Source: Candidatus Bathyarchaeota archaeon
Lineage (GTDB): Archaea > Thermoproteota > Bathyarchaeia > Bathyarchaeales > DTEX01
Direction of reading: 5' to 3'
NCBI GenBank assembly: GCA_018396635.1
Contig: JAGTQE010000005.1
Span: 11,325-75,324, forward strand
DNA: 64,000 bases
Each line of letters starts with the position of its first letter. The stretch's first letter is position 1. Made by a program: the position numbers and the translations under genes. Shown in pieces: positions 1-64,000 of this stretch. The notes beneath the pieces are model-generated. The model worked only from the letters and a program-made list of their open reading frames with translations, searched no databases and was not told where the DNA came from.

Positions 1-2871
1 ACAATAGCATACTATAGATTCATCCGAGGTTTTGAAGTGGTCTCCAGCCCAGTCGGCCATTGTCGGTAGCGGATGCTCTGTTAACATATACACGTCTGGA
101 TAGAATGCTACCGCGAAGGAGTTGAAAACCGCCCGTAAGAAATGCTTGTTTTTCCCTCTCAATAAGTATGGTATCTGGAAGCCGTAGAGATTCGGCTGCA
201 TAGAGAAGCCCCCTCTACTAAACCAGTACCTATCGAATTCTGAAGAAGGTATGCTGTACCCGTACTCGTCAGAGATGTAGCGGTTATCCTCATAATCCTT
301 CATTATCCACTCAGCTATCTTTGAGTGTGGATCTATCAGGCTGCATAAAATAAGATGCATAGCGCCTTCCAATGTCTCACGTATCCACCCTATATCCCGC
401 CCACGCCTATCGACTCTCGAAGGGATATATGGCACCCAAGTTCCATCCCTAAGCTTGACCACAGGGCTCCTAATCATGGCTTCAGTAATGCCCGCAAGCA
501 AATCATCTCTATATGCTTCAGCCTCCCTCCTAAGCCTTTCAGCCTCAGGATGATTTATTTCACCTAATATCTCTGCAATAGATTTAAGTCCCCTGTAAGC
601 GTGAGCGTTCGTCGCAATCCAATGCCAGAATTCTCTTACATCCTCTAGAGAGCCGGGAGGAAGGAAACCATACTCAATAACCTTCTTACCATTAATTGTC
701 TTCTTAGTTGCCTTTCTTTCTTCAATTATCCAATTGCATGCCTCGATTAGGTTTGGTGCAACTCTCTTAAGCCACTCTTTATCGCGAGTGTGCTTATAGT
801 GCTCTGCGAAAGCCCATAAAATCCATCCGTGATGCTGACCATAATCTCCACATTCATAGCCTCCGGCGCCGAAGAACACTCCCTTAGCGGTGGAGTATTT
901 TCCAGCCATAACGGCTGTTCCCTGATAATATATGAAGACGTCTAATCTGCGCTCCGCTTCATCGTAGAGCCCCCTCCGGTCAAGCTCGCTTATAACCATC
1001 GCGCTCTCATTAGCGAAAACGCCATAATTAAATGAGCTTACTCTACACATGTATCTCTGTGATCCAGGCTCCTTATCGTCAGTTATATGCACGTGGCTCA
1101 GAAAAGCCTTATAAAAATTGTTTAGCCATTTCTCCGGAATGTCAATCTGCATCCCCTGACTAAGTAGGCTCCTCCAGTATTGAACCGCTTTTTTCTTCTC
1201 CACCTCGAAATCTAAGCTTTTAAGCCTATTTATTTCAAAGTTTTCAAGCGGGGTTATTGAGGGAACCTTGAGATACAATACATGTTTTTCGCCTGGATTA
1301 AGGTTTAAAGTGTATATGGGGGAACCGTCTGAATCTTTAACCTCGCCACGCCCACATATATCCAAAATGTATCTAAGCCTCTTAGCTGGGTGATCTTGGC
1401 AAAGCGCATAAACGAGTCCATCCTCGTATTTAAGTTGCTCCTCCACACCTTTAGCGTCACGCCAATTCCTCTTACATAATGATGATAGTTTAAGACTGAT
1501 GGTTTTCGGAGAGAGACTCTGGGAGAAAAGCGTTATTTTCATCATGCACACTATTGGATCGTCGCCGTCTATCATCTCTTCCCCTTTAAGATCGTCAAGC
1601 AAGTTCTTTAACAGTAATGTTGCAAAAGCTTCCTGCTCAAAAACTACGCCGTCCTCTATCCACTTGGCATGAACTATCGGAAGATACTCATCCTCTAACC
1701 ATCTTTCATCCGGATCCCTATCTGGAAAGCCAAAGCCATAAGTTACGGTATCTCCATCCCAAAGAAATCTATCTGAATACTTCCCCTTCACCCTCAAATT
1801 CCAAAGCTTCGGTATAAAAATTGCACCCCTCGTATCTACCCCAATCTTCTGTCTTCGGCCCTTACATCCTAGAATGAAATGTATGCTCCTCCTCTTTGCG
1901 GGCATTTCTCTCCAGGCCCTTTCAAGGCTCTGCTCGGGCATTTTATCAATCATGTCATATATTGTCGCCAACCTTTTCCCACTTAACACGTCACTATATG
2001 CTCTGAGACTTATATTCTCAGATGATTTTGAGATCAGAACATCGTAGTCTTTTATTAGGATCGCTCTCTCCCTCTCAAGATCCCTCATAGAGAAAGAAAA
2101 GCTGAAGGCGGCTGAGCGGATAGTGACTATCGTTTCATCAAAGCTCTTTGGCTTATCAATGGAGGCATACCATATCTCCGCCCTAATTCCATCGGTTTCG
2201 CCGTCCTTGACCTCTGAGAGCCAAGAATCTTTCGATAAGATTCTTACCCTACTACAATTATTAAGTGGCTTTAAATCTTTTAGCTCGCCATTAAACACTT
2301 CAATAGACCCACTCCAAACCCTCACCTTATCCAGCCCACACCCCCACTCTACAGAGACCTCCATCAACCTCCAGGTGGAATCTGTATAAACCTCAAAACT
2401 CTCGATTTCAGGCAGATCTTTTGGGAAAAGCACCCTAACCTTTAGTGTCCTACGAAAACTCACATCATAATCAGTAAGCTCTGGATACTCCTCTGTAAGA
2501 GGTCTGAACGTGAAGAGCAGTACATTCCCTTCAACCCTCAAATTAAACCTTGCATCCCTCCACAGCCCATTATAGAGGTCATCTATGGGCCCCCAGCCGG
2601 AAAAACCAGCGCCTACATGCTCAAACTTAACTTTAGGCCAATTGCACTGCCAATATTGCACTTTAAAGGCCGCTTCACTTAGCCCTCCAGGTGGATGTTT
2701 AAACCGCATAATTATTGCGTAAATATCTCGCGGGTCGCTCCATAAAACGCCAATTTCACCTGCATTAAACCATGTTTCACCGTATCTTGCTATATTAACT
2801 GGCGCTCCGAGTGTAGGCATGGGAGTGAATACATTCATTGATATGCTACTCGTTATTCCATAACCCTCCAT
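1..2871 (-). CDS. large hypothetical protein, six-hairpin (alpha/alpha)6 glycosidase-like; C-terminus runs off the left edge
   Basis: Missing from the ORF track because no stop lies inside the window. Hand translation of the minus strand from ATG 2871..2869 (MEGYGITSSISMNVFTPMPTLGAP...) stays open for 957 codons to base 1. The distal part has GGYECGDYGQHHGWILWAFAEHYKHTRD and WHWIATNAHAYRGL helices reminiscent of six-hairpin glycosidases. The listed + strand ORFs here are short shadow ORFs. Confidence 0.6.
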   Translation of the reverse strand, partial: MEGYGITSSISMNVFTPMPTLGAPVNIARYGETWFNAGEIGVLWSDPRDIYAIIMRFKHPPGGLSEAAFKVQYWQCNWPKVKFEHVGAGFSGWGPIDDLYNGLWRDARFNLRVEGNVLLFTFRPLTEEYPELTDYDVSFRRTLKVRVLFPKDLPEIESFEVYTDSTWRLMEVSVEWGCGLDKVRVWSGSIEVFNGELKDLKPLNNCSRVRILSKDSWLSEVKDGETDGIRAEIWYASIDKPKSFDETIVTIRSAAFSFSFSMRDLERERAILIKDYDVLISKSSENISLRAYSDVLSGKRLATIYDMIDKMPEQSLERAWREMPAKRRSIHFILGCKGRRQKIGVDTRGAIFIPKLWNLRVKGKYSDRFLWDGDTVTYGFGFPDRDPDERWLEDEYLPIVHAKWIEDGVVFEQEAFATLLLKNLLDDLKGEEMIDGDDPIVCMMKITLFSQSLSPKTISLKLSSLCKRNWRDAKGVEEQLKYEDGLVYALCQDHPAKRLRYILDICGRGEVKDSDGSPIYTLNLNPGEKHVLYLKVPSITPLENFEINRLKSLDFEVEKKKAVQYWRSLLSQGMQIDIPEKWLNNFYKAFLSHVHITDDKEPGSQRYMCRVSSFNYGVFANESAMVISELDRRGLYDEAERRLDVFIYYQGTAVMAGKYSTAKGVFFGAGGYECGDYGQHHGWILWAFAEHYKHTRDKEWLKRVAPNLIEACNWIIEERKATKKTINGKKVIEYGFLPPGSLEDVREFWHWIATNAHAYRGLKSIAEILGEINHPEAERLRREAEAYRDDLLAGITEAMIRSPVVKLRDGTWVPYIPSRVDRRGRDIGWIRETLEGAMHLILCSLIDPHSKIAEWIMKDYEDNRYISDEYGYSIPSSEFDRYWFSRGGFSMQPNLYGFQIPYLLRGKNKHFLRAVFNSFAVAFYPDVYMLTEHPLPTMADWAGDHFKTSDESIVCYC

Positions 2872-2880
2872 TTAACTGCC

Positions 2881-4395
2881 TTATATACTCCATAGAGACT
2901 CTAGATGTTTCCTAATATGCTTGGAGATAACTTCATAGTATTCTTCCTCCCTATCGAGTAAAACTCTCTTAATCCTATCTCTGAAGAGCCATCTTCCATC
3001 TTCCCCTCTAGCCGATAATACTGAGCCGAATGTCACATGAAGAATCTGTCTCGCCTTAGGGTTGTCAAGATATGTCTCCTCAAGCTTCCCGTCTGTGACT
3101 TCTTCTGGCTGCCGGATCTGTGATGGGTCTGCGCTAGTATAATATGATGCCCTATCCTCCCCGAACCTTTGGATACTAAACTTAACAATCTCGCGGAATA
3201 GACTTGGATCGTGCCTCGCTATTATGCGTAGAGACTCTAGATAGCTGGTTCCAGCAGTCTTTAGGTGGATTATGTCGCCAGCTAATCTACCCATTATTGG
3301 GTATATCGAGAATTTATCGCTGCCGGAGTGTATGCTTAGCTTGTATGGTCCAAAGTTTCTGGCTATTAACGCGTGGATCTGGAACGTCCTCTCAAACTCC
3401 CCTAAATCGCCTATATAGTCGACGGCCTTCTCAAATCTGCCAACAAACCTCAGGGCTAGGCTTTGTAAGCTTATTCCTAGCCTCTTAAGCTCCAATGCTA
3501 TAAATAAGTGTTCGATTGGTTTGGTCGGGGTTTCCGTCTCATCAACGGATAGCTCAAGATCGTATCTTCCACCCTTAAACAGGTCATCTAGGAGCTCCTT
3601 CAATTTTAGGGTATGAGCGATTGCAGCAGAATACTTTACAGAAGCTCTGAGGAGATCCTCCCTTAAGAAACATAGTTCCAGGACGACTCTTCCAGCGGGA
3701 TCTTTAACTTCAAAAGTTTTCCCTAAATATCTTTCGAGGATCTCTCTCCCACTACACCTTAAAATTCCCCATGGTAAACGATTAAACTTCTCCTCTAAGA
3801 CATGGATTGGATAATTGTCTGCACCATTATCAACGTACTCTGATGGATCTATTGTATACATTGTGAAGCCCGCCGCAAACGCCTCCTTAACGTCCTCCTC
3901 AGTCTTCAAGTGATCAGCGTCGGCTGCAAAGCCATTCCGATAACCCTCTTGAAAAACCGCCCATGTAACATCATCTATAACTTCTTGAGGTGATCTTAGC
4001 GTGCGCTTCATCTCCCGCACCGACTGCTGGGCGAGGACTGGGAAGAACCTCAAATCACGTACAGCGCGTATATGTCCAGGTGTAGCTAATCCAATGCGAT
4101 CGCCTGTTCCAATGGCGGGCGTTAAACCTATTGGTATTGGCTTGGTATATGGGAAATGTTCGCGTATTTCGGCTGCGTTGTGAGGGTTGCATGGACAAAT
4201 CCTGTAGGTTAAGGATTTATCGAGGGCGCCCTCCTCCTCATGGAGAAAGTTAGCTAAGAATTTTGGGGGATTCTCTGAAGGATATATTATGACGAGCTTC
4301 CGCTCATATCCATCCCTAATCAAGAAGAAGAGAGCGTCATCCTTAATTGAGATTGAAGAATCGTAGACCTTCACCCTGCGTCCCCGTTCCTCCAT
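2881..4395 (-). CDS. tagaturonate/fructuronate epimerase (UxaE)-like protein
   Basis: 504-aa ORF. The size and the GTGDRIGLATPGHIRA motif match my memory of the UxaE family. It lies 9 nt upstream of the glycosidase-like gene on the same strand, and a uxuA gene occurs elsewhere in the window. Confidence 0.5.
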   Translation of the reverse strand: MEERGRRVKVYDSSISIKDDALFFLIRDGYERKLVIIYPSENPPKFLANFLHEEEGALDKSLTYRICPCNPHNAAEIREHFPYTKPIPIGLTPAIGTGDRIGLATPGHIRAVRDLRFFPVLAQQSVREMKRTLRSPQEVIDDVTWAVFQEGYRNGFAADADHLKTEEDVKEAFAAGFTMYTIDPSEYVDNGADNYPIHVLEEKFNRLPWGILRCSGREILERYLGKTFEVKDPAGRVVLELCFLREDLLRASVKYSAAIAHTLKLKELLDDLFKGGRYDLELSVDETETPTKPIEHLFIALELKRLGISLQSLALRFVGRFEKAVDYIGDLGEFERTFQIHALIARNFGPYKLSIHSGSDKFSIYPIMGRLAGDIIHLKTAGTSYLESLRIIARHDPSLFREIVKFSIQRFGEDRASYYTSADPSQIRQPEEVTDGKLEETYLDNPKARQILHVTFGSVLSARGEDGRWLFRDRIKRVLLDREEEYYEVISKHIRKHLESLWSI

Positions 4396-4525
4396 TAGCC
4401 TTCTAAAAGCTGAAACCTTATCCTTCAGCCCAAATTCCCTCCTTTAACCCAACAACTCTTTTACAGATCTGAAGGATTAATTTTGAGTTATTGTGCTACG
4501 TTTTGCTGGCTAACAATATATAAAT

Positions 4526-6106
4526 GTGATGGACAAACAATTATTTTTAATGTCGACGGAAGTATGGATCCAGCCAATAGATCCGCTTGGGCATATGGCG
4601 TTATCCTTCCTATTCTCCCTAGCACCCATACTGCTGCTTATACTTCTCCTATGCCTCTTTAGGAAGCCTGGGTGGGTGGCGGCGTTAGCATCCTCTGTGG
4701 TGTGCTTTGTCATCTCAGTCACCGTATATGGGGCTCCTATGCAAGTGGCTCTCTTAAGCTACGCTTATGGGCTGGTTTTTGGGCTTTGGCCCATATCTTG
4801 GATAATTCTAAACGCCATATTTCTGTATAGGGTGTCTGAGAGGTGCGGCTGCATAGAGAGCCTTTCTAAGTGGATTGGGGAGAACATGCCTAACGATAGG
4901 GGGCTATATGCCCTCTTAATCTCATTCCTCTTCGGAGGGCTTATAGAGGGAGTCGATGGATACGGTTTTCCAATAGCCATATCGTCCACACTGCTCGCTG
5001 ATCTAGGGTTTAATCCCATTGACGCCGTATGCATATCACTTTTGGCAAACACCGTCACGGTTCCATTCGCAGGCTTAGGTGTACCTATAGAAACCCTCGG
5101 CGTAGCGTCGGGGCTAGATGTCAAGGACATATGCCTATACCTCTCATCCCACCTAGCGATGATATCAGTGGCCACGGCGCCTCTAATCATTCGCATGGCG
5201 TCTGGGCGGGGAGCCGCGAGCAGGGCATATGAGGCTAGCTTTGTGGCCGGGCTATCGTTGGGAGCAGTCATTTACCTAGTGTCTGCCTATATCGATCCGC
5301 GCATATCGGGGATACTTGCACCCCTAGCCTCCATGATACTAACAATAATCTATGTTAGGGTTAGGTTTAAGGCGAAGATTAAGTCTACAGGTTTCAGGGG
5401 CTGGCTTCCATGGATAATTGTCTCAGCACTTATGGGAACAGTCAGCTTCATTGGGCTGCATAAATTGTTTGCTGTAAAGATTTATGTTCCGGGTTTGCAT
5501 GGAAGAGTCTTCATACCACTATATAGTGTTGCCTACAGCGCCATATATGAGATACAGCCATTAGCCCATGGAACACTGGCCTTAATCTCCGCCATAATCG
5601 TGGCCCTCATCTTTAACTTGAAGCCATCAGTAATGCTGTGGCTCTACATAGATTCTCTAAGGAGGATGAAGAACGCATTTCTAACCATAGCGGAGATACT
5701 GGGCTTAGCCTTCCTCATGAACTACACGGGCCTATCCCTAACACTAGGATACTCTCTGTCACATGTTGGGCCGCTGTTCCCAGCCCTCTCAGGCTTCATA
5801 GGTTGGATTGGAACCTTTGTCAGCGGTTCGGAGACGGGCTCAAACGCCCTCTTCGGAAAACTTCAGAGAATAGCAGCCGAGCTCTCCGGCCTCCCACCCC
5901 ACTTAACTACAAGCCTTAACGCTGCAGGAGGAGTTCTGGGGAAAATCGTCTCGCTCCAGAGCATAGCGATAGGCCTATCGGCGACTGGGCTGAGGAGGGA
6001 GGAGGGTGTAATCTTGCGTAGGCTGATCGGCTATAGCCTAGCCCTAACGCTCATGCTGGGTTTGATGGGATATATACAGGCATATATCTCAACTCTGAGC
6101 ATATAA
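4526..6106 (+). CDS. L-lactate/glycolate permease family (LctP) transporter
   Basis: 526 aa and polytopic. It has a GSETGSNALFGKLQ signature like the LctP/LldP family. The start may be ATG 4529 or a later Met. Confidence 0.75.
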   Translation: MMDKQLFLMSTEVWIQPIDPLGHMALSFLFSLAPILLLILLLCLFRKPGWVAALASSVVCFVISVTVYGAPMQVALLSYAYGLVFGLWPISWIILNAIFLYRVSERCGCIESLSKWIGENMPNDRGLYALLISFLFGGLIEGVDGYGFPIAISSTLLADLGFNPIDAVCISLLANTVTVPFAGLGVPIETLGVASGLDVKDICLYLSSHLAMISVATAPLIIRMASGRGAASRAYEASFVAGLSLGAVIYLVSAYIDPRISGILAPLASMILTIIYVRVRFKAKIKSTGFRGWLPWIIVSALMGTVSFIGLHKLFAVKIYVPGLHGRVFIPLYSVAYSAIYEIQPLAHGTLALISAIIVALIFNLKPSVMLWLYIDSLRRMKNAFLTIAEILGLAFLMNYTGLSLTLGYSLSHVGPLFPALSGFIGWIGTFVSGSETGSNALFGKLQRIAAELSGLPPHLTTSLNAAGGVLGKIVSLQSIAIGLSATGLRREEGVILRRLIGYSLALTLMLGLMGYIQAYISTLSI

Positions 6107-6131
6107 GTCAAAACATTCGGTTTAGAGTTAA

Positions 6132-7376
6132 TCATGACGCAAATATCTTTATGAGGGCCTCCAGGTCCGCTTCTATCTCAACTGGCTTAGGGAATTGCCT
6201 TAAAACAATATCTGGATCTTTCAGTCCATGCCCGGTGAGTATGCAGACAACAGTCTCATCCCTATCTATTAGCTTCATGTCCGCAAGCTTTATCAATCCA
6301 GCTATAGCCGCCGCGCTTGCCGGCTCAACGAAAATGCCCTCTCGCCTAGCTAAAAGCGCCTGGGCGCTCAGTATCTCCTCATCGGAGACCGTTTCAGCCA
6401 GTCCGCCGGACTCCTTAATGGCTTTAACTGCCTTCTTCCAGTTAACCGGCGAACCTATCCTTATGGCTGTTGCAATGGTTTCCGGCCTCTCAACAAACCT
6501 CATCTCCTTTAAACCCCCCTTAATGAAGTTAGCTATTGGCGCAGCACCTTCAGATTGTATTCCAATCATTTCGGGAAGCTTCTCTATTAAGCCAGCCATA
6601 TACAGCTCCTTGAAGCCCTTCCATATGGCGCTGATATTGCCAGCATTCCCAACGGGAACTATAACCTTATCTGGCACCTTATGGCCCATCTGATCCCATA
6701 TCTCGAAGGCTATTGTCTTCTGCCCCTCAAGCCTATACGGATTTATCGAGTTCAATAAATATATTGGTTGCGTTAAGCAAAGCTCCTCAACGATTCTAAG
6801 AGCTTCATCAAAATTTCCCTTGACCTGAATTACCCTAGCTCCATGAATTATCGCTTGGACAAGCTTGCCGAACGCCACTTTACCTGAAGGGATTAGCACA
6901 ATGCATTCCAACCCGGCTTTAGCCGCATATGCCGCTAAGGAGGCGGAAGTGTTACCTGTTGAGGCGCATGCAACCCTCTTCATGTCAAGTTCTAGAGCCT
7001 TAGTTACTCCAACAGTCATTCCCCTATCCTTGAATGACCCGGTTGGATTCTCGCCCTCATTCTTCACATAGAGGTTCTTTAGGTTTAATTCGCATCCAAG
7101 CCTAACACACCTGTTCAGGCTTGTCCCGCCTTCGCCCAAACTCACCATTTTACTACTATCGCTTATTGGTAGCAGCTCTATGTAGCGCCAGACGGTTAGG
7201 GGTCTCGAAGCCCACCTTAGAGATATTTCAGGGCTCATTAAATCATTATTATATTCAACTGAGAGGAGTTCTCCACAGCTAGAACACTTATAAATGATTG
7301 TGTTTGGAGGAAACTCAGCCCCGCATCCTATACATTTTAGGCGATAATGCCAGGCCATAGATCTTCTCCCATTCAT
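6132..7376 (-). CDS. thrC: threonine synthase
   Basis: N-terminal Cys4 ribbon (CIGCG...CSSCG). It carries the canonical PLP lysine motif NPTGSFKDRG, then ASTGNTSASLAAYAA and the phosphate loop PVGNAGNISA. Confidence 0.85.
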   Translation of the reverse strand: MNGRRSMAWHYRLKCIGCGAEFPPNTIIYKCSSCGELLSVEYNNDLMSPEISLRWASRPLTVWRYIELLPISDSSKMVSLGEGGTSLNRCVRLGCELNLKNLYVKNEGENPTGSFKDRGMTVGVTKALELDMKRVACASTGNTSASLAAYAAKAGLECIVLIPSGKVAFGKLVQAIIHGARVIQVKGNFDEALRIVEELCLTQPIYLLNSINPYRLEGQKTIAFEIWDQMGHKVPDKVIVPVGNAGNISAIWKGFKELYMAGLIEKLPEMIGIQSEGAAPIANFIKGGLKEMRFVERPETIATAIRIGSPVNWKKAVKAIKESGGLAETVSDEEILSAQALLARREGIFVEPASAAAIAGLIKLADMKLIDRDETVVCILTGHGLKDPDIVLRQFPKPVEIEADLEALIKIFAS

Positions 7377-7467
7377 CCTATAAATGCTGAGACTGGCCTT
7401 CCCACCTATAAAATTATTTCAGGGATCTTAAAATAATAATGGTGAATTAGCTTCGAGGGCGACAAGC

Positions 7468-8862
7468 GTGCTTGCATGTACTGAGTGCGGGGAAAAGCTG
7501 GAGGAGGACTATCCGAGAGATAAATGCCCAAAATGTGGCGGGAAGGGCACTTTAGAGTATCAAATGGACCTTGAGGAGCTGAGGGCTGCCGAGTTTACAG
7601 GGGAGTTCTCATTCTGGAGGTATAGGGCGCTTCTCCCAAAAGTAAAGAATTATGCGACTTTACATGAGGGTGGAACTCCACTATATAAGGCTGAGCGCCT
7701 AGCAAAATATATTGGTCTCCCAAAATTATACTTGAAGGATGAAACCAGGAACCCTACAAACTCCTTTAGAGATAGGGCCGCCGCACTGATGGTTTCAAAT
7801 ATGCTAGATTTTGGCTACACAGCTGCGATATGTGCCTCAAGCGGCAATATGGGTGCATCCCTATCCGCCTACTGCGCCAGGTACGGCATAATATGTCATG
7901 TTATAGTACCCGAGTACGTTGATATGGGTAAGATGGCTCAGATGATAGTGTATGATGCTGTGATTGAGGAGTATGGTAAAACCGTTGATGAAGCGATAGA
8001 GAGGGCTGAGAAGATAGTTGAGGAGACTGGCTGGTATCAGGCCACATCAGCGCTGAATCCACTCGTCATTGAAGCACAGAAAACAGTGGCTTTCGAAATA
8101 GCCGAGCAGATAGGTGTCCCAGATGTTATTGTTGTCCCAATGGGTAGCGGGGGAACAATATACTCTATATGGAAAGGCTTCAGGGAGCTTAATGATCTAG
8201 GTAAAGTAAAGGGTATGCCAAGGCTTATTGGAGTCCAGTCGAGCGGGTGCCCGCCTATAGTTAACGCTTTCCTTGAAAGGGAGGGCGAGCAGGAAACGCT
8301 ATGGACTAAGGCCACAAGCATATTCGTCCTAAACCCATTCAAAAAGAAGCTTGCCATAAAGGCCATAAGGGAGACTGGGGGCCTCGCCCTCTCAGTATCT
8401 GACCAAGAGATGCTTGAAGCTGAGCGGGAAATTGCCAAGATGGAGGGACTATTCGCTGAGCCAGCCAGCTCCGGGACCATAGCGGCCCTTAAGAAGCTCG
8501 CTCAGGAGTCAGCCATCGGCAGAGATGAGAACGTCGTATGTATAATGACTGGGAGCGGGCTTAAGGCAACAGATGTCCTACAGGCCTTATCTAAAAAGCG
8601 TAAAATAGCCTTATTAGAGGCTGAGTTTAGCACAAAGGAGAAGATACTTCGCATAATATCGCGGAAGAAGACTTATGGATATGAGATATGGAAGGAGCTG
8701 GGCAGAGTTATGACTAAGGCAGCCATATACCAGCATCTAAACGACCTAAGGAATAGGGGCCTAATATCTGTTCAGGTGAAGGATGGGAGAAAATATTTCA
8801 CAATAACCCAGAGAGGTAGGAGGGTGCTTGCCGCCATAGACGAAGTAAAAGCACTTCTTTAG
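7468..8862 (+). CDS. threonine-synthase-like (fold-type II PLP) domain lacking the Schiff-base lysine, fused to a C-terminal PadR-like winged-helix domain
   Basis: GTG start and Zn ribbon CTECG...CPKCG. The motif reads NPTNSFRDRA, with codon AGA at 7768..7770 where thrC has Lys. It retains SSGNMGASLSAY and PMGSGGTIYS. The C-terminal ~75 aa, KKTYGYEIWKEL...IYQHLNDLRNRGLISVQVKDGRKYFTITQRGRRVL, is PadR-like. Confidence 0.75.
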   Translation: MLACTECGEKLEEDYPRDKCPKCGGKGTLEYQMDLEELRAAEFTGEFSFWRYRALLPKVKNYATLHEGGTPLYKAERLAKYIGLPKLYLKDETRNPTNSFRDRAAALMVSNMLDFGYTAAICASSGNMGASLSAYCARYGIICHVIVPEYVDMGKMAQMIVYDAVIEEYGKTVDEAIERAEKIVEETGWYQATSALNPLVIEAQKTVAFEIAEQIGVPDVIVVPMGSGGTIYSIWKGFRELNDLGKVKGMPRLIGVQSSGCPPIVNAFLEREGEQETLWTKATSIFVLNPFKKKLAIKAIRETGGLALSVSDQEMLEAEREIAKMEGLFAEPASSGTIAALKKLAQESAIGRDENVVCIMTGSGLKATDVLQALSKKRKIALLEAEFSTKEKILRIISRKKTYGYEIWKELGRVMTKAAIYQHLNDLRNRGLISVQVKDGRKYFTITQRGRRVLAAIDEVKALL

Positions 8863-8896
8863 ACTTGATATGCCAGTTAACAGCAATTTTTAAATA

Positions 8897-8940
8897 ATAG
8901 TTTAGTTACAACTATACTAATCAACTTATAACTATACTAA
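8897..8940. promoter_or_regulatory. candidate operator: imperfect palindrome ATAGTTTAGTT-AC-AACTATACTAA plus an extra AACTATACTAA half-site
   Basis: AACTATACTAA occurs at 8910..8920 and 8930..8940. The palindrome at 8897..8920 matches the reverse complement of the 11261..11284 site at 22/24 positions. Its right edge is 28 nt from ATG 8948. Confidence 0.55.
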
Positions 8941-8947
8941 TGAGGGC

Positions 8948-9481
8948 ATGCGCATGGAGAAAAGAAGGGAGAGTCTCTCCAGAAGAGTGTCATTTCTGGG
9001 AATCGCCATAGCGCTCGTATACGTGGCCACCTCCATCTCAATTCCCATGCCTAAACCATTAGGCGTCTGGCATATTGGAGATATAGCGTCATTTATCGTC
9101 GCCATATTCTTCGGCCCACTTATCGGAGCACTTGCATGTGGGGTTGGCGCAATGCTCTTTGACATATGGAATCCATTATGGGGCAGCAGTTTCATTATAT
9201 GGGCTCCGGCAACGCTTATAATTAGGGGGTTCATGGGCTTCTTGCTCGGGAAGATGAGGAAGATTATGCCGAATAAGCCCAGATTCTCAGAGATATTGGC
9301 TATGATAATTGCCTCTATTCAAAAAAATGTTTGTTACTTCCTTTACGATTACGCCCTTTTTGGATCAGTAGCCTTCTTAGATTTAATAACATTTTTCCCA
9401 TTAAGTGCACTCGACATAATTGTAGCGGTGCCGTTAATATCCTCAATACGAAAGATACTAAAAGTTGAGTATTACTGCTAG
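8948..9481 (+). CDS. ECF-transporter S-component-like small membrane protein
   Basis: 177 aa with about 5-6 TM segments. FFGPLIGALACGVGAMLFDI and APATLIIRGFMGFLLG are typical of ECF substrate-capture proteins. It is a paralogue of 11315..12070. Confidence 0.6.
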   Translation: MRMEKRRESLSRRVSFLGIAIALVYVATSISIPMPKPLGVWHIGDIASFIVAIFFGPLIGALACGVGAMLFDIWNPLWGSSFIIWAPATLIIRGFMGFLLGKMRKIMPNKPRFSEILAMIIASIQKNVCYFLYDYALFGSVAFLDLITFFPLSALDIIVAVPLISSIRKILKVEYYC

Positions 9482-9494
9482 CCGAGGTGTCATA

Positions 9495-10211
9495 ATGAAT
9501 ATAATAGATTCCCACACCCATCTCGGAACTTTCCCACTTTTCAATGTTAGTATGGATTCTGCTGAGATGATATCAATAATGAATCAATATGGAATTAAAA
9601 TCAGCGTAGTCTTCTCCTTGCCAAATGAGCTAACATTAGACGCGGTGAAAAAATATCCTGAAAGACTTATCGGTTTAGTATGGATTAATCCGCATGAGGG
9701 TAACTTAGCCCTACAAAAAGTGGATAGGGCAATTAACGAGTGGGGGTTTAAAGGGATAAAGATGCATCCCCTCCTAGATTCTTTCCTCCCGGATCAGGAG
9801 ATAGTTTATCCAGTAATGGAGAGAGCCCGAAAATATAGGGTTCCAATATTATTTCACTGTGGACATCCACCATGGTCTCTTCCATGGCACTTCAGCAACC
9901 TAGCTGAGGTATATCCCGATGTTACAATTATTTTGGGTCACATGGGCCATGGGCATATAGTGTATATTAATGGCTCGATTGATGTTGCGAGAAAACATGA
10001 AAATATAATCTTAGAAACATCAGCGATGCCCATGCATAGGAAGATTAAAGAGGCTGTTGAGAAGGTTGGCGAGGACAGAGTCATTTATGGATCAGATATG
10101 CCATTTGGGCATCCCTCATTCGAGATAAGGAAGGTCGAGGTTTCCGGTCTATCAGAGAAGCAGATTGAAATGGTTTTAAGTGTAAATGCACGCAAAATAT
10201 TTCGCTTATAA
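9495..10211 (+). CDS. amidohydrolase-family metal-dependent TIM-barrel hydrolase
   Basis: MNIIDSHTHLG N-terminus (HxH metal motif), plus later GHMGHGH and GSDMPFGH. I moved the start from the track's 9465 to ATG 9495, which sits just after the upstream stop. Confidence 0.7.
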   Translation: MNIIDSHTHLGTFPLFNVSMDSAEMISIMNQYGIKISVVFSLPNELTLDAVKKYPERLIGLVWINPHEGNLALQKVDRAINEWGFKGIKMHPLLDSFLPDQEIVYPVMERARKYRVPILFHCGHPPWSLPWHFSNLAEVYPDVTIILGHMGHGHIVYINGSIDVARKHENIILETSAMPMHRKIKEAVEKVGEDRVIYGSDMPFGHPSFEIRKVEVSGLSEKQIEMVLSVNARKIFRL

Positions 10212-10269
10212 AAGCATCGTCATGACGCAATGAAAATATTTATTTAGCGAATATTCTAGTGATTTTTGT

Positions 10270-11220
10270 ATGGCAGCTTCTTTAAAAGATGCTTTAGAAA
10301 AAACTAGTGAGTTTATCTCCACAGCCATAGGAAGGTATGGCAACAATCTTTTCGGATCCATTGTCTTTGGCAGTCTCGTTAAAGGGACCTGGCGTAAGAG
10401 CAGTGATGTCGACATAATATTACTATTTAACAAGTGTAACTACTCGAGAAGTGTGAGTTTTTACGGAGACCTAAAATTTGAGGTTTACAACATGCCTTTA
10501 AAGGTATTCTTCTCGCCTTTTTCCGGTGATGGAAAAAATCTTTTCTTTGACATGTTCCGCCTACAAGTGCTGAGAACCGGAAAGATTCTTTATGAGAGAG
10601 ACAATTTATTGAGCCAACTATTCACCAAACTGCGTGAACAAAGAATCTCCCGCAGATATTTAGATGAAGCATTGAGTAAGTTCTATAATTTAATAAATGC
10701 TGCTGAAATATACCTTAGTAGAGGGCGCATTGAGAAGGCCGAGTTAAGTTTAAGGGATTCTTCAATTAACCTTGCAAGGGCATTGTTGATGAAAATAAAT
10801 ATCCCTGAAATAAATACTCCTAGACTACTGATCCCACATTTACGTGAAAGGTCTCCAGAGCTTTATGAAGTAATTAGGGAAGTATATGGGTTAAATTATG
10901 TGGGGAGAAATGAAGCCGAGACTAGAATTAGAGAGGTTAAAGAGACGCTAAATAATATTAAACGTAGGTTTAAGAGAAATATTAGACTTAAGGGAGTTAT
11001 CGACATGGTGGAGAATGAGTTATTAAGCGCCGAAGACTGCCTAGAAGACGGCGACTACGACTCAGCAATACTACAGGCAGAATTCTCTCAATCAATACTC
11101 ATAAAAAATCCATTTATGCGTAATGAATATTGGTTACATACTTCCAAGCCGAATATTGAAAGGAGAGACATAAAAGAATGTATCGGACTTCTAAGAGAGA
11201 TTAAAGAGAAGTATTTATGA
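10270..11220 (+). CDS. nucleotidyltransferase-domain protein with long helical C-terminal region
   Basis: GSIVFGSLVKGTWRKSSDVDIILLF is a minimal Pol-beta-type NTase motif (GS...DxD). The C-terminal ~200 aa are predicted helical and contain one RLLIPH (Rx4H) match. Confidence 0.65.
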   Translation: MAASLKDALEKTSEFISTAIGRYGNNLFGSIVFGSLVKGTWRKSSDVDIILLFNKCNYSRSVSFYGDLKFEVYNMPLKVFFSPFSGDGKNLFFDMFRLQVLRTGKILYERDNLLSQLFTKLREQRISRRYLDEALSKFYNLINAAEIYLSRGRIEKAELSLRDSSINLARALLMKINIPEINTPRLLIPHLRERSPELYEVIREVYGLNYVGRNEAETRIREVKETLNNIKRRFKRNIRLKGVIDMVENELLSAEDCLEDGDYDSAILQAEFSQSILIKNPFMRNEYWLHTSKPNIERRDIKECIGLLREIKEKYL

Positions 11221-11260
11221 GAGCCCCTTGGCTAAGAAGAGCAGTTAAGAAAAAGCTTTA

Positions 11261-11284
11261 TTAGTATAGTTGTAACTATACTAA
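11261..11284. promoter_or_regulatory. candidate operator: perfect palindrome TTAGTATAGTT-GT-AACTATACTAA
   Basis: 11-bp perfectly complementary arms with a 2-bp spacer. The right edge is 31 nt upstream of ATG 11315. It shares the AACTATACTAATCA core with the 8897..8940 site. Confidence 0.6.
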
Positions 11285-11314
11285 TCAGATTCAACTGAAC
11301 ATGGAGGTTTATAA

Positions 11315-12070
11315 ATGCCTGAAGAAGCCAAAGCACCTGAGAGGAGACCGACATCATTAAACCTCATATTTGCCGCGATCTCAACTGCTCTAGTATGTAT
11401 TGCAACCATGTTCTTTAGCATGTATGTTCCGGCGACTAGGGGCTTCTTTAATATAGGTGAGTCTATGGTTTACCTATCAGCCCTACTTTTCGGGCCGTTT
11501 GTTGGGGCTTTTGCTGGCGGTGTTGGCTCAATGCTCGCCGACATACTGTTAGGCTACACGTATTACGCTCCGGCAACATTAGTGATTAAGGCATCAGAGG
11601 GCTTTATAGTCGGCTATCTGAGTAGGCGTAACCCTAAGCTTAATAGGGTTGGCTGGAGAACGCTTACAACAATCTTAGCGGTCGTTGCTGGAGCGCTATT
11701 AGCGGTCATCGGCTCAGCCTACTATAGCGGTGAAGTTGAGCTGACTTTAGGGCAAGCAATAATACCACTCTACATTCCGGAACTATTCTGGTTTATATTG
11801 AGCCTTATTGTTACAGCATCCATAATTGTGGTAGGTTTAGTCACAGAACCTGAGGCCGGCTGGACAATACTCTCACTGATGGTTGGCGGCCTTGCGATGG
11901 TTCTAGGATACTTCATCTATCAGATGTATCTTTTGTTCCCGCTCTTCGGCATAGAGGCGATAGCTGTGGCCGAAATACCAGTTAATATAGGGCAGATGAT
12001 TATAGGCTTAATAATAGCAACACCGGTGGCAAAAATCATAAAGAGGGAATTCTCCATAGGCGCCAAGTGA
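11315..12070 (+). CDS. ECF-transporter S-component-like membrane protein
   Basis: 251 aa and polytopic. LFGPFVGAFAGGVGSMLADI and APATLVIKASEGFIVGYL align with the 8948..9481 product. Confidence 0.6.
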   Translation: MPEEAKAPERRPTSLNLIFAAISTALVCIATMFFSMYVPATRGFFNIGESMVYLSALLFGPFVGAFAGGVGSMLADILLGYTYYAPATLVIKASEGFIVGYLSRRNPKLNRVGWRTLTTILAVVAGALLAVIGSAYYSGEVELTLGQAIIPLYIPELFWFILSLIVTASIIVVGLVTEPEAGWTILSLMVGGLAMVLGYFIYQMYLLFPLFGIEAIAVAEIPVNIGQMIIGLIIATPVAKIIKREFSIGAK

Positions 12071-12142
12071 AAACTATATAACCTTTCAACTCCTAGCTCA
12101 GAGGACGGAGGGAACCATCTATTAAGGGCGCAGTCTGAAACT

Positions 12143-12850
12143 CTACTGTTTATCTGGCATATATTGTGCCAATATCATCGCATGATCCTTATCGTATGGT
12201 TCTAAGTGTATGACCTGATATATTTGGAAGCCATTCTTCTCAAGTATTGCTATCTCCCTCTTATATATCTCGCTCGGCTCTTTAGTGACGTCTATGCTCC
12301 TAGCCTTTATGGCCAGCATTATCCAGCCGCCCTTCTTAAGAAATATTTTTGCGTTGTCAGCTAATATTTGGGCTTGCTCCGGCTGGGCTATATCACAATA
12401 TATCATATCAACCTTCCCAACAATATTAGCGTATTTCTCTGGAAATCTGGCATCCGCCAGAATTGGCGACATATTAGGCCTATACTTGCAAACATTATCT
12501 ATGAGCTCTTTTAGGGGTCGGGGAGCAAACTCTATGCAGTATACGTGCCCCTCCTCGCCGACTATGTCTGATACATGGCTTGCCGTAGTCCCAGAGGCTG
12601 CGCCAAGATATAGAACCTTGTATCCGGCTTTGAGGGGCAGCATCTTTAAGCCTTTAAGTATAGCTGCCGCTATCTTGCTCCTATATGGATCCCACAACCT
12701 ATATTCCGCATCGCCATACTTTATTAGGCGCTCGCCGTAAACATCCCTTCCCGGAGCCAGGTTCTTTGAGGCTATCCTATGCGATCCATCCTCAAGGGTT
12801 GCCCTATACACTCCATCAAACTTTGGAAGTGGCTCAACTTTAACGCTCAT
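12143..12850 (-). CDS. flpA: fibrillarin-like rRNA/tRNA 2'-O-methyltransferase
   Basis: It has the SAM motif VLYLGAASGTTASHVSDIV and is the size of archaeal fibrillarin. It lies immediately downstream of nop5. Confidence 0.9.
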   Translation of the reverse strand: MSVKVEPLPKFDGVYRATLEDGSHRIASKNLAPGRDVYGERLIKYGDAEYRLWDPYRSKIAAAILKGLKMLPLKAGYKVLYLGAASGTTASHVSDIVGEEGHVYCIEFAPRPLKELIDNVCKYRPNMSPILADARFPEKYANIVGKVDMIYCDIAQPEQAQILADNAKIFLKKGGWIMLAIKARSIDVTKEPSEIYKREIAILEKNGFQIYQVIHLEPYDKDHAMILAQYMPDKQ

Positions 12851-12857
12851 AGATCAC

Positions 12858-14066
12858 TCACCTACGCTCCTTAGGCCTAGCCTTCTTCTTCGCCTTAACT
12901 TTAGGTGGGCTTGGATACTTCTCCTCTATCTCCTTAACTCTCTGCATGAGCTCCTCCTTAAGCTTATCGCCTATATAGCTCCCTGTGAAGGCGTCGGTTC
13001 TAGCAGCTATGCAGAGCTTGCCTGCCAGGGCTCTCGCAATCTTACCCCTAAGCCACTTCTTAGCCCTGAAGATTAGGGAGTGCTGGAATATTATGCCATG
13101 TTTAGGCGGCTTGGAGCCTGTTCTAAGGGCCCTGAAAAGGGCTTTTTCAGCGCCCAAAACCTGAACTGTGCTGGCGGGCATCTTGGCGAGGTTTTCCAGG
13201 CTGCCGGCGATGGCTATAAGTCTAGCGCCGACAGACGGCCCGGCTACAGCCCTCAGGTTTGGCGCAACATCCTCCATGATCTCATCTATATATTTCTCAA
13301 GGTTCTCCCTAGCCTCATAAAGCTGAAGAATGTTTTTCGAAAGTCTTCGAATCTGCTCTATATCCATGTCCTGTAGGTCCGCACCCATAGAGGCTCTAGC
13401 CGCCTCATGAATCTGGGCGGCCTTATTTTCCGGGAAACCCTCCTTTCTAAGCCTCTCAACGGTGAAGTTGTCTCTACGCCCCAAAGTGTAAACTAGCTTA
13501 GCATATGTTTCGTGCCTATCCACTAGGCGGCCTAGCTCCGGGAAGTGTATGCCATACCACTCACGGAGCCTGCTCATGAAAAGGTTTAGTGTCTGATCTA
13601 AGTCGTCGAGTGCGTGGACCGCTTGAACGACAAGCAGATCCCTCTTCTCAGTAGCCTTCTTAATCCTGAGCTTTGAGAGCTCTATTGTCACATCACGTAT
13701 CCACTGATTTATCTCCGAGGGTTTACTTATGAAGCCTATCTCAACGCCCAGCTCACCCATATTCTCACGTATCTTCTCACTTACTTCAACTAGGGTTCCA
13801 GCCTCGGCGTTAACTTTAAACTCCTCTCTTATAGTATTCGCCAGGTCTGGGTTGTCAAAGAGAAAATCCGCATACTTCTGTTCCCTAAGCCTACGGATAA
13901 GTCTCCTTATCTCCGGTATGGGTTTACCCTGCTCCAGCGTGAAGAGCTTCTCAGCTATTTTAACTGGATCTTTATCAAAGACTTCCTTATCCACCAGCTC
14001 ACCGTTCTCGTTTAGGCATAGAATCCCCATAACGCTTGGTATAACTGCAATCCTCAATTCTTCCAC
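12858..14066 (-). CDS. nop5: C/D box sRNP protein Nop5 (Nop56/58)
   Basis: NOP domain GPSVGARLIAIAGSLENLAKMPASTVQVLGAEKALFRAL...PKHGIIFQH and a basic KK-rich tail. It forms an operon with flpA. Confidence 0.9.
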   Translation of the reverse strand: MEELRIAVIPSVMGILCLNENGELVDKEVFDKDPVKIAEKLFTLEQGKPIPEIRRLIRRLREQKYADFLFDNPDLANTIREEFKVNAEAGTLVEVSEKIRENMGELGVEIGFISKPSEINQWIRDVTIELSKLRIKKATEKRDLLVVQAVHALDDLDQTLNLFMSRLREWYGIHFPELGRLVDRHETYAKLVYTLGRRDNFTVERLRKEGFPENKAAQIHEAARASMGADLQDMDIEQIRRLSKNILQLYEARENLEKYIDEIMEDVAPNLRAVAGPSVGARLIAIAGSLENLAKMPASTVQVLGAEKALFRALRTGSKPPKHGIIFQHSLIFRAKKWLRGKIARALAGKLCIAARTDAFTGSYIGDKLKEELMQRVKEIEEKYPSPPKVKAKKKARPKERR

Positions 14067-14178
14067 CGCGCCGATCTTCCCCTAAAACTATAGCATATTC
14101 ACATAAATATGTGTTACCAAGATATTTAATTTATAAGCCGCATCAGAGGGCCGCAGGCTTTGCTGAGGGATTTAAAGC

Positions 14179-15090
14179 ATGGTCGGCCTGAGAACTTATA
14201 TCGCAGGGTTAGAGATGCCAAACCCAACCATGCTCGCATCTGGCATACTTGGAACAACAGCAGACATGCTTAGGGAGGCTGCCAACGCAGGGGCTGGCGC
14301 AGTGGTCACAAAGTCTGTTAGCCTTAAGCCGAGGGAAGGATACCCGAACCCGACAGTGATACAGGTTGATTGCGGCTTCCTAAACGCAGTTGGGCTGCCA
14401 AACCCAGGGATACATAAGTTTATAGACGAGATAAAGCGCCTACGCGACCTCAATGTTCCCTTAATTGTAAGCGTGTTCGGCTTTAAACCAGAGGAGTATG
14501 CTGAGGCCGCCAGGCTGGCTGTTGAGGCGGGGGCGAGCGCTGTTGAACTCAACTTATCCTGTCCACATGTTAAGGGTACTGGAGCCGAGATTGGGCAGGA
14601 TCCTGAAGCCGTTAAGCTAACCGTTAAGGCTGTTAAGGATTGTGTGGATAGACCTGTCTTCGCAAAGCTAACACCAAACACATCCAGCATTTCTGACCTG
14701 GCCAGGGCCGCTGCCTCCGCCGGGGCTGATGGAATTACTGCCATAAATACTGTTAGGGCTATGGCCATAGACATCGAGACATTTAGGCCTGTTCTCGCCA
14801 ATAGGTTTGGTGGGTTATCTGGTGCTGCGATAAAGCCGATAGCCGTCAGATGCGTCTACGAGATATATGAGGCTATCGATGTCCCCATCATTGGATGTGG
14901 TGGGGTGAGGGATTGGAGGGATGCAGTCGAATTCATGCTGGCCGGGGCTAGGGCAGTCCAGATTGGTTCAGCTATAGCTCTAGAGGGGCTCTCCATATTC
15001 AAGAGGATATGTGAGGGGATATGCGGCTTCCTGGAAAGGAAGGGTTTCAGGAGCGTTGATGAGATTATTGGACTGGCACATAAAAAATAA
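14179..15090 (+). CDS. pyrD: dihydroorotate dehydrogenase (class 1B) catalytic subunit
   Basis: It carries NLSCPH, GGLSGAAIKP and IGCGGV motifs. A pyrK gene follows. Confidence 0.9.
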   Translation: MVGLRTYIAGLEMPNPTMLASGILGTTADMLREAANAGAGAVVTKSVSLKPREGYPNPTVIQVDCGFLNAVGLPNPGIHKFIDEIKRLRDLNVPLIVSVFGFKPEEYAEAARLAVEAGASAVELNLSCPHVKGTGAEIGQDPEAVKLTVKAVKDCVDRPVFAKLTPNTSSISDLARAAASAGADGITAINTVRAMAIDIETFRPVLANRFGGLSGAAIKPIAVRCVYEIYEAIDVPIIGCGGVRDWRDAVEFMLAGARAVQIGSAIALEGLSIFKRICEGICGFLERKGFRSVDEIIGLAHKK

Positions 15091-15094
15091 TGTG

Positions 15095-15892
15095 ATGCGA
15101 GTCGTTAAGATAATTGGCGTCAGGCCTGAAAATCCACAAGTCAAAACATTATTCTTTATAGATGAATGCTGCCGCCTAGCTGAACCAGGGCAGTTCATCA
15201 TGGTCTGGATACCTGGGGTCGATGAAATACCCCTAAGCGTATCGTCAGTCCAGCCTGACGGCTCATCCTCAATAACTGTTGCTGAGGTCGGCGAGGCCAC
15301 CAGGGCTCTCACAAGCATGAAGGTCGGCGACCTCATAGGGGTTAGAGGCCCGTTTGGGTCTGGCTTCAAAGTTACTGGTGAGAGAGCTCTTGTTGTTGGT
15401 GGGGGCACAGGTATGGCGCCTTTAATGATTCTCATAAATAGGCTTGTTAGGATGGGCGTGGATGTGACTGTTATTGAGGGTGCGGAGAGATACAGCAAGC
15501 TGATATTCCTCAATGATCTAACGGATCTCTCAAGGAATTATGGTGTTAGGGTTCTCTTCACTACTGAGGACGGGAGCTACGGCTTTAGTGGGCTTGCAAC
15601 AGAGCTAGCCGAGAGCCTATTGAAGCGAGAAAGGTTTGACGTAATTTATACGTGTGGGCCGGAGAAGATGATCCGAAGAATTTATGAGCTGGCTAAGACT
15701 TACTCGATCGATTTGCAGGCTAGCTTGGAGCGGTATATGCGGTGCGCCATAGGGATATGTGGAAGCTGCACTATAGGCAGGTACAGGGTCTGCAGAGATG
15801 GACCAGTATTTAGCATGGATAGGCTTAAGGAGATTGAGGAGTATCTTGGGCTCTTCAAGTATGATGAGAGAGGCGAAAGGGTTCCAGTTTAA
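15095..15892 (+). CDS. pyrK: dihydroorotate dehydrogenase electron-transfer subunit
   Basis: Ferredoxin-reductase-like fold with a C-terminal 2Fe-2S motif CAIGICGSCTIGRYRVCRDG. I chose ATG 15095, just after the pyrD stop, rather than the track's 15011. Confidence 0.85.
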   Translation: MRVVKIIGVRPENPQVKTLFFIDECCRLAEPGQFIMVWIPGVDEIPLSVSSVQPDGSSSITVAEVGEATRALTSMKVGDLIGVRGPFGSGFKVTGERALVVGGGTGMAPLMILINRLVRMGVDVTVIEGAERYSKLIFLNDLTDLSRNYGVRVLFTTEDGSYGFSGLATELAESLLKRERFDVIYTCGPEKMIRRIYELAKTYSIDLQASLERYMRCAIGICGSCTIGRYRVCRDGPVFSMDRLKEIEEYLGLFKYDERGERVPV

Positions 15893-15901
15893 GTAGATTA
15901 G

Positions 15902-16849
15902 TCAGCCGACCTCCTTCGAGCCTTCCCCCTCACCCTTTTCCTCCCTGAGGAGACCCTCAATCCTCCTTAGTATGGGGGCTTCCTTAGTCTCCAGCTGCCT
16001 ATTCACTATGATTGCATGCACCTTTCTTGGGTTTGGCACGCCATATAGTGAGAAGTATGTTGCAGCCCTAGGCCTACTCACACCCTTCTTACCGCCGAAC
16101 CCTATGTTAATTTTACCCTTCATGTCAGGCGATGCTGAGACATATGCTAGGGATGCATCCTCGCCTAGACCGAAGCCAGCCTCAGATATGGGTATGATCG
16201 TGCCATAATTGAAGATTCTGCCAAGCAATCCCTGATCCACATATATGTCGGCTATCTTATCGTACATTATCTCCCTAACCTCCCTACCAATAAACTTCTT
16301 GACCGTAACTATTCTATAGTTTGTTAGAAAGTATTTGTGTCCCCTCCGATAGCTCTCAGTCAAGATTAATCCTATTACTGCGAATAGGGGTAAAAAGCAA
16401 ACTTTAATCTCCGCCTTCGGAATTATTGTGATGTATTGTGGTATAGGCGAATATAGTTCGATTAATGTGCCTGCAAGGGCGATTAAAATCATATATATTA
16501 GGGGCGCCTTACTAACCCATAAGACGCCGATAAGCAGCCCGCTTAAAACAAATATAGCCCAGAATATCACAAGAAAGATTAGGCTTTTTGCATCAATCCC
16601 GGGAACGAAGCCAAACAATGTGCTTAGAAATCCAGTCAAAATGGATTGAGCCTCCATAATCTCGTTGAGCCGTATATATATGAAGTGGAACACTATGGCC
16701 AAGAGGATTAGGTAGATGCACGCAAGATAGTATTTAATGAAGGAGAACGGATGGGGCTTAAGGCAGACATCGATCTTCTCATCCTTTAGGAGGTCAAAGC
16801 CACAATTTCCAACCATTATTTCACCAGCATGCAGTGCATGGCTGAGCAC
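15902..16849 (-). CDS. membrane protein with bacterial-PH (YdbS/YdbT-like) domain
   Basis: Several TM helices are followed by FLTNYRIVTVKKFIGREVREIMYDKIADIYVDQGLLGRIFNYGTI, which is typical of bPH_2 domains. Confidence 0.55.
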   Translation of the reverse strand: MLSHALHAGEIMVGNCGFDLLKDEKIDVCLKPHPFSFIKYYLACIYLILLAIVFHFIYIRLNEIMEAQSILTGFLSTLFGFVPGIDAKSLIFLVIFWAIFVLSGLLIGVLWVSKAPLIYMILIALAGTLIELYSPIPQYITIIPKAEIKVCFLPLFAVIGLILTESYRRGHKYFLTNYRIVTVKKFIGREVREIMYDKIADIYVDQGLLGRIFNYGTIIPISEAGFGLGEDASLAYVSASPDMKGKINIGFGGKKGVSRPRAATYFSLYGVPNPRKVHAIIVNRQLETKEAPILRRIEGLLREEKGEGEGSKEVG

Positions 16850-16908
16850 ACTTCCATTTAGGCGGAACTAACTAAAAATGTTTTTGATTGCCAGGGACTG
16901 TGGCGTCA

Positions 16909-19900
16909 TCAAGCCTTCCTAAGCCAGATCCTAAGCACCTCGCCAGCCAAGCTATATGTTGCTGAATGCGCTTCTCCAGCTGGGCTTCCCTTTCTAATCA
17001 CAATCGAAAGCGTCTCGGCCGCTATATAGTCCCCGAAGCTCTCGAAAACCTCAGTTAATATTGGCCCAGCCTCATAGTATGTTTCTATCTGATCGGCTAT
17101 GTTGAAGCCAGCCTCCTTCCTCTGATTCTGTATGCGCCTAACAATGTCTCTGGCAAGCCCCTCAAGCTTAAGGTTCTCTGGAATCACCCTGTATACGCCG
17201 ACAACTATATTATCTTCCTCAGAGACAGAATAGCCCTCCCTAGGTTCCTCAACTATCCTAATATCCTCAGGTAGGAGCTTTACCTCCTGCCCCTCAATAT
17301 TTAGGCTTAATCCTCCAGCCCCTATGGCCGCGATAACTTCCTCAGCGCTCATTCTCCCAATTGCTTCCTGGATTCTTGGGAGCAGCCTACCATACTTTCT
17401 GCCAATGTTCTCCGGGACTATTTTAACTGAGTAATTGAATAGGTCGCTCCTCCTTGTTGTTAGGGATAGACTCTTAATGTTCAGCTCATCAATGATTACG
17501 CCCTTAAGCCCCTCTATGCGCTTCAAGATCTCCTCTTCTGCGACAACTTTCGCCTCAAGTAGCGGTTGTCTCAGCTTAATCCCAGCCTTATTGCGGGCAG
17601 ACCTGCCTAGGCTGCAGACCTTCATGGCTAAATCCATGCTCCTCATAAGCTCCTCGTCGATCATCTTTTCGTCTACTGTGGGCCAGTCATTATGGTGGAC
17701 GCTCTCAGGCGCGTTTATATAAACGCTGCGGACAATATTCTGGTACATTTCCTCTGTTAGGAATGGTATGAATGGGGCTAGGAGCTTGATTAGTGTTGTT
17801 AGGCATATGTATAGTGTTGTGTATGCTGCGTTCTTATCCTCGTCCTGCTCACTCTTCCAGAACCTCCTCCTAGACCTCCTAATGTACCATGTTGAAAGCT
17901 CGTCTACAAACCTCTCTATAGCTAAGGCAGCGTCATATGGGTCGAAATCCTCAAGGTATCGCGTCACATCCCTAACTAGAACATTAAGTTTTGACAGGGC
18001 CCACCTATCGAGCGGCGATAGTATTTCATATGGCGCAAGCCTCTCTTTAGGAGACCATTTATCTAGGTTAGCATATGTCACAAAGAAGCTATATATGTTC
18101 CATAATGGGATTAGGAAGCGCCTCTTTACCTCCTCAGCCCTCCTATAGCCGAAGAGGAGGTTTTGCTCAGGCTTGGTTGTGCAGTATATCCAGCGCATGA
18201 CGTCCGCCCCCATCTTCTCAGCCGCCTCATCGAACCATATAACGTTCCCCCAAGACTTATGCATCTCACGCCCCTGCTCATCTAGGACTAGGCCGTGGCC
18301 GAAGCAGACCTTGAACGGCGGCTCACCCTCCATAACTGTGCTCATTGCCAGCATGGCATAGAACCAGTTCCTGAACTGGCCTGGGAGGGATTCACAGACG
18401 AACTCCGCTGGGAACCATCTCCTCCAGTATTCTCTGTCAGTCCTATATCGTATCGTTGAGTAGGCGACTATGCCAGCGTCGAGCCATGGGTTTCCAACGT
18501 CAGGTATTCTAGACATCAGCGAGCCACATCTCGGACACCTTATTTTGACAGCGTCAACCCAGGGCCTGTGGGGCGTGTGCCCCTCAAACATCTCCCAGCC
18601 CTCAACAGCCTTCTCCTTAAGCTCCTCCTTGCTTCCTATAACCTCAAAGTGGCCGCAGCTCTTACACTCCCATATTGGTAGGGCCAGGCCCCAGTAACGC
18701 TTCTTAGATATCATCCAGTCCTCCATGTTCTCCAGCCAGTTAAGCTCATGCTGGAGCCCGTACTCCGGTATCCATCGAACCTTTTTGGCGACCTCCATAA
18801 TCTGGTATCTGAGGTTCTGGGCTTTCTCCTCTTCAGTCAACTCTTCGAGGGGCTTATTGAGCTTCTTACCCATCGATATGAACCACTCGTCTACTAGGCG
18901 GAAGACTAGCTCGCTACCACAGCGCCAGCAGACCGGGTAGCGGTGCTTGTAATCCTCAACCTTAAACAGCAGGCCCTTAACCTTAAGGTCCTCAATTATG
19001 GGTTCGGCTGAATCGTAAACATGTATGCCAGTATATTTGCCGAAGCCCTCAATGAATACGCCGAACTCATCGAGTGGAGCTATACTCGGCAACCCATATA
19101 TCTTGCCGAGCTGGAAGTCCTCTCTACCGCATCCAGGAGCTATGTGAACTATGCATGTCCCCTCTTCCTCGGTAACCCCATCCCACAGTATTACTCTATG
19201 GGCTTTGACTGCTCCAGAGTTTATTTGGGCTGGAAGCTCATCGAAGGGTCCTTCGTAGGTCCAGCCCTCCATATCGCTACCCCTAACCTCCTCAACTATC
19301 TCATAGCTCCCCCTTGGCAGGATCCTATCGAGGGCTGGCTTTCCGAGGTAGAAGTATTCTTCACCATACTTGACCTTCACGTAGATTATGTCTGGGTGGA
19401 CTGCAACCGCAACGTTTGATGTCAATGTCCATGGGGTTGTTGTCCAAACTAGGAGCGATTCATTCACCCTGCCTTTAAGTGGGAATCTAAGCGTTAACCC
19501 GGGGTGGATTAGCTCCCTATAGCCTTCCGTAACGATCTCGTGTTCTGAGAGGGCTGTTGAGCATCTGGGGCACCATGGCATAACATCTGTGCCCTTATAG
19601 ATCCAGCCCCTCTCATAGCACTTCTTTAGGAAAGCCCAGATCATATAGTTGTTCTCGTCTGAGAATGTAAAGTATGAGCCGCCTATCTCAGGCGATCCTA
19701 GCTGACCAACAATCCTCTCAACCGTATCAGTTATGAGCTGGCCGTTTGCGCCCCGAATAGTTATTATTTGATCCGGGTTCTCCATAGCATCAGCAAGCCA
19801 TCTTAGGAAGTCCGGGTCGTTCCAGTCCATCCAGTATCCTAGCCGTATAGACTGCTCAGTCTGCTTGGCGGCGTATCGCAGAACCCTCTGCTTACACCTC

Positions 19901-20253
19901 TTAACGAACTCAGCTATGCCGTATGCCTCAATATCCCTCTTAGACTTAAAGCCGAGCTCCTTTTCAACCTCGACCTCAACCCAAAGCCCCTGACAGTCGA
20001 AGCCATTCTGGTATCGCAGCTCATAGCCCTGCATGGCTCTGAATCTCTGGAATAAGTCTTTATATGTACGGCCCCAAGCATGGTGGACTCCCATAGGGTT
20101 GTTGGCTGTTATTGGTCCATCTATGAAGGAGTAGGGCCTCTTCCCCCTATTCATCTCCATACGCTTTTTGAAAGCATCCGTCTCCCTCCAGAACCTAAGT
20201 ATCCTATGCTCAATCTCAGGAAAGTTTGGCATTGCCGGAACTTCTCTAAACAT
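16909..20253 (-). CDS. ileS: isoleucyl-tRNA synthetase
   Basis: 1114 aa. It has a HIGH-type motif (PMGVHHAWGRT), a KMSKS-type motif (EMHKSWGN), Zn knuckles (CPRCST, CWRCGS, CKSCGH, CPRCGS) and a CP1 editing-domain-sized insert. Confidence 0.92.
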   Translation of the reverse strand: MFREVPAMPNFPEIEHRILRFWRETDAFKKRMEMNRGKRPYSFIDGPITANNPMGVHHAWGRTYKDLFQRFRAMQGYELRYQNGFDCQGLWVEVEVEKELGFKSKRDIEAYGIAEFVKRCKQRVLRYAAKQTEQSIRLGYWMDWNDPDFLRWLADAMENPDQIITIRGANGQLITDTVERIVGQLGSPEIGGSYFTFSDENNYMIWAFLKKCYERGWIYKGTDVMPWCPRCSTALSEHEIVTEGYRELIHPGLTLRFPLKGRVNESLLVWTTTPWTLTSNVAVAVHPDIIYVKVKYGEEYFYLGKPALDRILPRGSYEIVEEVRGSDMEGWTYEGPFDELPAQINSGAVKAHRVILWDGVTEEEGTCIVHIAPGCGREDFQLGKIYGLPSIAPLDEFGVFIEGFGKYTGIHVYDSAEPIIEDLKVKGLLFKVEDYKHRYPVCWRCGSELVFRLVDEWFISMGKKLNKPLEELTEEEKAQNLRYQIMEVAKKVRWIPEYGLQHELNWLENMEDWMISKKRYWGLALPIWECKSCGHFEVIGSKEELKEKAVEGWEMFEGHTPHRPWVDAVKIRCPRCGSLMSRIPDVGNPWLDAGIVAYSTIRYRTDREYWRRWFPAEFVCESLPGQFRNWFYAMLAMSTVMEGEPPFKVCFGHGLVLDEQGREMHKSWGNVIWFDEAAEKMGADVMRWIYCTTKPEQNLLFGYRRAEEVKRRFLIPLWNIYSFFVTYANLDKWSPKERLAPYEILSPLDRWALSKLNVLVRDVTRYLEDFDPYDAALAIERFVDELSTWYIRRSRRRFWKSEQDEDKNAAYTTLYICLTTLIKLLAPFIPFLTEEMYQNIVRSVYINAPESVHHNDWPTVDEKMIDEELMRSMDLAMKVCSLGRSARNKAGIKLRQPLLEAKVVAEEEILKRIEGLKGVIIDELNIKSLSLTTRRSDLFNYSVKIVPENIGRKYGRLLPRIQEAIGRMSAEEVIAAIGAGGLSLNIEGQEVKLLPEDIRIVEEPREGYSVSEEDNIVVGVYRVIPENLKLEGLARDIVRRIQNQRKEAGFNIADQIETYYEAGPILTEVFESFGDYIAAETLSIVIRKGSPAGEAHSATYSLAGEVLRIWLRKA

Positions 20254-20468
20254 TTACGCCACCTCCACGCTTGTTAGAGGAAGATTAAAAACCATACATA
20301 TATTAGTTCATTGCTTTCAGATAATAGAGGGCACGATAATATCTTGTTAGGCGAAAATCTATCTAGGGATTTGGCGATCACCTTTCATTCCATACACCAT
20401 TAAAAGTATAGTTTGGGTCAGGAATATAAGACTATTGATGCAGAAGCGAAACATATTCCTACCCCCAA

Positions 20469-21530
20469 ATGAATAATTTTGGTGAGATGAGGAGAAAATG
20501 TAGGTTAGTTGAGCAGGGCTTTAAGCCTGGATGCTGTCTAACATATAGTGATGGCGAGTGGAGACCCGCCTGCGAGGTCTCCCTAATCTGGAAGAACAGC
20601 ATACCATACAGGCTGATACACTCCTATGCCCATAAATCCCCAGAGCTATACTTCTCAATATATCAGTCAGGCTGCAACTGGAGCTGCAAGAAATGCCATT
20701 CATGGCGCTTCACAAGATATGCCTCAGGAATATGGATGTCGCCGAAGGATATAGCGAGGATATCCGAGGAATACTTTACGCGTAACAGGGAGAACATTTA
20801 TAGGGAGCCTAGGATCCGCGCAACGAGCTGGCACGCCCACGAGCTTTGCCACGGGTGCGGATCCTGCATTCTAGCCGGGAGTAGATCTAAATATTGTCCA
20901 AATAAGCTCTCATTAAATCAGATAACCCTCCTAGACGACTTAACATGGGGCCCAGCTAGGAATATAATATCTTTTACTGGCGGGGATTTAGCATGCCAGC
21001 CGGAGTTTTATGCCGAGTCTGCTAGGGAGATTAAACGTTTGGGGCTGGATTTATGGGTGCTCTTCGAGACGAATGGTTATGGTCTAACGCCAAGTAACCT
21101 AGAAATGTTTAGAGAAGCCGGGATAGACTCATTCTGGCTTGACATAAAAGCCTACGATGAGAGGGTTCATAGGGAGCTGACGGGAGTATCAAATGAGTGG
21201 ATATTAAAGCTGCCAGCCGAGATAATTGATAGAGGATTCGTTTTGGAGGTCTCAACGGTTTACATCCCTGGATGGGTTGAAAGTGATCAGATAGGGGAGA
21301 TAGCCAAGCTCCTCGCACAAGTAGACTCGGAAATACCATATGCCATAATCGCCTTCATACCCGAATACCAGCTTAGGAGCGTTAGACCACCCACATTCGA
21401 GGAGATGGTTAGGGCCTTTGAGGCTGCTAAAGATGCTGGATTGAAGAATGTTAGGCTTGGGAATCTGGGGATTTTCGTGAGGACGATGGAGGAGTATGAG
21501 GAGCTTATGTCTCTGGAGAAATCTAAGTAA
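20469..21530 (+). CDS. radical SAM protein (activase-like), function unknown
   Basis: It has the CX3CX2C motif SGCNWSCKKCHSW and a second Cys cluster, CHGCGSCILAGSRSKYC. Confidence 0.7.
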   Translation: MNNFGEMRRKCRLVEQGFKPGCCLTYSDGEWRPACEVSLIWKNSIPYRLIHSYAHKSPELYFSIYQSGCNWSCKKCHSWRFTRYASGIWMSPKDIARISEEYFTRNRENIYREPRIRATSWHAHELCHGCGSCILAGSRSKYCPNKLSLNQITLLDDLTWGPARNIISFTGGDLACQPEFYAESAREIKRLGLDLWVLFETNGYGLTPSNLEMFREAGIDSFWLDIKAYDERVHRELTGVSNEWILKLPAEIIDRGFVLEVSTVYIPGWVESDQIGEIAKLLAQVDSEIPYAIIAFIPEYQLRSVRPPTFEEMVRAFEAAKDAGLKNVRLGNLGIFVRTMEEYEELMSLEKSK

Positions 21531-21644
21531 AATTGGCACTAAAATGCCGTATCATAAGAAGATATATGCTGTTCACCTGCACATCTGAGTTTTAAGCCTT
21601 GGGAAAACGGCTTCCTAAACGAAAAGCATTAGTGTTCAAGTAGG

Positions 21645-23747
21645 TCAAGATTTAATTCTCTCTTTTGGCATCCATAAGTGTACTTCGCCTAACCATTTGC
21701 CGATGAATGGTTTGCCAACGATCGCTGGCTTCCCATCTACATGTATAAGCCTAGCATCATGGCTCCCAACACCCTCATCGACAACATGGGTTTCAAATCT
21801 CCCATTACCTCGATTAACGAACAAAATTACTTGAGGGTTCTCTGTGAAATCCATTTCAATAACGCATATGTCTGGTAAGCCGTCGCCAGTAAGGTCGGCA
21901 ACTATTAGCGAATGCGGGTCAACTAAATCATTAGCTAAAACGTGTTCTTGCCAAAGTTGGCGGGGATCATTCCTCGCCTTAAACCATGCAACCCGACCCA
22001 TCTCCTTTCGCCCAAAGTATTGAGCGTCGCCCTCGGAGAGCACGATCTCCACTCGTCCATCGCCATCCAGATCTGCGGCTTCAACGAGCGTGCCCACATA
22101 TCCTTCTGCAAACTGGAAGCGCTGCCACTCCTTACATTCATTATCAGATGGTTTAAACCAATAGTTTCCCGCAATAAGCTCCGGTTTACCGTCTCCATCA
22201 ACATCCGCCCACGCAAGCCCTTCGCCCTCCACGTTCTTAGCTATAAAAGAAGCTTGCCACGCTCTTCGCAAGTCATCAACCGGCTTCAACCTTAATATAG
22301 CTCTTTGCCCCTGATTCCAGGTTACTAGCTCACCTCTACCATCAATATTTATCCAAATCTGCGTATGAAACTTATTGGCAAATTTTCCGATGATGTGCCG
22401 CCTCCATTTTTCCGTTGGGTTAGTCGGCTGCTCCCACCACCAAATATATGGGCTTCGCGAGTCGCCACCAGCTATAAAATCTAAGCGTCCATCATTATTT
22501 ACGTCGGCCAAAACTCCGCCTGACTCTAGCATTTCCGCCTCCTCATCGATCACATGCACATTCCAATTATTTGACGTTATTTGTTCGAGCCAGACAAGGG
22601 CATCCTTACCCTTCTGCCTGCTTCCAATAACTACATCCTCTTTTCCATCACTATTAATGTCGCCTACAATACAGATCGTCCGGTTAAGTTGCGGATTAAG
22701 GCGAGCAATAACAATGCGCTGCATTTCGTAAGTAACGCCTTCAGGAGGACATATGCCAACCCACTCAGCAGCCTTGTGGAAGAAAGCCCGCTTGCTTGGC
22801 GTATTTATGAGCCAGTTTGTGGGCGGCGATTGGAAGCCATCCCTATAATTGTTTCGTCCCTGATCGTAGTAACCCCAACTTGCGCCTTCGCTCAACGCTG
22901 CCTCCATATTCCGTAGATCTGTACCATCTTCGTTAAACACAATGGGTTTAGACATGCCAAAAGACTGGAGTCTAGATCTAACAGCTCTCACCATGCTTCT
23001 AATGCGCTCAGGAGTTTGCCCATTTCCATGAAGAAGAACAAAGTCAACAACGCGTAAAATATTGTCAGGCGGTATGACACCGCCGCAGAAGCTTGTTGAT
23101 ACTGGAAGCTCGCCACCACTAACCTCTTTCGCTAAGGAGATTAACTCGACGATACGGTGAGGCTTAATAATCTCATGATCGTAGCCGGGATGATCGCATT
23201 CATTAGCAATCTCTAAGAGAACATTCCTGTAACGGTGTTCCATCAACCAGTTAACCATGTTCTCAACAGCACGCTTAACGGCTGCTTCGTTAAGCAGCCG
23301 CTGATCCTGACCAAAGTAAAATAGCCCTAATATGACCACCATGCCCAGCTCTCGTGCAGCCTCTAAAACCCGCCTAAGCCTATTAATCCAAGAGCTTTTT
23401 AAAGCGCCGTTCTCTTCAAAACCACTTACATGCCAGGGCTGATTGCCAGTGAAGTACTGTGCTTTTGGACCCCCGCACTGCATGTTTATTGTGAAGGCGA
23501 TAACGCCATGCGCCTTATAGAGCGGCAATGCTGCAATAAATTCGTCAGTGTTTCTCTCCGGGTCAAAGTCGTCTCCGTTAGGATAGCGCCATAGACCTCT
23601 AGTCTCAGGGTTCTCATCCTCAAAGAGTGCTTGAACCATGCGGGCGTTTAACAGCATGCCTATAGCTCTTGGATTAACATTATTCACATCAGCGTAAGTA
23701 GGCATATTATTCAAAAGGAAACTTTCACCCTTAATAGAAACTTTCAT
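21645..23747 (-). CDS. clan GH-A (GH5-like) TIM-barrel glycosidase fused to FG-GAP/VCBS repeat beta-propeller
   Basis: The N-terminal half has LLEIANECDHPGY (NE acid/base-like) and IVFNEDG. The C-terminal half has repeated DxNxDGxxD-type motifs (DINSDGKEDVVIG, DVNNDGRLDFIAGGD, DVDGDGKPELIAGN, DLDGDGRVEIVLSEG, DLTGDGLPDICVIE). I prefer ATG 23747 over TTG 23759. Confidence 0.65.
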   Translation of the reverse strand: MKVSIKGESFLLNNMPTYADVNNVNPRAIGMLLNARMVQALFEDENPETRGLWRYPNGDDFDPERNTDEFIAALPLYKAHGVIAFTINMQCGGPKAQYFTGNQPWHVSGFEENGALKSSWINRLRRVLEAARELGMVVILGLFYFGQDQRLLNEAAVKRAVENMVNWLMEHRYRNVLLEIANECDHPGYDHEIIKPHRIVELISLAKEVSGGELPVSTSFCGGVIPPDNILRVVDFVLLHGNGQTPERIRSMVRAVRSRLQSFGMSKPIVFNEDGTDLRNMEAALSEGASWGYYDQGRNNYRDGFQSPPTNWLINTPSKRAFFHKAAEWVGICPPEGVTYEMQRIVIARLNPQLNRTICIVGDINSDGKEDVVIGSRQKGKDALVWLEQITSNNWNVHVIDEEAEMLESGGVLADVNNDGRLDFIAGGDSRSPYIWWWEQPTNPTEKWRRHIIGKFANKFHTQIWINIDGRGELVTWNQGQRAILRLKPVDDLRRAWQASFIAKNVEGEGLAWADVDGDGKPELIAGNYWFKPSDNECKEWQRFQFAEGYVGTLVEAADLDGDGRVEIVLSEGDAQYFGRKEMGRVAWFKARNDPRQLWQEHVLANDLVDPHSLIVADLTGDGLPDICVIEMDFTENPQVILFVNRGNGRFETHVVDEGVGSHDARLIHVDGKPAIVGKPFIGKWLGEVHLWMPKERIKS

Positions 23748-24055
23748 TCTTAGAATCAACCCCGCATATTGCAGTTCACTTAACCTAATATTTTAAGATT
23801 TTTGAGATGTCAGAATTAGATAAATCTTTGGCGTTAGTCAAGCGAAACACGTGATGTTTGGAGCAATTTGTTGGAATCAGCGATCCGCTGATTCCACTTA
23901 ATAGTCATCATAAATCAACTTCAGCAATACCCGCTTTCCTCATCGAACCCTCAGACAGCCGCAGTAAATAAATGCTGCACCATAAGATATAAGCTTTGCT
24001 ATTAAGTTAGGGGCGATATATTTTTAAGATTGGTTTTAAAACAAGATTTCCTGCT

Positions 24056-25441
24056 ATGTCAGGGGAGATTAAGATTAGAGAGGTTGAGACCAGAAGAGTT
24101 GAGGCTAGGCGAATAGGAATCCACAGCCATGTAACAGGCCTCGGATTAGATAAGAACTTAAGGGCTATTGATGTAGCCGATGGCCTTGTTGGACAGAAAG
24201 AGGCTAGGGAAGCTGCCGGCATAATAGTCCACCTGATTAAGCAGGGTAAGAGACCAGGCCATGGCCTACTCCTCGTCGGGCCTCCGGGGACTGGGAAGAC
24301 AGCTATAGCCATTGGCATGGCTAGGGAGCTAGGCCAAGACGTGCCCTTCGTGGCCATATCAGGCTCAGAGATCTATGGGTTAACTATCAGGAAGACCGAG
24401 TTCCTTAGGCAGGCCATTAGGAGGGCTATTGGCGTTAGGATTAAGGAGACTAAAGAGGTTTATGAGGGCGAGGTTGTTGAGTTAGAGGTTGAGAAGGAGC
24501 CATATCCATACAATCCATATATTCAGATCGCAACCGGTGCGCTCATAACTCTAGCGACCAAAGATGAGACTAAGACCCTTGAGGTTGGAGAAAGGATAGC
24601 CAATAAGCTCCTAGAACTGCCAGTGAGGATTGGGGATGTCATAGAGATTGATGCTGAGACTGGATGGATAACTAAGATAGGCAGGGCTGCTGGCAGGGGC
24701 ATAACCTCAAAGGGTAAGACTGGCGAGTACAGAGTTGCCAGAGTCGTTGAGAGGCCAAGCGGGCCTGTTAGGAAGACTAAGACGATAACACACACCGTCA
24801 CCCTACATGACATAGACATAGCAAACATAAGGCTGCATAGAGGCCTACTATTCAGGGAGGAGGAGGTCTCAGACGAGATCAGGCAGAAGGTCGACGAGTA
24901 CGTGAATGATCTCATTAAAGACCATAAAGCTGAGCTTGTTCCAGGAGTACTATTCATCGATGAGGCGCACATGCTGGACGTCGAATCCTTTGCATTCTTA
25001 AGTAGAGCCCTAGAAGAAGAGTTCGCCCCGGTGCTCGTCCTAGCAACGAATAGGGCAATAACGACTGTTAAGGGTACGGATATAAAGTCTCCGCATGGGA
25101 TACCAATAGATATGCTTGATAGGCTGCTCATAGCGAGAACAAGGTTCCCAACAAGAGACGAGATAATGAGGATTCTTGATATAAGGGCTGAAGCCGAGGA
25201 CCTAAAGATATCTAAGGAGGCGCTGGAGATGCTCACGGACATAGGCGAAAAATACTCTCTGAGACACGCATCCCAGCTAATGCTTCCGGCTAAGGCCGTT
25301 GCTGAGGCCATGGGAGACAGCATAGTCGAGCCAAAGCACATAGAGCGCGTAAGATCACTCTTCATAGACACGAGGGAGTCGGTGGAATACTTAAAGAACG
25401 AACTTGCTAAAGACGCCTTCCTAGCAGAATTCTTAAAGTAG
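24056..25441 (+). CDS. TIP49 / RuvB-like (RuvBL1/2-type) AAA+ ATPase
   Basis: GLVGQKEAREAAGIIV...LLLVGPPGTGKTAIA (Walker A) and VLFIDEAHMLD (Walker B) are separated by a ~170-aa OB-like insertion, as in eukaryotic pontin/reptin. The protein is 461 aa. Confidence 0.85.
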   Translation: MSGEIKIREVETRRVEARRIGIHSHVTGLGLDKNLRAIDVADGLVGQKEAREAAGIIVHLIKQGKRPGHGLLLVGPPGTGKTAIAIGMARELGQDVPFVAISGSEIYGLTIRKTEFLRQAIRRAIGVRIKETKEVYEGEVVELEVEKEPYPYNPYIQIATGALITLATKDETKTLEVGERIANKLLELPVRIGDVIEIDAETGWITKIGRAAGRGITSKGKTGEYRVARVVERPSGPVRKTKTITHTVTLHDIDIANIRLHRGLLFREEEVSDEIRQKVDEYVNDLIKDHKAELVPGVLFIDEAHMLDVESFAFLSRALEEEFAPVLVLATNRAITTVKGTDIKSPHGIPIDMLDRLLIARTRFPTRDEIMRILDIRAEAEDLKISKEALEMLTDIGEKYSLRHASQLMLPAKAVAEAMGDSIVEPKHIERVRSLFIDTRESVEYLKNELAKDAFLAEFLK

Positions 25442-25703
25442 ATACTAAGATACTGTGGGCACTCTAAGGCGAATTTCTGCCGCTAAAATTGGCACTTTAA
25501 AACAAGATTAACCCTCAAATCAATATTTTCCTTTCTCCACCATTGCCCATACTTACGTTAAAAACTAAGCGCTCTTCAAGGCTCATTAAGCTAGCATCCG
25601 CCGTAATTTACAAGAGAACCGCTCGGCAGTCTCTTTTCGGAGACATATTTTATGAGCCTTAAATCAATTCTAGTTTAATAGGAGCTTTGCCAGATTAAAT
25701 AAT

Positions 25704-26927
25704 ATGGAGGCGCTTAGAAAATTTAGGCTTTATTTTTCTAACCTTGGATCAATGTTTGTCTTATTGTGGGTTATGATGTTTATGGTGTGTTTCGCTGATT
25801 CTCTTTGCGGGCCTGTCATCCCATATCTTGTTAGAGAGTTTCTCCTTGATGAAGCAGCGGTTGTTGCTATGATTGGTTTATTGAGCTCTGTATTTAACCT
25901 TGTTAAGACGATAGCCAACGTTCCAGGAGGTATTCTTGGAGATAAAATGAATAGGAGCATGATTGTTCTCATCTCACTTCTCCTTTTGCCAACCTCCTAT
26001 TTGCTTCTCTTCCTTGCGGAGCAGAGCTATTGGATTCTATGCTCATATATTCTCCTCGGAATCTTTTGGGGTCTCTCAATGCCATCCTTAAGTGCCATAA
26101 TTGCCGACATCATCCCCGAAAACATTAGGGGGACGGCTTTCGCCATCTTTAATCTCTCGTGGATTACGAGCCAGACGGTGGCCCCAGTCTTAGGAGGATT
26201 TCTCGCAGACAATTTTTTTATACGTTTCCCATTTATCTCAGCATTACTTCTATCTATAGCAGTAATATCACTCTATTTAAGTTCTATAGGCAAGGTTAAA
26301 GCCGCAGCCTTGCCCGTCAGGTTAAAAAGAGAAATCGGGCGACAGAAAGGCACAATTTCAACAGAACATCTTCGGCTCAACATCCTCCTATTATGTTGTA
26401 TGCGGTTCTTTTCAGGAGTTGGCAATGGAATTCTAATGCCGATAACCACAGCATTCCTAATGTATACCCTTAACACGTCCCCCACAGAAATGGGTTTAGC
26501 ATTTTCAGTAGGTTGGGGTGTTGCTACAGCATTGGCTCAAGTTCCCGGAGGAAAAGCCGCTGACAAGTTGGGGCCTAAGGTAGTCATACTTTTATCTACG
26601 TTAGTAGCCACACCACTTCTTCTGCTCTTACCATTTTCCGTAAACGTTTTTCAATTCATGTTATTTATGGGACTAATATGCTTTATCGGAAACTTATCAT
26701 CCCCCGCATTCTCAGCGTGGATTGCAAACTTAATTGGAACCGAGAGGCGCGGTAAAGGCTACGGATTCACGTCCGCAGCCTCCGGCGCTGGAGCAATAAT
26801 AGGTCCAATTATTGGAAGCCTTACATGGACTCTTTTTGAGCCTAATCACCTCTTACCGTTTGCCTTCGCCCTAATACCATTCCTTCTCATGCTGCCATTC
26901 GTAATCATCCTTAAAAGCAAAGTCTAA
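25704..26927 (+). CDS. MFS transporter
   Basis: 407 aa with about 12 TM segments. It has a GILGDKMNR loop motif between TM2 and TM3 and a second-half repeat, GKAADKLGPK. Confidence 0.8.
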   Translation: MEALRKFRLYFSNLGSMFVLLWVMMFMVCFADSLCGPVIPYLVREFLLDEAAVVAMIGLLSSVFNLVKTIANVPGGILGDKMNRSMIVLISLLLLPTSYLLLFLAEQSYWILCSYILLGIFWGLSMPSLSAIIADIIPENIRGTAFAIFNLSWITSQTVAPVLGGFLADNFFIRFPFISALLLSIAVISLYLSSIGKVKAAALPVRLKREIGRQKGTISTEHLRLNILLLCCMRFFSGVGNGILMPITTAFLMYTLNTSPTEMGLAFSVGWGVATALAQVPGGKAADKLGPKVVILLSTLVATPLLLLLPFSVNVFQFMLFMGLICFIGNLSSPAFSAWIANLIGTERRGKGYGFTSAASGAGAIIGPIIGSLTWTLFEPNHLLPFAFALIPFLLMLPFVIILKSKV

Positions 26928-27119
26928 AAGAGAATCTCAGAGAATATAGTGCAAGCACATAGGCATTTAAAGTATCCCACCTACTGTTTAAATGGAAAGC
27001 CCAGCTTAGCCTTTTTTAGTGCAGGTATAAGCAAGAAGGGGTAAAGGTTAAAGTACGGGGTAAGCGGATTGAGATAAAATTAATACTTGATTCTAAATAA
27101 ACTTAATCTGGGAGTTAAC

Positions 27120-27461
27120 ATGATCGGCGCTGAGAGACCAGTCTTAATAAGGTTTGATGATCCAGTAGAGTTTTTTAGGACTGTTTCAAGAATCAGCATA
27201 ACGACAGAATCCATCCTATTCCATCAATCAGATACGCTATACACATTTGGAGTCGCTGAGGGCAGAGTCTTCGTCTACTACCTACGCCCAGCAAACCTCC
27301 AAATAAAACCATACGTCGAGTTCGATATGAACTGCGAGCTGAAGTTCTCCGAGAAACCATTTACGCCAGACCCAAGAAAGAAATATTTTGTTATTGTGAA
27401 GCCGATTGAGAGCGACATAATGAGGGATATAGAGGCAAGGGAGAGGTTTAAACCACTATAG
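27120..27461 (+). CDS. hypothetical small protein
   Basis: The ORF is open from TTG 27087, and ATG 27120 (MIGAERPVLIRFDD...) is more plausible. I recognise no motif. Confidence 0.35.
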   Translation: MIGAERPVLIRFDDPVEFFRTVSRISITTESILFHQSDTLYTFGVAEGRVFVYYLRPANLQIKPYVEFDMNCELKFSEKPFTPDPRKKYFVIVKPIESDIMRDIEARERFKPL

Positions 27462-27904
27462 AGAATGAAAAGGCCAGCCATAACTAACACCCACAGGCAA
27501 GACCTAGGGAGAGGGCTATCCTGGAAAACAGGCCGTAAAATGCAATAAAAAATGTAATAAAATCACTAAAAACTTCTACTTTCTAACATTAGCGGAATCC
27601 CCTTTAAGGCAGCCACAGCAATCCTTATAGGCTCCAATAAACAATATTATCTGCGCCGCGGGGTACTGAGCTCCACCAGAGATGCTGAAAGCCCAAAGCC
27701 CTGAGGCACCAATGAGGATTCATACTACATTTAAAATTTCTCTTTCTGACAAAAATCCTTAATAAAAGACGAAAACTTAAAATCTAGGCTAGATTATTTT
27801 TAGTTTGACCATAGCCGCCTAATCTGAGCTTTAATGCTGAGGGGCACGAGCTACTGAGGAAGCCAATGATGTGCCTCCTCTCAACCTTCCCGCTCTTGAA
27901 AGAT

Positions 27905-29395
27905 TTATGGCCGACTGCTCTGCGCAGCCTCTAAACCCTTCTCTCTTGAGAAGAATAGCCTTGTCTCGCCCATAGCCCTAACATTCAGCGGCTTCACCTT
28001 AGCCACTATTGGAAAATTTCTGACAACATCGCCCAATATGAGGCAGTGGTGTGGCGGCAGATCTCGGACAATAGATACCGTTGTCTCAGCGTCAACCTTA
28101 GCAGCCCTAGAGATAACCTCTAGATCATGCTCGTTAACAAAGTTGAAGAGGAATATGTTGTCAGCCTGCCGATATATGCTCTCCTTTATCGTGTCCGGCT
28201 GATTGGTTATGAACGTTGTGAATATGCCGAAGTGCCTCATCCTTGTAACTATGTCATCCCAGTATGTCTCCCTAAGATATAGATGGGCCTCCTCAGCGAA
28301 AAGGAAGACGGCCCTAATCTTCCATTGGGATAAAAGATCCTGCAGCTTAGCGAGAATATACTCCACAACTATCTGCCGATCCACAGAGGAGGAGTTGCTT
28401 AAATCTATAATTATTGCTCCGCCACCACTTCGTTCAACATTCTGTAATAAACCTTCAAAGTTAACTGACTCATTCACATTGTCTGTGAAGAAGTTTGCGT
28501 GGAGAAGCGTGTAATATCGGGAGAAGAGGGCGTCTTTAACCTGCTGATTGCACTGCCACCTCCTGATGGCTTCACCAATCTCATGAAGCGACAGCATATT
28601 ACGCTCCTCAAGAAAGCGCCAAATGTGCCTAAACTCGCGGGCAGATGTTCCGGGAAGGTTCAGGGCGTGGACAAGTATCTTCATTACTACTGAGAGCCCA
28701 GTCTGCGCTAAAGTGACCTTAAAGTTCTCGCCTGGGACAAGTACATGAACCTTCTCATAGAACTCATTCCTCTCACCATCTAGGTTTAATCCAAGGTTCT
28801 TATATTCGCCATTCAGGTCGAAGACCACAACTGTAGCGCCGTAACTAATTAAGCCTAAAACAAGGATCTTGGATAAATGGGATTTCCCAACGCCCTTTCT
28901 CCCAGTAATAATATTGAGTTTACCATCAAGTATCGAGGCGTCTATTACCATAGGCGTGCCCTCCATAGTTTCGCCTATACTTATCGGATACCTTATTGAC
29001 GCATTAACTATATCCATCAACCTGCCGATGGGCAGCCTACATATCGTCGAGTGGGTTCTAGATGGCAGCCAAGAACTATCCGAACATAGCCCACCATCCT
29101 CAATCGTCCCATGAACCTTGCAGACAAGCAGCCTAGCATCTTGAACATATAAGATGTGCGATGTTATATCAAATGGATCGATATCATCCCCCTTAACAGG
29201 ATCATCTATAAGCGGCTCGCGCAGAAGCTCCTCCATTATCCCCGGAACATTTGCAAATTGAACGTCAATAACTTGGACAATCATAGATCTTCCAGCCCTC
29301 TTATCATCAATAATGAGATAGCACCCCTTCTCAACATCCTCATCCGGAAAACTAATAATATGAATAGTGTTACCAGTCTTCTTATATAGGCGCAT
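27905..29395 (-). CDS. HerA-like (DUF87/FtsK-HerA superfamily) ATPase
   Basis: N-terminal barrel-like region, Walker A ITGRKGVGKSH and Walker B AVFLFAEEAH. I chose the start at ATG 29395 (MRLYKKTG...), 4 nt after the NurA-like stop, instead of the overlapping 29479. Confidence 0.75.
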   Translation of the reverse strand: MRLYKKTGNTIHIISFPDEDVEKGCYLIIDDKRAGRSMIVQVIDVQFANVPGIMEELLREPLIDDPVKGDDIDPFDITSHILYVQDARLLVCKVHGTIEDGGLCSDSSWLPSRTHSTICRLPIGRLMDIVNASIRYPISIGETMEGTPMVIDASILDGKLNIITGRKGVGKSHLSKILVLGLISYGATVVVFDLNGEYKNLGLNLDGERNEFYEKVHVLVPGENFKVTLAQTGLSVVMKILVHALNLPGTSAREFRHIWRFLEERNMLSLHEIGEAIRRWQCNQQVKDALFSRYYTLLHANFFTDNVNESVNFEGLLQNVERSGGGAIIIDLSNSSSVDRQIVVEYILAKLQDLLSQWKIRAVFLFAEEAHLYLRETYWDDIVTRMRHFGIFTTFITNQPDTIKESIYRQADNIFLFNFVNEHDLEVISRAAKVDAETTVSIVRDLPPHHCLILGDVVRNFPIVAKVKPLNVRAMGETRLFFSREKGLEAAQSSRP

Positions 29396-29399
29396 AGCT

Positions 29400-30500
29400 C
29401 TAATCTCCAGCCCCACCAGTCCCAAACGGCCCAAAGAGAGCCTTTCTAATGCTCGGCCACGTAACAACCTTAAGCCCATACTTCCTAGATATAAAACGCT
29501 GTATACCTATAACATCGCTCGCAGTGAAAGTCGAGAATATATGAGCCAGTCGAAGAGCCTCCGGATAACCCTGAAAAACCGAGTCGTTGCCCATAAGCCT
29601 CCGAAGCGCCATCATGTGCACGTCTCTGGACAGGCCCCTATCAACATCCACCCTGAAGGCGTAGCCCTTCTCACTCAATTTAGCAACATATATTTTGCCA
29701 AGCAGACGTAGACTCTTAGAGGATATCGATAGCATGTGCTCATCTATCTCTAGGAGGCAAGGCTCCCTCTGCTTCATGAGTAGATCCGTGATCCTCCTAC
29801 CAAGAAATTTAACTGTCGACGCCTTCGATAACGATATGACGGCATTTGAATTTCTCCTAGCATCCTCCAAAATTCGGAGCAGTAGACTCACACAGTCATT
29901 TTGTGGCCTGCAGGAGAGAGTTCCATCCCAAAGTATTATGCTGTTGCTTGCAGATCTAGACACCATCATTTGAATCCACCTTTCAAGGGCGTTACATAAG
30001 CGACTCTGCACCTCAATGAGAAACGACGCATTTGAACTATAGGCAATTGGTGAATATTGCCCAAGAACCCTCAATATCTCCCTCTTATTATCCTCAGTTA
30101 TGTGGAATGGAAATGGGCCTATACGCAAGCACCTATATTGCCTCCTCTCATTCCACACAACAGCCCCCCTAACAGCACATATAACCCCACTCTCAGTCTC
30201 GCCAACCTTAATGCTCGAGGTATCAATGGCCACTATAGGCGTATTGTCGGGGATAGGTTCCAGAGGCGAAATTATAGAGAAGGCATCCCTACTATAGACT
30301 TCAACAGTATCCTCCTGTTCACCGGATCTTTCAATAGACTGGCCGTTAAATTCGATCCACGGCTGAAAGAACCTCTCCTTTATCTCGTTCATTGAATTAA
30401 GGCTTAACTCAATAAACTTTCTTGAGAGGCCGATATTGTTGATAATTTGGGAAAAGTTATATTTTGGTGTTGCTGTATATTGTATTTGTTCAATCAACAA
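29400..30500 (-). CDS. NurA-like nuclease
   Basis: NurA-type motifs appear in order: IVAIDTSS, NALERW, IILWDGTL and FQGYPEALRLAHIFS. It has a TTG start and is directly upstream of the HerA-like gene. Confidence 0.65.
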   Translation of the reverse strand: MLIEQIQYTATPKYNFSQIINNIGLSRKFIELSLNSMNEIKERFFQPWIEFNGQSIERSGEQEDTVEVYSRDAFSIISPLEPIPDNTPIVAIDTSSIKVGETESGVICAVRGAVVWNERRQYRCLRIGPFPFHITEDNKREILRVLGQYSPIAYSSNASFLIEVQSRLCNALERWIQMMVSRSASNSIILWDGTLSCRPQNDCVSLLLRILEDARRNSNAVISLSKASTVKFLGRRITDLLMKQREPCLLEIDEHMLSISSKSLRLLGKIYVAKLSEKGYAFRVDVDRGLSRDVHMMALRRLMGNDSVFQGYPEALRLAHIFSTFTASDVIGIQRFISRKYGLKVVTWPSIRKALFGPFGTGGAGD

Positions 30501-30587
30501 CTTTCACCAAATAATAGGTAAGTGATCTTGTATATAAATGTTGCGCATGAACAAAATGCGCAATACAATAACAAAAGAGAGATAGAA

Positions 30588-31001
30588 ATGAGCGAAGAGC
30601 CTAAAGAGAAGCCCCCAGTCCACATAAAAATGAGGGTTGGAAATATAGAGTTTGAGATCAGCTGTAGGGAGGACCAGGTAAAGGAGGTTATAGATAAGGT
30701 TCTTTCAAGTGTATCCAGCTATACTTCTAAGGGGGAGGTTGCTCCAGAAGCCGCCGCACCTCCAGCTAAGGCTGAGACATGTCGTGGCGTTATCGAGCGG
30801 CTATGGAGGGAGGGGTGGTTTTCTGTTCCACGCTCCCTCAACGATGTCCATAAGGAGATGACCCGCATAGGCTACCACTACGATCGGACAGCTGTAGCTC
30901 ACGTCCTACTAGATCTTGTTAGGGATGGGATACTTACCCGGGAAGGGAAGGCGAAGAGATACCTTTATGCCCAGAAGAGACCTCCACCCCCTCAAAAATG
31001 A
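30588..31001 (+). CDS. small protein with C-terminal winged-helix domain
   Basis: MSEEPKEKPP... The C-terminal RIGYHYDRTAVAHVLLDLVRDGILTREGKAKRYLYAQ looks like a wHTH. It is divergent from the NurA-HerA pair. The track start, 30522, is a GTG. Confidence 0.5.
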   Translation: MSEEPKEKPPVHIKMRVGNIEFEISCREDQVKEVIDKVLSSVSSYTSKGEVAPEAAAPPAKAETCRGVIERLWREGWFSVPRSLNDVHKEMTRIGYHYDRTAVAHVLLDLVRDGILTREGKAKRYLYAQKRPPPPQK

Positions 31002-31025
31002 TTTATAGGAGAGCGAAGAGCTGGC

Positions 31026-31568
31026 ATGGGTATGGAATCTAGAGTTTTAGTTCTTGCCCACTGCCTACTCAACAAGGCCACTAGGTGGTGGCAGGAAGGA
31101 AAGCCCTTGGAAAGGAACATCGGCCTAGCCGCAGAGATAATTGAATACGCCTTAAGGCATAATATTGGAGTTATCCAGATGCCATGCCCAGAATTCACGT
31201 TCTGCGGAAATCCCCGCCCATCTAGGACGAAGGATGAGTATGAATCCCTACCGGGCTTCAAGGAGCACTGCGATAGGCTGGCGAGATCCGTCGCTGAGCA
31301 ACTTAAGACCCTAACTTCTATAAGCGTAAGGCCTAGAATTTATGTGTTGGCCATCGTCGGCGTTAGACGCTCCCCTTCATGCGCTGTCAGGAGCGCAACC
31401 AGAAAAGTGTGCGGTGAGGTGAAGGTTGTTGAGGAGAGAGGCGTTTTTATGGATGCCTTAGAGAGGCATATTGCAAGGGAGGGGTTAAATGTAGAGTTCT
31501 TGGAGTTCGACTTTGACCACCCGCAGGAAGCGATTATTGGCTTGAAGAGAATTCTGGCCAGAGAATAA
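31026..31568 (+). CDS. hypothetical protein, possibly DUF523/TudS-like Cys-rich protein
   Basis: LAHCLLNKATRW, MPCPEF and PRPSRT loosely resemble the DUF523 CLLG/CPE/PRP pattern. The assignment is weak. Confidence 0.3.
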   Translation: MGMESRVLVLAHCLLNKATRWWQEGKPLERNIGLAAEIIEYALRHNIGVIQMPCPEFTFCGNPRPSRTKDEYESLPGFKEHCDRLARSVAEQLKTLTSISVRPRIYVLAIVGVRRSPSCAVRSATRKVCGEVKVVEERGVFMDALERHIAREGLNVEFLEFDFDHPQEAIIGLKRILARE

Positions 31569-31569
31569 A

Positions 31570-32265
31570 TTAAACCCTCGACTTAACTTGGCTCAGCATT
31601 ATCTTCACTTCATCCTCCCCTATAGCATCCATCTCATATAATTTTTGGGCAACATTACTTATCTTCAGCACCGAGTGTAGCTTTACACCTATTTTCTCAA
31701 GTCTCTCACGCCCACCCTCCTCCCTATCCAGCAGCACGATAGCATCTGAGACTAAACCGCCCTCAGCCCTAACAGCAAGGGCTGATTTCTTGAGGGTTAA
31801 ACCTGTTGTCACAAGATCATCCACTAGAAGAACTCTGTCTCCGGGCACAATTATCCCCTCAACCCTACGCTCCCTACCCCTAAGCCTCTGCTTCTGTCTG
31901 ATATATATGAAGGGCTTCTTGAGCAGGTAAGCTGAAACAGAACTTAGCGGTAGACCAGCAGTGGGTATGCCAGCTATCCTATCGAAATTCTCCACCCCAA
32001 TCTCGCTTCTTATAGAATCAACAAATATATCAACAACCTTAGCAAAGGCATCAGGAAAACTTGTAATAACTCTCAAATCAATATAGTAGGGGGTTATTCT
32101 ACCATTAGGCAGCTTAAATGTGCCAAACTCAATGGCCCCAGTCCTCTTCAGCACCCTACAAATCTCCTCTAAAATCAATCCCCTTCCACCAAGCCCATAT
32201 CCTATAATGGCCATATCAACCCCATATAAGACTAGACTTAATCTCCTTAAAAGGATAATTAACAA
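31570..32265 (-). CDS. pyrE: orotate phosphoribosyltransferase
   Basis: GAIEFGTFKLPNGRITPYYIDLR and the PRPP loop VLLVDDLVTTGLT. The true start is probably the internal Met at MAIIGYG. Confidence 0.85.
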   Translation of the reverse strand: MLIILLRRLSLVLYGVDMAIIGYGLGGRGLILEEICRVLKRTGAIEFGTFKLPNGRITPYYIDLRVITSFPDAFAKVVDIFVDSIRSEIGVENFDRIAGIPTAGLPLSSVSAYLLKKPFIYIRQKQRLRGRERRVEGIIVPGDRVLLVDDLVTTGLTLKKSALAVRAEGGLVSDAIVLLDREEGGRERLEKIGVKLHSVLKISNVAQKLYEMDAIGEDEVKIMLSQVKSRV

Positions 32266-32323
32266 ATTTATTGATGGACATCTAAAAATTATTATGCTAA
32301 GCAGCCATGCGTGGTGAGCCTTA

Positions 32324-33757
32324 TTGGAAGATATTGCCCACTACATTATTGACAGCGCCAGGAACATGGGTGCAGAGTACGCTGAGGCAAGGCTGCAGAC
32401 AGACTTACGCGAATCCATAGTCATGAAGAATGGTGTTCTAGAGGCATCAGTCCTCGAGGAGAGTAGGGGTGTTGGCATAAGGATCCTTGTGGACGGCTCT
32501 TTAGGCTTCGCCTCAACAAACTCCATGAGAAGGAGGGATGTTGAGAGAGCGCTTAAAAGCGCCTTTAAGATCGCTAGGTCGGCATCTAGACTAATTAAGC
32601 GGAAGATAACTATGGGTAAGGGTGAGCTTGGAAGTGGAAAGGTTGATATCAAGCCCAGAATAAATTTTGGAAGCGTCGATCTAGAGTCTAGGGTTAATCT
32701 GCTTAAGGAAGCGGACGAGCAAGCAATTAATGCATCCTCAATGCTTAATGTTAAGGTCCCATCAAGAATGATTGTTCTGGACACCTGGGTGACGGAGAAA
32801 CTGGTCATGACAAGCGACGGAGCGAACGTTTATAGCGTAACTCCAAGGGCAGCCCTCTTCACCTTCATAACAGTCTTTCACCCACAGAAGGGCCCGGCTC
32901 AAAGATACTTTAATCTCGGCGAGACAGGCGGATGGGAAGTTGTTGAGAGGTGGAATCTACCCAAAATATTCTATGATGAGACGTATGCCCTATCAAAAGT
33001 GCTTATGGAGGCTGTAAAAACGCCTGAGGGTGAGATGGACGCTGTCTTGGGCCCGGAGGTCGTTGGGATCGTTAGCCATGAGTCGTGTGGACACCCAAGT
33101 GAAGCCGATAGGATACTTGGGAGGGAGGCGGCTCAAGCTGGCGAAACATTTCTCAAGCCCGATTCAATAGGGCTTAGGGTTGGCTCAAATTACGTGAATG
33201 TTGTTGATGACCCAACCATAAAAGGATCTTTCGGATTCTATCTATACGATGATGAGGGCGTTAAGGCTAGGAGGCGTATACTAATTAAGGAGGGCGTGGT
33301 GAACGAGTTCCTACATAACCGTGAGACCGCAAGTGTGTTTGGCGTCGAGAGCAATGGTTCTTCTAGATCCGTAGCGTATAATCGTGAGCCGATTGTTAGG
33401 ATGGCGAACACATTCTTCCTACCGGGAGACTACTCTGAGGAGGAGATCTTTGAGGACATAAAGCATGGAATATATATGAAGAGTTTCATGGAGTGGAATA
33501 TTGACGATAGAAGGTTTAACCAACGCTACGTTGGATTAGAAGCCTACAGAATAGAGAATGGTGAGCTAAGAGAGATGATCAGAAACCCAATCCTTGAGAT
33601 AACGACAATTGGACTTTGGTCCTCAGTCGACGCAGCTAGCAAGAAACCCGAATTCCAGGCAGCATATTGTGGTAAGGGAGATCCAATGCAGGGCATACCA
33701 GTTTGGACTGGCGGACCACATATACGCTTAAGAAAAGTTAGGATTGGTGGTGCATGA
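32324..33757 (+). CDS. tldD: TldD-family metalloprotease
   Basis: It has the HESCGH (HExxxH) motif and a C-terminal GKGDPMQG...GGP region. It overlaps pmbA through a shared ATGA. Confidence 0.85.
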   Translation: MEDIAHYIIDSARNMGAEYAEARLQTDLRESIVMKNGVLEASVLEESRGVGIRILVDGSLGFASTNSMRRRDVERALKSAFKIARSASRLIKRKITMGKGELGSGKVDIKPRINFGSVDLESRVNLLKEADEQAINASSMLNVKVPSRMIVLDTWVTEKLVMTSDGANVYSVTPRAALFTFITVFHPQKGPAQRYFNLGETGGWEVVERWNLPKIFYDETYALSKVLMEAVKTPEGEMDAVLGPEVVGIVSHESCGHPSEADRILGREAAQAGETFLKPDSIGLRVGSNYVNVVDDPTIKGSFGFYLYDDEGVKARRRILIKEGVVNEFLHNRETASVFGVESNGSSRSVAYNREPIVRMANTFFLPGDYSEEEIFEDIKHGIYMKSFMEWNIDDRRFNQRYVGLEAYRIENGELREMIRNPILEITTIGLWSSVDAASKKPEFQAAYCGKGDPMQGIPVWTGGPHIRLRKVRIGGA

Positions 33758-35091
33758 GGATGAAGTTGAGCGAGATTCCACAATATATTGTTGATTTAGC
33801 TAGGCGTCTAGGGGCAACAGATGTAGCGGCTAAGCTTGTTGAGTCTCAGAGGACCATGATACGTTTCTCAAATAATGAGGTCACTGTATCAAAGACCTTC
33901 TTCGAGAATAGTGTAGACGTATTCCTTATGGTTGAGAAGCATAGGGCTGCAACATCAATAAGTACATTATCTCTCAAAAACATTAAAAAATCCATAGAGA
34001 ACCTCATAAAAGTGGCTAAATCAACACCGCCAGCCGACATATATGCGCCACTACCTAAAGGACCATTCACCTATAATCCTGAGTTAATTAAGGCTCCTGA
34101 AATACCGCTAGACGCTGATACATTGACGGGCTACGTTGAGTCAGCGATAAAATGTGCTTTAGATAAGGGCGCTGAGAGGGCTGCTGGAACACTAACAGCA
34201 TCCAGGTTTAAGGTTGCCCTCGCAACCTCAGGCGAAGTTTACGCCTCGGAAGAAAAAGCCAGCATAGAGTTATCTATTAGGGCTTTCGTCTCTGAGCTCG
34301 CCACAGGCCAAGCGGTCTCAGTTGCCAGCAGACTGGAAGACTTCAATCCCGAGGAGGCTGGAAGAATGGCTGGCGAAATAGCTAAAGCGGCATCTAATCC
34401 AAAGCCCGGCGAACCCGGAAAATATATGGCTCTTCTAGGGCCAATGGTTTTCGCAGACATCGCTAGCCAGGTTGGCGCCCTTTCATCAGCCTTCCTAGTT
34501 GAGGCAGGGCAATCATTCCTAGTCGATAAAATAAACTCTGAGGTAGCTTCTGAGAAATTTACTTTAATAGATGATCCAACGTTAGCTGGCACGCTTGGGG
34601 CAAGGGCATTCGATGACGAGGGTGTTCCAACCAGAAGGAACATTATAGTTGAGAGAGGCGTCCTTAAGACTTATCTACATAATAGTATTACTGCTAAAAA
34701 GTTTGGTGTAGAGACAACCGGCAACGCTGGAATAATTGTGCCTCACCCCTGGAACCTGGTAATTGAGCCGGGTGGCAAGTCGCCTGAGGAATTGTTAGCC
34801 GAAATAGACGATGGAATATATGTTACAAATGACTGGTATCTAAGGTATCAGAATTACAGGACTGGAGACTTCTCAACAATACCTAGGGATGGAATGTTCC
34901 GAGTTAGGAATGGAGAGATCGTTGAGTCGATTAGGGAGCTCAGGATAAGCGATAATATGCTCAGAATTTTAAGGAATATAGTGGACTTAAGCAGATCGAG
35001 GACTTGGATAAGGTGGTGGGAAGTAGAAATCCCAACGCTTACGCCATACGCGTTGATTAGCGAAGTAAACTTTACAAAGTCAAGAATGTAA
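33754..35091 (+). CDS. pmbA: PmbA/TldE-family protein
   Basis: It is a paralogue of TldD without HExxxH, and carries the FDDEGVPTRR and GDFS motifs. Its start is coupled to the tldD stop. Confidence 0.8.
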   Translation: MRMKLSEIPQYIVDLARRLGATDVAAKLVESQRTMIRFSNNEVTVSKTFFENSVDVFLMVEKHRAATSISTLSLKNIKKSIENLIKVAKSTPPADIYAPLPKGPFTYNPELIKAPEIPLDADTLTGYVESAIKCALDKGAERAAGTLTASRFKVALATSGEVYASEEKASIELSIRAFVSELATGQAVSVASRLEDFNPEEAGRMAGEIAKAASNPKPGEPGKYMALLGPMVFADIASQVGALSSAFLVEAGQSFLVDKINSEVASEKFTLIDDPTLAGTLGARAFDDEGVPTRRNIIVERGVLKTYLHNSITAKKFGVETTGNAGIIVPHPWNLVIEPGGKSPEELLAEIDDGIYVTNDWYLRYQNYRTGDFSTIPRDGMFRVRNGEIVESIRELRISDNMLRILRNIVDLSRSRTWIRWWEVEIPTLTPYALISEVNFTKSRM

Positions 35092-35170
35092 ATGCCCGCT
35101 AAATAAAGCTGAAACTTTCATAACTCCTCAATTTTATATCCTTGATGTGAATGGGGAGAGGGGAATATAA

Positions 35171-36397
35171 TTAAACTTTCCAGTCAACCTTAATATTGTG
35201 GGGTTTAACATAAACCTTAATTAAACTAACTACTATTATTAGAAGCCATAATGGAGCCGCAATAAAATAGAAGACCGTAAACTCAAGAAAATTAAAATGA
35301 AAATGAAGTTTTCTGGCAATTAAGTAGAATGTTGTTGAGTATGTGGCTAGGCTTCCGAGAAATATAAGGAAATTTCTTAGCATTAATAGTGTTGTAGAGG
35401 TTAGGGCTGTTGGGGGCATGAAAATGTTCATTTTTGTGGATAAAAGAATTAAGGATACATATAGCATCTTAAGGGATAAGTCGTCTGGTATAAAAAGGTT
35501 CGCTAGCATTATTGGCAGGGCTGGAAAAATCAGCAATAATGATGGAATTATGACTTTAGGATACTTGCGCACAGCATACTTAAGTATCCTAAGGTTCTCT
35601 TTAAACCAGAAAGCTGCCCCTATCCCCCAACGTTTTCTCTGAATAAACCACTCCCTCCACGATGAGGGAGCCTTTGTGTGAACGGATATATTTTCTGCAA
35701 ACTTGAAGCGTGCGCCGTTAGTGAAAGATCTTGTGGCTATGTCCAGATCTTCACATATTACTCTCCTAAACCCACCCAGCTCCTCAAAAGTACTCTTCTT
35801 GACAGCGAATGCTGCACCATTAATCCCTAAACACCGCCCTATACTACGGGAGAAATATAGGCTTGTAAAGTTGAAGCCTAAGTAATCATAGCTCGCAACC
35901 TTTGCAACAAATGAATTTCTAATAATTCCTTTCTTAATTTCAAGGATATCAGCATCATTCATTTCGCTAGCTACTGCCTTAAGGAAACTCTCTCCATTCT
36001 TCTCTATTAAAACATCAGAGTCTAAGAATAGTAATATGTCGCCTTTTGATTTTTTAGCAATCTCGTTCAATACGTTAGCCTTACCCTTCCTAACGCCATT
36101 AAATATAAAGTGAACGTTCTCGCCGGAAAATCTCTTAGAGAGATCTAAGCTTTTCTGCGTTGGCTCATCTATTATGACGAAAATCTCCTTCTCTTCATAT
36201 GGATCTTTAAGTAGATCTTCGATCAAAGGCTCGAGTAGATCTGATTCTCGGTAAACTGGAATTAAAATGCTTATCTTCCCAGAGCTAATCATATTAACCA
36301 TTAGTAACATTCTGAAAATATTTTTGATTTTCGATATCTTCAGATAAAGAAGATCTTTCATTACCTCAACGTATACATTAAATCCAATCCAACCCAT
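35171..36397 (-). CDS. family 2 glycosyltransferase, processive-type, membrane-anchored
   Basis: ISILIPVYRES, LFLDSDV (DxD) and the QRKRWGIG (QxxRW) motif, with C-terminal TM helices. Confidence 0.75.
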   Translation of the reverse strand: MGWIGFNVYVEVMKDLLYLKISKIKNIFRMLLMVNMISSGKISILIPVYRESDLLEPLIEDLLKDPYEEKEIFVIIDEPTQKSLDLSKRFSGENVHFIFNGVRKGKANVLNEIAKKSKGDILLFLDSDVLIEKNGESFLKAVASEMNDADILEIKKGIIRNSFVAKVASYDYLGFNFTSLYFSRSIGRCLGINGAAFAVKKSTFEELGGFRRVICEDLDIATRSFTNGARFKFAENISVHTKAPSSWREWFIQRKRWGIGAAFWFKENLRILKYAVRKYPKVIIPSLLLIFPALPIMLANLFIPDDLSLKMLYVSLILLSTKMNIFMPPTALTSTTLLMLRNFLIFLGSLATYSTTFYLIARKLHFHFNFLEFTVFYFIAAPLWLLIIVVSLIKVYVKPHNIKVDWKV

Positions 36398-36455
36398 TAA
36401 AAAGGGTATTAAGATTTAATTACCTACTTAATTGAGATTAATATTTGGTGATTGA

Positions 36456-37658
36456 ATGAAGATAGTTGATTTAAAATGTACCGTTGTTGAGGGATACCCT
36501 CTAGTTAGAGTTGATACTGATGAGGGTATTAGCGGCATCGCCCAAATAGAGAAACCCAAACACTACATAAAGCCGCACGTCCTCTTCTATAAGCGGTTTA
36601 TTATTGGGCAGGATCCAACGAACGTTGAGAGGGTCATGTTAAGAATCCGAAATCTAGGCGGCTTCAAGCCCTGGGGCAGCGCTGTCAGCGCAATTGAGAT
36701 TGCGCTCTGGGATATAGCTGGAAAGGCTGCCGGGTTACCCGTATATAAACTGCTTGGTGGGAAAATAAGGGATAGGGTTCTCGTTTATAATACTGGCATA
36801 GGACCTGCGCCCACGGGCTTCACGCCAGAAGAATATGCTGAGAGCGCTAGAAGGAGGAAGGCTCTCCCAGAAGGCTTCAAGATATTCAAGTTCGGCGTTG
36901 CCTTCCACACGAGAATGCCTGCTGTCATCCCCAACTTCTTTTATGGCGAGGTTGAGGAGGGACCGACACCATACCCGAATAGGGGGCGCCTAACTGAGAG
37001 AGGATTAAAGCATATAGTTGAGTGTGTCAAAGCGCTTAAAGAAGTCCTTGGAGACGAGTACGGATTAGCCCTAGACTGCGGACCCGGATTCGACGTACAA
37101 TCGGCTTTAAGCTTGGCTAAGGCGTTGGAGCCATTCAATTTAATGTGGCTTGAGGATATGATTACTGGGGATTATACTCCATACACCGCGGTTGAAGCCT
37201 ACCGCTTAGTCTCATCCAATACAACGACCCCAATACATACGGGCGAGCAGATATATTTAAGGTACGGCTTTAAAGATTTGATCGAAAATAATGCTGTCGA
37301 TGTTATAGGTCCAGATCCATGCGATATTGGGGGGCTAGCTGAGCTCAAATGGGTTGCTGAGTTTGCGGATCTACATGGCATTCTTATAGCTCCTCACGGT
37401 GTCTTTGACGGCATAATTGGCGTTGCTGCGTTAACGCAGGTTTGCGCAACCCTACCTAAAAACTTCATAGCTTTTGAGATGCCAGTGATAGAGCCTGTAT
37501 GGTGGGAGCTTGTTAAGGGACTACCGAATCCTCTTGTTAAGGATGGATATGTAGAGGTTCAGGATAAGCCTGGGTTGGGCGTTGAGCTTAATGAGAAGGC
37601 TCTAGCAAAATATCTTCCTGAAGGCGATGACTTTCTAGATTACAGCTCAAAGAAGTAG
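36456..37658 (+). CDS. enolase-superfamily (mandelate racemase/muconate lactonizing) acid-sugar dehydratase
   Basis: It has a capping domain (MKIVDLKCTVV...VDTDEGISGIAQIE) and a barrel with LALDCG, MWLEDM and HTGEQ metal-ligand-like motifs. The protein is 400 aa. Confidence 0.7.
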   Translation: MKIVDLKCTVVEGYPLVRVDTDEGISGIAQIEKPKHYIKPHVLFYKRFIIGQDPTNVERVMLRIRNLGGFKPWGSAVSAIEIALWDIAGKAAGLPVYKLLGGKIRDRVLVYNTGIGPAPTGFTPEEYAESARRRKALPEGFKIFKFGVAFHTRMPAVIPNFFYGEVEEGPTPYPNRGRLTERGLKHIVECVKALKEVLGDEYGLALDCGPGFDVQSALSLAKALEPFNLMWLEDMITGDYTPYTAVEAYRLVSSNTTTPIHTGEQIYLRYGFKDLIENNAVDVIGPDPCDIGGLAELKWVAEFADLHGILIAPHGVFDGIIGVAALTQVCATLPKNFIAFEMPVIEPVWWELVKGLPNPLVKDGYVEVQDKPGLGVELNEKALAKYLPEGDDFLDYSSKK

Positions 37659-37683
37659 ATAACCTTCCATCCACATTTCTTAG

Positions 37684-38721
37684 CTAATCAAGTATTTGGA
37701 GGTCTAGAGCTAAACCATTAGGGGAAAGATCTCTATAGATCATTTGAAGCTCCTGCCGAGTGACGGGGCCTGTTATTATAAGGGGCTTCTCCCTTTGTAT
37801 CCTTTTGAGGGTTGGGAGCAAACTCTGTACTGGCGGAGAGAAGACCTTAGCCGGGTAATCTATGCTCACCTGTATTGCGCTTAGCTCCGGTATCTCCACT
37901 AGCTTATCCGCCAAATGAATATTTGCAGAATGAAGATGAAAAATGGAGTATTTAGATGCCTTAATAACCTTTACATCATAGGGGAGGAATATTTTCTCAT
38001 AAACTTTTGGAGAAATGAGCACCGAATAGTCCGCTTGGTTTCTACAGATCGGTTCAGGAGCCCAAATACCATACATGCAGCTGTAGCCGCCGCTAAACTT
38101 TGGAAGTAAACTTAGCTGCATGTTAAATGATTGGATAAACACATCTGCATAGAAATCTAGAAGGCTTCTAAGAGCATCAGGGCGCCTAAATATCGATATG
38201 CAAAGTCTCTCCGGACCTAAAGCGGATGCAGCCATATCCATTGGCCCTCTAAAAAGTGGCTGCACGACTGGTAGGCGACCTCTAGAGAATTCGACTAGCG
38301 CGGACGTGAATTCAAGAAACTTTTGCAGCCATTTATCATTTATTTTCATATGCATATGTATATTTTCCACATCATGTATGATTGGTTCAGCCCATACTTT
38401 ACCAGCGGAAACACGGATTGGGCAGCCAATGAAAGCCTGAGTCCAGCAAAGGTCGGCTGGGGCCAAAGTTCTAATAAAGTCGCCGGAAAGTATTGGCGAG
38501 TCAAAATTTATGTCTAGGCATCTAATGAAGAGTTTAGGCTCTATCAACTGGGGCTCTAAAAGCACGCCATCTGTTACCAGACGCCCATCAGCCAATGGTA
38601 TCGCCACATCCCTCCTAAGAGGCTCATATCTGCCTAATCGAGTAAGCGGCCTCGAATTACTCATCTGCCAGAAGAGCATATGCATCTTTAGAGCCTCTTC
38701 CAAGCTTAACCCACCCATCAT
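37684..38721 (-). CDS. hypothetical protein, uroporphyrinogen-decarboxylase (URO-D)-like fold suspected
   Basis: RGPMDMAASALGPERLCISIFRRPDALRSLLDFYADVFI and the later FHLHSAN resemble URO-D/MtaA-like TIM barrels. It is only weakly similar to 53623..54792. Confidence 0.35.
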   Translation of the reverse strand: MMGGLSLEEALKMHMLFWQMSNSRPLTRLGRYEPLRRDVAIPLADGRLVTDGVLLEPQLIEPKLFIRCLDINFDSPILSGDFIRTLAPADLCWTQAFIGCPIRVSAGKVWAEPIIHDVENIHMHMKINDKWLQKFLEFTSALVEFSRGRLPVVQPLFRGPMDMAASALGPERLCISIFRRPDALRSLLDFYADVFIQSFNMQLSLLPKFSGGYSCMYGIWAPEPICRNQADYSVLISPKVYEKIFLPYDVKVIKASKYSIFHLHSANIHLADKLVEIPELSAIQVSIDYPAKVFSPPVQSLLPTLKRIQREKPLIITGPVTRQELQMIYRDLSPNGLALDLQILD

Positions 38722-38938
38722 GGCAACTTACCGCGCTCCTATTAAAAATGCTTTAATATGTAGACCTTGAAGATAGCTCTATAAGGCATTTATTAACCTT
38801 AAAGATTATAGCTATATCTTCGATTTCTAGGGAGCGTTTATGGCCTGTATATTAAGTCACGTAATTTCGGAGTGCAAGTATCAAGCATAAAGCAATAATT
38901 TATAAAGGCAATTCAAAATAAGTGTTAATGGGTTGACC

Positions 38939-39901
38939 ATGAGGCTTGCCCTAGGATCCATATATGAGCTTACTGAAGATAAGCTTATCTTCGCGAAGCA
39001 GCTCGGCGTTGAGGAGATAGTTGTCCATGCGCCCGTAGACCCCTCCCTATCTGGTGGGCCAGGATACTATGAGTTTTACCCGCTCCTGAGACTTAGGACT
39101 CGTGTTGAGGCGTATGGGCTTAAACTGCTCGCAATAGAGAACATACCCTCACAATGGTATATGAAGGTGATGCTTGGCGAGGAGGGGCGGGATGAACAAA
39201 TAGAGAACTTCTGTAAGACTTTAGAAAATATGGGTAAGGCTCGGATACCAATACTCGGCTATAACTTTATGCCGACCGGTGTTTGGAGAACATGTACAGA
39301 CATGCCTTGGAGAGGAGCCCGCGTAACGAGCTTCGATTATGAGCTCGTTAAGGATGCTCCCGCAAAGCTGGGTAAACTTAACGATGAACAGATGTGGGAG
39401 AACTTTAAATACTTCATTAAGAGGGTTTTGCCGACGGCCGAGGAGGCGGGGGTTAAGCTAGCCCTTCACCCAGATGATCCGCCCGTCCCATCTATTGCTG
39501 GCATAGCGAGGATTTTTAGGAGTGTTGAGGCCTTTAAGCGCCTTATAGAGATGGCTCCAAGCGAATATAATGGCATATTGTTCTGCCAAGGGAACTTTGC
39601 ACTAATGGAGACTGATATTATGGAGGCGATACGGTACTTTGGCTCTAGGCGGAAGATATTTTATGTGCACTTTAGGAATGTTCGTGGGAACGCATACAAG
39701 TTCCATGAGACGTTCATAGATGATGGACAAGTAGATATGCTGAGGGCTATGTTAGCCTATAAGGAAGTTGGCTATGACAGCGTCTTCATAGATGATCATG
39801 TCCCACACTCCCCAGACGACACGCCATGGTGCCATAGGGGCAGAGCCTACGCATGCGGCTACATAAAAGCCCTCATAGAGGCTGTGAAGAGACTTGGCTA
39901 A
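38939..39901 (+). CDS. uxuA: mannonate dehydratase
   Basis: It aligns by eye with E. coli UxuA: GYNFMPTGVWRTCTD; PTAEEAGVKLALHPDDPPVPSIAGIARIF; IFYVHFRNV; FHETFIDDGQVDM; and FIDDHVPH. Confidence 0.85.
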   Translation: MRLALGSIYELTEDKLIFAKQLGVEEIVVHAPVDPSLSGGPGYYEFYPLLRLRTRVEAYGLKLLAIENIPSQWYMKVMLGEEGRDEQIENFCKTLENMGKARIPILGYNFMPTGVWRTCTDMPWRGARVTSFDYELVKDAPAKLGKLNDEQMWENFKYFIKRVLPTAEEAGVKLALHPDDPPVPSIAGIARIFRSVEAFKRLIEMAPSEYNGILFCQGNFALMETDIMEAIRYFGSRRKIFYVHFRNVRGNAYKFHETFIDDGQVDMLRAMLAYKEVGYDSVFIDDHVPHSPDDTPWCHRGRAYACGYIKALIEAVKRLG

Positions 39902-40043
39902 AACACTGTGATAGTGCATACGATATTTTGATGTACGGCCAATATAGATGTAATAAAATATTTTCGGCAAAAGGAGGGTTCTAAGCCGTAGGGCAAATCC
40001 ATTACTTTTAAAATACGATAACTTAAATTATTTTTGATGGAAT

Positions 40044-40814
40044 ATGAGCGGCCCTTTCAAATGGCCTGAAGGGAAAAAGCTGGCCGTCTCTCTAACATTT
40101 GATGATGGTCTACCTTCCCAGCTAAAATTTGCGGCGCCATTGCTTGAGAAGTTCAACATTAGGGCCACCTTCTACGTAAATCCCAGAGGGGAGGATTATA
40201 AGAGTTTTCTTAAGCCCTGGAAGGATATGGCTGATCGGGGGCATGAGATAGGCAATCATACCCTTACACATCCATGCTCCTGCAATTTTCAGGTTTACAG
40301 GAGGGAGGGCTTACAGAACCCCAGATGCCTAGAGAACATGAGCCTTGAAGATATAAAGGCGGATATCCTTGAGGCGCATAGGAGGATTAGAGAAGTTATA
40401 CCTGAGGGAAGCAGGACATTTGCATATCCATGTTATCAGACTTATGTAGGTAGGGGGAAGACTAAGAAGAGCTATGTGCCGATAGTTGCCGAAACCTTTC
40501 TAGCTGCTAGGGGTTGGGGTGAGCCCGTATGCGCCAACTCCCCCCTACTATGCGATTTACATGAGTTGTGGTCTTGGCCCGCCCATAGGATGAGCTATGA
40601 GGAAATGATAGGGTTGGCCGTTAAATCTTCATATGAGGAGAGATGGGCAATATACACATTTCATAACGTTAATGGCGGCTATCTATCAGTCTCAGACTAC
40701 GATCTAACAGGCTTTCTAAAGTTTCTGAAAGACCATGAGGATGAGATATGGGTTGCACCCGTATGCGAAGTCGCTGAATATATATTAGAGGAGCGGGCAA
40801 AGTTAGGTCTCTAG
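40044..40814 (+). CDS. polysaccharide deacetylase (CE4, NodB homology domain)
   Basis: It has LTFDDGLPSQ and GNHTLTHP motifs. Confidence 0.8.
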   Translation: MSGPFKWPEGKKLAVSLTFDDGLPSQLKFAAPLLEKFNIRATFYVNPRGEDYKSFLKPWKDMADRGHEIGNHTLTHPCSCNFQVYRREGLQNPRCLENMSLEDIKADILEAHRRIREVIPEGSRTFAYPCYQTYVGRGKTKKSYVPIVAETFLAARGWGEPVCANSPLLCDLHELWSWPAHRMSYEEMIGLAVKSSYEERWAIYTFHNVNGGYLSVSDYDLTGFLKFLKDHEDEIWVAPVCEVAEYILEERAKLGL

Positions 40815-40862
40815 TACTTCAGTCACAGCGATTAACTGTTTTTTATACCTTTCCCTTGATGA

Positions 40863-41741
40863 TTAATAACTATTTAAATTCGCATAGTCGCGATAATATT
40901 CGTCAATTTCATCTTTGGATAGCTTTCCCTTATGCAGCAGAACCCTATACTTGAATTTTACTGAGCCTCCCCTATCTATCTTCATGCTTCCATCTAGACT
41001 CTTCCTTCCCTCAAAATGTGAGAGACCAAGGCAGTTGGCTGCAAAGAGCCCATAGGCCCTAACATGCCAGTATGTGGGGTGTCTGGGGTTGCTTGGGTGA
41101 TCCAGAACAGTTATTCCAGCAACCTCTCCATCAATTTTACCGGTGTAATCGCACCATTTAGCCCTCTTACCCCAACATTGGGGCTCACCTACACCGCCCT
41201 CGGAGTTCATTATAACTCCATTGCCTATCGACTCCCTCATGCTATCTGCGACCCTAAATGCTATTATTCCACCCTCTTTAGTATCACCCAAAATAACGTC
41301 ATCATAATCGGCTTGAAATCTCACCTCATAATCTATAATTCTTATGTTGCCCAAGGTTTTCCAGAATATTACCGTTTTATATTCGCTCATAAGTTTAATG
41401 CCAACGTTAGAGACCCATAAGTTTACGGAGCTCAATATACATTTATCCTCATCCAGAATTATTGTTGGGTTATCTACGCATTTTATGAAGCCGGCTTTCG
41501 GCCCCTCACTCCACAGATCCTCGCCATTAACATTGCCGTGCGCAGTCCACATAGACCTGTGGTGTATGTGGTCTGGCGGTCCATCCCTAGTCACTAGGAT
41601 GTTGCCCGGAGCATAAATGGGGTAAAAGTATGGCTTGCGGAGATCCTTGCTATACCTATATGCCGCTATCAATACATTGTCTTCCAGTATCTCTAGGAGA
41701 CCCCTACTAACCAAACGTGTGGAGAAAACCATTTTAAGCAC
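40863..41741 (-). CDS. PmoA-family / DUF6807-like protein
   Basis: KPYFYPIYAPG...PPDHIHHRSMWTAHGNVNGEDLW matches my recollection of the DUF6807 family. That family usually neighbours Gfo/Idh/MocA oxidoreductases, as it does here. Confidence 0.55.
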   Translation of the reverse strand: MLKMVFSTRLVSRGLLEILEDNVLIAAYRYSKDLRKPYFYPIYAPGNILVTRDGPPDHIHHRSMWTAHGNVNGEDLWSEGPKAGFIKCVDNPTIILDEDKCILSSVNLWVSNVGIKLMSEYKTVIFWKTLGNIRIIDYEVRFQADYDDVILGDTKEGGIIAFRVADSMRESIGNGVIMNSEGGVGEPQCWGKRAKWCDYTGKIDGEVAGITVLDHPSNPRHPTYWHVRAYGLFAANCLGLSHFEGRKSLDGSMKIDRGGSVKFKYRVLLHKGKLSKDEIDEYYRDYANLNSY

Positions 41742-41745
41742 CAGC

Positions 41746-42573
41746 CTAATATTCCCTAAAAAACTTCTTAAGATTTTCCAGGCTCATCTTTATCGCCCAG
41801 GCAGGATTTTCTTCCCTTCTAAGGATCTCCACCGATATATACCCCTTAAACCCTATGCTCCTTAATCCCCTAACAACAGCTTTATAATCGGCGGATCCAA
41901 AACCAGGTCCACCCATATTGTCATCGTTAGCGTGAAAATGCATGAGGTATGCTCCACCCTTCTCTATCTGCCTATCTATAGGTTCATTGGTACCCGTCAT
42001 TGCATAGACATCCAATATGAGCCTAAAGTTTGGGCTGCTGACCTCCTCAATGAGCCACACAGCCTCATCAACAGTATTTATAAAGTTTGTCATCTCTCTT
42101 CTAAGCGGCTCTATACATATGTAGACGTTATGCTGCTCAGCATACATGGAGCATCTCTTAAATATCTCTACAGCCCATCTCCAGGCATCCTTTGGATCTA
42201 CGCCTTCCGGTATGCTCCTCTGGTGTGGTGAGCCGAGCACTATGATTCTGCCCCCAATATCGCTGCAGAAGTCTATGAGCGCCCTAAGATAGGCTTCGGT
42301 TCTCTCCCTCACAATGCGGTCAGGGCTCGTTAAGTGAACTCCTCTAACGCCCCTAAGAACCCAGTGTATTCCTATGACGTCTAAGCCGAAGCTCCCAGCC
42401 TCCTCTCTAATGGCTTCCCTAGTCTTCCTACTTATATCTGTAACCCGCTCAGCTATCGTGTATGGCGCTATCTCGATTCCCTCGTAACCAATCCTAGAGG
42501 CGCATTCAAAGATCTGTTTGAGGCTCCATCCCTCAAATATCTCATTACACACAGCAAATCTTGGGGTACTCAT
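41746..42573 (-). CDS. sugar phosphate isomerase/epimerase (xylose-isomerase-like TIM barrel)
   Basis: 275 aa with the pattern FECASRIGYEGIEI ... GSPHQR ... CIEPL ... FHANDDN, typical of the AP_endonuc_2 / xylose isomerase-like fold. Confidence 0.65.
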   Translation of the reverse strand: MSTPRFAVCNEIFEGWSLKQIFECASRIGYEGIEIAPYTIAERVTDISRKTREAIREEAGSFGLDVIGIHWVLRGVRGVHLTSPDRIVRERTEAYLRALIDFCSDIGGRIIVLGSPHQRSIPEGVDPKDAWRWAVEIFKRCSMYAEQHNVYICIEPLRREMTNFINTVDEAVWLIEEVSSPNFRLILDVYAMTGTNEPIDRQIEKGGAYLMHFHANDDNMGGPGFGSADYKAVVRGLRSIGFKGYISVEILRREENPAWAIKMSLENLKKFFREY

Positions 42574-42615
42574 CTAAACCACGCTAAAATGAACCTTTCC
42601 ACATCTCAGCTCTAA

Positions 42616-43635
42616 TTAAACCTCCTCTATCTTTACGGCTTTCCCTGTCTTAGAGGATTCGTATATGGCGTTAAGTATAAGAACGCTTTTTAACCCTTCT
42701 CGCCCATCAACGATCGGTTTTGTGCCTTTTCGGATGGCAGCCACCATATCCTCAAATATGTTAAGGGGCCTATCCTCAGGAAGACTTATGGAGTCAAGGA
42801 TTGATTGATCTCCATCTTTCAAATAGAAGAAATCTAGTTTCCCATCCTTCCATATTAGAGAACCCCTGTCGCTGTTAACCTCTATCCTAGTTCCAAGGTT
42901 AGGTATACTTGAAGTCGTTGTTGTAAGCGTCCCAAACGCCCCATTCTTAAACCTTAAGACAGCCACGCTACAGTCTTCAGTCTCTATATTATGTGTGAAT
43001 GTTCCAGACAATCCTTGGACTAAATCAACTCCACCCATCCACCACTGAACTAAATCTATAAAGTGTATACCTTGGTTAGCTGCGGATCCGCCTTCATATA
43101 GTCTACTGCTTCTCCATCCTGGAGGATATCCACCCTTATAGTATGCTTCATCCCTAAACCACTTCATTAGAACATCGACTAGAAAGACCCTGCCAATTAA
43201 ATTCTGTTGGATTGCATAATAGATTTTCTGGTTGAGGGGCTGATATCTTAGCTCAAAGTCAACGGCTAAGACAACATTAGCCTCCTCAGCCTCCTTGATT
43301 GCTAAGCGACACTTCTCCGCATCTATATCCATCGGTTTAGTCACAAATACGTGCAGCCCTCTTCTGATGGCCTTTAGAGCGTGATCCATGTGCATGCCGC
43401 TAGGAGTGAAGACCCCGACACAGTCTATGTCCTCCTTCTCTAGCATCTTATCGTAATCCGTATACCAGCGGCACTTGAACTCCTCGGCGATCTTCCTAGC
43501 CCTATCCTCCTGTAGATCACATACAGCCGATAATATTGCGCCCCTAGATTGAGTACACTGCTTGGCTTTGCTATAACCGACCCCTAAACCCAATATACCG
43601 AATCTAACTGGTTCAATAAAACCCATATTCTTCAC
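42616..43635 (-). CDS. Gfo/Idh/MocA-family NAD(P) oxidoreductase
   Basis: It has the Rossmann N-terminus VRFGILGLGVG and the motif FVTKPM (EKP-like). The protein is 339 aa. Confidence 0.8.
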   Translation of the reverse strand: MKNMGFIEPVRFGILGLGVGYSKAKQCTQSRGAILSAVCDLQEDRARKIAEEFKCRWYTDYDKMLEKEDIDCVGVFTPSGMHMDHALKAIRRGLHVFVTKPMDIDAEKCRLAIKEAEEANVVLAVDFELRYQPLNQKIYYAIQQNLIGRVFLVDVLMKWFRDEAYYKGGYPPGWRSSRLYEGGSAANQGIHFIDLVQWWMGGVDLVQGLSGTFTHNIETEDCSVAVLRFKNGAFGTLTTTTSSIPNLGTRIEVNSDRGSLIWKDGKLDFFYLKDGDQSILDSISLPEDRPLNIFEDMVAAIRKGTKPIVDGREGLKSVLILNAIYESSKTGKAVKIEEV

Positions 43636-43720
43636 CTACTAACATTAAGGTAAGCGAAGATTTATGCAAATATGCCTTCTAGGAAAACCTTTATTTTAAT
43701 ATTACCAATTCTTTTGCTGG

Positions 43721-44500
43721 GTGTGCAGCTTGAAGTTAGGTCTCGTCACGTATAATTTGGCTAAGGATTGGAGTCTTGAGAAGATCATTGATTTATGTAG
43801 CCGAGCAGGCTTTGAAGCTGTTGAGCTTAGGACAACACATGCCCATGGCGTAGAGCCCACTATAAGTGCTGATGAAAGGAGGAGGGTTAGGGAGCTCTTT
43901 GAGAGCTCGCCTGTTAAGCTTCTTAGCTTCGGCACTGTCTGCGAGTACCACTCTCCAGAGAGGAGCGAGGTTGAGAGGAATATAGAGCTGACAAAGGCTT
44001 TTGTTAAGCTTGCCTACGATACTGGAGCCATTGGCGTTAAAGTTAGGCCTAACAGGCTTATGGAGGATTATGGTATACCTAGGGAGAAGACGATAAGGCA
44101 GATAGGTAAGGCATTAAAGGTATGCGGGGATTATGGAAAAGAGTATGGTGTGGAGATATGGCTTGAGGTGCACGGTTATGGTACAAGCGACCCGAAGTGC
44201 ATAGGGGACATAATGGAGATAGCAGACCACCCATATGTGGGAGTATGCTGGAACTCTAACTACACCGATATAGTCGACGGATCAATATCATACGGCTTTA
44301 ATCTACTCAGGAAATGGATAAAATCTGTGCATATCCATGAACTCTACGATGAGAAATATCCCTATAAGGAGCTATTCACCCTACTTAAGGGGGCGGGATA
44401 CCAAAGGTACTGTTTAGCCGAAATACCCGAAAGCCCTGAGCCTGAGAGAATAATGCGATACTACAAGGCTTTATGGAGCGAGATGATAAGAAATATATGA
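43721..44500 (+). CDS. sugar phosphate isomerase/epimerase (xylose-isomerase-like TIM barrel)
   Basis: KLGLVTYNL..., GFEAVELR, WLEVHG and VHIHEL motifs. The start may be TTG 43730 (MKLGLVTYN). Confidence 0.6.
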   Translation: MCSLKLGLVTYNLAKDWSLEKIIDLCSRAGFEAVELRTTHAHGVEPTISADERRRVRELFESSPVKLLSFGTVCEYHSPERSEVERNIELTKAFVKLAYDTGAIGVKVRPNRLMEDYGIPREKTIRQIGKALKVCGDYGKEYGVEIWLEVHGYGTSDPKCIGDIMEIADHPYVGVCWNSNYTDIVDGSISYGFNLLRKWIKSVHIHELYDEKYPYKELFTLLKGAGYQRYCLAEIPESPEPERIMRYYKALWSEMIRNI

Positions 44501-45555
44501 TGGAGCTAAAGCACATGCTTCAGTCTCAAATTTTCACAACAGACAGCTGCAACAAGTCCGCCCACATGAAAAGCGAAACCCCATCTGCGGGCACGGCGCT
44601 CGTTACTGGCGGAGCCGGCTTTATTGGAAGCCATCTAGTCGATAGACTCATCGCCGATAGTTTTAGGGTTCGAGTTGCAGACAACTTCAGCAGCGGTAGG
44701 CTTGAGAATCTTCAGCGCCATAAGGGTGAACGGCGCCTCGAGATTTTAAACGCCGACCTAAAGAACCCGCTGATGGCGATGGAGGCGGTTAGAGGCGTTG
44801 ACACAGTCTTCCATTTTGCAGCTAACCCTGAGGTGCGTGTTAGCACGACGAATCCAGAGACCCATTTCAACGAGAATATTCTTGCAACGTTTAATCTGCT
44901 TGAGGCTGTAAGGAAGACTGGTGTTAAGGAGCTTATTTTTGCATCTTCTAGCAGCGTCTACGGTGAGCCGGATACTATACCAGTTGGTGAAGATGCTTCG
45001 GTAAAGCCCGTTTCAGTGTATGGCGCAAGTAAGGCTGCATGCGAAAACCTAATATACGCTTATAGCCGTCTCTACGGGATTAAAGCCATCGTACTGAGAT
45101 ACGCTAACGTTGTTGGGCCGAGGCTTAAGCATGGCGTCGTCTATGACTTCATAGTTAAGCTGCTAAGGAGCCCGGACAGCCTAGAGATTTTAGGTGATGG
45201 GATGCAGTTGCGAAGCTACATTTATGTATCTGATGCTATAGATGCCACCATAACTGCCTGGAAGAAGACCGTGAGTGCTTTTGAAGTCTATAATGTTGGG
45301 AGTGAGGATTGGGTAAGCGTTAATGAGGTTGCCGATATCATTATGGAAGTTATGGGGCTTAAAGATGTTAAACGTGTATATAAGCCGGTACTGCATGGCG
45401 TAGGTTGGCCTGGCGACGTTAAGCAAATAGCCCTATCAATTGAGAAGATTAAGGCCCTAGGCTGGCGGCCAAAAATGAGGAGCAGAGAGGCGCTGGCTGA
45501 GGCTGTGAGGGGAATTCTAGCTGATCTCAATATTAGAAAGGGGCCATCTTCCTAA
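44497..45555 (+). CDS. NAD-dependent epimerase/dehydratase (UDP-sugar 4-epimerase-like SDR)
   Basis: VTGGAGFIGSHLVDRL and the catalytic YGASK. ATG 44497 overlaps the upstream stop (ATGA). Met 44566 is an alternative start. Confidence 0.8.
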   Translation: MMELKHMLQSQIFTTDSCNKSAHMKSETPSAGTALVTGGAGFIGSHLVDRLIADSFRVRVADNFSSGRLENLQRHKGERRLEILNADLKNPLMAMEAVRGVDTVFHFAANPEVRVSTTNPETHFNENILATFNLLEAVRKTGVKELIFASSSSVYGEPDTIPVGEDASVKPVSVYGASKAACENLIYAYSRLYGIKAIVLRYANVVGPRLKHGVVYDFIVKLLRSPDSLEILGDGMQLRSYIYVSDAIDATITAWKKTVSAFEVYNVGSEDWVSVNEVADIIMEVMGLKDVKRVYKPVLHGVGWPGDVKQIALSIEKIKALGWRPKMRSREALAEAVRGILADLNIRKGPSS

Positions 45556-45639
45556 GGCCTAAGATGACCTTCTCCAAATGAACCTTTAGAATTAAGATTT
45601 CAGTAGCGCCTAAAAAGGAGCGGATTAGTTAATTTAATA

Positions 45640-47262
45640 GTGCGTGGTAGGTTAGGCTTGGGGTTGAGCCGCGCCTCCCTTATATCTCTGCCGCTCATAA
45701 TCGCCTTAGCTCTCAGGCTTTATCCATCTTTAATGAGCCAGCTGCCATTCTCGACAGATTCCTGGCCGCTCATAAGAAATGCAGAGGTTCTTTTGGAGCA
45801 CACACCAGTAAACTTAGAGGAAGAGATATTCGATGGATACAATAATTATTGGCCCTCTAGCAGCATATTCGGCGCAGTAGTCTCGCTAGTTACTGGTTCA
45901 AGTCCTATGGCCGCTATGGCCCTAGGCATACCGGCCGCAGCCGCGCTTGCAATACCGTTATTCTACACGCTTACATGCAGGTTCTATGGAAAAATCTCTC
46001 CAGCCTTCATTGCATCAATAATTTTGGCCACCTCATTCCCATATGCTCTGTCAACAGCTGGCGCTATCAAAGAGACTTATGCCAGCCCACTACTCATGTT
46101 GCTCGTCCTAATTGTTCTGAGCTCTTGGGGTTGGAGGGGCGCTGCGCTCTTTGCGATATCTTCAGCGACTTTAGCAATGACCCATCATCTAACATCTGTG
46201 GTGGCGCTGGCGGCTTTGGCTTTCATGATGCTATCAGATAGTCTTAAAAGGTTTCTTAGGGGCATGGTTTTGGAGCGGCTCCGCCCCACGCTGACATTTA
46301 TGTTGGCCACTTCGATAGCGCTACACTTTCTGTTGTATGCATATAGAGGCTTTAAGGTAACCTTAACATTAAATGATTTTATCACTGTAATCTCATATCA
46401 GGTTGTAGCATTCGCATTCGCACTTTATGTGGCGCGTTCCTCCGAGGGAGGGATTGGATCATGGAGGGGGATAAAATGTTTTTTAGCCGCAGCAATACCT
46501 ACAGTAGTCCTTACACTCTGCACGTTTAGGCGAATAACTCCTGATGCTCCGATGCTCCCGAGAAGATATATAATTTATGGATTGCCATTCGCCGCATCTG
46601 CACCCCTAGCTCTTATTGGGTTCTGGGAGCTTAAGAAAGCTGGTGGGGGTTACGCGAAGCTTGAGCCTCTCTTCTGGCTGGCGTCTGTTCTTGGTTTTGA
46701 GATATACGCCGTGTTTGGAGGTCCCCCTGTAGGTCTAACCTTAGCGTATAGAATGATAAACTTTATGTGGCCTCCGCTGGCTATGTTATGTGGCTATGGG
46801 GTTTATAGGCTGCTCTCGGCCGGTAGGCTAGCCGCCAAGATATTTTCAGCCACATCTATAGTGTTGATGGCCGTGCTAGGATGCTACAGCAGCTATGCGG
46901 CAACTATCGTTGGGGAGCGCTATATGGGTTACTTCTGGCTCTATAGGGCTCAGGAGTTTAGGGCAGGTGTTTGGATTTCGAGTCTATACAATAATAGAAC
47001 TGTCTTTGGAGATGTGAAGTACGCTTATCTTTTAAGAGGGTACTTCGAAGTAAAATATAATGAGTTTCAGGGTCTACTGTACTTGTCTGGATTAGATAAA
47101 TCGAAGCCAAGCATACTCATAACTTATGATTTAATGAGTAGAAACGGCTATGTTATTTATGGTGGATATAGTGTAGATTTGCCCCTTGGGTGGGTTAAAA
47201 GGCTCCATAATTTAAGCCTCATATACTTGAATGGTGTGGTGAACATTTATTTAGGAGACTAA
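45640..47262 (+). CDS. polytopic membrane protein, GT-C-type glycosyltransferase-like (ArnT/PMT-like)
   Basis: 540 aa with more than 10 TM helices and an early loop, LPFSTDSWPL. It sits beside the epimerase gene. The family assignment is tentative. Confidence 0.35.
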   Translation: MRGRLGLGLSRASLISLPLIIALALRLYPSLMSQLPFSTDSWPLIRNAEVLLEHTPVNLEEEIFDGYNNYWPSSSIFGAVVSLVTGSSPMAAMALGIPAAAALAIPLFYTLTCRFYGKISPAFIASIILATSFPYALSTAGAIKETYASPLLMLLVLIVLSSWGWRGAALFAISSATLAMTHHLTSVVALAALAFMMLSDSLKRFLRGMVLERLRPTLTFMLATSIALHFLLYAYRGFKVTLTLNDFITVISYQVVAFAFALYVARSSEGGIGSWRGIKCFLAAAIPTVVLTLCTFRRITPDAPMLPRRYIIYGLPFAASAPLALIGFWELKKAGGGYAKLEPLFWLASVLGFEIYAVFGGPPVGLTLAYRMINFMWPPLAMLCGYGVYRLLSAGRLAAKIFSATSIVLMAVLGCYSSYAATIVGERYMGYFWLYRAQEFRAGVWISSLYNNRTVFGDVKYAYLLRGYFEVKYNEFQGLLYLSGLDKSKPSILITYDLMSRNGYVIYGGYSVDLPLGWVKRLHNLSLIYLNGVVNIYLGD

Positions 47263-47650
47263 GCCTATAATCGCCGATAACCTCTTTGGTTAAGTTAGGC
47301 TTAGATTCTGCTACGATAAGGTTTCCAGCTAAATATATGCTGAGGGCACATGAACCGCGTTCTACACCTCCTAAAGACGATAATATTTTCAGGTTTATGA
47401 CGGGTTTCTCAGCTTCACTTCTCCGCCTAATGCTTTCAGATCTTATGGCGACCGCTCTGCCCAATAGGTCAGGCGTGGGCCGTATTTGCGTTAATCTATA
47501 GGCTTAAACTCGGCTGGCGGCGCATCAACCGCTAAGATTTTGATGGCTGCCTTTAAGGTAGATGTAGCGTGGATATTTAAAGCGTGGGTTCAAACCGAAA
47601 AGAAAAATAGAAACCCAAACAAAAACAAAGCAAGAATTATACAGGATTCT

Positions 47651-47694
47651 TACTCAAAAACAGCCAAAAATACGCCTAAAATGAGCAAAATGAT
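47651..47694 (-). terminator. oligo-T tract region downstream of tRNA-Ser
   Basis: Read on the minus strand, the sequence just 3' of the tRNA contains TTTT, TTTTT and TTTTT runs (ATCATTTTGCTCATTTTAGGCGTATTTTTGGCTGTTTTTGAG). Archaeal termination typically uses oligo-T. Confidence 0.4.
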
Positions 47695-47746
47695 TGGCGC
47701 CGGGGGTGGGATTTGAACCCACGCGGCCCAGATTGGGCCACAGGCT

Positions 47747-47763
47747 TTCTAACACTTCCCGGT
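47747..47763 (-). other. tRNA-Ser intron 3 (17 nt, canonical 37/38)
   Basis: 24 nt lie between CAGGC and GCCTG. Removing ACCGGGAAGTGTTAGAA leaves the loop CTGGAGA. The central helix is CTGG/TTAG (2 WC + 2 GU pairs) with bulges AGA and AAA. Confidence 0.55.
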
Positions 47764-47771
47764 CTCCAGGC

Positions 47772-47801
47772 CTGAGCTTGTATTTATCTCTCTTTTATGA
47801 T
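47772..47801 (-). other. tRNA-Ser intron 2 (30 nt, anticodon stem, position 29/30)
   Basis: The central helix GAGC/GCTC is flanked by the bulges AGA and AGG. CAG is repeated at both junctions. Removal restores the stem strand CAGGC, which pairs with GCCTG. Confidence 0.55.
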
Positions 47802-47815
47802 CTGCTCCCTACCGG

Positions 47816-47837
47816 ATTCCCCGCCGCTGTTTTGGCT
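47816..47837 (-). other. tRNA-Ser intron 1 (22 nt, D-loop, after position 15)
   Basis: Removal gives the canonical D-loop TAGCCGGTAG (A14 G15 CC G18 G19 T A21) between the TCC/GGA stems. There is a BHB-like fold: 4-bp helix TCCT/GGGA, 3-nt bulges AGA and ATC, and inner helix GCC/GGC. Boundaries were set by hand. Confidence 0.5.
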
Positions 47838-47880
47838 CTAGGAGACCCCGGCTCCAAGATATATCTTTATTTGTGTTAGT

Positions 47881-47889
47881 CTATTTAAA
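47881..47889 (-). promoter_or_regulatory. TATA-like box for tRNA-Ser
   Basis: TTTAAATAG on the minus strand lies 29-37 nt upstream of the tRNA 5' end. Confidence 0.4.
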
Positions 47890-47898
47890 CTGTTTGAT

Positions 47899-48923
47899 TT
47901 ATTTCCAGAGTTTAGGATATGTTCCTCTGGGCATTAGGACCCTGTCTGTTCTAACCATTATTCCGTGGGTGGCTTTCAGGATTTCCTCCGTGCTTGCTAT
48001 GGCCGTTCCGAGGGCTACTGCCTCACCCTTCAGTGTGAATATGGCGACTTTATCGGAGGGCTTTATTCCAGACTCCACATGCGTTATTCCGGGAGCAGTT
48101 AAGTGTGCGCCGTGACAAACAGCGTCTACGGCTGAGTCTCTAATGAAGATTTTAGGCATGAAGTCAAGGGCTCTCTCCATTGGAAGAATAAATTTCCTGA
48201 GTATCTTTATGTCATTTGTCTCAAGCCACTTATTGTAAAGGTATAATGTATCGTGTAACGTAACTATATTATTCTCAGTGAATGGGCCGGCTCTTATTCT
48301 GCGCAGCTCATGCATATGTGCGCCGCAACCTAAAGCTCTGCCTATGTCAAATACGAGCTTCCTAATGTATGTTCCAGCCTCGCATCCAACCTTAAACAGG
48401 ATGTTTCTGCCCTCTATCTCCAATATGTCTAAGTAATAGATTGTTCTTGTGCGCAGAACTTTCTTTACTGATGCCCTAGCTGGTGGCCTCTGATAAATTT
48501 TGCCCTTAAACTCATCGAATACTTCCCTAATTCTCCTCTCTGACATATCCTTATGGAGCTTCATCACACCAACATACTCTTTGCCAGCTATTAGTAATGC
48601 TTGTATAACCTTGGTTGCCTCCTCTAGGGCTATGGGCAGAACGCCGGTCACTTTGGGATCTCCACGCCAATAATCTAAGCTAGGGGCTGTAAGGGCTCTA
48701 GGGTCCCTCCGTGACCGGCATGCTCAATATTTAGTATGCGTTTAACCCATGCTGTAACCTCATGGCTTGATGGACCTGGCGGCTTGTCCAAGTTTATTAT
48801 GCCGAATTTTATTATGTCTGGGTATGGGCGTTCCTCAGGCTTACATCCATACCGTGGGTCTGTCTCATCATCAGACTTTGTTAGCAGCTCCCGCTTTACA
48901 TCCCATGGGGCCTTTTCCTGCAT
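47899..48923 (-). CDS. cbf5: tRNA/rRNA pseudouridine synthase Cbf5 (H/ACA RNP catalytic subunit), interrupted by a 38-nt intron
   Basis: Two track ORFs (48675..48923 and 47899..48651) end and begin inside the TruB motif. Exon 1 ends ...IEHAGHGGTL and exon 2 begins DPKVTGVLPIALEEATK. Joining 48698|48659 gives 328 aa with a C-terminal PUA-like region. The gene is next to rpl14e. Confidence 0.85.
48660..48697 (-). other. BHB-like intron within cbf5 pre-mRNA
   Basis: The 38 nt (not a multiple of 3) contain an in-frame TAG, and GA is repeated at both junctions. The fold has outer helices GGTCAC/GTGACC and GGGA/TCCC, 3-nt bulges AGA/AGA around the central helix CCCT/GTGG (one mismatch), and inner helix GCC/GGC. 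Confidence 0.7.
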
Positions 48924-48945
48924 TCTATCCCACCATTAGAATAAT

Positions 48946-49242
48946 TTAAGTCTGGGCTTTTGCTTCCCTAACCTCCTTAACCTGCATATATTCCTCGAGC
49001 ATTCCAGATTCGACTAGAGCTTTATAAACCTCCTCATCAGACGCCCCTCTTCTTACCTTCAGAACCTTCTCCGTTGGTTTTAGATGGTTTATGTTGACGC
49101 GTCTCCGCCTAACTCCAGTAACATTTTTTGGGCCGGTAATAAGTACAAAATTTTTATCTATTATGTCGAGTATTACGCATCGCCTGCCAGACTCCCTACC
49201 TCTAACCTTAACGCAGACCCTGCCAATCTCTATTGCCGGCAT
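48946..49242 (-). CDS. rpl14e: 50S ribosomal protein L14e
   Basis: 98 aa with the KOW-like N-terminus MPAIEIGRVCVKVRGRESGRRCVILDIID. It has the conserved neighbourhood with cbf5. Confidence 0.85.
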   Translation of the reverse strand: MPAIEIGRVCVKVRGRESGRRCVILDIIDKNFVLITGPKNVTGVRRRRVNINHLKPTEKVLKVRRGASDEEVYKALVESGMLEEYMQVKEVREAKAQT

Positions 49243-49295
49243 TTAACATCACCAACCTTCCCTCTTCTTTCAAGTAAACTCTGACTTATATTCGT

Positions 49296-50156
49296 TTATC
49301 TAAGCCTAGGCGATTTTACGGGTTTCTCCATTAAGAGCCTTTTTTCTCCGCGAGTCCCATCCCTGAAGTGTGGTTTTCTGAGAACTGAATCGCCACTCTT
49401 TTCGATTTCTCTAACTTCGTCTGCTAGTCTAGCGGCTACCCTCATAATTTCATGTGCTGCTGCGACCAGCGGGATATATTCTTCAGGCTCATGTAGCTTA
49501 AAACAAGCCTCAAAAGTTATGTTAGAAACTTGCTTGGCGAGCTCATATGCCGCTATAGCTTTGGCCTTAGCGTAGGGGTTCGAGAGGCCCGCTGCTTCAA
49601 CTGCCCGCCTACTGTCAACTATTAATTTCGGTAATGGAGGCTTCTCGCCATATTTTATGGCATTAATAGCCTTATCCAGCTCTTCGACAATAATATTTAG
49701 TACTCCTGTCACAGCTAAGACCCTTATAATGTCAGAGTTATATAGAGCCATCTCAACGGGGTCGAGAAACTCTCTCCTCGCACCTATCATTGAGTCTGCT
49801 TCAACAATTATGTATCCAAAACCATATTCTTCAAGCTCTTTAATAATTCTCCTTGCTGGGCTATCCGATATTACTATAACAGGCTTGTTAGAAGATCTAA
49901 GAATCTTGCGCGCTTCAGCCGGTCCTTGAGTTGTCTGCGCCGGCCCAATAAATATTATTAAGTCGATATTCATCTTCAGAATATATTCCGCCCCCTCAAT
50001 GCAAGCTTCTGGAGTGACCTTAGAGCCGGAGCCGACAACCTTAACTTGAATATCTTCCCTATCAGCCCTTTCATCGAGAATGAACTCCAGTAGCGGTAAA
50101 GAGCCTAAGCAGCCAGCTTTTAACACTCCAATTTTAACGACTTCGCTCATACTCAT
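49296..50156 (-). CDS. mtd: F420-dependent methylenetetrahydromethanopterin dehydrogenase
   Basis: It aligns along its whole length with remembered methanogen Mtd: VKIGVLKAGCLGS..LDERADRED..VVGSGSK; GARREFLDPVEMALYN; NPYAKAKAIAA; and PLVAAAHEIMR. Confidence 0.85.
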   Translation of the reverse strand: MSMSEVVKIGVLKAGCLGSLPLLEFILDERADREDIQVKVVGSGSKVTPEACIEGAEYILKMNIDLIIFIGPAQTTQGPAEARKILRSSNKPVIVISDSPARRIIKELEEYGFGYIIVEADSMIGARREFLDPVEMALYNSDIIRVLAVTGVLNIIVEELDKAINAIKYGEKPPLPKLIVDSRRAVEAAGLSNPYAKAKAIAAYELAKQVSNITFEACFKLHEPEEYIPLVAAAHEIMRVAARLADEVREIEKSGDSVLRKPHFRDGTRGEKRLLMEKPVKSPRLR

Positions 50157-50288
50157 TCACCACAATGTTAATAATGATGCCATTAATGCTACAGGCCTAT
50201 TCCTATTAATATTTTTCTTAAACTATAACGCTTCTATGAAACACGCTTAAGTTACAGAAAGCATCTCCTAAATATGGAGACAATAGTT

Positions 50289-51308
50289 TTAGACTATTTT
50301 TGGTGACGAAAATTTTGACATGCCCCTTTTTCTCAGCACAGTTATTAGATCGTTTAATATTGCTGAAATAGTTTCTTTCCCGGCTCCATAACCTACAAGG
50401 GTTATCTCTCTTGCTAAGTCCGTCTCGATATGAATTGCATTCAATGTTCCATGTACGCATATTGGGTGATTTATTGGAACCAGTTTGGGTGCAACCTCGA
50501 GCCCCCTATCTATTGTGCCGATTAGCTTTATTGCGTAATTCGCCCTCTTCGCTAAGCTTATAGCCTCCTGAGTTATGCCACGTATGCCAACTATTCTGAC
50601 GTCATTCAGTCTCGCTTCTCGCCCCATGAGGGCGTTCGCCAAAATAACTAACTTACAGGCAGCGTCTATGCCGTCTATATCGTAGGACGGATCTCTCTCC
50701 GCTATACCCTTCTCTTGAGCCTCTTTAAGGGCGATTTCAAAGCTAATCTCCTCAAAGAACATTCTGGAGAGAATGTAATTTGTTGTCCCATTTAGAATGC
50801 CTGATAACCTGACTATTTTATCGCCTTGCAGACACTCTCTAACCAGGGAGAACACAGGGATCGCCCCAGCGACAGCACCTTCATAGAGTAGGGCACATTC
50901 ATTTCTCTCCGCTAAGTTCATAAGCTCCCTAAATGCCAAGACAAGTGGACCTTTATTGGGTGTAATAACGTGTATACCCCTACTTAATGCAAGCCTAATG
51001 TGCGTCAGACCCGGTTCACCATCCTTGATGTTTGTTGGTGTTGCCTCAACCATTATGTCGCATAAATTCTGGCCGAGTAGATCTAAAGCTGTTCCACCAA
51101 GCTTATAGTCTCTATGCTCTGAGAGCCTAGTAATCTTGTTAAGATCATCAATATCTATACCCTTACCATTATATAGGTAGCCTTTACTATCCACGATACC
51201 AACGACCTTAAAATCCCTATCAATGCTCCTCAGAAAGCTCATCTTATCCCTTAAAGCCTTAACGAGCTCTCTTCCAATGAAGCCGAACCCAACTATTAAG
51301 AGCCTCAT
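50289..51308 (-). CDS. hom: homoserine dehydrogenase
   Basis: It has the NAD fold MRLLIVGFGFIGREL, central LYEGAVAGAIP and GILNGTTNYIL motifs. Confidence 0.85.
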   Translation of the reverse strand: MRLLIVGFGFIGRELVKALRDKMSFLRSIDRDFKVVGIVDSKGYLYNGKGIDIDDLNKITRLSEHRDYKLGGTALDLLGQNLCDIMVEATPTNIKDGEPGLTHIRLALSRGIHVITPNKGPLVLAFRELMNLAERNECALLYEGAVAGAIPVFSLVRECLQGDKIVRLSGILNGTTNYILSRMFFEEISFEIALKEAQEKGIAERDPSYDIDGIDAACKLVILANALMGREARLNDVRIVGIRGITQEAISLAKRANYAIKLIGTIDRGLEVAPKLVPINHPICVHGTLNAIHIETDLAREITLVGYGAGKETISAILNDLITVLRKRGMSKFSSPKIV

Positions 51309-51340
51309 CCATTCTTCTCCTGCGCTTCAGTCTTTTAGTT

Positions 51341-51817
51341 TCAGGCGTATATTGGCGCTATTAATAGCGCATTCTGATCTTCAGCTAATCTCCTGAGATG
51401 GTCTACGAGAATATTAACAGCTTCTGCATGGGTTTCAACATCAAGTTTAATTGAAACTTTATTCAGACTCGGTGTTAAGATTTCTAAGCCTATTATTTCC
51501 ACCCCCTCAATTCTCGACTCAATAATCTTCTTCAAATCCGTAATTCCAATTAATATAAATGTCAGCCTAACCTTCTCCACAACCTCCTCAGACTTTATCA
51601 CCGCTATACCAAGATTCTTTAGCTCGTTTATCGCGTTCCTAAAGTTTTGTCGAGATGGAAAATCAACAACTAAGCTTACTGGAACATACCCTTCAACAGG
51701 CTTATCCCTCTCATGTATAATTGATATTATGTTTCCACCATTCTTTGCAATGGGTTCTAGGGCCCTAAGTAGCTGACCCGGCTTATCTGCGAGTGCAAGG
51801 GTCATATCAAACTTCAA
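51341..51817 (-). CDS. ACT-domain regulatory protein
   Basis: 158 aa with two beta-alpha-beta-beta-alpha-beta-like halves (LALADKPGQLLRALEPI...). It is directly upstream of hom, as in many archaea. Confidence 0.6.
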   Translation of the reverse strand: MKFDMTLALADKPGQLLRALEPIAKNGGNIISIIHERDKPVEGYVPVSLVVDFPSRQNFRNAINELKNLGIAVIKSEEVVEKVRLTFILIGITDLKKIIESRIEGVEIIGLEILTPSLNKVSIKLDVETHAEAVNILVDHLRRLAEDQNALLIAPIYA

Positions 51818-51852
51818 GGGCTATCACATCCATGCTGAGCAAGCGCATAAAC

Positions 51853-53544
51853 TTATAGTTCTGGAGATGGGCTCCTGAAGGTCCCGCCAGTATCTGCTGA
51901 TTGAACAAAATACCAGTATCTCCTTAAGTATCCCTTAAAAATCTTTGGAGGCCTAGGCTTCCATGAAGATAGGCGCTGCTTGATTTCCTCATCGCTTAAC
52001 TCGACATCCAGTCTCCTTGCAGGTATATCGATGCTTACAATATCTCCATCTTTTAGGGAAGCTATTGGGCCCCCTTCAGCCGCCTCTGGTGAAACGTGGC
52101 CTATACATGGCCCCCTAGTTGCGCCTGAGAACCTACCATCGGTTATCAGCGCAACTGAGTTACTTAAACCCATACCGGCTATAGCCGCTGTTGGTGAAAG
52201 CATCTCACGCATTCCAGGCCCACCCTTAGGCCCCTCATATCTTATGACGATCACATCACCACTATTAATTTCACGATTTAGAATAGCCTTCATAGCATCT
52301 TCCTCTGAATCAAATACTCTAGCCGGACCCCTATGAACTAGCATTCGTGGCGATATAGCTGTTGTCTTGGTCACAGCGCCCTTTGGCGCTAGGTTACCGA
52401 ATAAAACCGCTATACCTCCCTCCCTATGTACTGGATTATCTAAGGGTCTAATGACTTCCGTGTCATATATTATAGCGTCCTTTATATTCTCGCCTACTGT
52501 CTTCCCAGTTACCGTTAATGCATCTAAATGTAGCCTTTCACCTAAAGTCTTCATAACTGCTGGTATACCGCCAGCAGCATCGAGCTCCTCCATATCATAT
52601 GGACCGCTAGGTCTCATGTCACATATATGTGGGACTCTCCTAGCGATCTCATCGAACGTTCTAAGCGGCAACTCTACGCCAGCCTCTTCAGCAATAGCCT
52701 TAACGTGCAGGACAGCGTTTGTGGATCCTCCCAGCGCCATGTCAACTGCTATGGCGTTCTCGAAAGCCTTTCGGGTTAAGATTTCTGAGGGCTTAAGATC
52801 CTCCTTAACCATCTCAACTATCCTCTCGCCACTCTTCTTGGCTATACGAAGCTTCTTGGATGACACTGCCAGAGCTGTTGCGCATCCAGGAAGCGATAGG
52901 CCAAGCGCTTCGGCTACGCATGCCATTGTATTGGCAGTGTACATGCCATTACATGAGCCGCAGCTGGGGAAAGCGTAATCCTCTAGGACCTTTAACCCCT
53001 CTAAACTTATTTTTCCAGCTGAGTACTCACCTATAGCTTCAAATATTGCTGTTACGTCAACACGCCTGCGCCCATATCTGCCCGAAAGCATCGGGCCACC
53101 GGTCACAACTATCGCCGGAACATTTAGTCTTGCAGCCGCCATAATCATGCCCGGAGTTATCTTATCGCAGTTGGTTAATAGGACTAGGCCGTCGAAGTGA
53201 TATGCTTCAGCCATGACCTCAATTGAGTCTGCAATGAGCTCTCTGGAGGGAAGCGAGTAATGCATGCCCTTATGCCCCATAGCCAATCCATCACATATTG
53301 CTATGGTATTAAACTCAAATGGAACACCGCCAGCTGCCCTAACACCAGCCTTAACGTACTGGACGAGCTTATCTAGGTGCATATGGCCCGGAACAAGATC
53401 CGTAAAGCTATTTGCTATGCCGATAAATGGCTTGCTGAAATCCTCATCTGTAACACCTAGACATTTCCAAATGGCCCTATGCGGGGCCCTCTCAACACCA
53501 AACTTAACGACATCGCTCCTCAAATCCACTAAGCCCCGCCACAT
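51853..53544 (-). CDS. ilvD: dihydroxy-acid dehydratase
   Basis: Motifs [26 protein letters not shown] and GGSTNAVLH. Confidence 0.92.
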
Positions 53545-53622
53545 TTAACAAATATTTACTTTATAAGCCGCTGATGTTAATAAAGTCTTTGCGGAACATG
53601 ATTTAAAGGCAATATTTTTCCA

Positions 53623-54792
53623 TCACTCAACCCATCCGCAAACCTTCCTAAGGAGATTCAAGAAATATTGGAAGTTTTCGAAAGAAACGTCTGGTGGAAC
53701 GGCGTGATCGACGCCGGGGAAATAGCCGCCAGACTTTATTACTGGTGAAACTCTACTGACCTCTTGGTCTATGTCCCCCTTTGAGGATGCGAGCTTTCTC
53801 TTGTCGATGCCGCCCATCATTATAAGTTTAGGGTATTTACGCCTAAGAATATTGACGTCCATGCCTGCGGCAACTTCACATGGCGTTATCCCATTAACCC
53901 CTGTTTCCAGGAGATCTGGCAGGAGCGGCTCAAGGTTACCATCACTGTCAACGAAGATCACTTTGACGCCATTGCTTTTAAGGAAATCTATAATCTCTCT
54001 GTATGTCGGTGAGAGACGATCCCTGAAAAGCGCTGGTGAAATCATGGGCCCATGCTTATAAGCCATGTCCTCGTTCAGTATAACGTAGTCTACTTCCACT
54101 TCCTCTAGGGCTCTCTCCAGGGTTTTTGAGTGGAACTCGACGTATAGGTCTAGGATGTCATGAATTAAATCCTTCTCTTTAAAGAATGAGATCAGCGTTC
54201 TCTCAAGCCCCATCATGTCTCTAATCCACCAGAATGGGCCGCTGAAGCTCATGCTCACTAAATAGGCCCTGCCCCTCTCGTTAAGTCTTTTTGCCATTTC
54301 CCGCCATTTCGGCGGGTATCTCTCAGGCGAGTTGGGGTTATAGCGCTTTCTAATATTCTCAAAGTCGCTTCTCGTCTTAACTGGGAAATCAATAAATGTT
54401 CTTGTTGCGAAGCCGCTCCAGCCATCCTTCCAATCCTCTTGGAAGCCTATCTGCGTTACACCTAAACTATCTATCCAGATGCGGTACCGCTCATCCTCCC
54501 TAAGAACCCTATATTCGAATGGCGGTATGGGGCCTAAGTTCACTAGCGTTTCACTGGGCTCCCACTTAAATCCTTCGGAGGGGTGGGAGATTATATTAAC
54601 GGAGTTCAGGCCGTAAACATCGAACCTAAAGTATTTTGAAGCGCTAAGACCGTATGGCAATCCTTCACTCCACCAGCGCTTAAGGGTTGCCGGCCTAATC
54701 TCCCATAGGGAGAGCGGAATCTTATCCGGTTTTCCAAAGAACGCAACTTCGAAAAACCTCTCTCTAACAGATAATCTTCGCTCTAGACTCAT
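53623..54792 (-). CDS. uroporphyrinogen decarboxylase (URO-D) family protein, MtaA/CmuA-like
   Basis: 389 aa. The region DYVILNEDMAYKHGPMISPALFRDRLSPTYREIIDFLKSNGVKVIFVDSDGNLEPLLPDLLETGVNGITPCE is typical of URO-D-like methyltransferase/decarboxylase barrels. Confidence 0.65.
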   Translation of the reverse strand: MSLERRLSVRERFFEVAFFGKPDKIPLSLWEIRPATLKRWWSEGLPYGLSASKYFRFDVYGLNSVNIISHPSEGFKWEPSETLVNLGPIPPFEYRVLREDERYRIWIDSLGVTQIGFQEDWKDGWSGFATRTFIDFPVKTRSDFENIRKRYNPNSPERYPPKWREMAKRLNERGRAYLVSMSFSGPFWWIRDMMGLERTLISFFKEKDLIHDILDLYVEFHSKTLERALEEVEVDYVILNEDMAYKHGPMISPALFRDRLSPTYREIIDFLKSNGVKVIFVDSDGNLEPLLPDLLETGVNGITPCEVAAGMDVNILRRKYPKLIMMGGIDKRKLASSKGDIDQEVSRVSPVIKSGGYFPGVDHAVPPDVSFENFQYFLNLLRKVCGWVE

Positions 54793-55345
54793 AGCGCTCC
54801 TCTCTGATGAGGAAGAAGCTAAAAATAAAACTGAAGTTAGTTACGTATATGTTTTATTGCAAGCCTACGTTTTTATCATAGCATAAGCCGCTGTGAACAT
54901 TAGGTACGGCTCAAATATTGATGAATTATTCTCAGTGGCAGTCACTATTGTTCCGCCGACTGGCGGCGGATAGTTAGCGAAATTATTGCCAAATGAAACC
55001 TTATTCTCTTACTCTTTGTTCCCATTACGCTTCCAAAAGCCCTCAGAGCGGCTGAATTGGGCGAATATATTTCCACTGGCTTCAAGACCTATGCTTATTC
55101 GCGTTGTGGGCCTCATCATCACCCGTCTCGGGGAAATATATTTCGCCTGAAGGAGCAGTTAACACCATAGAGGAGAACTGCAACAAGAAGGATTAGCAGC
55201 GTTAAAGCTACAATGAGCCTTATCTTCCTCAGCTTTGATCACAAAACATTAGGTAGGTTTGCTCAGCAGAATATGCGATGGTCTCGGGAACCGAAAGGCT
55301 TTTATATTAATCGCCAATATTTGCTTGTTTTGAGGTTGCCGTAAA

Positions 55346-56894
55346 ATGGGGAATTGTTTTATTTAAGCCGGGAAGCTATTTACCAAAGAAGGTTAAAATT
55401 CTAGACACGACTTTACGCGATGGTGAACAGACTCCTGAAGTATCATTAACGCCCGATAAAAAGGTTTTAATCGCTAAGAAGCTCGATGAGATCGGAGTGG
55501 ATATTATAGAGGCTGGCTTTGCAGCAGCATCTGAGGGTGAAGCTGAGGCTATAAAGCTTATAGCAAAGGAAAATTTGAGGGCTGAGATATGTAGCTTCGC
55601 TAGGGGCGTTAAAAGCGATATAGATGCTGCCCTAAAATGTGACGTAGATTCAATATTCCTTGTCATACCCGCATCAGACATTCATATAAGGCATAAGCTC
55701 AGAAAGACTAGAGAAGAAGTCTTAAAAATGGTTGAAGAATGCGTTGATTACGCCAAGGATCACGGTTTAGTGGTTGAGTTTGGACCTGAGGATTCCACAA
55801 GAAGCGACATAAACTTCCTTAAGGAGACCATTAATGCTGCAGTCAAAGCTGGCGCTGAGAGAGTTACACCGCCGGATACTGTTGGCATTTTAACTCCTGA
55901 GAAATCCTACGAACTCTTCTCTAACCTGAAAAGAGCATTCCCAAACGTACCCTTCGGCGTACACTGTCATGATGACTTCGGCTTAGCTGTAGCTAACACT
56001 TTAGCCGCATTAATGGCGGGCGCTGAGGAAGCTCATGTAACAGTTAATGGGCTTGGCGAGAGGGCTGGGAACGCAGCCCTAGAGGAGGTTGCCGTTGCGC
56101 TAAAGATACACTATGGTGTAGAAACTTCCATAAAGACCGAGCTGCTTTACGATTTATCGATGCTTGTCTCAAGATTGACTGGCATAGTTATTCAACCCAA
56201 TAAAGCTATCGTCGGTGAAAACGCCTTCACCCATGAATCCGGCATACATACACACGCGATTCTATCCGAGCCAACAACATATGAAGCCATACCGCCTGAG
56301 CTTGTCGGCAGAAAGAGGCGAATAGTTGCTGGTAAACACGCGGGCTCACATGGTATAAGGGCGGCCCTAATGGAGATGGGGCTAAACCCAACCGAGGAGC
56401 AGCTTAAAGAGATATTTAAGAGGGTTAAGGAAGTTGGAGATAAGGGTAAGAGGGTTACTGACGCCGATCTTAAGGCGATAGCTGAAGCGGTTATGGGGAT
56501 ACCCTCAATCCAACCAATAAAGCTGGAGGAGCTAACCGTCGTAACGGGGAATAGTGTCACGCCAACAGCTTCTGTTAAACTTAATGTCAATGGGAGAACT
56601 ATTATTGAAGCTGCCACAGGCGTCGGCCCAGTTGACGCCGCAATAAACGCCATAAGAAAGGCTGTTTCAGCAATAGAACCAATCCGCTTAGAAGAGTATT
56701 ACGTTAAAGCTATAACTGGTGGAACGGACGCCGTGGTGGAGGTCATCGTCAGATTGCGTAAGGGAGATCAGGTAGCTACGGCGATGGGGGTTCATGAAGA
56801 CATAGTTATGGCGAGCGTTAATGCAATGATAAGCGGTATAAATGTTTTAATGGGCAGCAACAGGACAAGTGGGCTAAGAAATGCAGCGCAATAA
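55346..56894 (+). CDS. 2-isopropylmalate / (R)-citramalate synthase family enzyme; the 5' end needs a +1 shift or a non-canonical start
   Basis: The frame is open from 55311 and encodes KKVKILDTTLRDGEQTPEVSL (catalytic N-terminus), HCHDDFGLA and GLGERAGNAALEE, plus a C-terminal LeuA-dimer-like domain. There is no ATG/GTG/TTG in frame before 55497. ATG 55346 is in the adjacent frame, upstream of a T4 run. Confidence 0.75.
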
Positions 56895-57105
56895 TGGCCA
56901 AAAGATTTTTAAGTAACATCTGCAAATATTACATGCGTTTTCTTATCCCTTGGAGGGCGAAAAGTGAGGGATATACGGGTACGGAGGAATTGCTACCTCC
57001 ACAGCGAATAACCACTTTCATAGCTTGAGCGCCATAAGAAGCATTCCTTTATCATTCTATGAGAAGTATCCAATAAAAATCGAGAGAATTACGGGGTGAT
57101 TCTAG

Positions 57106-58788
57106 ATGAGTAGAATGAGTGGAGCAAAGGCCTTAATAGAGGCTTTAAAGAGGGAAAAGGTTGAGGTTATATTCGGCATACCGGGTGGCGCAATCCTTCC
57201 AGTATACGATGCTCTCTATAACTCGGATATAAAGCATATTTTAATGAGACATGAGCAGTGCGCAGCCCATGCAGCTGATGGGTATGCTAGGGCTAGTGGC
57301 AGAGTCGGCGTCTGCATGTCCACGTCCGGTCCAGGGGCAACAAATCTCGTCACTGGGATAGCAACTGCTTACATGGATTCTTCGCCTATAGTTGCCATAA
57401 CCGGTCAGGTTCCAAGGGCGTTTATAGGTAAAGACGCATTTCAGGAGACCGATATTATTGGAATAACTACGCCTATAACCAAATGCAACTTCCAGGTTAG
57501 AGAGGCTTCTGAGATACCTAAGATTGTTAAGACCGCCTTTTATATAGCGTCAACCGGTAGGAGGGGGCCTGTCCTGATAGATCTTCCTAGAGACGTTCAG
57601 ACCGAGGAGTCCGAAATGAGCTTTGATTATAAGGTGGAGCTCAGGGGCTATAAGCCAATCTATGATCCACATCCACTACAGGTTGAGAAAGCAGCTAATC
57701 TGCTAATTCAAGCCGAACGCCCAGTGATAGTTGCAGGTGGAGGAGTTATAGCTTCGGACGCCTCTCCGGAGCTGCTCGCCCTATCTGAGCTATTAATCGC
57801 GCCAGTTGCAACAACACTCATGGGTAAGGGCGCCATACCGGAAAATCATCCGCTTTCAATAGGTATGTTAGGTATGCATGGCACAGTTGCGGCCAACTAT
57901 TTGGTTCAGGAGGCGGATGTATTATTGGCTGTTGGCACGAGGTTCTCTGATAGAAGCACTGGAAACATTAAGACATTTTGCCCGAACGGAAAGATAATCC
58001 ATGTGGACATAGATGCTTCAGAGATAGGTAAAAACATTAAGCCCTATGTTCCAATAGTTGCCGATGCGAAGAGGGCGCTAAAAGCAATCTACGATCGGAT
58101 AGTTGAGAAATTCAATAGAAAGGAGCGATCAACATGGTTTAACAGGATCCAGGAGCTAAAGAGAATGCATGAAGAGCTCATAAAGTCCGATAATGAGCGA
58201 ATTAGACCGCCAGCTTTAATGGCTGAGATAAGAAATATCCTACCAAACGACGCCATCATAACGACGGAAGTTGGGCAGAACCAGATGTGGGCTGCACTAT
58301 ATTTGAAGGTTTATAAGCCAAGAAAATTCATAAGTTCAGGCGGGCTTGGAACAATGGGCTTTGGCTTCCCAGCCGCAATAGGCGCTAAGGTAGCGTGCCC
58401 AGATGTGCCTGTTGTCGATATAGCTGGCGACGGAAGCTTCCTTATGACCGAGCAGGATCTCGCATCATCAATAGCGTGGAAGATACCTATTATCGTGGTA
58501 ATTTTGAATAACTTGGTCCTTGGCATGGTTGCACAGTGGCAAAGATTATTTTACGGTAGGCGCTACTTCGCGGTGGAACTTAAAGGCATACCGGATTTTG
58601 TTAAGCTTGCTGAGGCATATGGTGCGCAGGGTTTCAGGGTTCAGTCTATAGACGAGTTTAGGAGGGCCTTCAAAGAGGCTTTAAACAGTGATGTGACAAC
58701 AGTCATAGATGTTCCAATATCGCCTGAGGAGAACGTTTTACCTATGGTCCCGCCGGGTCAAGATCTTAAAAATGTTATGTTGAGTTGA
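57106..58788 (+). CDS. ilvB: acetolactate synthase large subunit
   Basis: ThDP enzyme with GLGTMGFGFPAAIGAK and DIAGDGSFLMT motifs. The protein is 560 aa. Confidence 0.9.
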   Translation: MSRMSGAKALIEALKREKVEVIFGIPGGAILPVYDALYNSDIKHILMRHEQCAAHAADGYARASGRVGVCMSTSGPGATNLVTGIATAYMDSSPIVAITGQVPRAFIGKDAFQETDIIGITTPITKCNFQVREASEIPKIVKTAFYIASTGRRGPVLIDLPRDVQTEESEMSFDYKVELRGYKPIYDPHPLQVEKAANLLIQAERPVIVAGGGVIASDASPELLALSELLIAPVATTLMGKGAIPENHPLSIGMLGMHGTVAANYLVQEADVLLAVGTRFSDRSTGNIKTFCPNGKIIHVDIDASEIGKNIKPYVPIVADAKRALKAIYDRIVEKFNRKERSTWFNRIQELKRMHEELIKSDNERIRPPALMAEIRNILPNDAIITTEVGQNQMWAALYLKVYKPRKFISSGGLGTMGFGFPAAIGAKVACPDVPVVDIAGDGSFLMTEQDLASSIAWKIPIIVVILNNLVLGMVAQWQRLFYGRRYFAVELKGIPDFVKLAEAYGAQGFRVQSIDEFRRAFKEALNSDVTTVIDVPISPEENVLPMVPPGQDLKNVMLS

Positions 58789-58794
58789 TGGGCC

Positions 58795-59313
58795 ATGGGT
58801 GAGGAGAAGAAGACTTATATGATATCGGCGTTGGTTGAGCACAGGCCTGGGGTACTTTACAGCATCTCAAATATGTTTAGGAGGAGGGGCTTTAATATAG
58901 AGAGCATCTCCGTTGGCGAAGCTGAGCAGCCTGACTTAGCCAGAATGACTATAACAATTAAGGGCGATGAGACATTAGTTGAGCAGGTTGTTAAGCAGCT
59001 GAAGAAGCTTATATGCGTTATTAAGGTTAGCATACTCGATCCAAATAACACGGTTGCTAGAGAGCTAGCCCTTATAAAAGTGAATACGCCGGACACAAAA
59101 ATTAGGACAGATGTAATAAATTATGTTGAGATATTTAAGGGACATATTGTCGATGTATCTCATGACTCATTAACAATAGAGATAACTGGAGATACAGATA
59201 AGATAAGTGCGTTCATAGAGTTGATGAAACCCTTCGGTATAAAGGAGATCGCCAGGACCGGGATAGCCGCCCTTCCAAGGGAGATGAAGGCTATTAGAAT
59301 GGAAACAGAATAA
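58795..59313 (+). CDS. ilvN: acetolactate synthase small (regulatory, ACT) subunit
   Basis: ISALVEHRPGVLYSISNMFRRRGFNIESISVG. It follows ilvB. Confidence 0.85.
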   Translation: MGEEKKTYMISALVEHRPGVLYSISNMFRRRGFNIESISVGEAEQPDLARMTITIKGDETLVEQVVKQLKKLICVIKVSILDPNNTVARELALIKVNTPDTKIRTDVINYVEIFKGHIVDVSHDSLTIEITGDTDKISAFIELMKPFGIKEIARTGIAALPREMKAIRMETE

Positions 59314-59346
59314 GAGAGAATTAGCATGATTATTGGGTGAAGGAGA

Positions 59347-60336
59347 ATGGTTAAGATATATTTTGATAAAGATGCTGACATCGGCGTAATTAAAGATAAG
59401 ATTATCTCCGTAATCGGCTATGGAAGTCAGGGCTCGGCCCAAGCACAAAACATGCGTGACTCAGGCCTAAAAGTAATTGTTGGTGTTAGACCTGAAGGCG
59501 AGTCTTGGAGGAGAGCCAAAGAGGACGGGTTTGAAGTATATCCGGTTCCAGAAGCTGCTAGGATAGGCGACATAATTTTTATGCTTGTCCCAGACATGGT
59601 TCAGCCAGCAATATATAGGGAGAGCATAGCGCCAAATCTTTCAGAGGGAAAGGTTCTAGACTTCGCACATGGCTTCAACGTACATTTTGGGCAGATAGTT
59701 CCGCCAAAAAATATAGATGTTATAATGGTTGCCCCAAAAAGCCCTGGGCCAAGGCTACGCGAAACATATCTGAGCGGTTTTGGTGTTCCAGCCCTAATAG
59801 CCATCTATCAAGACTATTCGGGTAAGGCTAAGAGTATAGCGCTTGCAATAGCTAAGGCCCTAGGATGCACAAGGGCCGGTGTCATAGAGACAACCTTTAA
59901 AGATGAGACTGAAAGCGATCTTATAGGCGAGCAGACTGTTTTAGTCGGTGGGCTAATCGAGCTCATCAAGAAGGGGTTTGAGGTGCTTGTTGAATGCGGT
60001 TACCCACCCGAGCTCGCGTATTTTGAGGCTTGTAATGAGGCTAAACTGATAATGGATCTAATCTATCAGAAGGGGATAGTGGGGATGCTTAGGGCTGTTT
60101 CCGACACAGCTAAGTATGGCGGCCTAACAATCGGGCCTAAAGTGATAGATGAACATGTTAAGGAGAATATGCGTAGGGTTGCGAGGGATGTTCAAAGCGG
60201 AAAATTTGCTAAAGAATGGATAGCTGAGCATGAAGCGGGCGAGAAGACATTGGAGAAGTTGATGAAAGAGATCGAGGAGCATCCAATCGAGAAGGTTGGG
60301 GCCCTTATACGCAGGATGTCTGGGCTTGAAAAATGA
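59347..60336 (+). CDS. ilvC: ketol-acid reductoisomerase
   Basis: Motifs [19 protein letters not shown] and GFGVPALIA. The protein is 329 aa. Confidence 0.92.
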
Positions 60337-60367
60337 TCATTTTGTGGTGACCTCTAGTTTGAGCGGC

Positions 60368-61630
60368 ATGACTATATCTGAGAAGATTCTGGCATACGCC
60401 TCTGGGGAGGAGTATGTTAAGCCTGGCGACATAGTAGAGGCTAAAGTGGATATGGCCATGATAAATGAGATAACGGGGCCTCTAGCTATACAAATGTTTA
60501 AGCGCATAGGCCTAGAGAAGGTTTGGGATAATCAACGCATAGTTCTTGTTTTAGATCACCAAGTTCCGGCAGACTCCGTTAGATCAGCTGAGTTACATAA
60601 AATCATGAGAGCATTCGCCAAAGAGCAGAATATTCCATACCTGTATGATGTTGGTAATGGTGGGATATGTCACCAAGTGATGGTTGAGAGGGGACACGTC
60701 AGGCCCGGCGAGCTAATTGTAGGCGCAGACTCACATACATGTACATATGGTGCCCTTGGAGCCTTCGCTACAGGAATAGGTTCAACTGAGATGGCTGCTG
60801 TCTTCGCAACTGGTAAAATATGGCTTAAAGTCCCATCCACCATAAAAATCAATGTATCCGGGGCATTTAGGGAGCTTGTAACTCCAAAAGATTTAATATT
60901 GCATATTATTGGCAAGGTTGGTGCTGACGGAGCCACGTATAAGGCGATTGAATTCGCGGGTCCTACGATAAGTGAGATGGATATAAGTGGGCGGCTGACG
61001 CTCTGTAACATGGCTGTTGAGATGGGGGCTAAAACTGGCATAATTGAGCCAGATGAGAAAACAATCCAGTATGTTAGGGAGCGGACAGATAAGCAGTTTA
61101 AAATTTTCAAGAGCGACCGGGATGCTGCATACGAGAAGACTTTGGAGTTCAATGTCGATGATCTTGAGCCGATGGTTGCGTGCCCGCACTCAGTCGATAA
61201 TGTTAGGCCAGTTAAGGACGTTGAGGGCGTTGAGATAGATCAGGCTTTTCTCGGCTCTTGTACAAATGGTCGGCTGGAAGATCTTGAGCTTGCAGCTAGG
61301 ATATTGAGAGGTAGACGCGTTAATAAAGGTGTAAGGATGATCGTTACGCCAGCATCCTCAGAGGTCTATCTTCAGGCGCTGAGAAGGGGATTGCTTGAGG
61401 TTTTTGTTGAGGCTGGAGCATACGTCTGTAACCCAACCTGTGGGGCATGTTTTGGAGGACATATGGGTTTGCTCGCAGCTGGTGAAGTCTGCATAAGCTC
61501 ATCAAATAGGAATTTTATTGGGAGGATGGGCAGCCCAGAGGCGAAGATATATTTGGCTTCCCCGGCAACTGTCGCAGCCTCAGCCGTAGAGGGGAAGATA
61601 ATTGACCCAAGGAGGTTTATGGGGAGGTGA
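60368..61630 (+). CDS. leuC: 3-isopropylmalate dehydratase large subunit
   Basis: Aconitase-family motifs GADSHTCTYGALGAFATGIG and NPTCGACFGGH. I chose the start at ATG 60368 (MTISEKILAYA). Confidence 0.88.
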   Translation: MTISEKILAYASGEEYVKPGDIVEAKVDMAMINEITGPLAIQMFKRIGLEKVWDNQRIVLVLDHQVPADSVRSAELHKIMRAFAKEQNIPYLYDVGNGGICHQVMVERGHVRPGELIVGADSHTCTYGALGAFATGIGSTEMAAVFATGKIWLKVPSTIKINVSGAFRELVTPKDLILHIIGKVGADGATYKAIEFAGPTISEMDISGRLTLCNMAVEMGAKTGIIEPDEKTIQYVRERTDKQFKIFKSDRDAAYEKTLEFNVDDLEPMVACPHSVDNVRPVKDVEGVEIDQAFLGSCTNGRLEDLELAARILRGRRVNKGVRMIVTPASSEVYLQALRRGLLEVFVEAGAYVCNPTCGACFGGHMGLLAAGEVCISSSNRNFIGRMGSPEAKIYLASPATVAASAVEGKIIDPRRFMGR

Positions 61631-61634
61631 CGCT

Positions 61635-62144
61635 ATGAAGATTGTTGGTAGAGCCATAAAGTATGGCGACAACATCAATACTGACATTATAATTCCAAGC
61701 AAATATTTGACAATACTAGACCCGAATGAGCTGGCTAAGCATGCAATGGAAAGCATAGATCCCGATTTTCCAAAGAAGGCTAGGGAAGGCGCAATCATCG
61801 TCGCCGGGAGAAATTTTGGGTGCGGTTCCAGCCGCGAGCAGGCGCCCATAGCACTCAAGTATGCTGGAGTAAAATGTATAGTTGCGGAGTCCTTTGCGCG
61901 CATATTCTACAGAAACTCTATAAATATAGGTTTACCGGTCCTAGAGGCCCCTGGGGTATCTAAGGATGTTGAGGAAGGTGATATGTTAACGGTCGCACTC
62001 GATGAGGGCGAAGTATTAAATGAGACGAAGGGTAAGATTATTAAGGCAAATAGGCTACCAGAATTTATTCTGGAAATCATTAGGGATGGGGGGTTAATTG
62101 AACATTTAATAAAGGTTCTTAGGGGTGGAAGGGTTGAAGTATAA
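61635..62144 (+). CDS. leuD: 3-isopropylmalate dehydratase small subunit
   Basis: GDNINTDIIIP and GRNFGCGSSREQAP motifs. The start is ATG 61635. Confidence 0.88.
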   Translation: MKIVGRAIKYGDNINTDIIIPSKYLTILDPNELAKHAMESIDPDFPKKAREGAIIVAGRNFGCGSSREQAPIALKYAGVKCIVAESFARIFYRNSINIGLPVLEAPGVSKDVEEGDMLTVALDEGEVLNETKGKIIKANRLPEFILEIIRDGGLIEHLIKVLRGGRVEV

Positions 62145-63168
62145 GGTTGCTTTAATCCCAGGCGACGGGATAGGACCGGAATTAACTGAGACAACAATGC
62201 ATGTCCTTAACGCTGTCCAGAGGAAGTTTGGCCTAAGCCTAGAGTTCATTGAGCTGGAAGCCGGAGATTCGTGCTATGAGAAGAGGGGTGTGGCGCTGCC
62301 TGAGGAGACTATAGCCGCAATACGGAGTTCGCATGCATGCTTGAAGGGGCCTGTAGGTGAGACTGCGGCAGACGTTATAGTTAAGCTTAGGATCATGTTC
62401 GACCTATACGCCAATATAAGGCCAATTAAATCCTATCCAAACGTTCCATGTCTAAGAGACGATATAGACATGGTTTTCGTGAGAGAGAACACAGAAGATC
62501 TCTATAAGGGCTTTGAATTCAAGCTTAGCGGCGACACGGCTGTGGCGCTTAGAGTTATAACTAGGAGGGGTTGTGAGCGCATAGCAAGAAAAGCGTTTGA
62601 GATAGCCATGAGGAGGAATAAGAGAAGAAGGGTGACTGCGGTGCATAAGGCGAATGTAATGCGTCTTACATGCGGCCTATTTGCGGAGGTCTGCCGCGAG
62701 GTTGCAAAGGAATATCCAAACATAACGTTTGATGAGCAGTACGTTGATGCAGCAGCCATGAGACTCATCAAGGAGCCACAGAACTTCGACGTTATTGTGA
62801 CAACGAACATGTTTGGGGATATATTATCTGATGAGGCTGCGCAGTTGATTGGTGGGTTAGGTATGGCTCCGGGAGGGAACATAGGCGATGACTTCGCGAT
62901 ATTTGAGCCGATCCATGGTTCAGCTCCGACCAGAGTTGGTAAGCATACTGCCAATCCATGTTCAATGATCCTTGCCGCTAGGATGATGCTTGAGTGGCTC
63001 GGTGAGAAGTATCATGATCAGCTATGCTCTAAGGCGGCTGAATCCATCGAGTTAGGCCTGATAGAGGCTTTAAAGAAGGGTCTATCAGTTCCAGACCTGG
63101 GCGGAAAATTGAAGACCGTTGAGATGGGTGAGGCTATAGCTAACGAGATAATGATGTTAAAAGTTTAG
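62125..63168 (+). CDS. leuB: 3-isopropylmalate dehydrogenase
   Basis: LIPGDGIGPE and NMFGDILSDEAAQLIGGLGMAPG motifs. The start is GTG 62125 or TTG 62134. Confidence 0.88.
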   Translation: MEGLKYKVALIPGDGIGPELTETTMHVLNAVQRKFGLSLEFIELEAGDSCYEKRGVALPEETIAAIRSSHACLKGPVGETAADVIVKLRIMFDLYANIRPIKSYPNVPCLRDDIDMVFVRENTEDLYKGFEFKLSGDTAVALRVITRRGCERIARKAFEIAMRRNKRRRVTAVHKANVMRLTCGLFAEVCREVAKEYPNITFDEQYVDAAAMRLIKEPQNFDVIVTTNMFGDILSDEAAQLIGGLGMAPGGNIGDDFAIFEPIHGSAPTRVGKHTANPCSMILAARMMLEWLGEKYHDQLCSKAAESIELGLIEALKKGLSVPDLGGKLKTVEMGEAIANEIMMLKV

Positions 63169-63180
63169 GTTGTGGTCTCT

Positions 63181-64000
63181 ATGGAGCCCGAGTATGTGAG
63201 GATTTTTGACACAACCCTCCGTGATGGGGAGCAGACCCCAGGCGTCTCGTTGACACCTGAGGAGAAACTAGAAATAGCATTTCAGCTCGATAAGCTGGGC
63301 GTGGATGTTATTGAAGCCGGGTTCCCGTCGGCATCTAAGGGTGAGGAGAGGGCTGTTAAGGAGATTGCGAATGCTGGATTAAGGGCGCAGGTTTGTGCTT
63401 TAGCCAGAGCGCTAACAAGTGATATAGATGCAGCTTTGAGGTGCGATGTTAAATATGTACATACCTTTATATCGACATCGGAGGTTCAGATGAAGTATGC
63501 CTTAAACATGACTCCTGAGCAAGTAATCGAGGCGGCTGTGAGCTCTGTCCAATACATTAAGGATCATGGCGCCTTCTGCGAGTTCTCGCCTATGGATGCC
63601 ACGAGAACCGATATGGAGTTTCTGAAGAGGGTTTGTAAGGCTGCTGAGGAGGCTGGCGCAGACTACATAAATATCCCTGATACGGTTGGAATCATGACTC
63701 CTAAATCTATGGAGAAGTTAATTAGGGAGCTGAAAAGCTTCTTAAAGGTTCCATTAAGCGTTCATTGTCACAACGACTTTGGTCTCGCCGTGGCGAATTC
63801 TCTTGCAGGAGTTGAGGGGGGAGCTACACAGATTCACGTGACGGTTAATGGGCTTGGCGAGAGGGCTGGGAACGCAGCCCTAGAGGAGGTTGTTTTAGCT
63901 TTACACCTACTCTATAACAAGAAGACGAAGATAAATACCAGGCTAATTTATGAGACTTCTAAAATGGTTTCGAGGTTAACTGGCGTAGTTGTCCAGCCCA
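63181..64000 (+). CDS. leuA: 2-isopropylmalate synthase (partial, runs off the right edge)
   Basis: MEPEYVRIFDTTLRDGEQTPGVSL, HCHNDFGLAVANS and GLGERAGNAALEE motifs. Confidence 0.85.
   Translation, partial: MEPEYVRIFDTTLRDGEQTPGVSLTPEEKLEIAFQLDKLGVDVIEAGFPSASKGEERAVKEIANAGLRAQVCALARALTSDIDAALRCDVKYVHTFISTSEVQMKYALNMTPEQVIEAAVSSVQYIKDHGAFCEFSPMDATRTDMEFLKRVCKAAEEAGADYINIPDTVGIMTPKSMEKLIRELKSFLKVPLSVHCHNDFGLAVANSLAGVEGGATQIHVTVNGLGERAGNAALEEVVLALHLLYNKKTKINTRLIYETSKMVSRLTGVVVQP

Follow-up and report, generated by a model that had tools for sequence, protein, structure and literature searches.

Described BHB introns in archaeal transcripts

Cbf5 is the pseudouridine synthase of H/ACA RNPs, and cbf5 is a near-universal, single-copy gene in archaea. 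Protein-coding introns are, to our knowledge, extremely rare in Archaea. A BHB intron in cbf5 pre-mRNA is reported from Aeropyrum pernix, Sulfolobus/Saccharolobus and Desulfurococcales (Watanabe et al., 2002; Yoshinari et al., 2006).

The survey of Yokobori et al. (2009; PMC2738675) found the cbf5 intron only in Desulfurococcales and Sulfolobales and recorded its absence from Thermoproteales, Thaumarchaeota and Korarchaeum; its gain was placed in the ancestor of those two orders. The published introns span 16-44 bp, disrupt the catalytic codon and mostly form unconventional BHBs, with exon-intron borders between bulge residues 2 and 3; the mechanism is cleavage by EndA at a relaxed BHB, with cDNA evidence of splicing (PMC2738675). 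In reviews of 2020 and 2023 the cbf5 intron is still restricted to a small set of related Crenarchaeota (PMC7714728, PMC10485636); the 2020 paper gave crenarchaeal cbf5 mRNA as the sole additional archaeal BHB intron reported (PMC7714728). That paper described a BHB intron in the 5' UTR of HVO_1309 in Haloferax volcanii (Schwarz et al., 2020; PMC7714728), an organism with a different form of the splicing endonuclease, the alpha2 TSEN (PMC10485636).

The locus described here shares with archaeal tRNA and rRNA BHB introns (hBHBh') two 3-nt bulges with a 4-bp helix between them, a predicted cut between nucleotides 2 and 3 of each bulge, and an interior free in length and sequence. It differs from them in its mRNA substrate, in having half of the motif made of coding sequence, and in lacking a tRNA body that aids recognition. 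With the HVO_1309 intron it has in common an mRNA as presumed substrate of the splicing endonuclease, beyond tRNA and rRNA; the HVO_1309 intron, however, lies in the 5' UTR of a euryarchaeon and interrupts neither a codon nor a catalytic residue. The kind of intron is thus already known. What is new is its host, a hot-spring member of Bathyarchaeia, a class that falls outside the published range of Desulfurococcales and Sulfolobales. A full-text search, mainly of papers outside subscription journals, returned no paper tying an intron in cbf5 or another mRNA to Bathyarchaeota or Bathyarchaeia.

A split cbf5 gene

In the window (the whole 64,000-nt stretch of DNA analysed) cbf5 lay on the minus strand and was broken in the ORF list into an 82-aa ORF (48675..48923), ending in ...HAGHGGTLEPLQPLA before its stop, and a 250-aa ORF (47899..48651), beginning with (V)TGVLPIAL. 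Both had been described with these ends in the first-pass annotation, which also stated that deleting 38 nt gives a 328-aa protein. Removal of 48660..48697 gave ...GHGGTL↓DPKVTGVLPIAL in the spliced translation (↓ marks the junction or cut), and joining 48923..48698 to 48659..47899 produced a 328-aa protein containing ...GHGGTLDPKVTGVLPIAL..., in which the catalytic Asp codon of GGTLDP was regenerated as G↓AU across the junction. The product scored 467.5 bits against the NCBIfam Cbf5 equivalog NF003280 (cutoff 242; profile positions 2-319 of 323) and 441 bits against TIGR00425, also an NCBIfam Cbf5 equivalog. The observation of a split cbf5 with a 38-nt insert was therefore confirmed. The three parts of the gene were:

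48698..48923, minus strand: cbf5 exon 1, from the ATG at 48923 to G48698; residues 1-75 plus one base (ORF list, translation, NCBIfam).
48660..48697, minus strand: the 38-nt probable BHB intron AGCCCUUACAGCCCCUAGCUUAGAUUAUUGGCGUGGAG, with an in-frame UAG and a frame shift; present in DNA and absent from the RNA contigs of metatranscriptome X12.
47899..48659, minus strand: cbf5 exon 2, from the AU of the Asp codon to the stop at 47901-47899; residues 76-328.

No second cbf5 was found by tblastn in the window, and the 80 loci returned by the scan for relatives described below included no further one from this assembly. In public gene calls the window and the relatives nearest to it are represented by 250-251-aa fragments (P0001, P0018, P0071), so the intron is unannotated. 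The calls also represent an annotation problem: a 250-aa 'Cbf5' without the catalytic Asp is called in these MAGs, and completeness and marker-gene pipelines will consequently mis-score them.

Intron boundaries and predicted structure

Because both ends carry the repeat GA, the sequence by itself allows three placements of the 38-nt deletion, and the 2-nt ambiguity stated in the first-pass annotation was to this extent real. It was settled by the relatives and the BHB rule. In the relatives the codon before Pro in the exon-2 frame read D, N or Y, which means that exon 2 supplies only AY; the G of the Asp codon must then come from exon 1, fixing the junction at G↓AY. Under the BHB rule, with cuts between bulge nucleotides 2 and 3, the intron is exactly 48697..48660 and the junction CUAG↓AUCCC.

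A 91-nt region around the insert had a predicted folding energy of -35.3 kcal/mol (z = -3.04), and none of 200 dinucleotide shuffles folded as well. The register was set with the handedness of tRNA introns, in which the central helix is followed by the bulge on each strand, and it fits every locus: 5' GCCGGUCAC-GGA-GGGA-CCCU-(AG↓A)-GCC...loop...GGC-GUGG-(AG↓A)-UCCC-AAA-GUGACCGGC 3'. The elements of the predicted motif, in transcript order, were:

48711..48719, minus strand: 5' strand GCCGGUCAC of the outer exon-exon helix (codons Ala-Gly-His); pairs with 48643-48651 in the MFE fold; 94.8% paired across 32 sequences.
48704..48707, minus strand: 5' strand GGGA of BHB outer helix h; pairs with UCCC at 48655-48658; 93.8% paired.
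48700..48703, minus strand: exon strand CCCU of the BHB central helix (Thr and Leu codons); pairs with intron GUGG at 48662-48665.
48697..48699, minus strand: 5' bulge AG↓A, predicted cut G48698↓A48697; the same in all Bathyarchaeia and five crenarchaeal loci.
48694..48696, minus strand: 5' strand GCC of inner helix h'; pairs with GGC at 48666-48668; 3-13 bp in relatives.
48662..48668, minus strand: intron 3' arm, GGC (inner helix) and then GUGG (central helix).
48659..48661, minus strand: 3' bulge AG↓A, predicted cut G48660↓A48659; the junction seen in X12 RNA.
48643..48658, minus strand: exon-2 side, UCCC (helix h), AAA (internal loop) and GUGACCGGC (outer helix; codons Val-Thr-Gly).

The two exon-exon helices comprised 9 bp and 4 bp with a 3x3 internal loop between them, the inner intron helix 3 bp (GCC/GGC), and AGA bulges lay on both strands. 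The helices proposed at first pass were all found in this fold together with the AGA bulges: GGGA/UCCC, GCC/GGC, and GGTCAC/GTGACC, the last extending to 9 bp as GCCGGUCAC/GUGACCGGC. The central helix CCCU/GUGG, with its one mismatch, had not been spelled out there. Its four positions, formed by exon-1 CCCU and the intron 3' arm GUGG, were C-G, C-G, a C·U mismatch and U·G. In a strict hBHBh' motif the 4-bp central helix is fully paired; here the third central pair was C·U, while the bulges and outer helices conformed to the strict form (two 3-nt bulges and at least two Watson-Crick pairs per outer helix). The predicted motif is a relaxed BHB, as are most published cbf5 cases. A self-splicing group I or group II intron is recognised by Rfam models through a ribozyme core of hundreds of nucleotides; the insert has only 38 nt, and no Rfam family was matched in the window at the gathering score.

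The 38 nt at 48660..48697 on the minus strand are very probably an archaeal BHB intron in the cbf5 pre-mRNA, spliced within the catalytic Asp codon. The first-pass annotation had read them as an endonuclease-spliced cbf5 intron of the kind known from Aeropyrum and Sulfolobus, and that reading was supported by identity of site with the crenarchaeal genes, covariation, obligatory splicing, an RNA junction and DNA contigs, each presented below. In the proposed mechanism the exon flanks would pair in the transcript as 9-bp and 4-bp helices around the 3x3 internal loop, exon-1 CCCU would pair with the intron arm GUGG, and the ends of the intron would pair as GCC/GGC, presenting two 3-nt AGA bulges 4 bp apart. 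By analogy with the crenarchaeal precedent, the tRNA-splicing endonuclease EndA would cut each bulge after its second base and an RtcB-type ligase would join CUAG to AUCCC, giving GGTLDP and the open frame of the 328-aa Cbf5. The EndA involved would presumably be a broad-specificity form that tolerates the C·U mismatch of the central helix.

Relatives, covariation and codon constraint

Eighty cbf5 loci were returned when one genome per GTDB species was scanned. Thirty-two Bathyarchaeia relatives carried an insert of 18-45 nt at the same phase-1 G↓AY site (the Leu-Pro gap of GGTL-D-P) and in one BHB register. The closest relatives were 58-89% identical in the best segment, had both exons free of other disruptions, and were titled Candidatus Bathyarchaeia or Bathyarchaeota MAGs, save one (L003, 'uncultured archaeon'). 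Many of the closest relatives came from hot springs or hydrothermal sediments. Six Bathyarchaeia among the 80 loci were intronless (L014, L025, L027, L028, L032 and L065), and the insert was absent from all loci of Hadarchaeia, Methanocellales, Thermoplasmatota, Asgard, DPANN and Thaumarchaeota in the scan. Many 333-aa Bathyarchaeota Cbf5 proteins (P0002 and others), 64-69% identical, contained an intact GGTLDPKVTG.

Intron-bearing genes were aligned in a fixed register of 56 columns comprising 32 distinct sequences (alignment A1). Standard pairs filled 92.8% of the paired cells, against 28-50% after the 3' partners were slid by 1-3 columns. Fifty-three cells were changed on both sides, and the pairing, the covariation score and the number of double changes were reached by none of 500 shuffles. 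The central helix covaried between exon and intron, occurring in relatives as CUCU/AGAG, CCUU/AAGG and CCCU/GGGG (CG, UA and UG pairs), and double changes were seen in four of the five counted pairs of the inner helix. The central helix was fully paired in 17 of the 32 sequences counted; the remaining 15, with C·U or U·U as the third central pair, made up the subclade of the window, in which the intron arm is GUGG or AUGG.

Counting the window, 19 of the 33 inserts shifted the frame and the other 14 were in frame, each with a stop codon. Every insert (33 of 33) therefore blocks read-through, and no intron-bearing gene can give Cbf5 unless the insert is removed. Splicing is obligatory for expression in all 33 intron-bearing genes.

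Half of the BHB is built from coding sequence, and synonymous codon choice is constrained as a result. The codons for A-G-H-G-G-T and D-P-K-V-T-G contribute thirteen exon-exon pairs. Of the nine outer ones, four follow from the amino acids themselves, even in intronless genes, and the remaining pairs are set by third positions. A mean of 12.3 of the 13 pairs was kept in intron-bearing genes, with all 13 in 20 of 33 genes, the window among them. In intronless genes the mean was 8.3 of 13, with a perfect set in none of 46, and in intronless Bathyarchaeia it was 7.8 of 13. Mann-Whitney tests gave p = 3e-13 for intron-bearing against intronless genes and 3e-5 against intronless Bathyarchaeia, values that ignore relatedness and so overstate independence. 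The dataset is a clean natural experiment in which an RNA structure constrains the synonymous codons of its flanking exons.

Comparison with crenarchaeal cbf5 introns

A profile built from the alignment rows of PMC2738675 (A2) led to named crenarchaeal Cbf5 fragments and from these to their DNA in five species. The G↓AY junction rule gave the following intron lengths:

A. pernix: 38 nt (published, 38 bp).
I. aggregans: 39 nt (published, 39 bp).
S. marinus: 36 nt (published, 36 bp).
S. tokodaii: 31 nt (published, 31 bp).
S. islandicus: 23 nt (unlisted; its relatives S. solfataricus and S. shibatae have 22 and 23).

Four of the five sizes thus agreed exactly with the published table, and that of S. 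islandicus fitted its relatives. The five loci had site, phase and arms in common: GGGA-CCCU-AG↓A-GCCC...GGGC-GGGG-AG↓A-UCCN. The comparison of intron position with crenarchaeal cbf5, suggested at first pass, showed identical site, phase and BHB register in all five species, which makes the Bathyarchaeia intron the positional counterpart of the crenarchaeal one. Both interrupt the catalytic Asp codon behind its first base (...ACC CUN G↓AY CCN) and run through the same register of GGGA, CCCU, AG↓A, inner helix, GGGG-like arm, AG↓A and UCCN. Both belong to the same size class (16-44 nt published; the 38 nt here equal the A. pernix length) and are too short to encode anything, and in both groups gene callers break cbf5 into a DKCLD ORF and a TruB_N/PUA ORF. 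The inner helix GCCC/GGGC, which the exons do not constrain, is likewise common to the subclade of the window and the crenarchaeal introns.

The two groups differ in several respects. The published hosts are Desulfurococcales and Sulfolobales, whereas the host here belongs to Bathyarchaeia. The arm of the window's subclade is GUGG or AUGG in place of the crenarchaeal GGGG, so that a C·U or U·U mismatch is conserved in the central helix (15 of 32 sequences). Bathyarchaeia have a longer exon-exon helix with more of its pairs retained (mean 12.3 of 13), whereas the 9-bp outer helix of A. pernix retains six of nine pairs. Finally, the crenarchaeal intron is backed by cDNA, and the Bathyarchaeia lineage is known from sequence and metatranscriptome contigs.

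Origin and age of the intron

On a neighbour-joining tree of Cbf5, drawn without support values, the window fell inside Bathyarchaeia, far from the crenarchaeal intron-bearing genes, and intron-bearing and intronless lineages were interleaved within Bathyarchaeia. The distance between the two intron-bearing groups indicates that there was no recent exchange of the cbf5 gene itself. The data are compatible with an old intron that was lost many times, with a transfer of the intron only, and with recurrent gain at a predisposed site. Since at least 33 Bathyarchaeia genomes share the intron position to the base, either the published dating is too young or the intron or its site is mobile or recurrent.

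It is an evenly balanced question whether the Bathyarchaeia intron arose independently or by lateral transfer, and not by common ancestry, perhaps at a site predisposed by the partial self-complementarity of the RNA encoding the A-G-H and V-T-G motifs. Its patchy presence, with many intronless Bathyarchaeia, agrees with such an origin, as do the lack of the intron in Thermoproteales, Korarchaeum and Thaumarchaeota, the distance between the intron-bearing groups in the Cbf5 tree, and the four of nine outer pairs that are fixed by amino acids even in intronless genes. The separation of the groups, however, comes from a tree that carries no support values. De novo convergence has against it that the window's subclade agrees with A. 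pernix, S. islandicus and I. aggregans in the insertion base, the AG↓A bulges and the GCCC...GGGC arms; arm sequences common to both groups favour descent or transfer.

Alternatively, and more doubtfully, the intron may be ancient, present in the ancestor of Bathyarchaeia and Thermoprotei. It would then have been lost often (in Thermoproteales, Korarchaeia, Nitrososphaeria and most mesophilic Bathyarchaeia) and kept mainly in thermophiles, because splicing within the catalytic codon would tie Cbf5 output to EndA activity or temperature. If so, it would be the oldest known protein-coding intron in Archaea, and the cbf5 intron would be no innovation of Desulfurococcales and Sulfolobales.

Evidence from DNA and RNA datasets

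Eleven DNA metagenomes each contained at least 96% of the words sampled from the locus. DNA contigs from four studies (X1, X2, X5 and X6) crossed 48660-48697 with no mismatches; the 38 nt are therefore genomic and not an assembly artefact, the doubt raised at first pass.

Two contigs of metatranscriptome X12 ended or began at the insert. Contig 9 (344 nt) aligned to 48661 and continued with AGGGTCCCT, which equals window 48700-48708; its end, ...GGGATCT followed by AGGGTCCCT, was found in the form with the 38 nt deleted and was absent from the genomic form. Contig 11 (757 nt) aligned from 48693 and was preceded by GCCGGTCACTTT, which equals window 48643-48654; its start, GCCGGTCACTTT followed by GGG.TCTAGGG, fits the deleted form if the base at 48696 is read as A. 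No X12 contig contained the interior of the intron: depth was 0 over 48671-48687, even at 80% likeness, against 36-257 in the DNA runs. The spliced junction CUAG↓AUCCC, predicted in the first-pass annotation, thus occurred exactly in two assembled contigs of a single run. Spliced cbf5 mRNA exists on this direct evidence, which consists of two assembled contigs from one metatranscriptome with short junction overhangs (9 nt; 12 nt plus 5).

The X12 strain could conceivably have undergone a very recent and precise loss of the intron, in which case its contigs would reflect an intronless gene and not splicing. It diverges from the window by about 1%, and the DNA runs come from other samples. Further RNA datasets were searched. 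The raw-read metatranscriptomes X21-X23, from the same study as DNA runs X6-X9, gave zero locus reads at 3-5% sampling, and RNA run X24 had zero coverage of the locus. For the closest relative, L008, one 35-nt contig of X12 reached the junction, and over its length a single base separates the spliced from the unspliced form. Another X12 contig, from an organism about 80% identical, read uninterrupted through ...ACU UUA GAU CCC...; it may stem from a transcript after splicing or from a gene that lacks the intron, and was left uncounted.

A pseudogene, in which the 38-nt insertion killed cbf5 and its function was lost or passed to another copy, would explain why gene callers give two ORFs and why the 250-aa fragment is the only form in public protein sets (P0001; P0018 and P0071 in relatives). 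This reading is very improbable in view of the 32 species-level relatives with an insert at the same base and strongly conserved exon proteins (58-89%), the inserts that covary to maintain the BHB, the constrained synonymous sites of the exons and the precise removal seen in the RNA contigs. The gene is moreover near-universal and single-copy in archaea, and neither the window nor, among the 80 loci returned, the same assembly supplied a second copy.

Translational recoding, with a ribosome bypassing the 38 nt as in T4 gene 60 or shifting frame in place of splicing, is more improbable still. The stop that closely follows the Leu codon, together with the stable hairpin around the gap, looks superficially like a bypass element, but the take-off and landing codons are mismatched (CUA ... 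GAU), the gap varies from 18 to 45 nt across relatives at constant BHB geometry, the deleted form is present at the RNA level in X12, and the identical crenarchaeal element is experimentally spliced, with cDNA evidence (PMC2738675). That the 38 nt are missing from the real genome, an a-priori possibility for any metagenome-derived sequence and nothing more, is scarcely credible against the mismatch-free DNA contigs of X1, X2, X5 and X6, the homologous inserts in relatives and the eleven DNA runs that contain at least 96% of the sampled words.

The neighbouring tRNA-like gene

ARAGORN on the whole window and Rfam at the gathering score returned no match for a tRNA-like gene downstream of cbf5. 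Rfam in E-value mode on 47200-48000 gave chance-level matches only, which covered a T-arm by chance, and single deletions combined with ARAGORN on the 158-nt gene gave inconsistent isotypes and introns and were not used. The first-pass count of four endonuclease substrates within 1.3 kb depends on a putative triple-intron structure of this tRNA. The acceptor halves of the tRNA-like gene (47852..47695, 158 nt) matched each other, a T-arm was present and CCA was encoded; the gene began 46 nt past the cbf5 stop, the spacing given in the first-pass annotation.

Codon Constraint at the cbf5 Intron Site

The A-G-H and V-T-G motifs flanking the catalytic Asp of Cbf5 are universally conserved (window positions 48643..48719; same codons in L001-L080, the 80 cbf5 loci from the scan of one genome per GTDB species). 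RNA encoding these two motifs is partly self-complementary from the amino-acid constraint alone, and 4 of the 9 pairs of the outer helix, formed between the exons flanking the intron, are fixed even in intronless cbf5 genes. This self-complementarity may predispose the cbf5 site to a BHB intron.

cbf5 Genes in the Hot-Spring Communities

Within DNA metagenome runs X2 and X5, contigs of another organism from the same hot springs contained a 21-nt insert (AGCCCAAUUUUAGGCGGGGUA) at the cbf5 intron site, seen as a loose end at window position 48692. Thus, several intron-bearing cbf5 genes co-occur in these hot-spring communities. All DNA runs showed a sharp depth spike at 48356..48408 (e.g., 786 vs. 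approximately 50 in X6) that was composed of many short contigs. The spike covers the sequence coding for GCGAHMHELRR, a Cbf5 region under high conservation; this stretch is near-identical across many community members.

The contig from metatranscriptome X12 differed from the window by a 9-nt in-frame deletion at 48963, at the C-terminal end of the following ORF, and by approximately 1% substitutions:

48946..49242, minus strand: L14e-like ORF

The strain expressed in X12 is therefore a close variant of the window organism and not its exact genome.

Candidate tRNA Genes in the Window

Beginning 46 nt past the cbf5 stop codon was a tRNA-like gene:

47695..47852, minus strand: tRNA-like gene, 158 nt, with acceptor halves, discriminator, CCA, and T-arm

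Its acceptor halves were GCCGGGG and CCCCGGC, the discriminator was G, CCA was encoded, and the T-arm read GUGGG-UUCAAAU-CCCAC. The gene is approximately 80 nt longer than a tRNA, an excess consistent with the presence of several introns. Neither ARAGORN nor Rfam called this gene, and a brute-force search of single deletions gave mutually inconsistent results. Across the whole 64 kb (1..64000), ARAGORN found zero tRNAs and zero Rfam families reached gathering score; non-canonical introns probably interrupt every tRNA gene that the window may contain.

Outlying cbf5 Loci

Locus L043 (CAZBGY010000003.1, about 3210-3250), titled Bathyarchaeia, had a cbf5 intron of 33 nt whose inner helix comprised 13 bp. 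The neighbor-joining tree, which is without support values, placed the L043 Cbf5 apart from the other Bathyarchaeia and next to a Thaumarchaeota sequence. L043 could be a further lineage carrying the cbf5 intron, or its placement could be a long-branch effect. Locus L077 (DATKTW010000034.1) was titled "Candidatus Nanopelagicaceae bacterium," yet the encoded Cbf5 was Asgard-like archaeal. Nanopelagicaceae is an actinobacterial family, and the contig was probably mis-binned.
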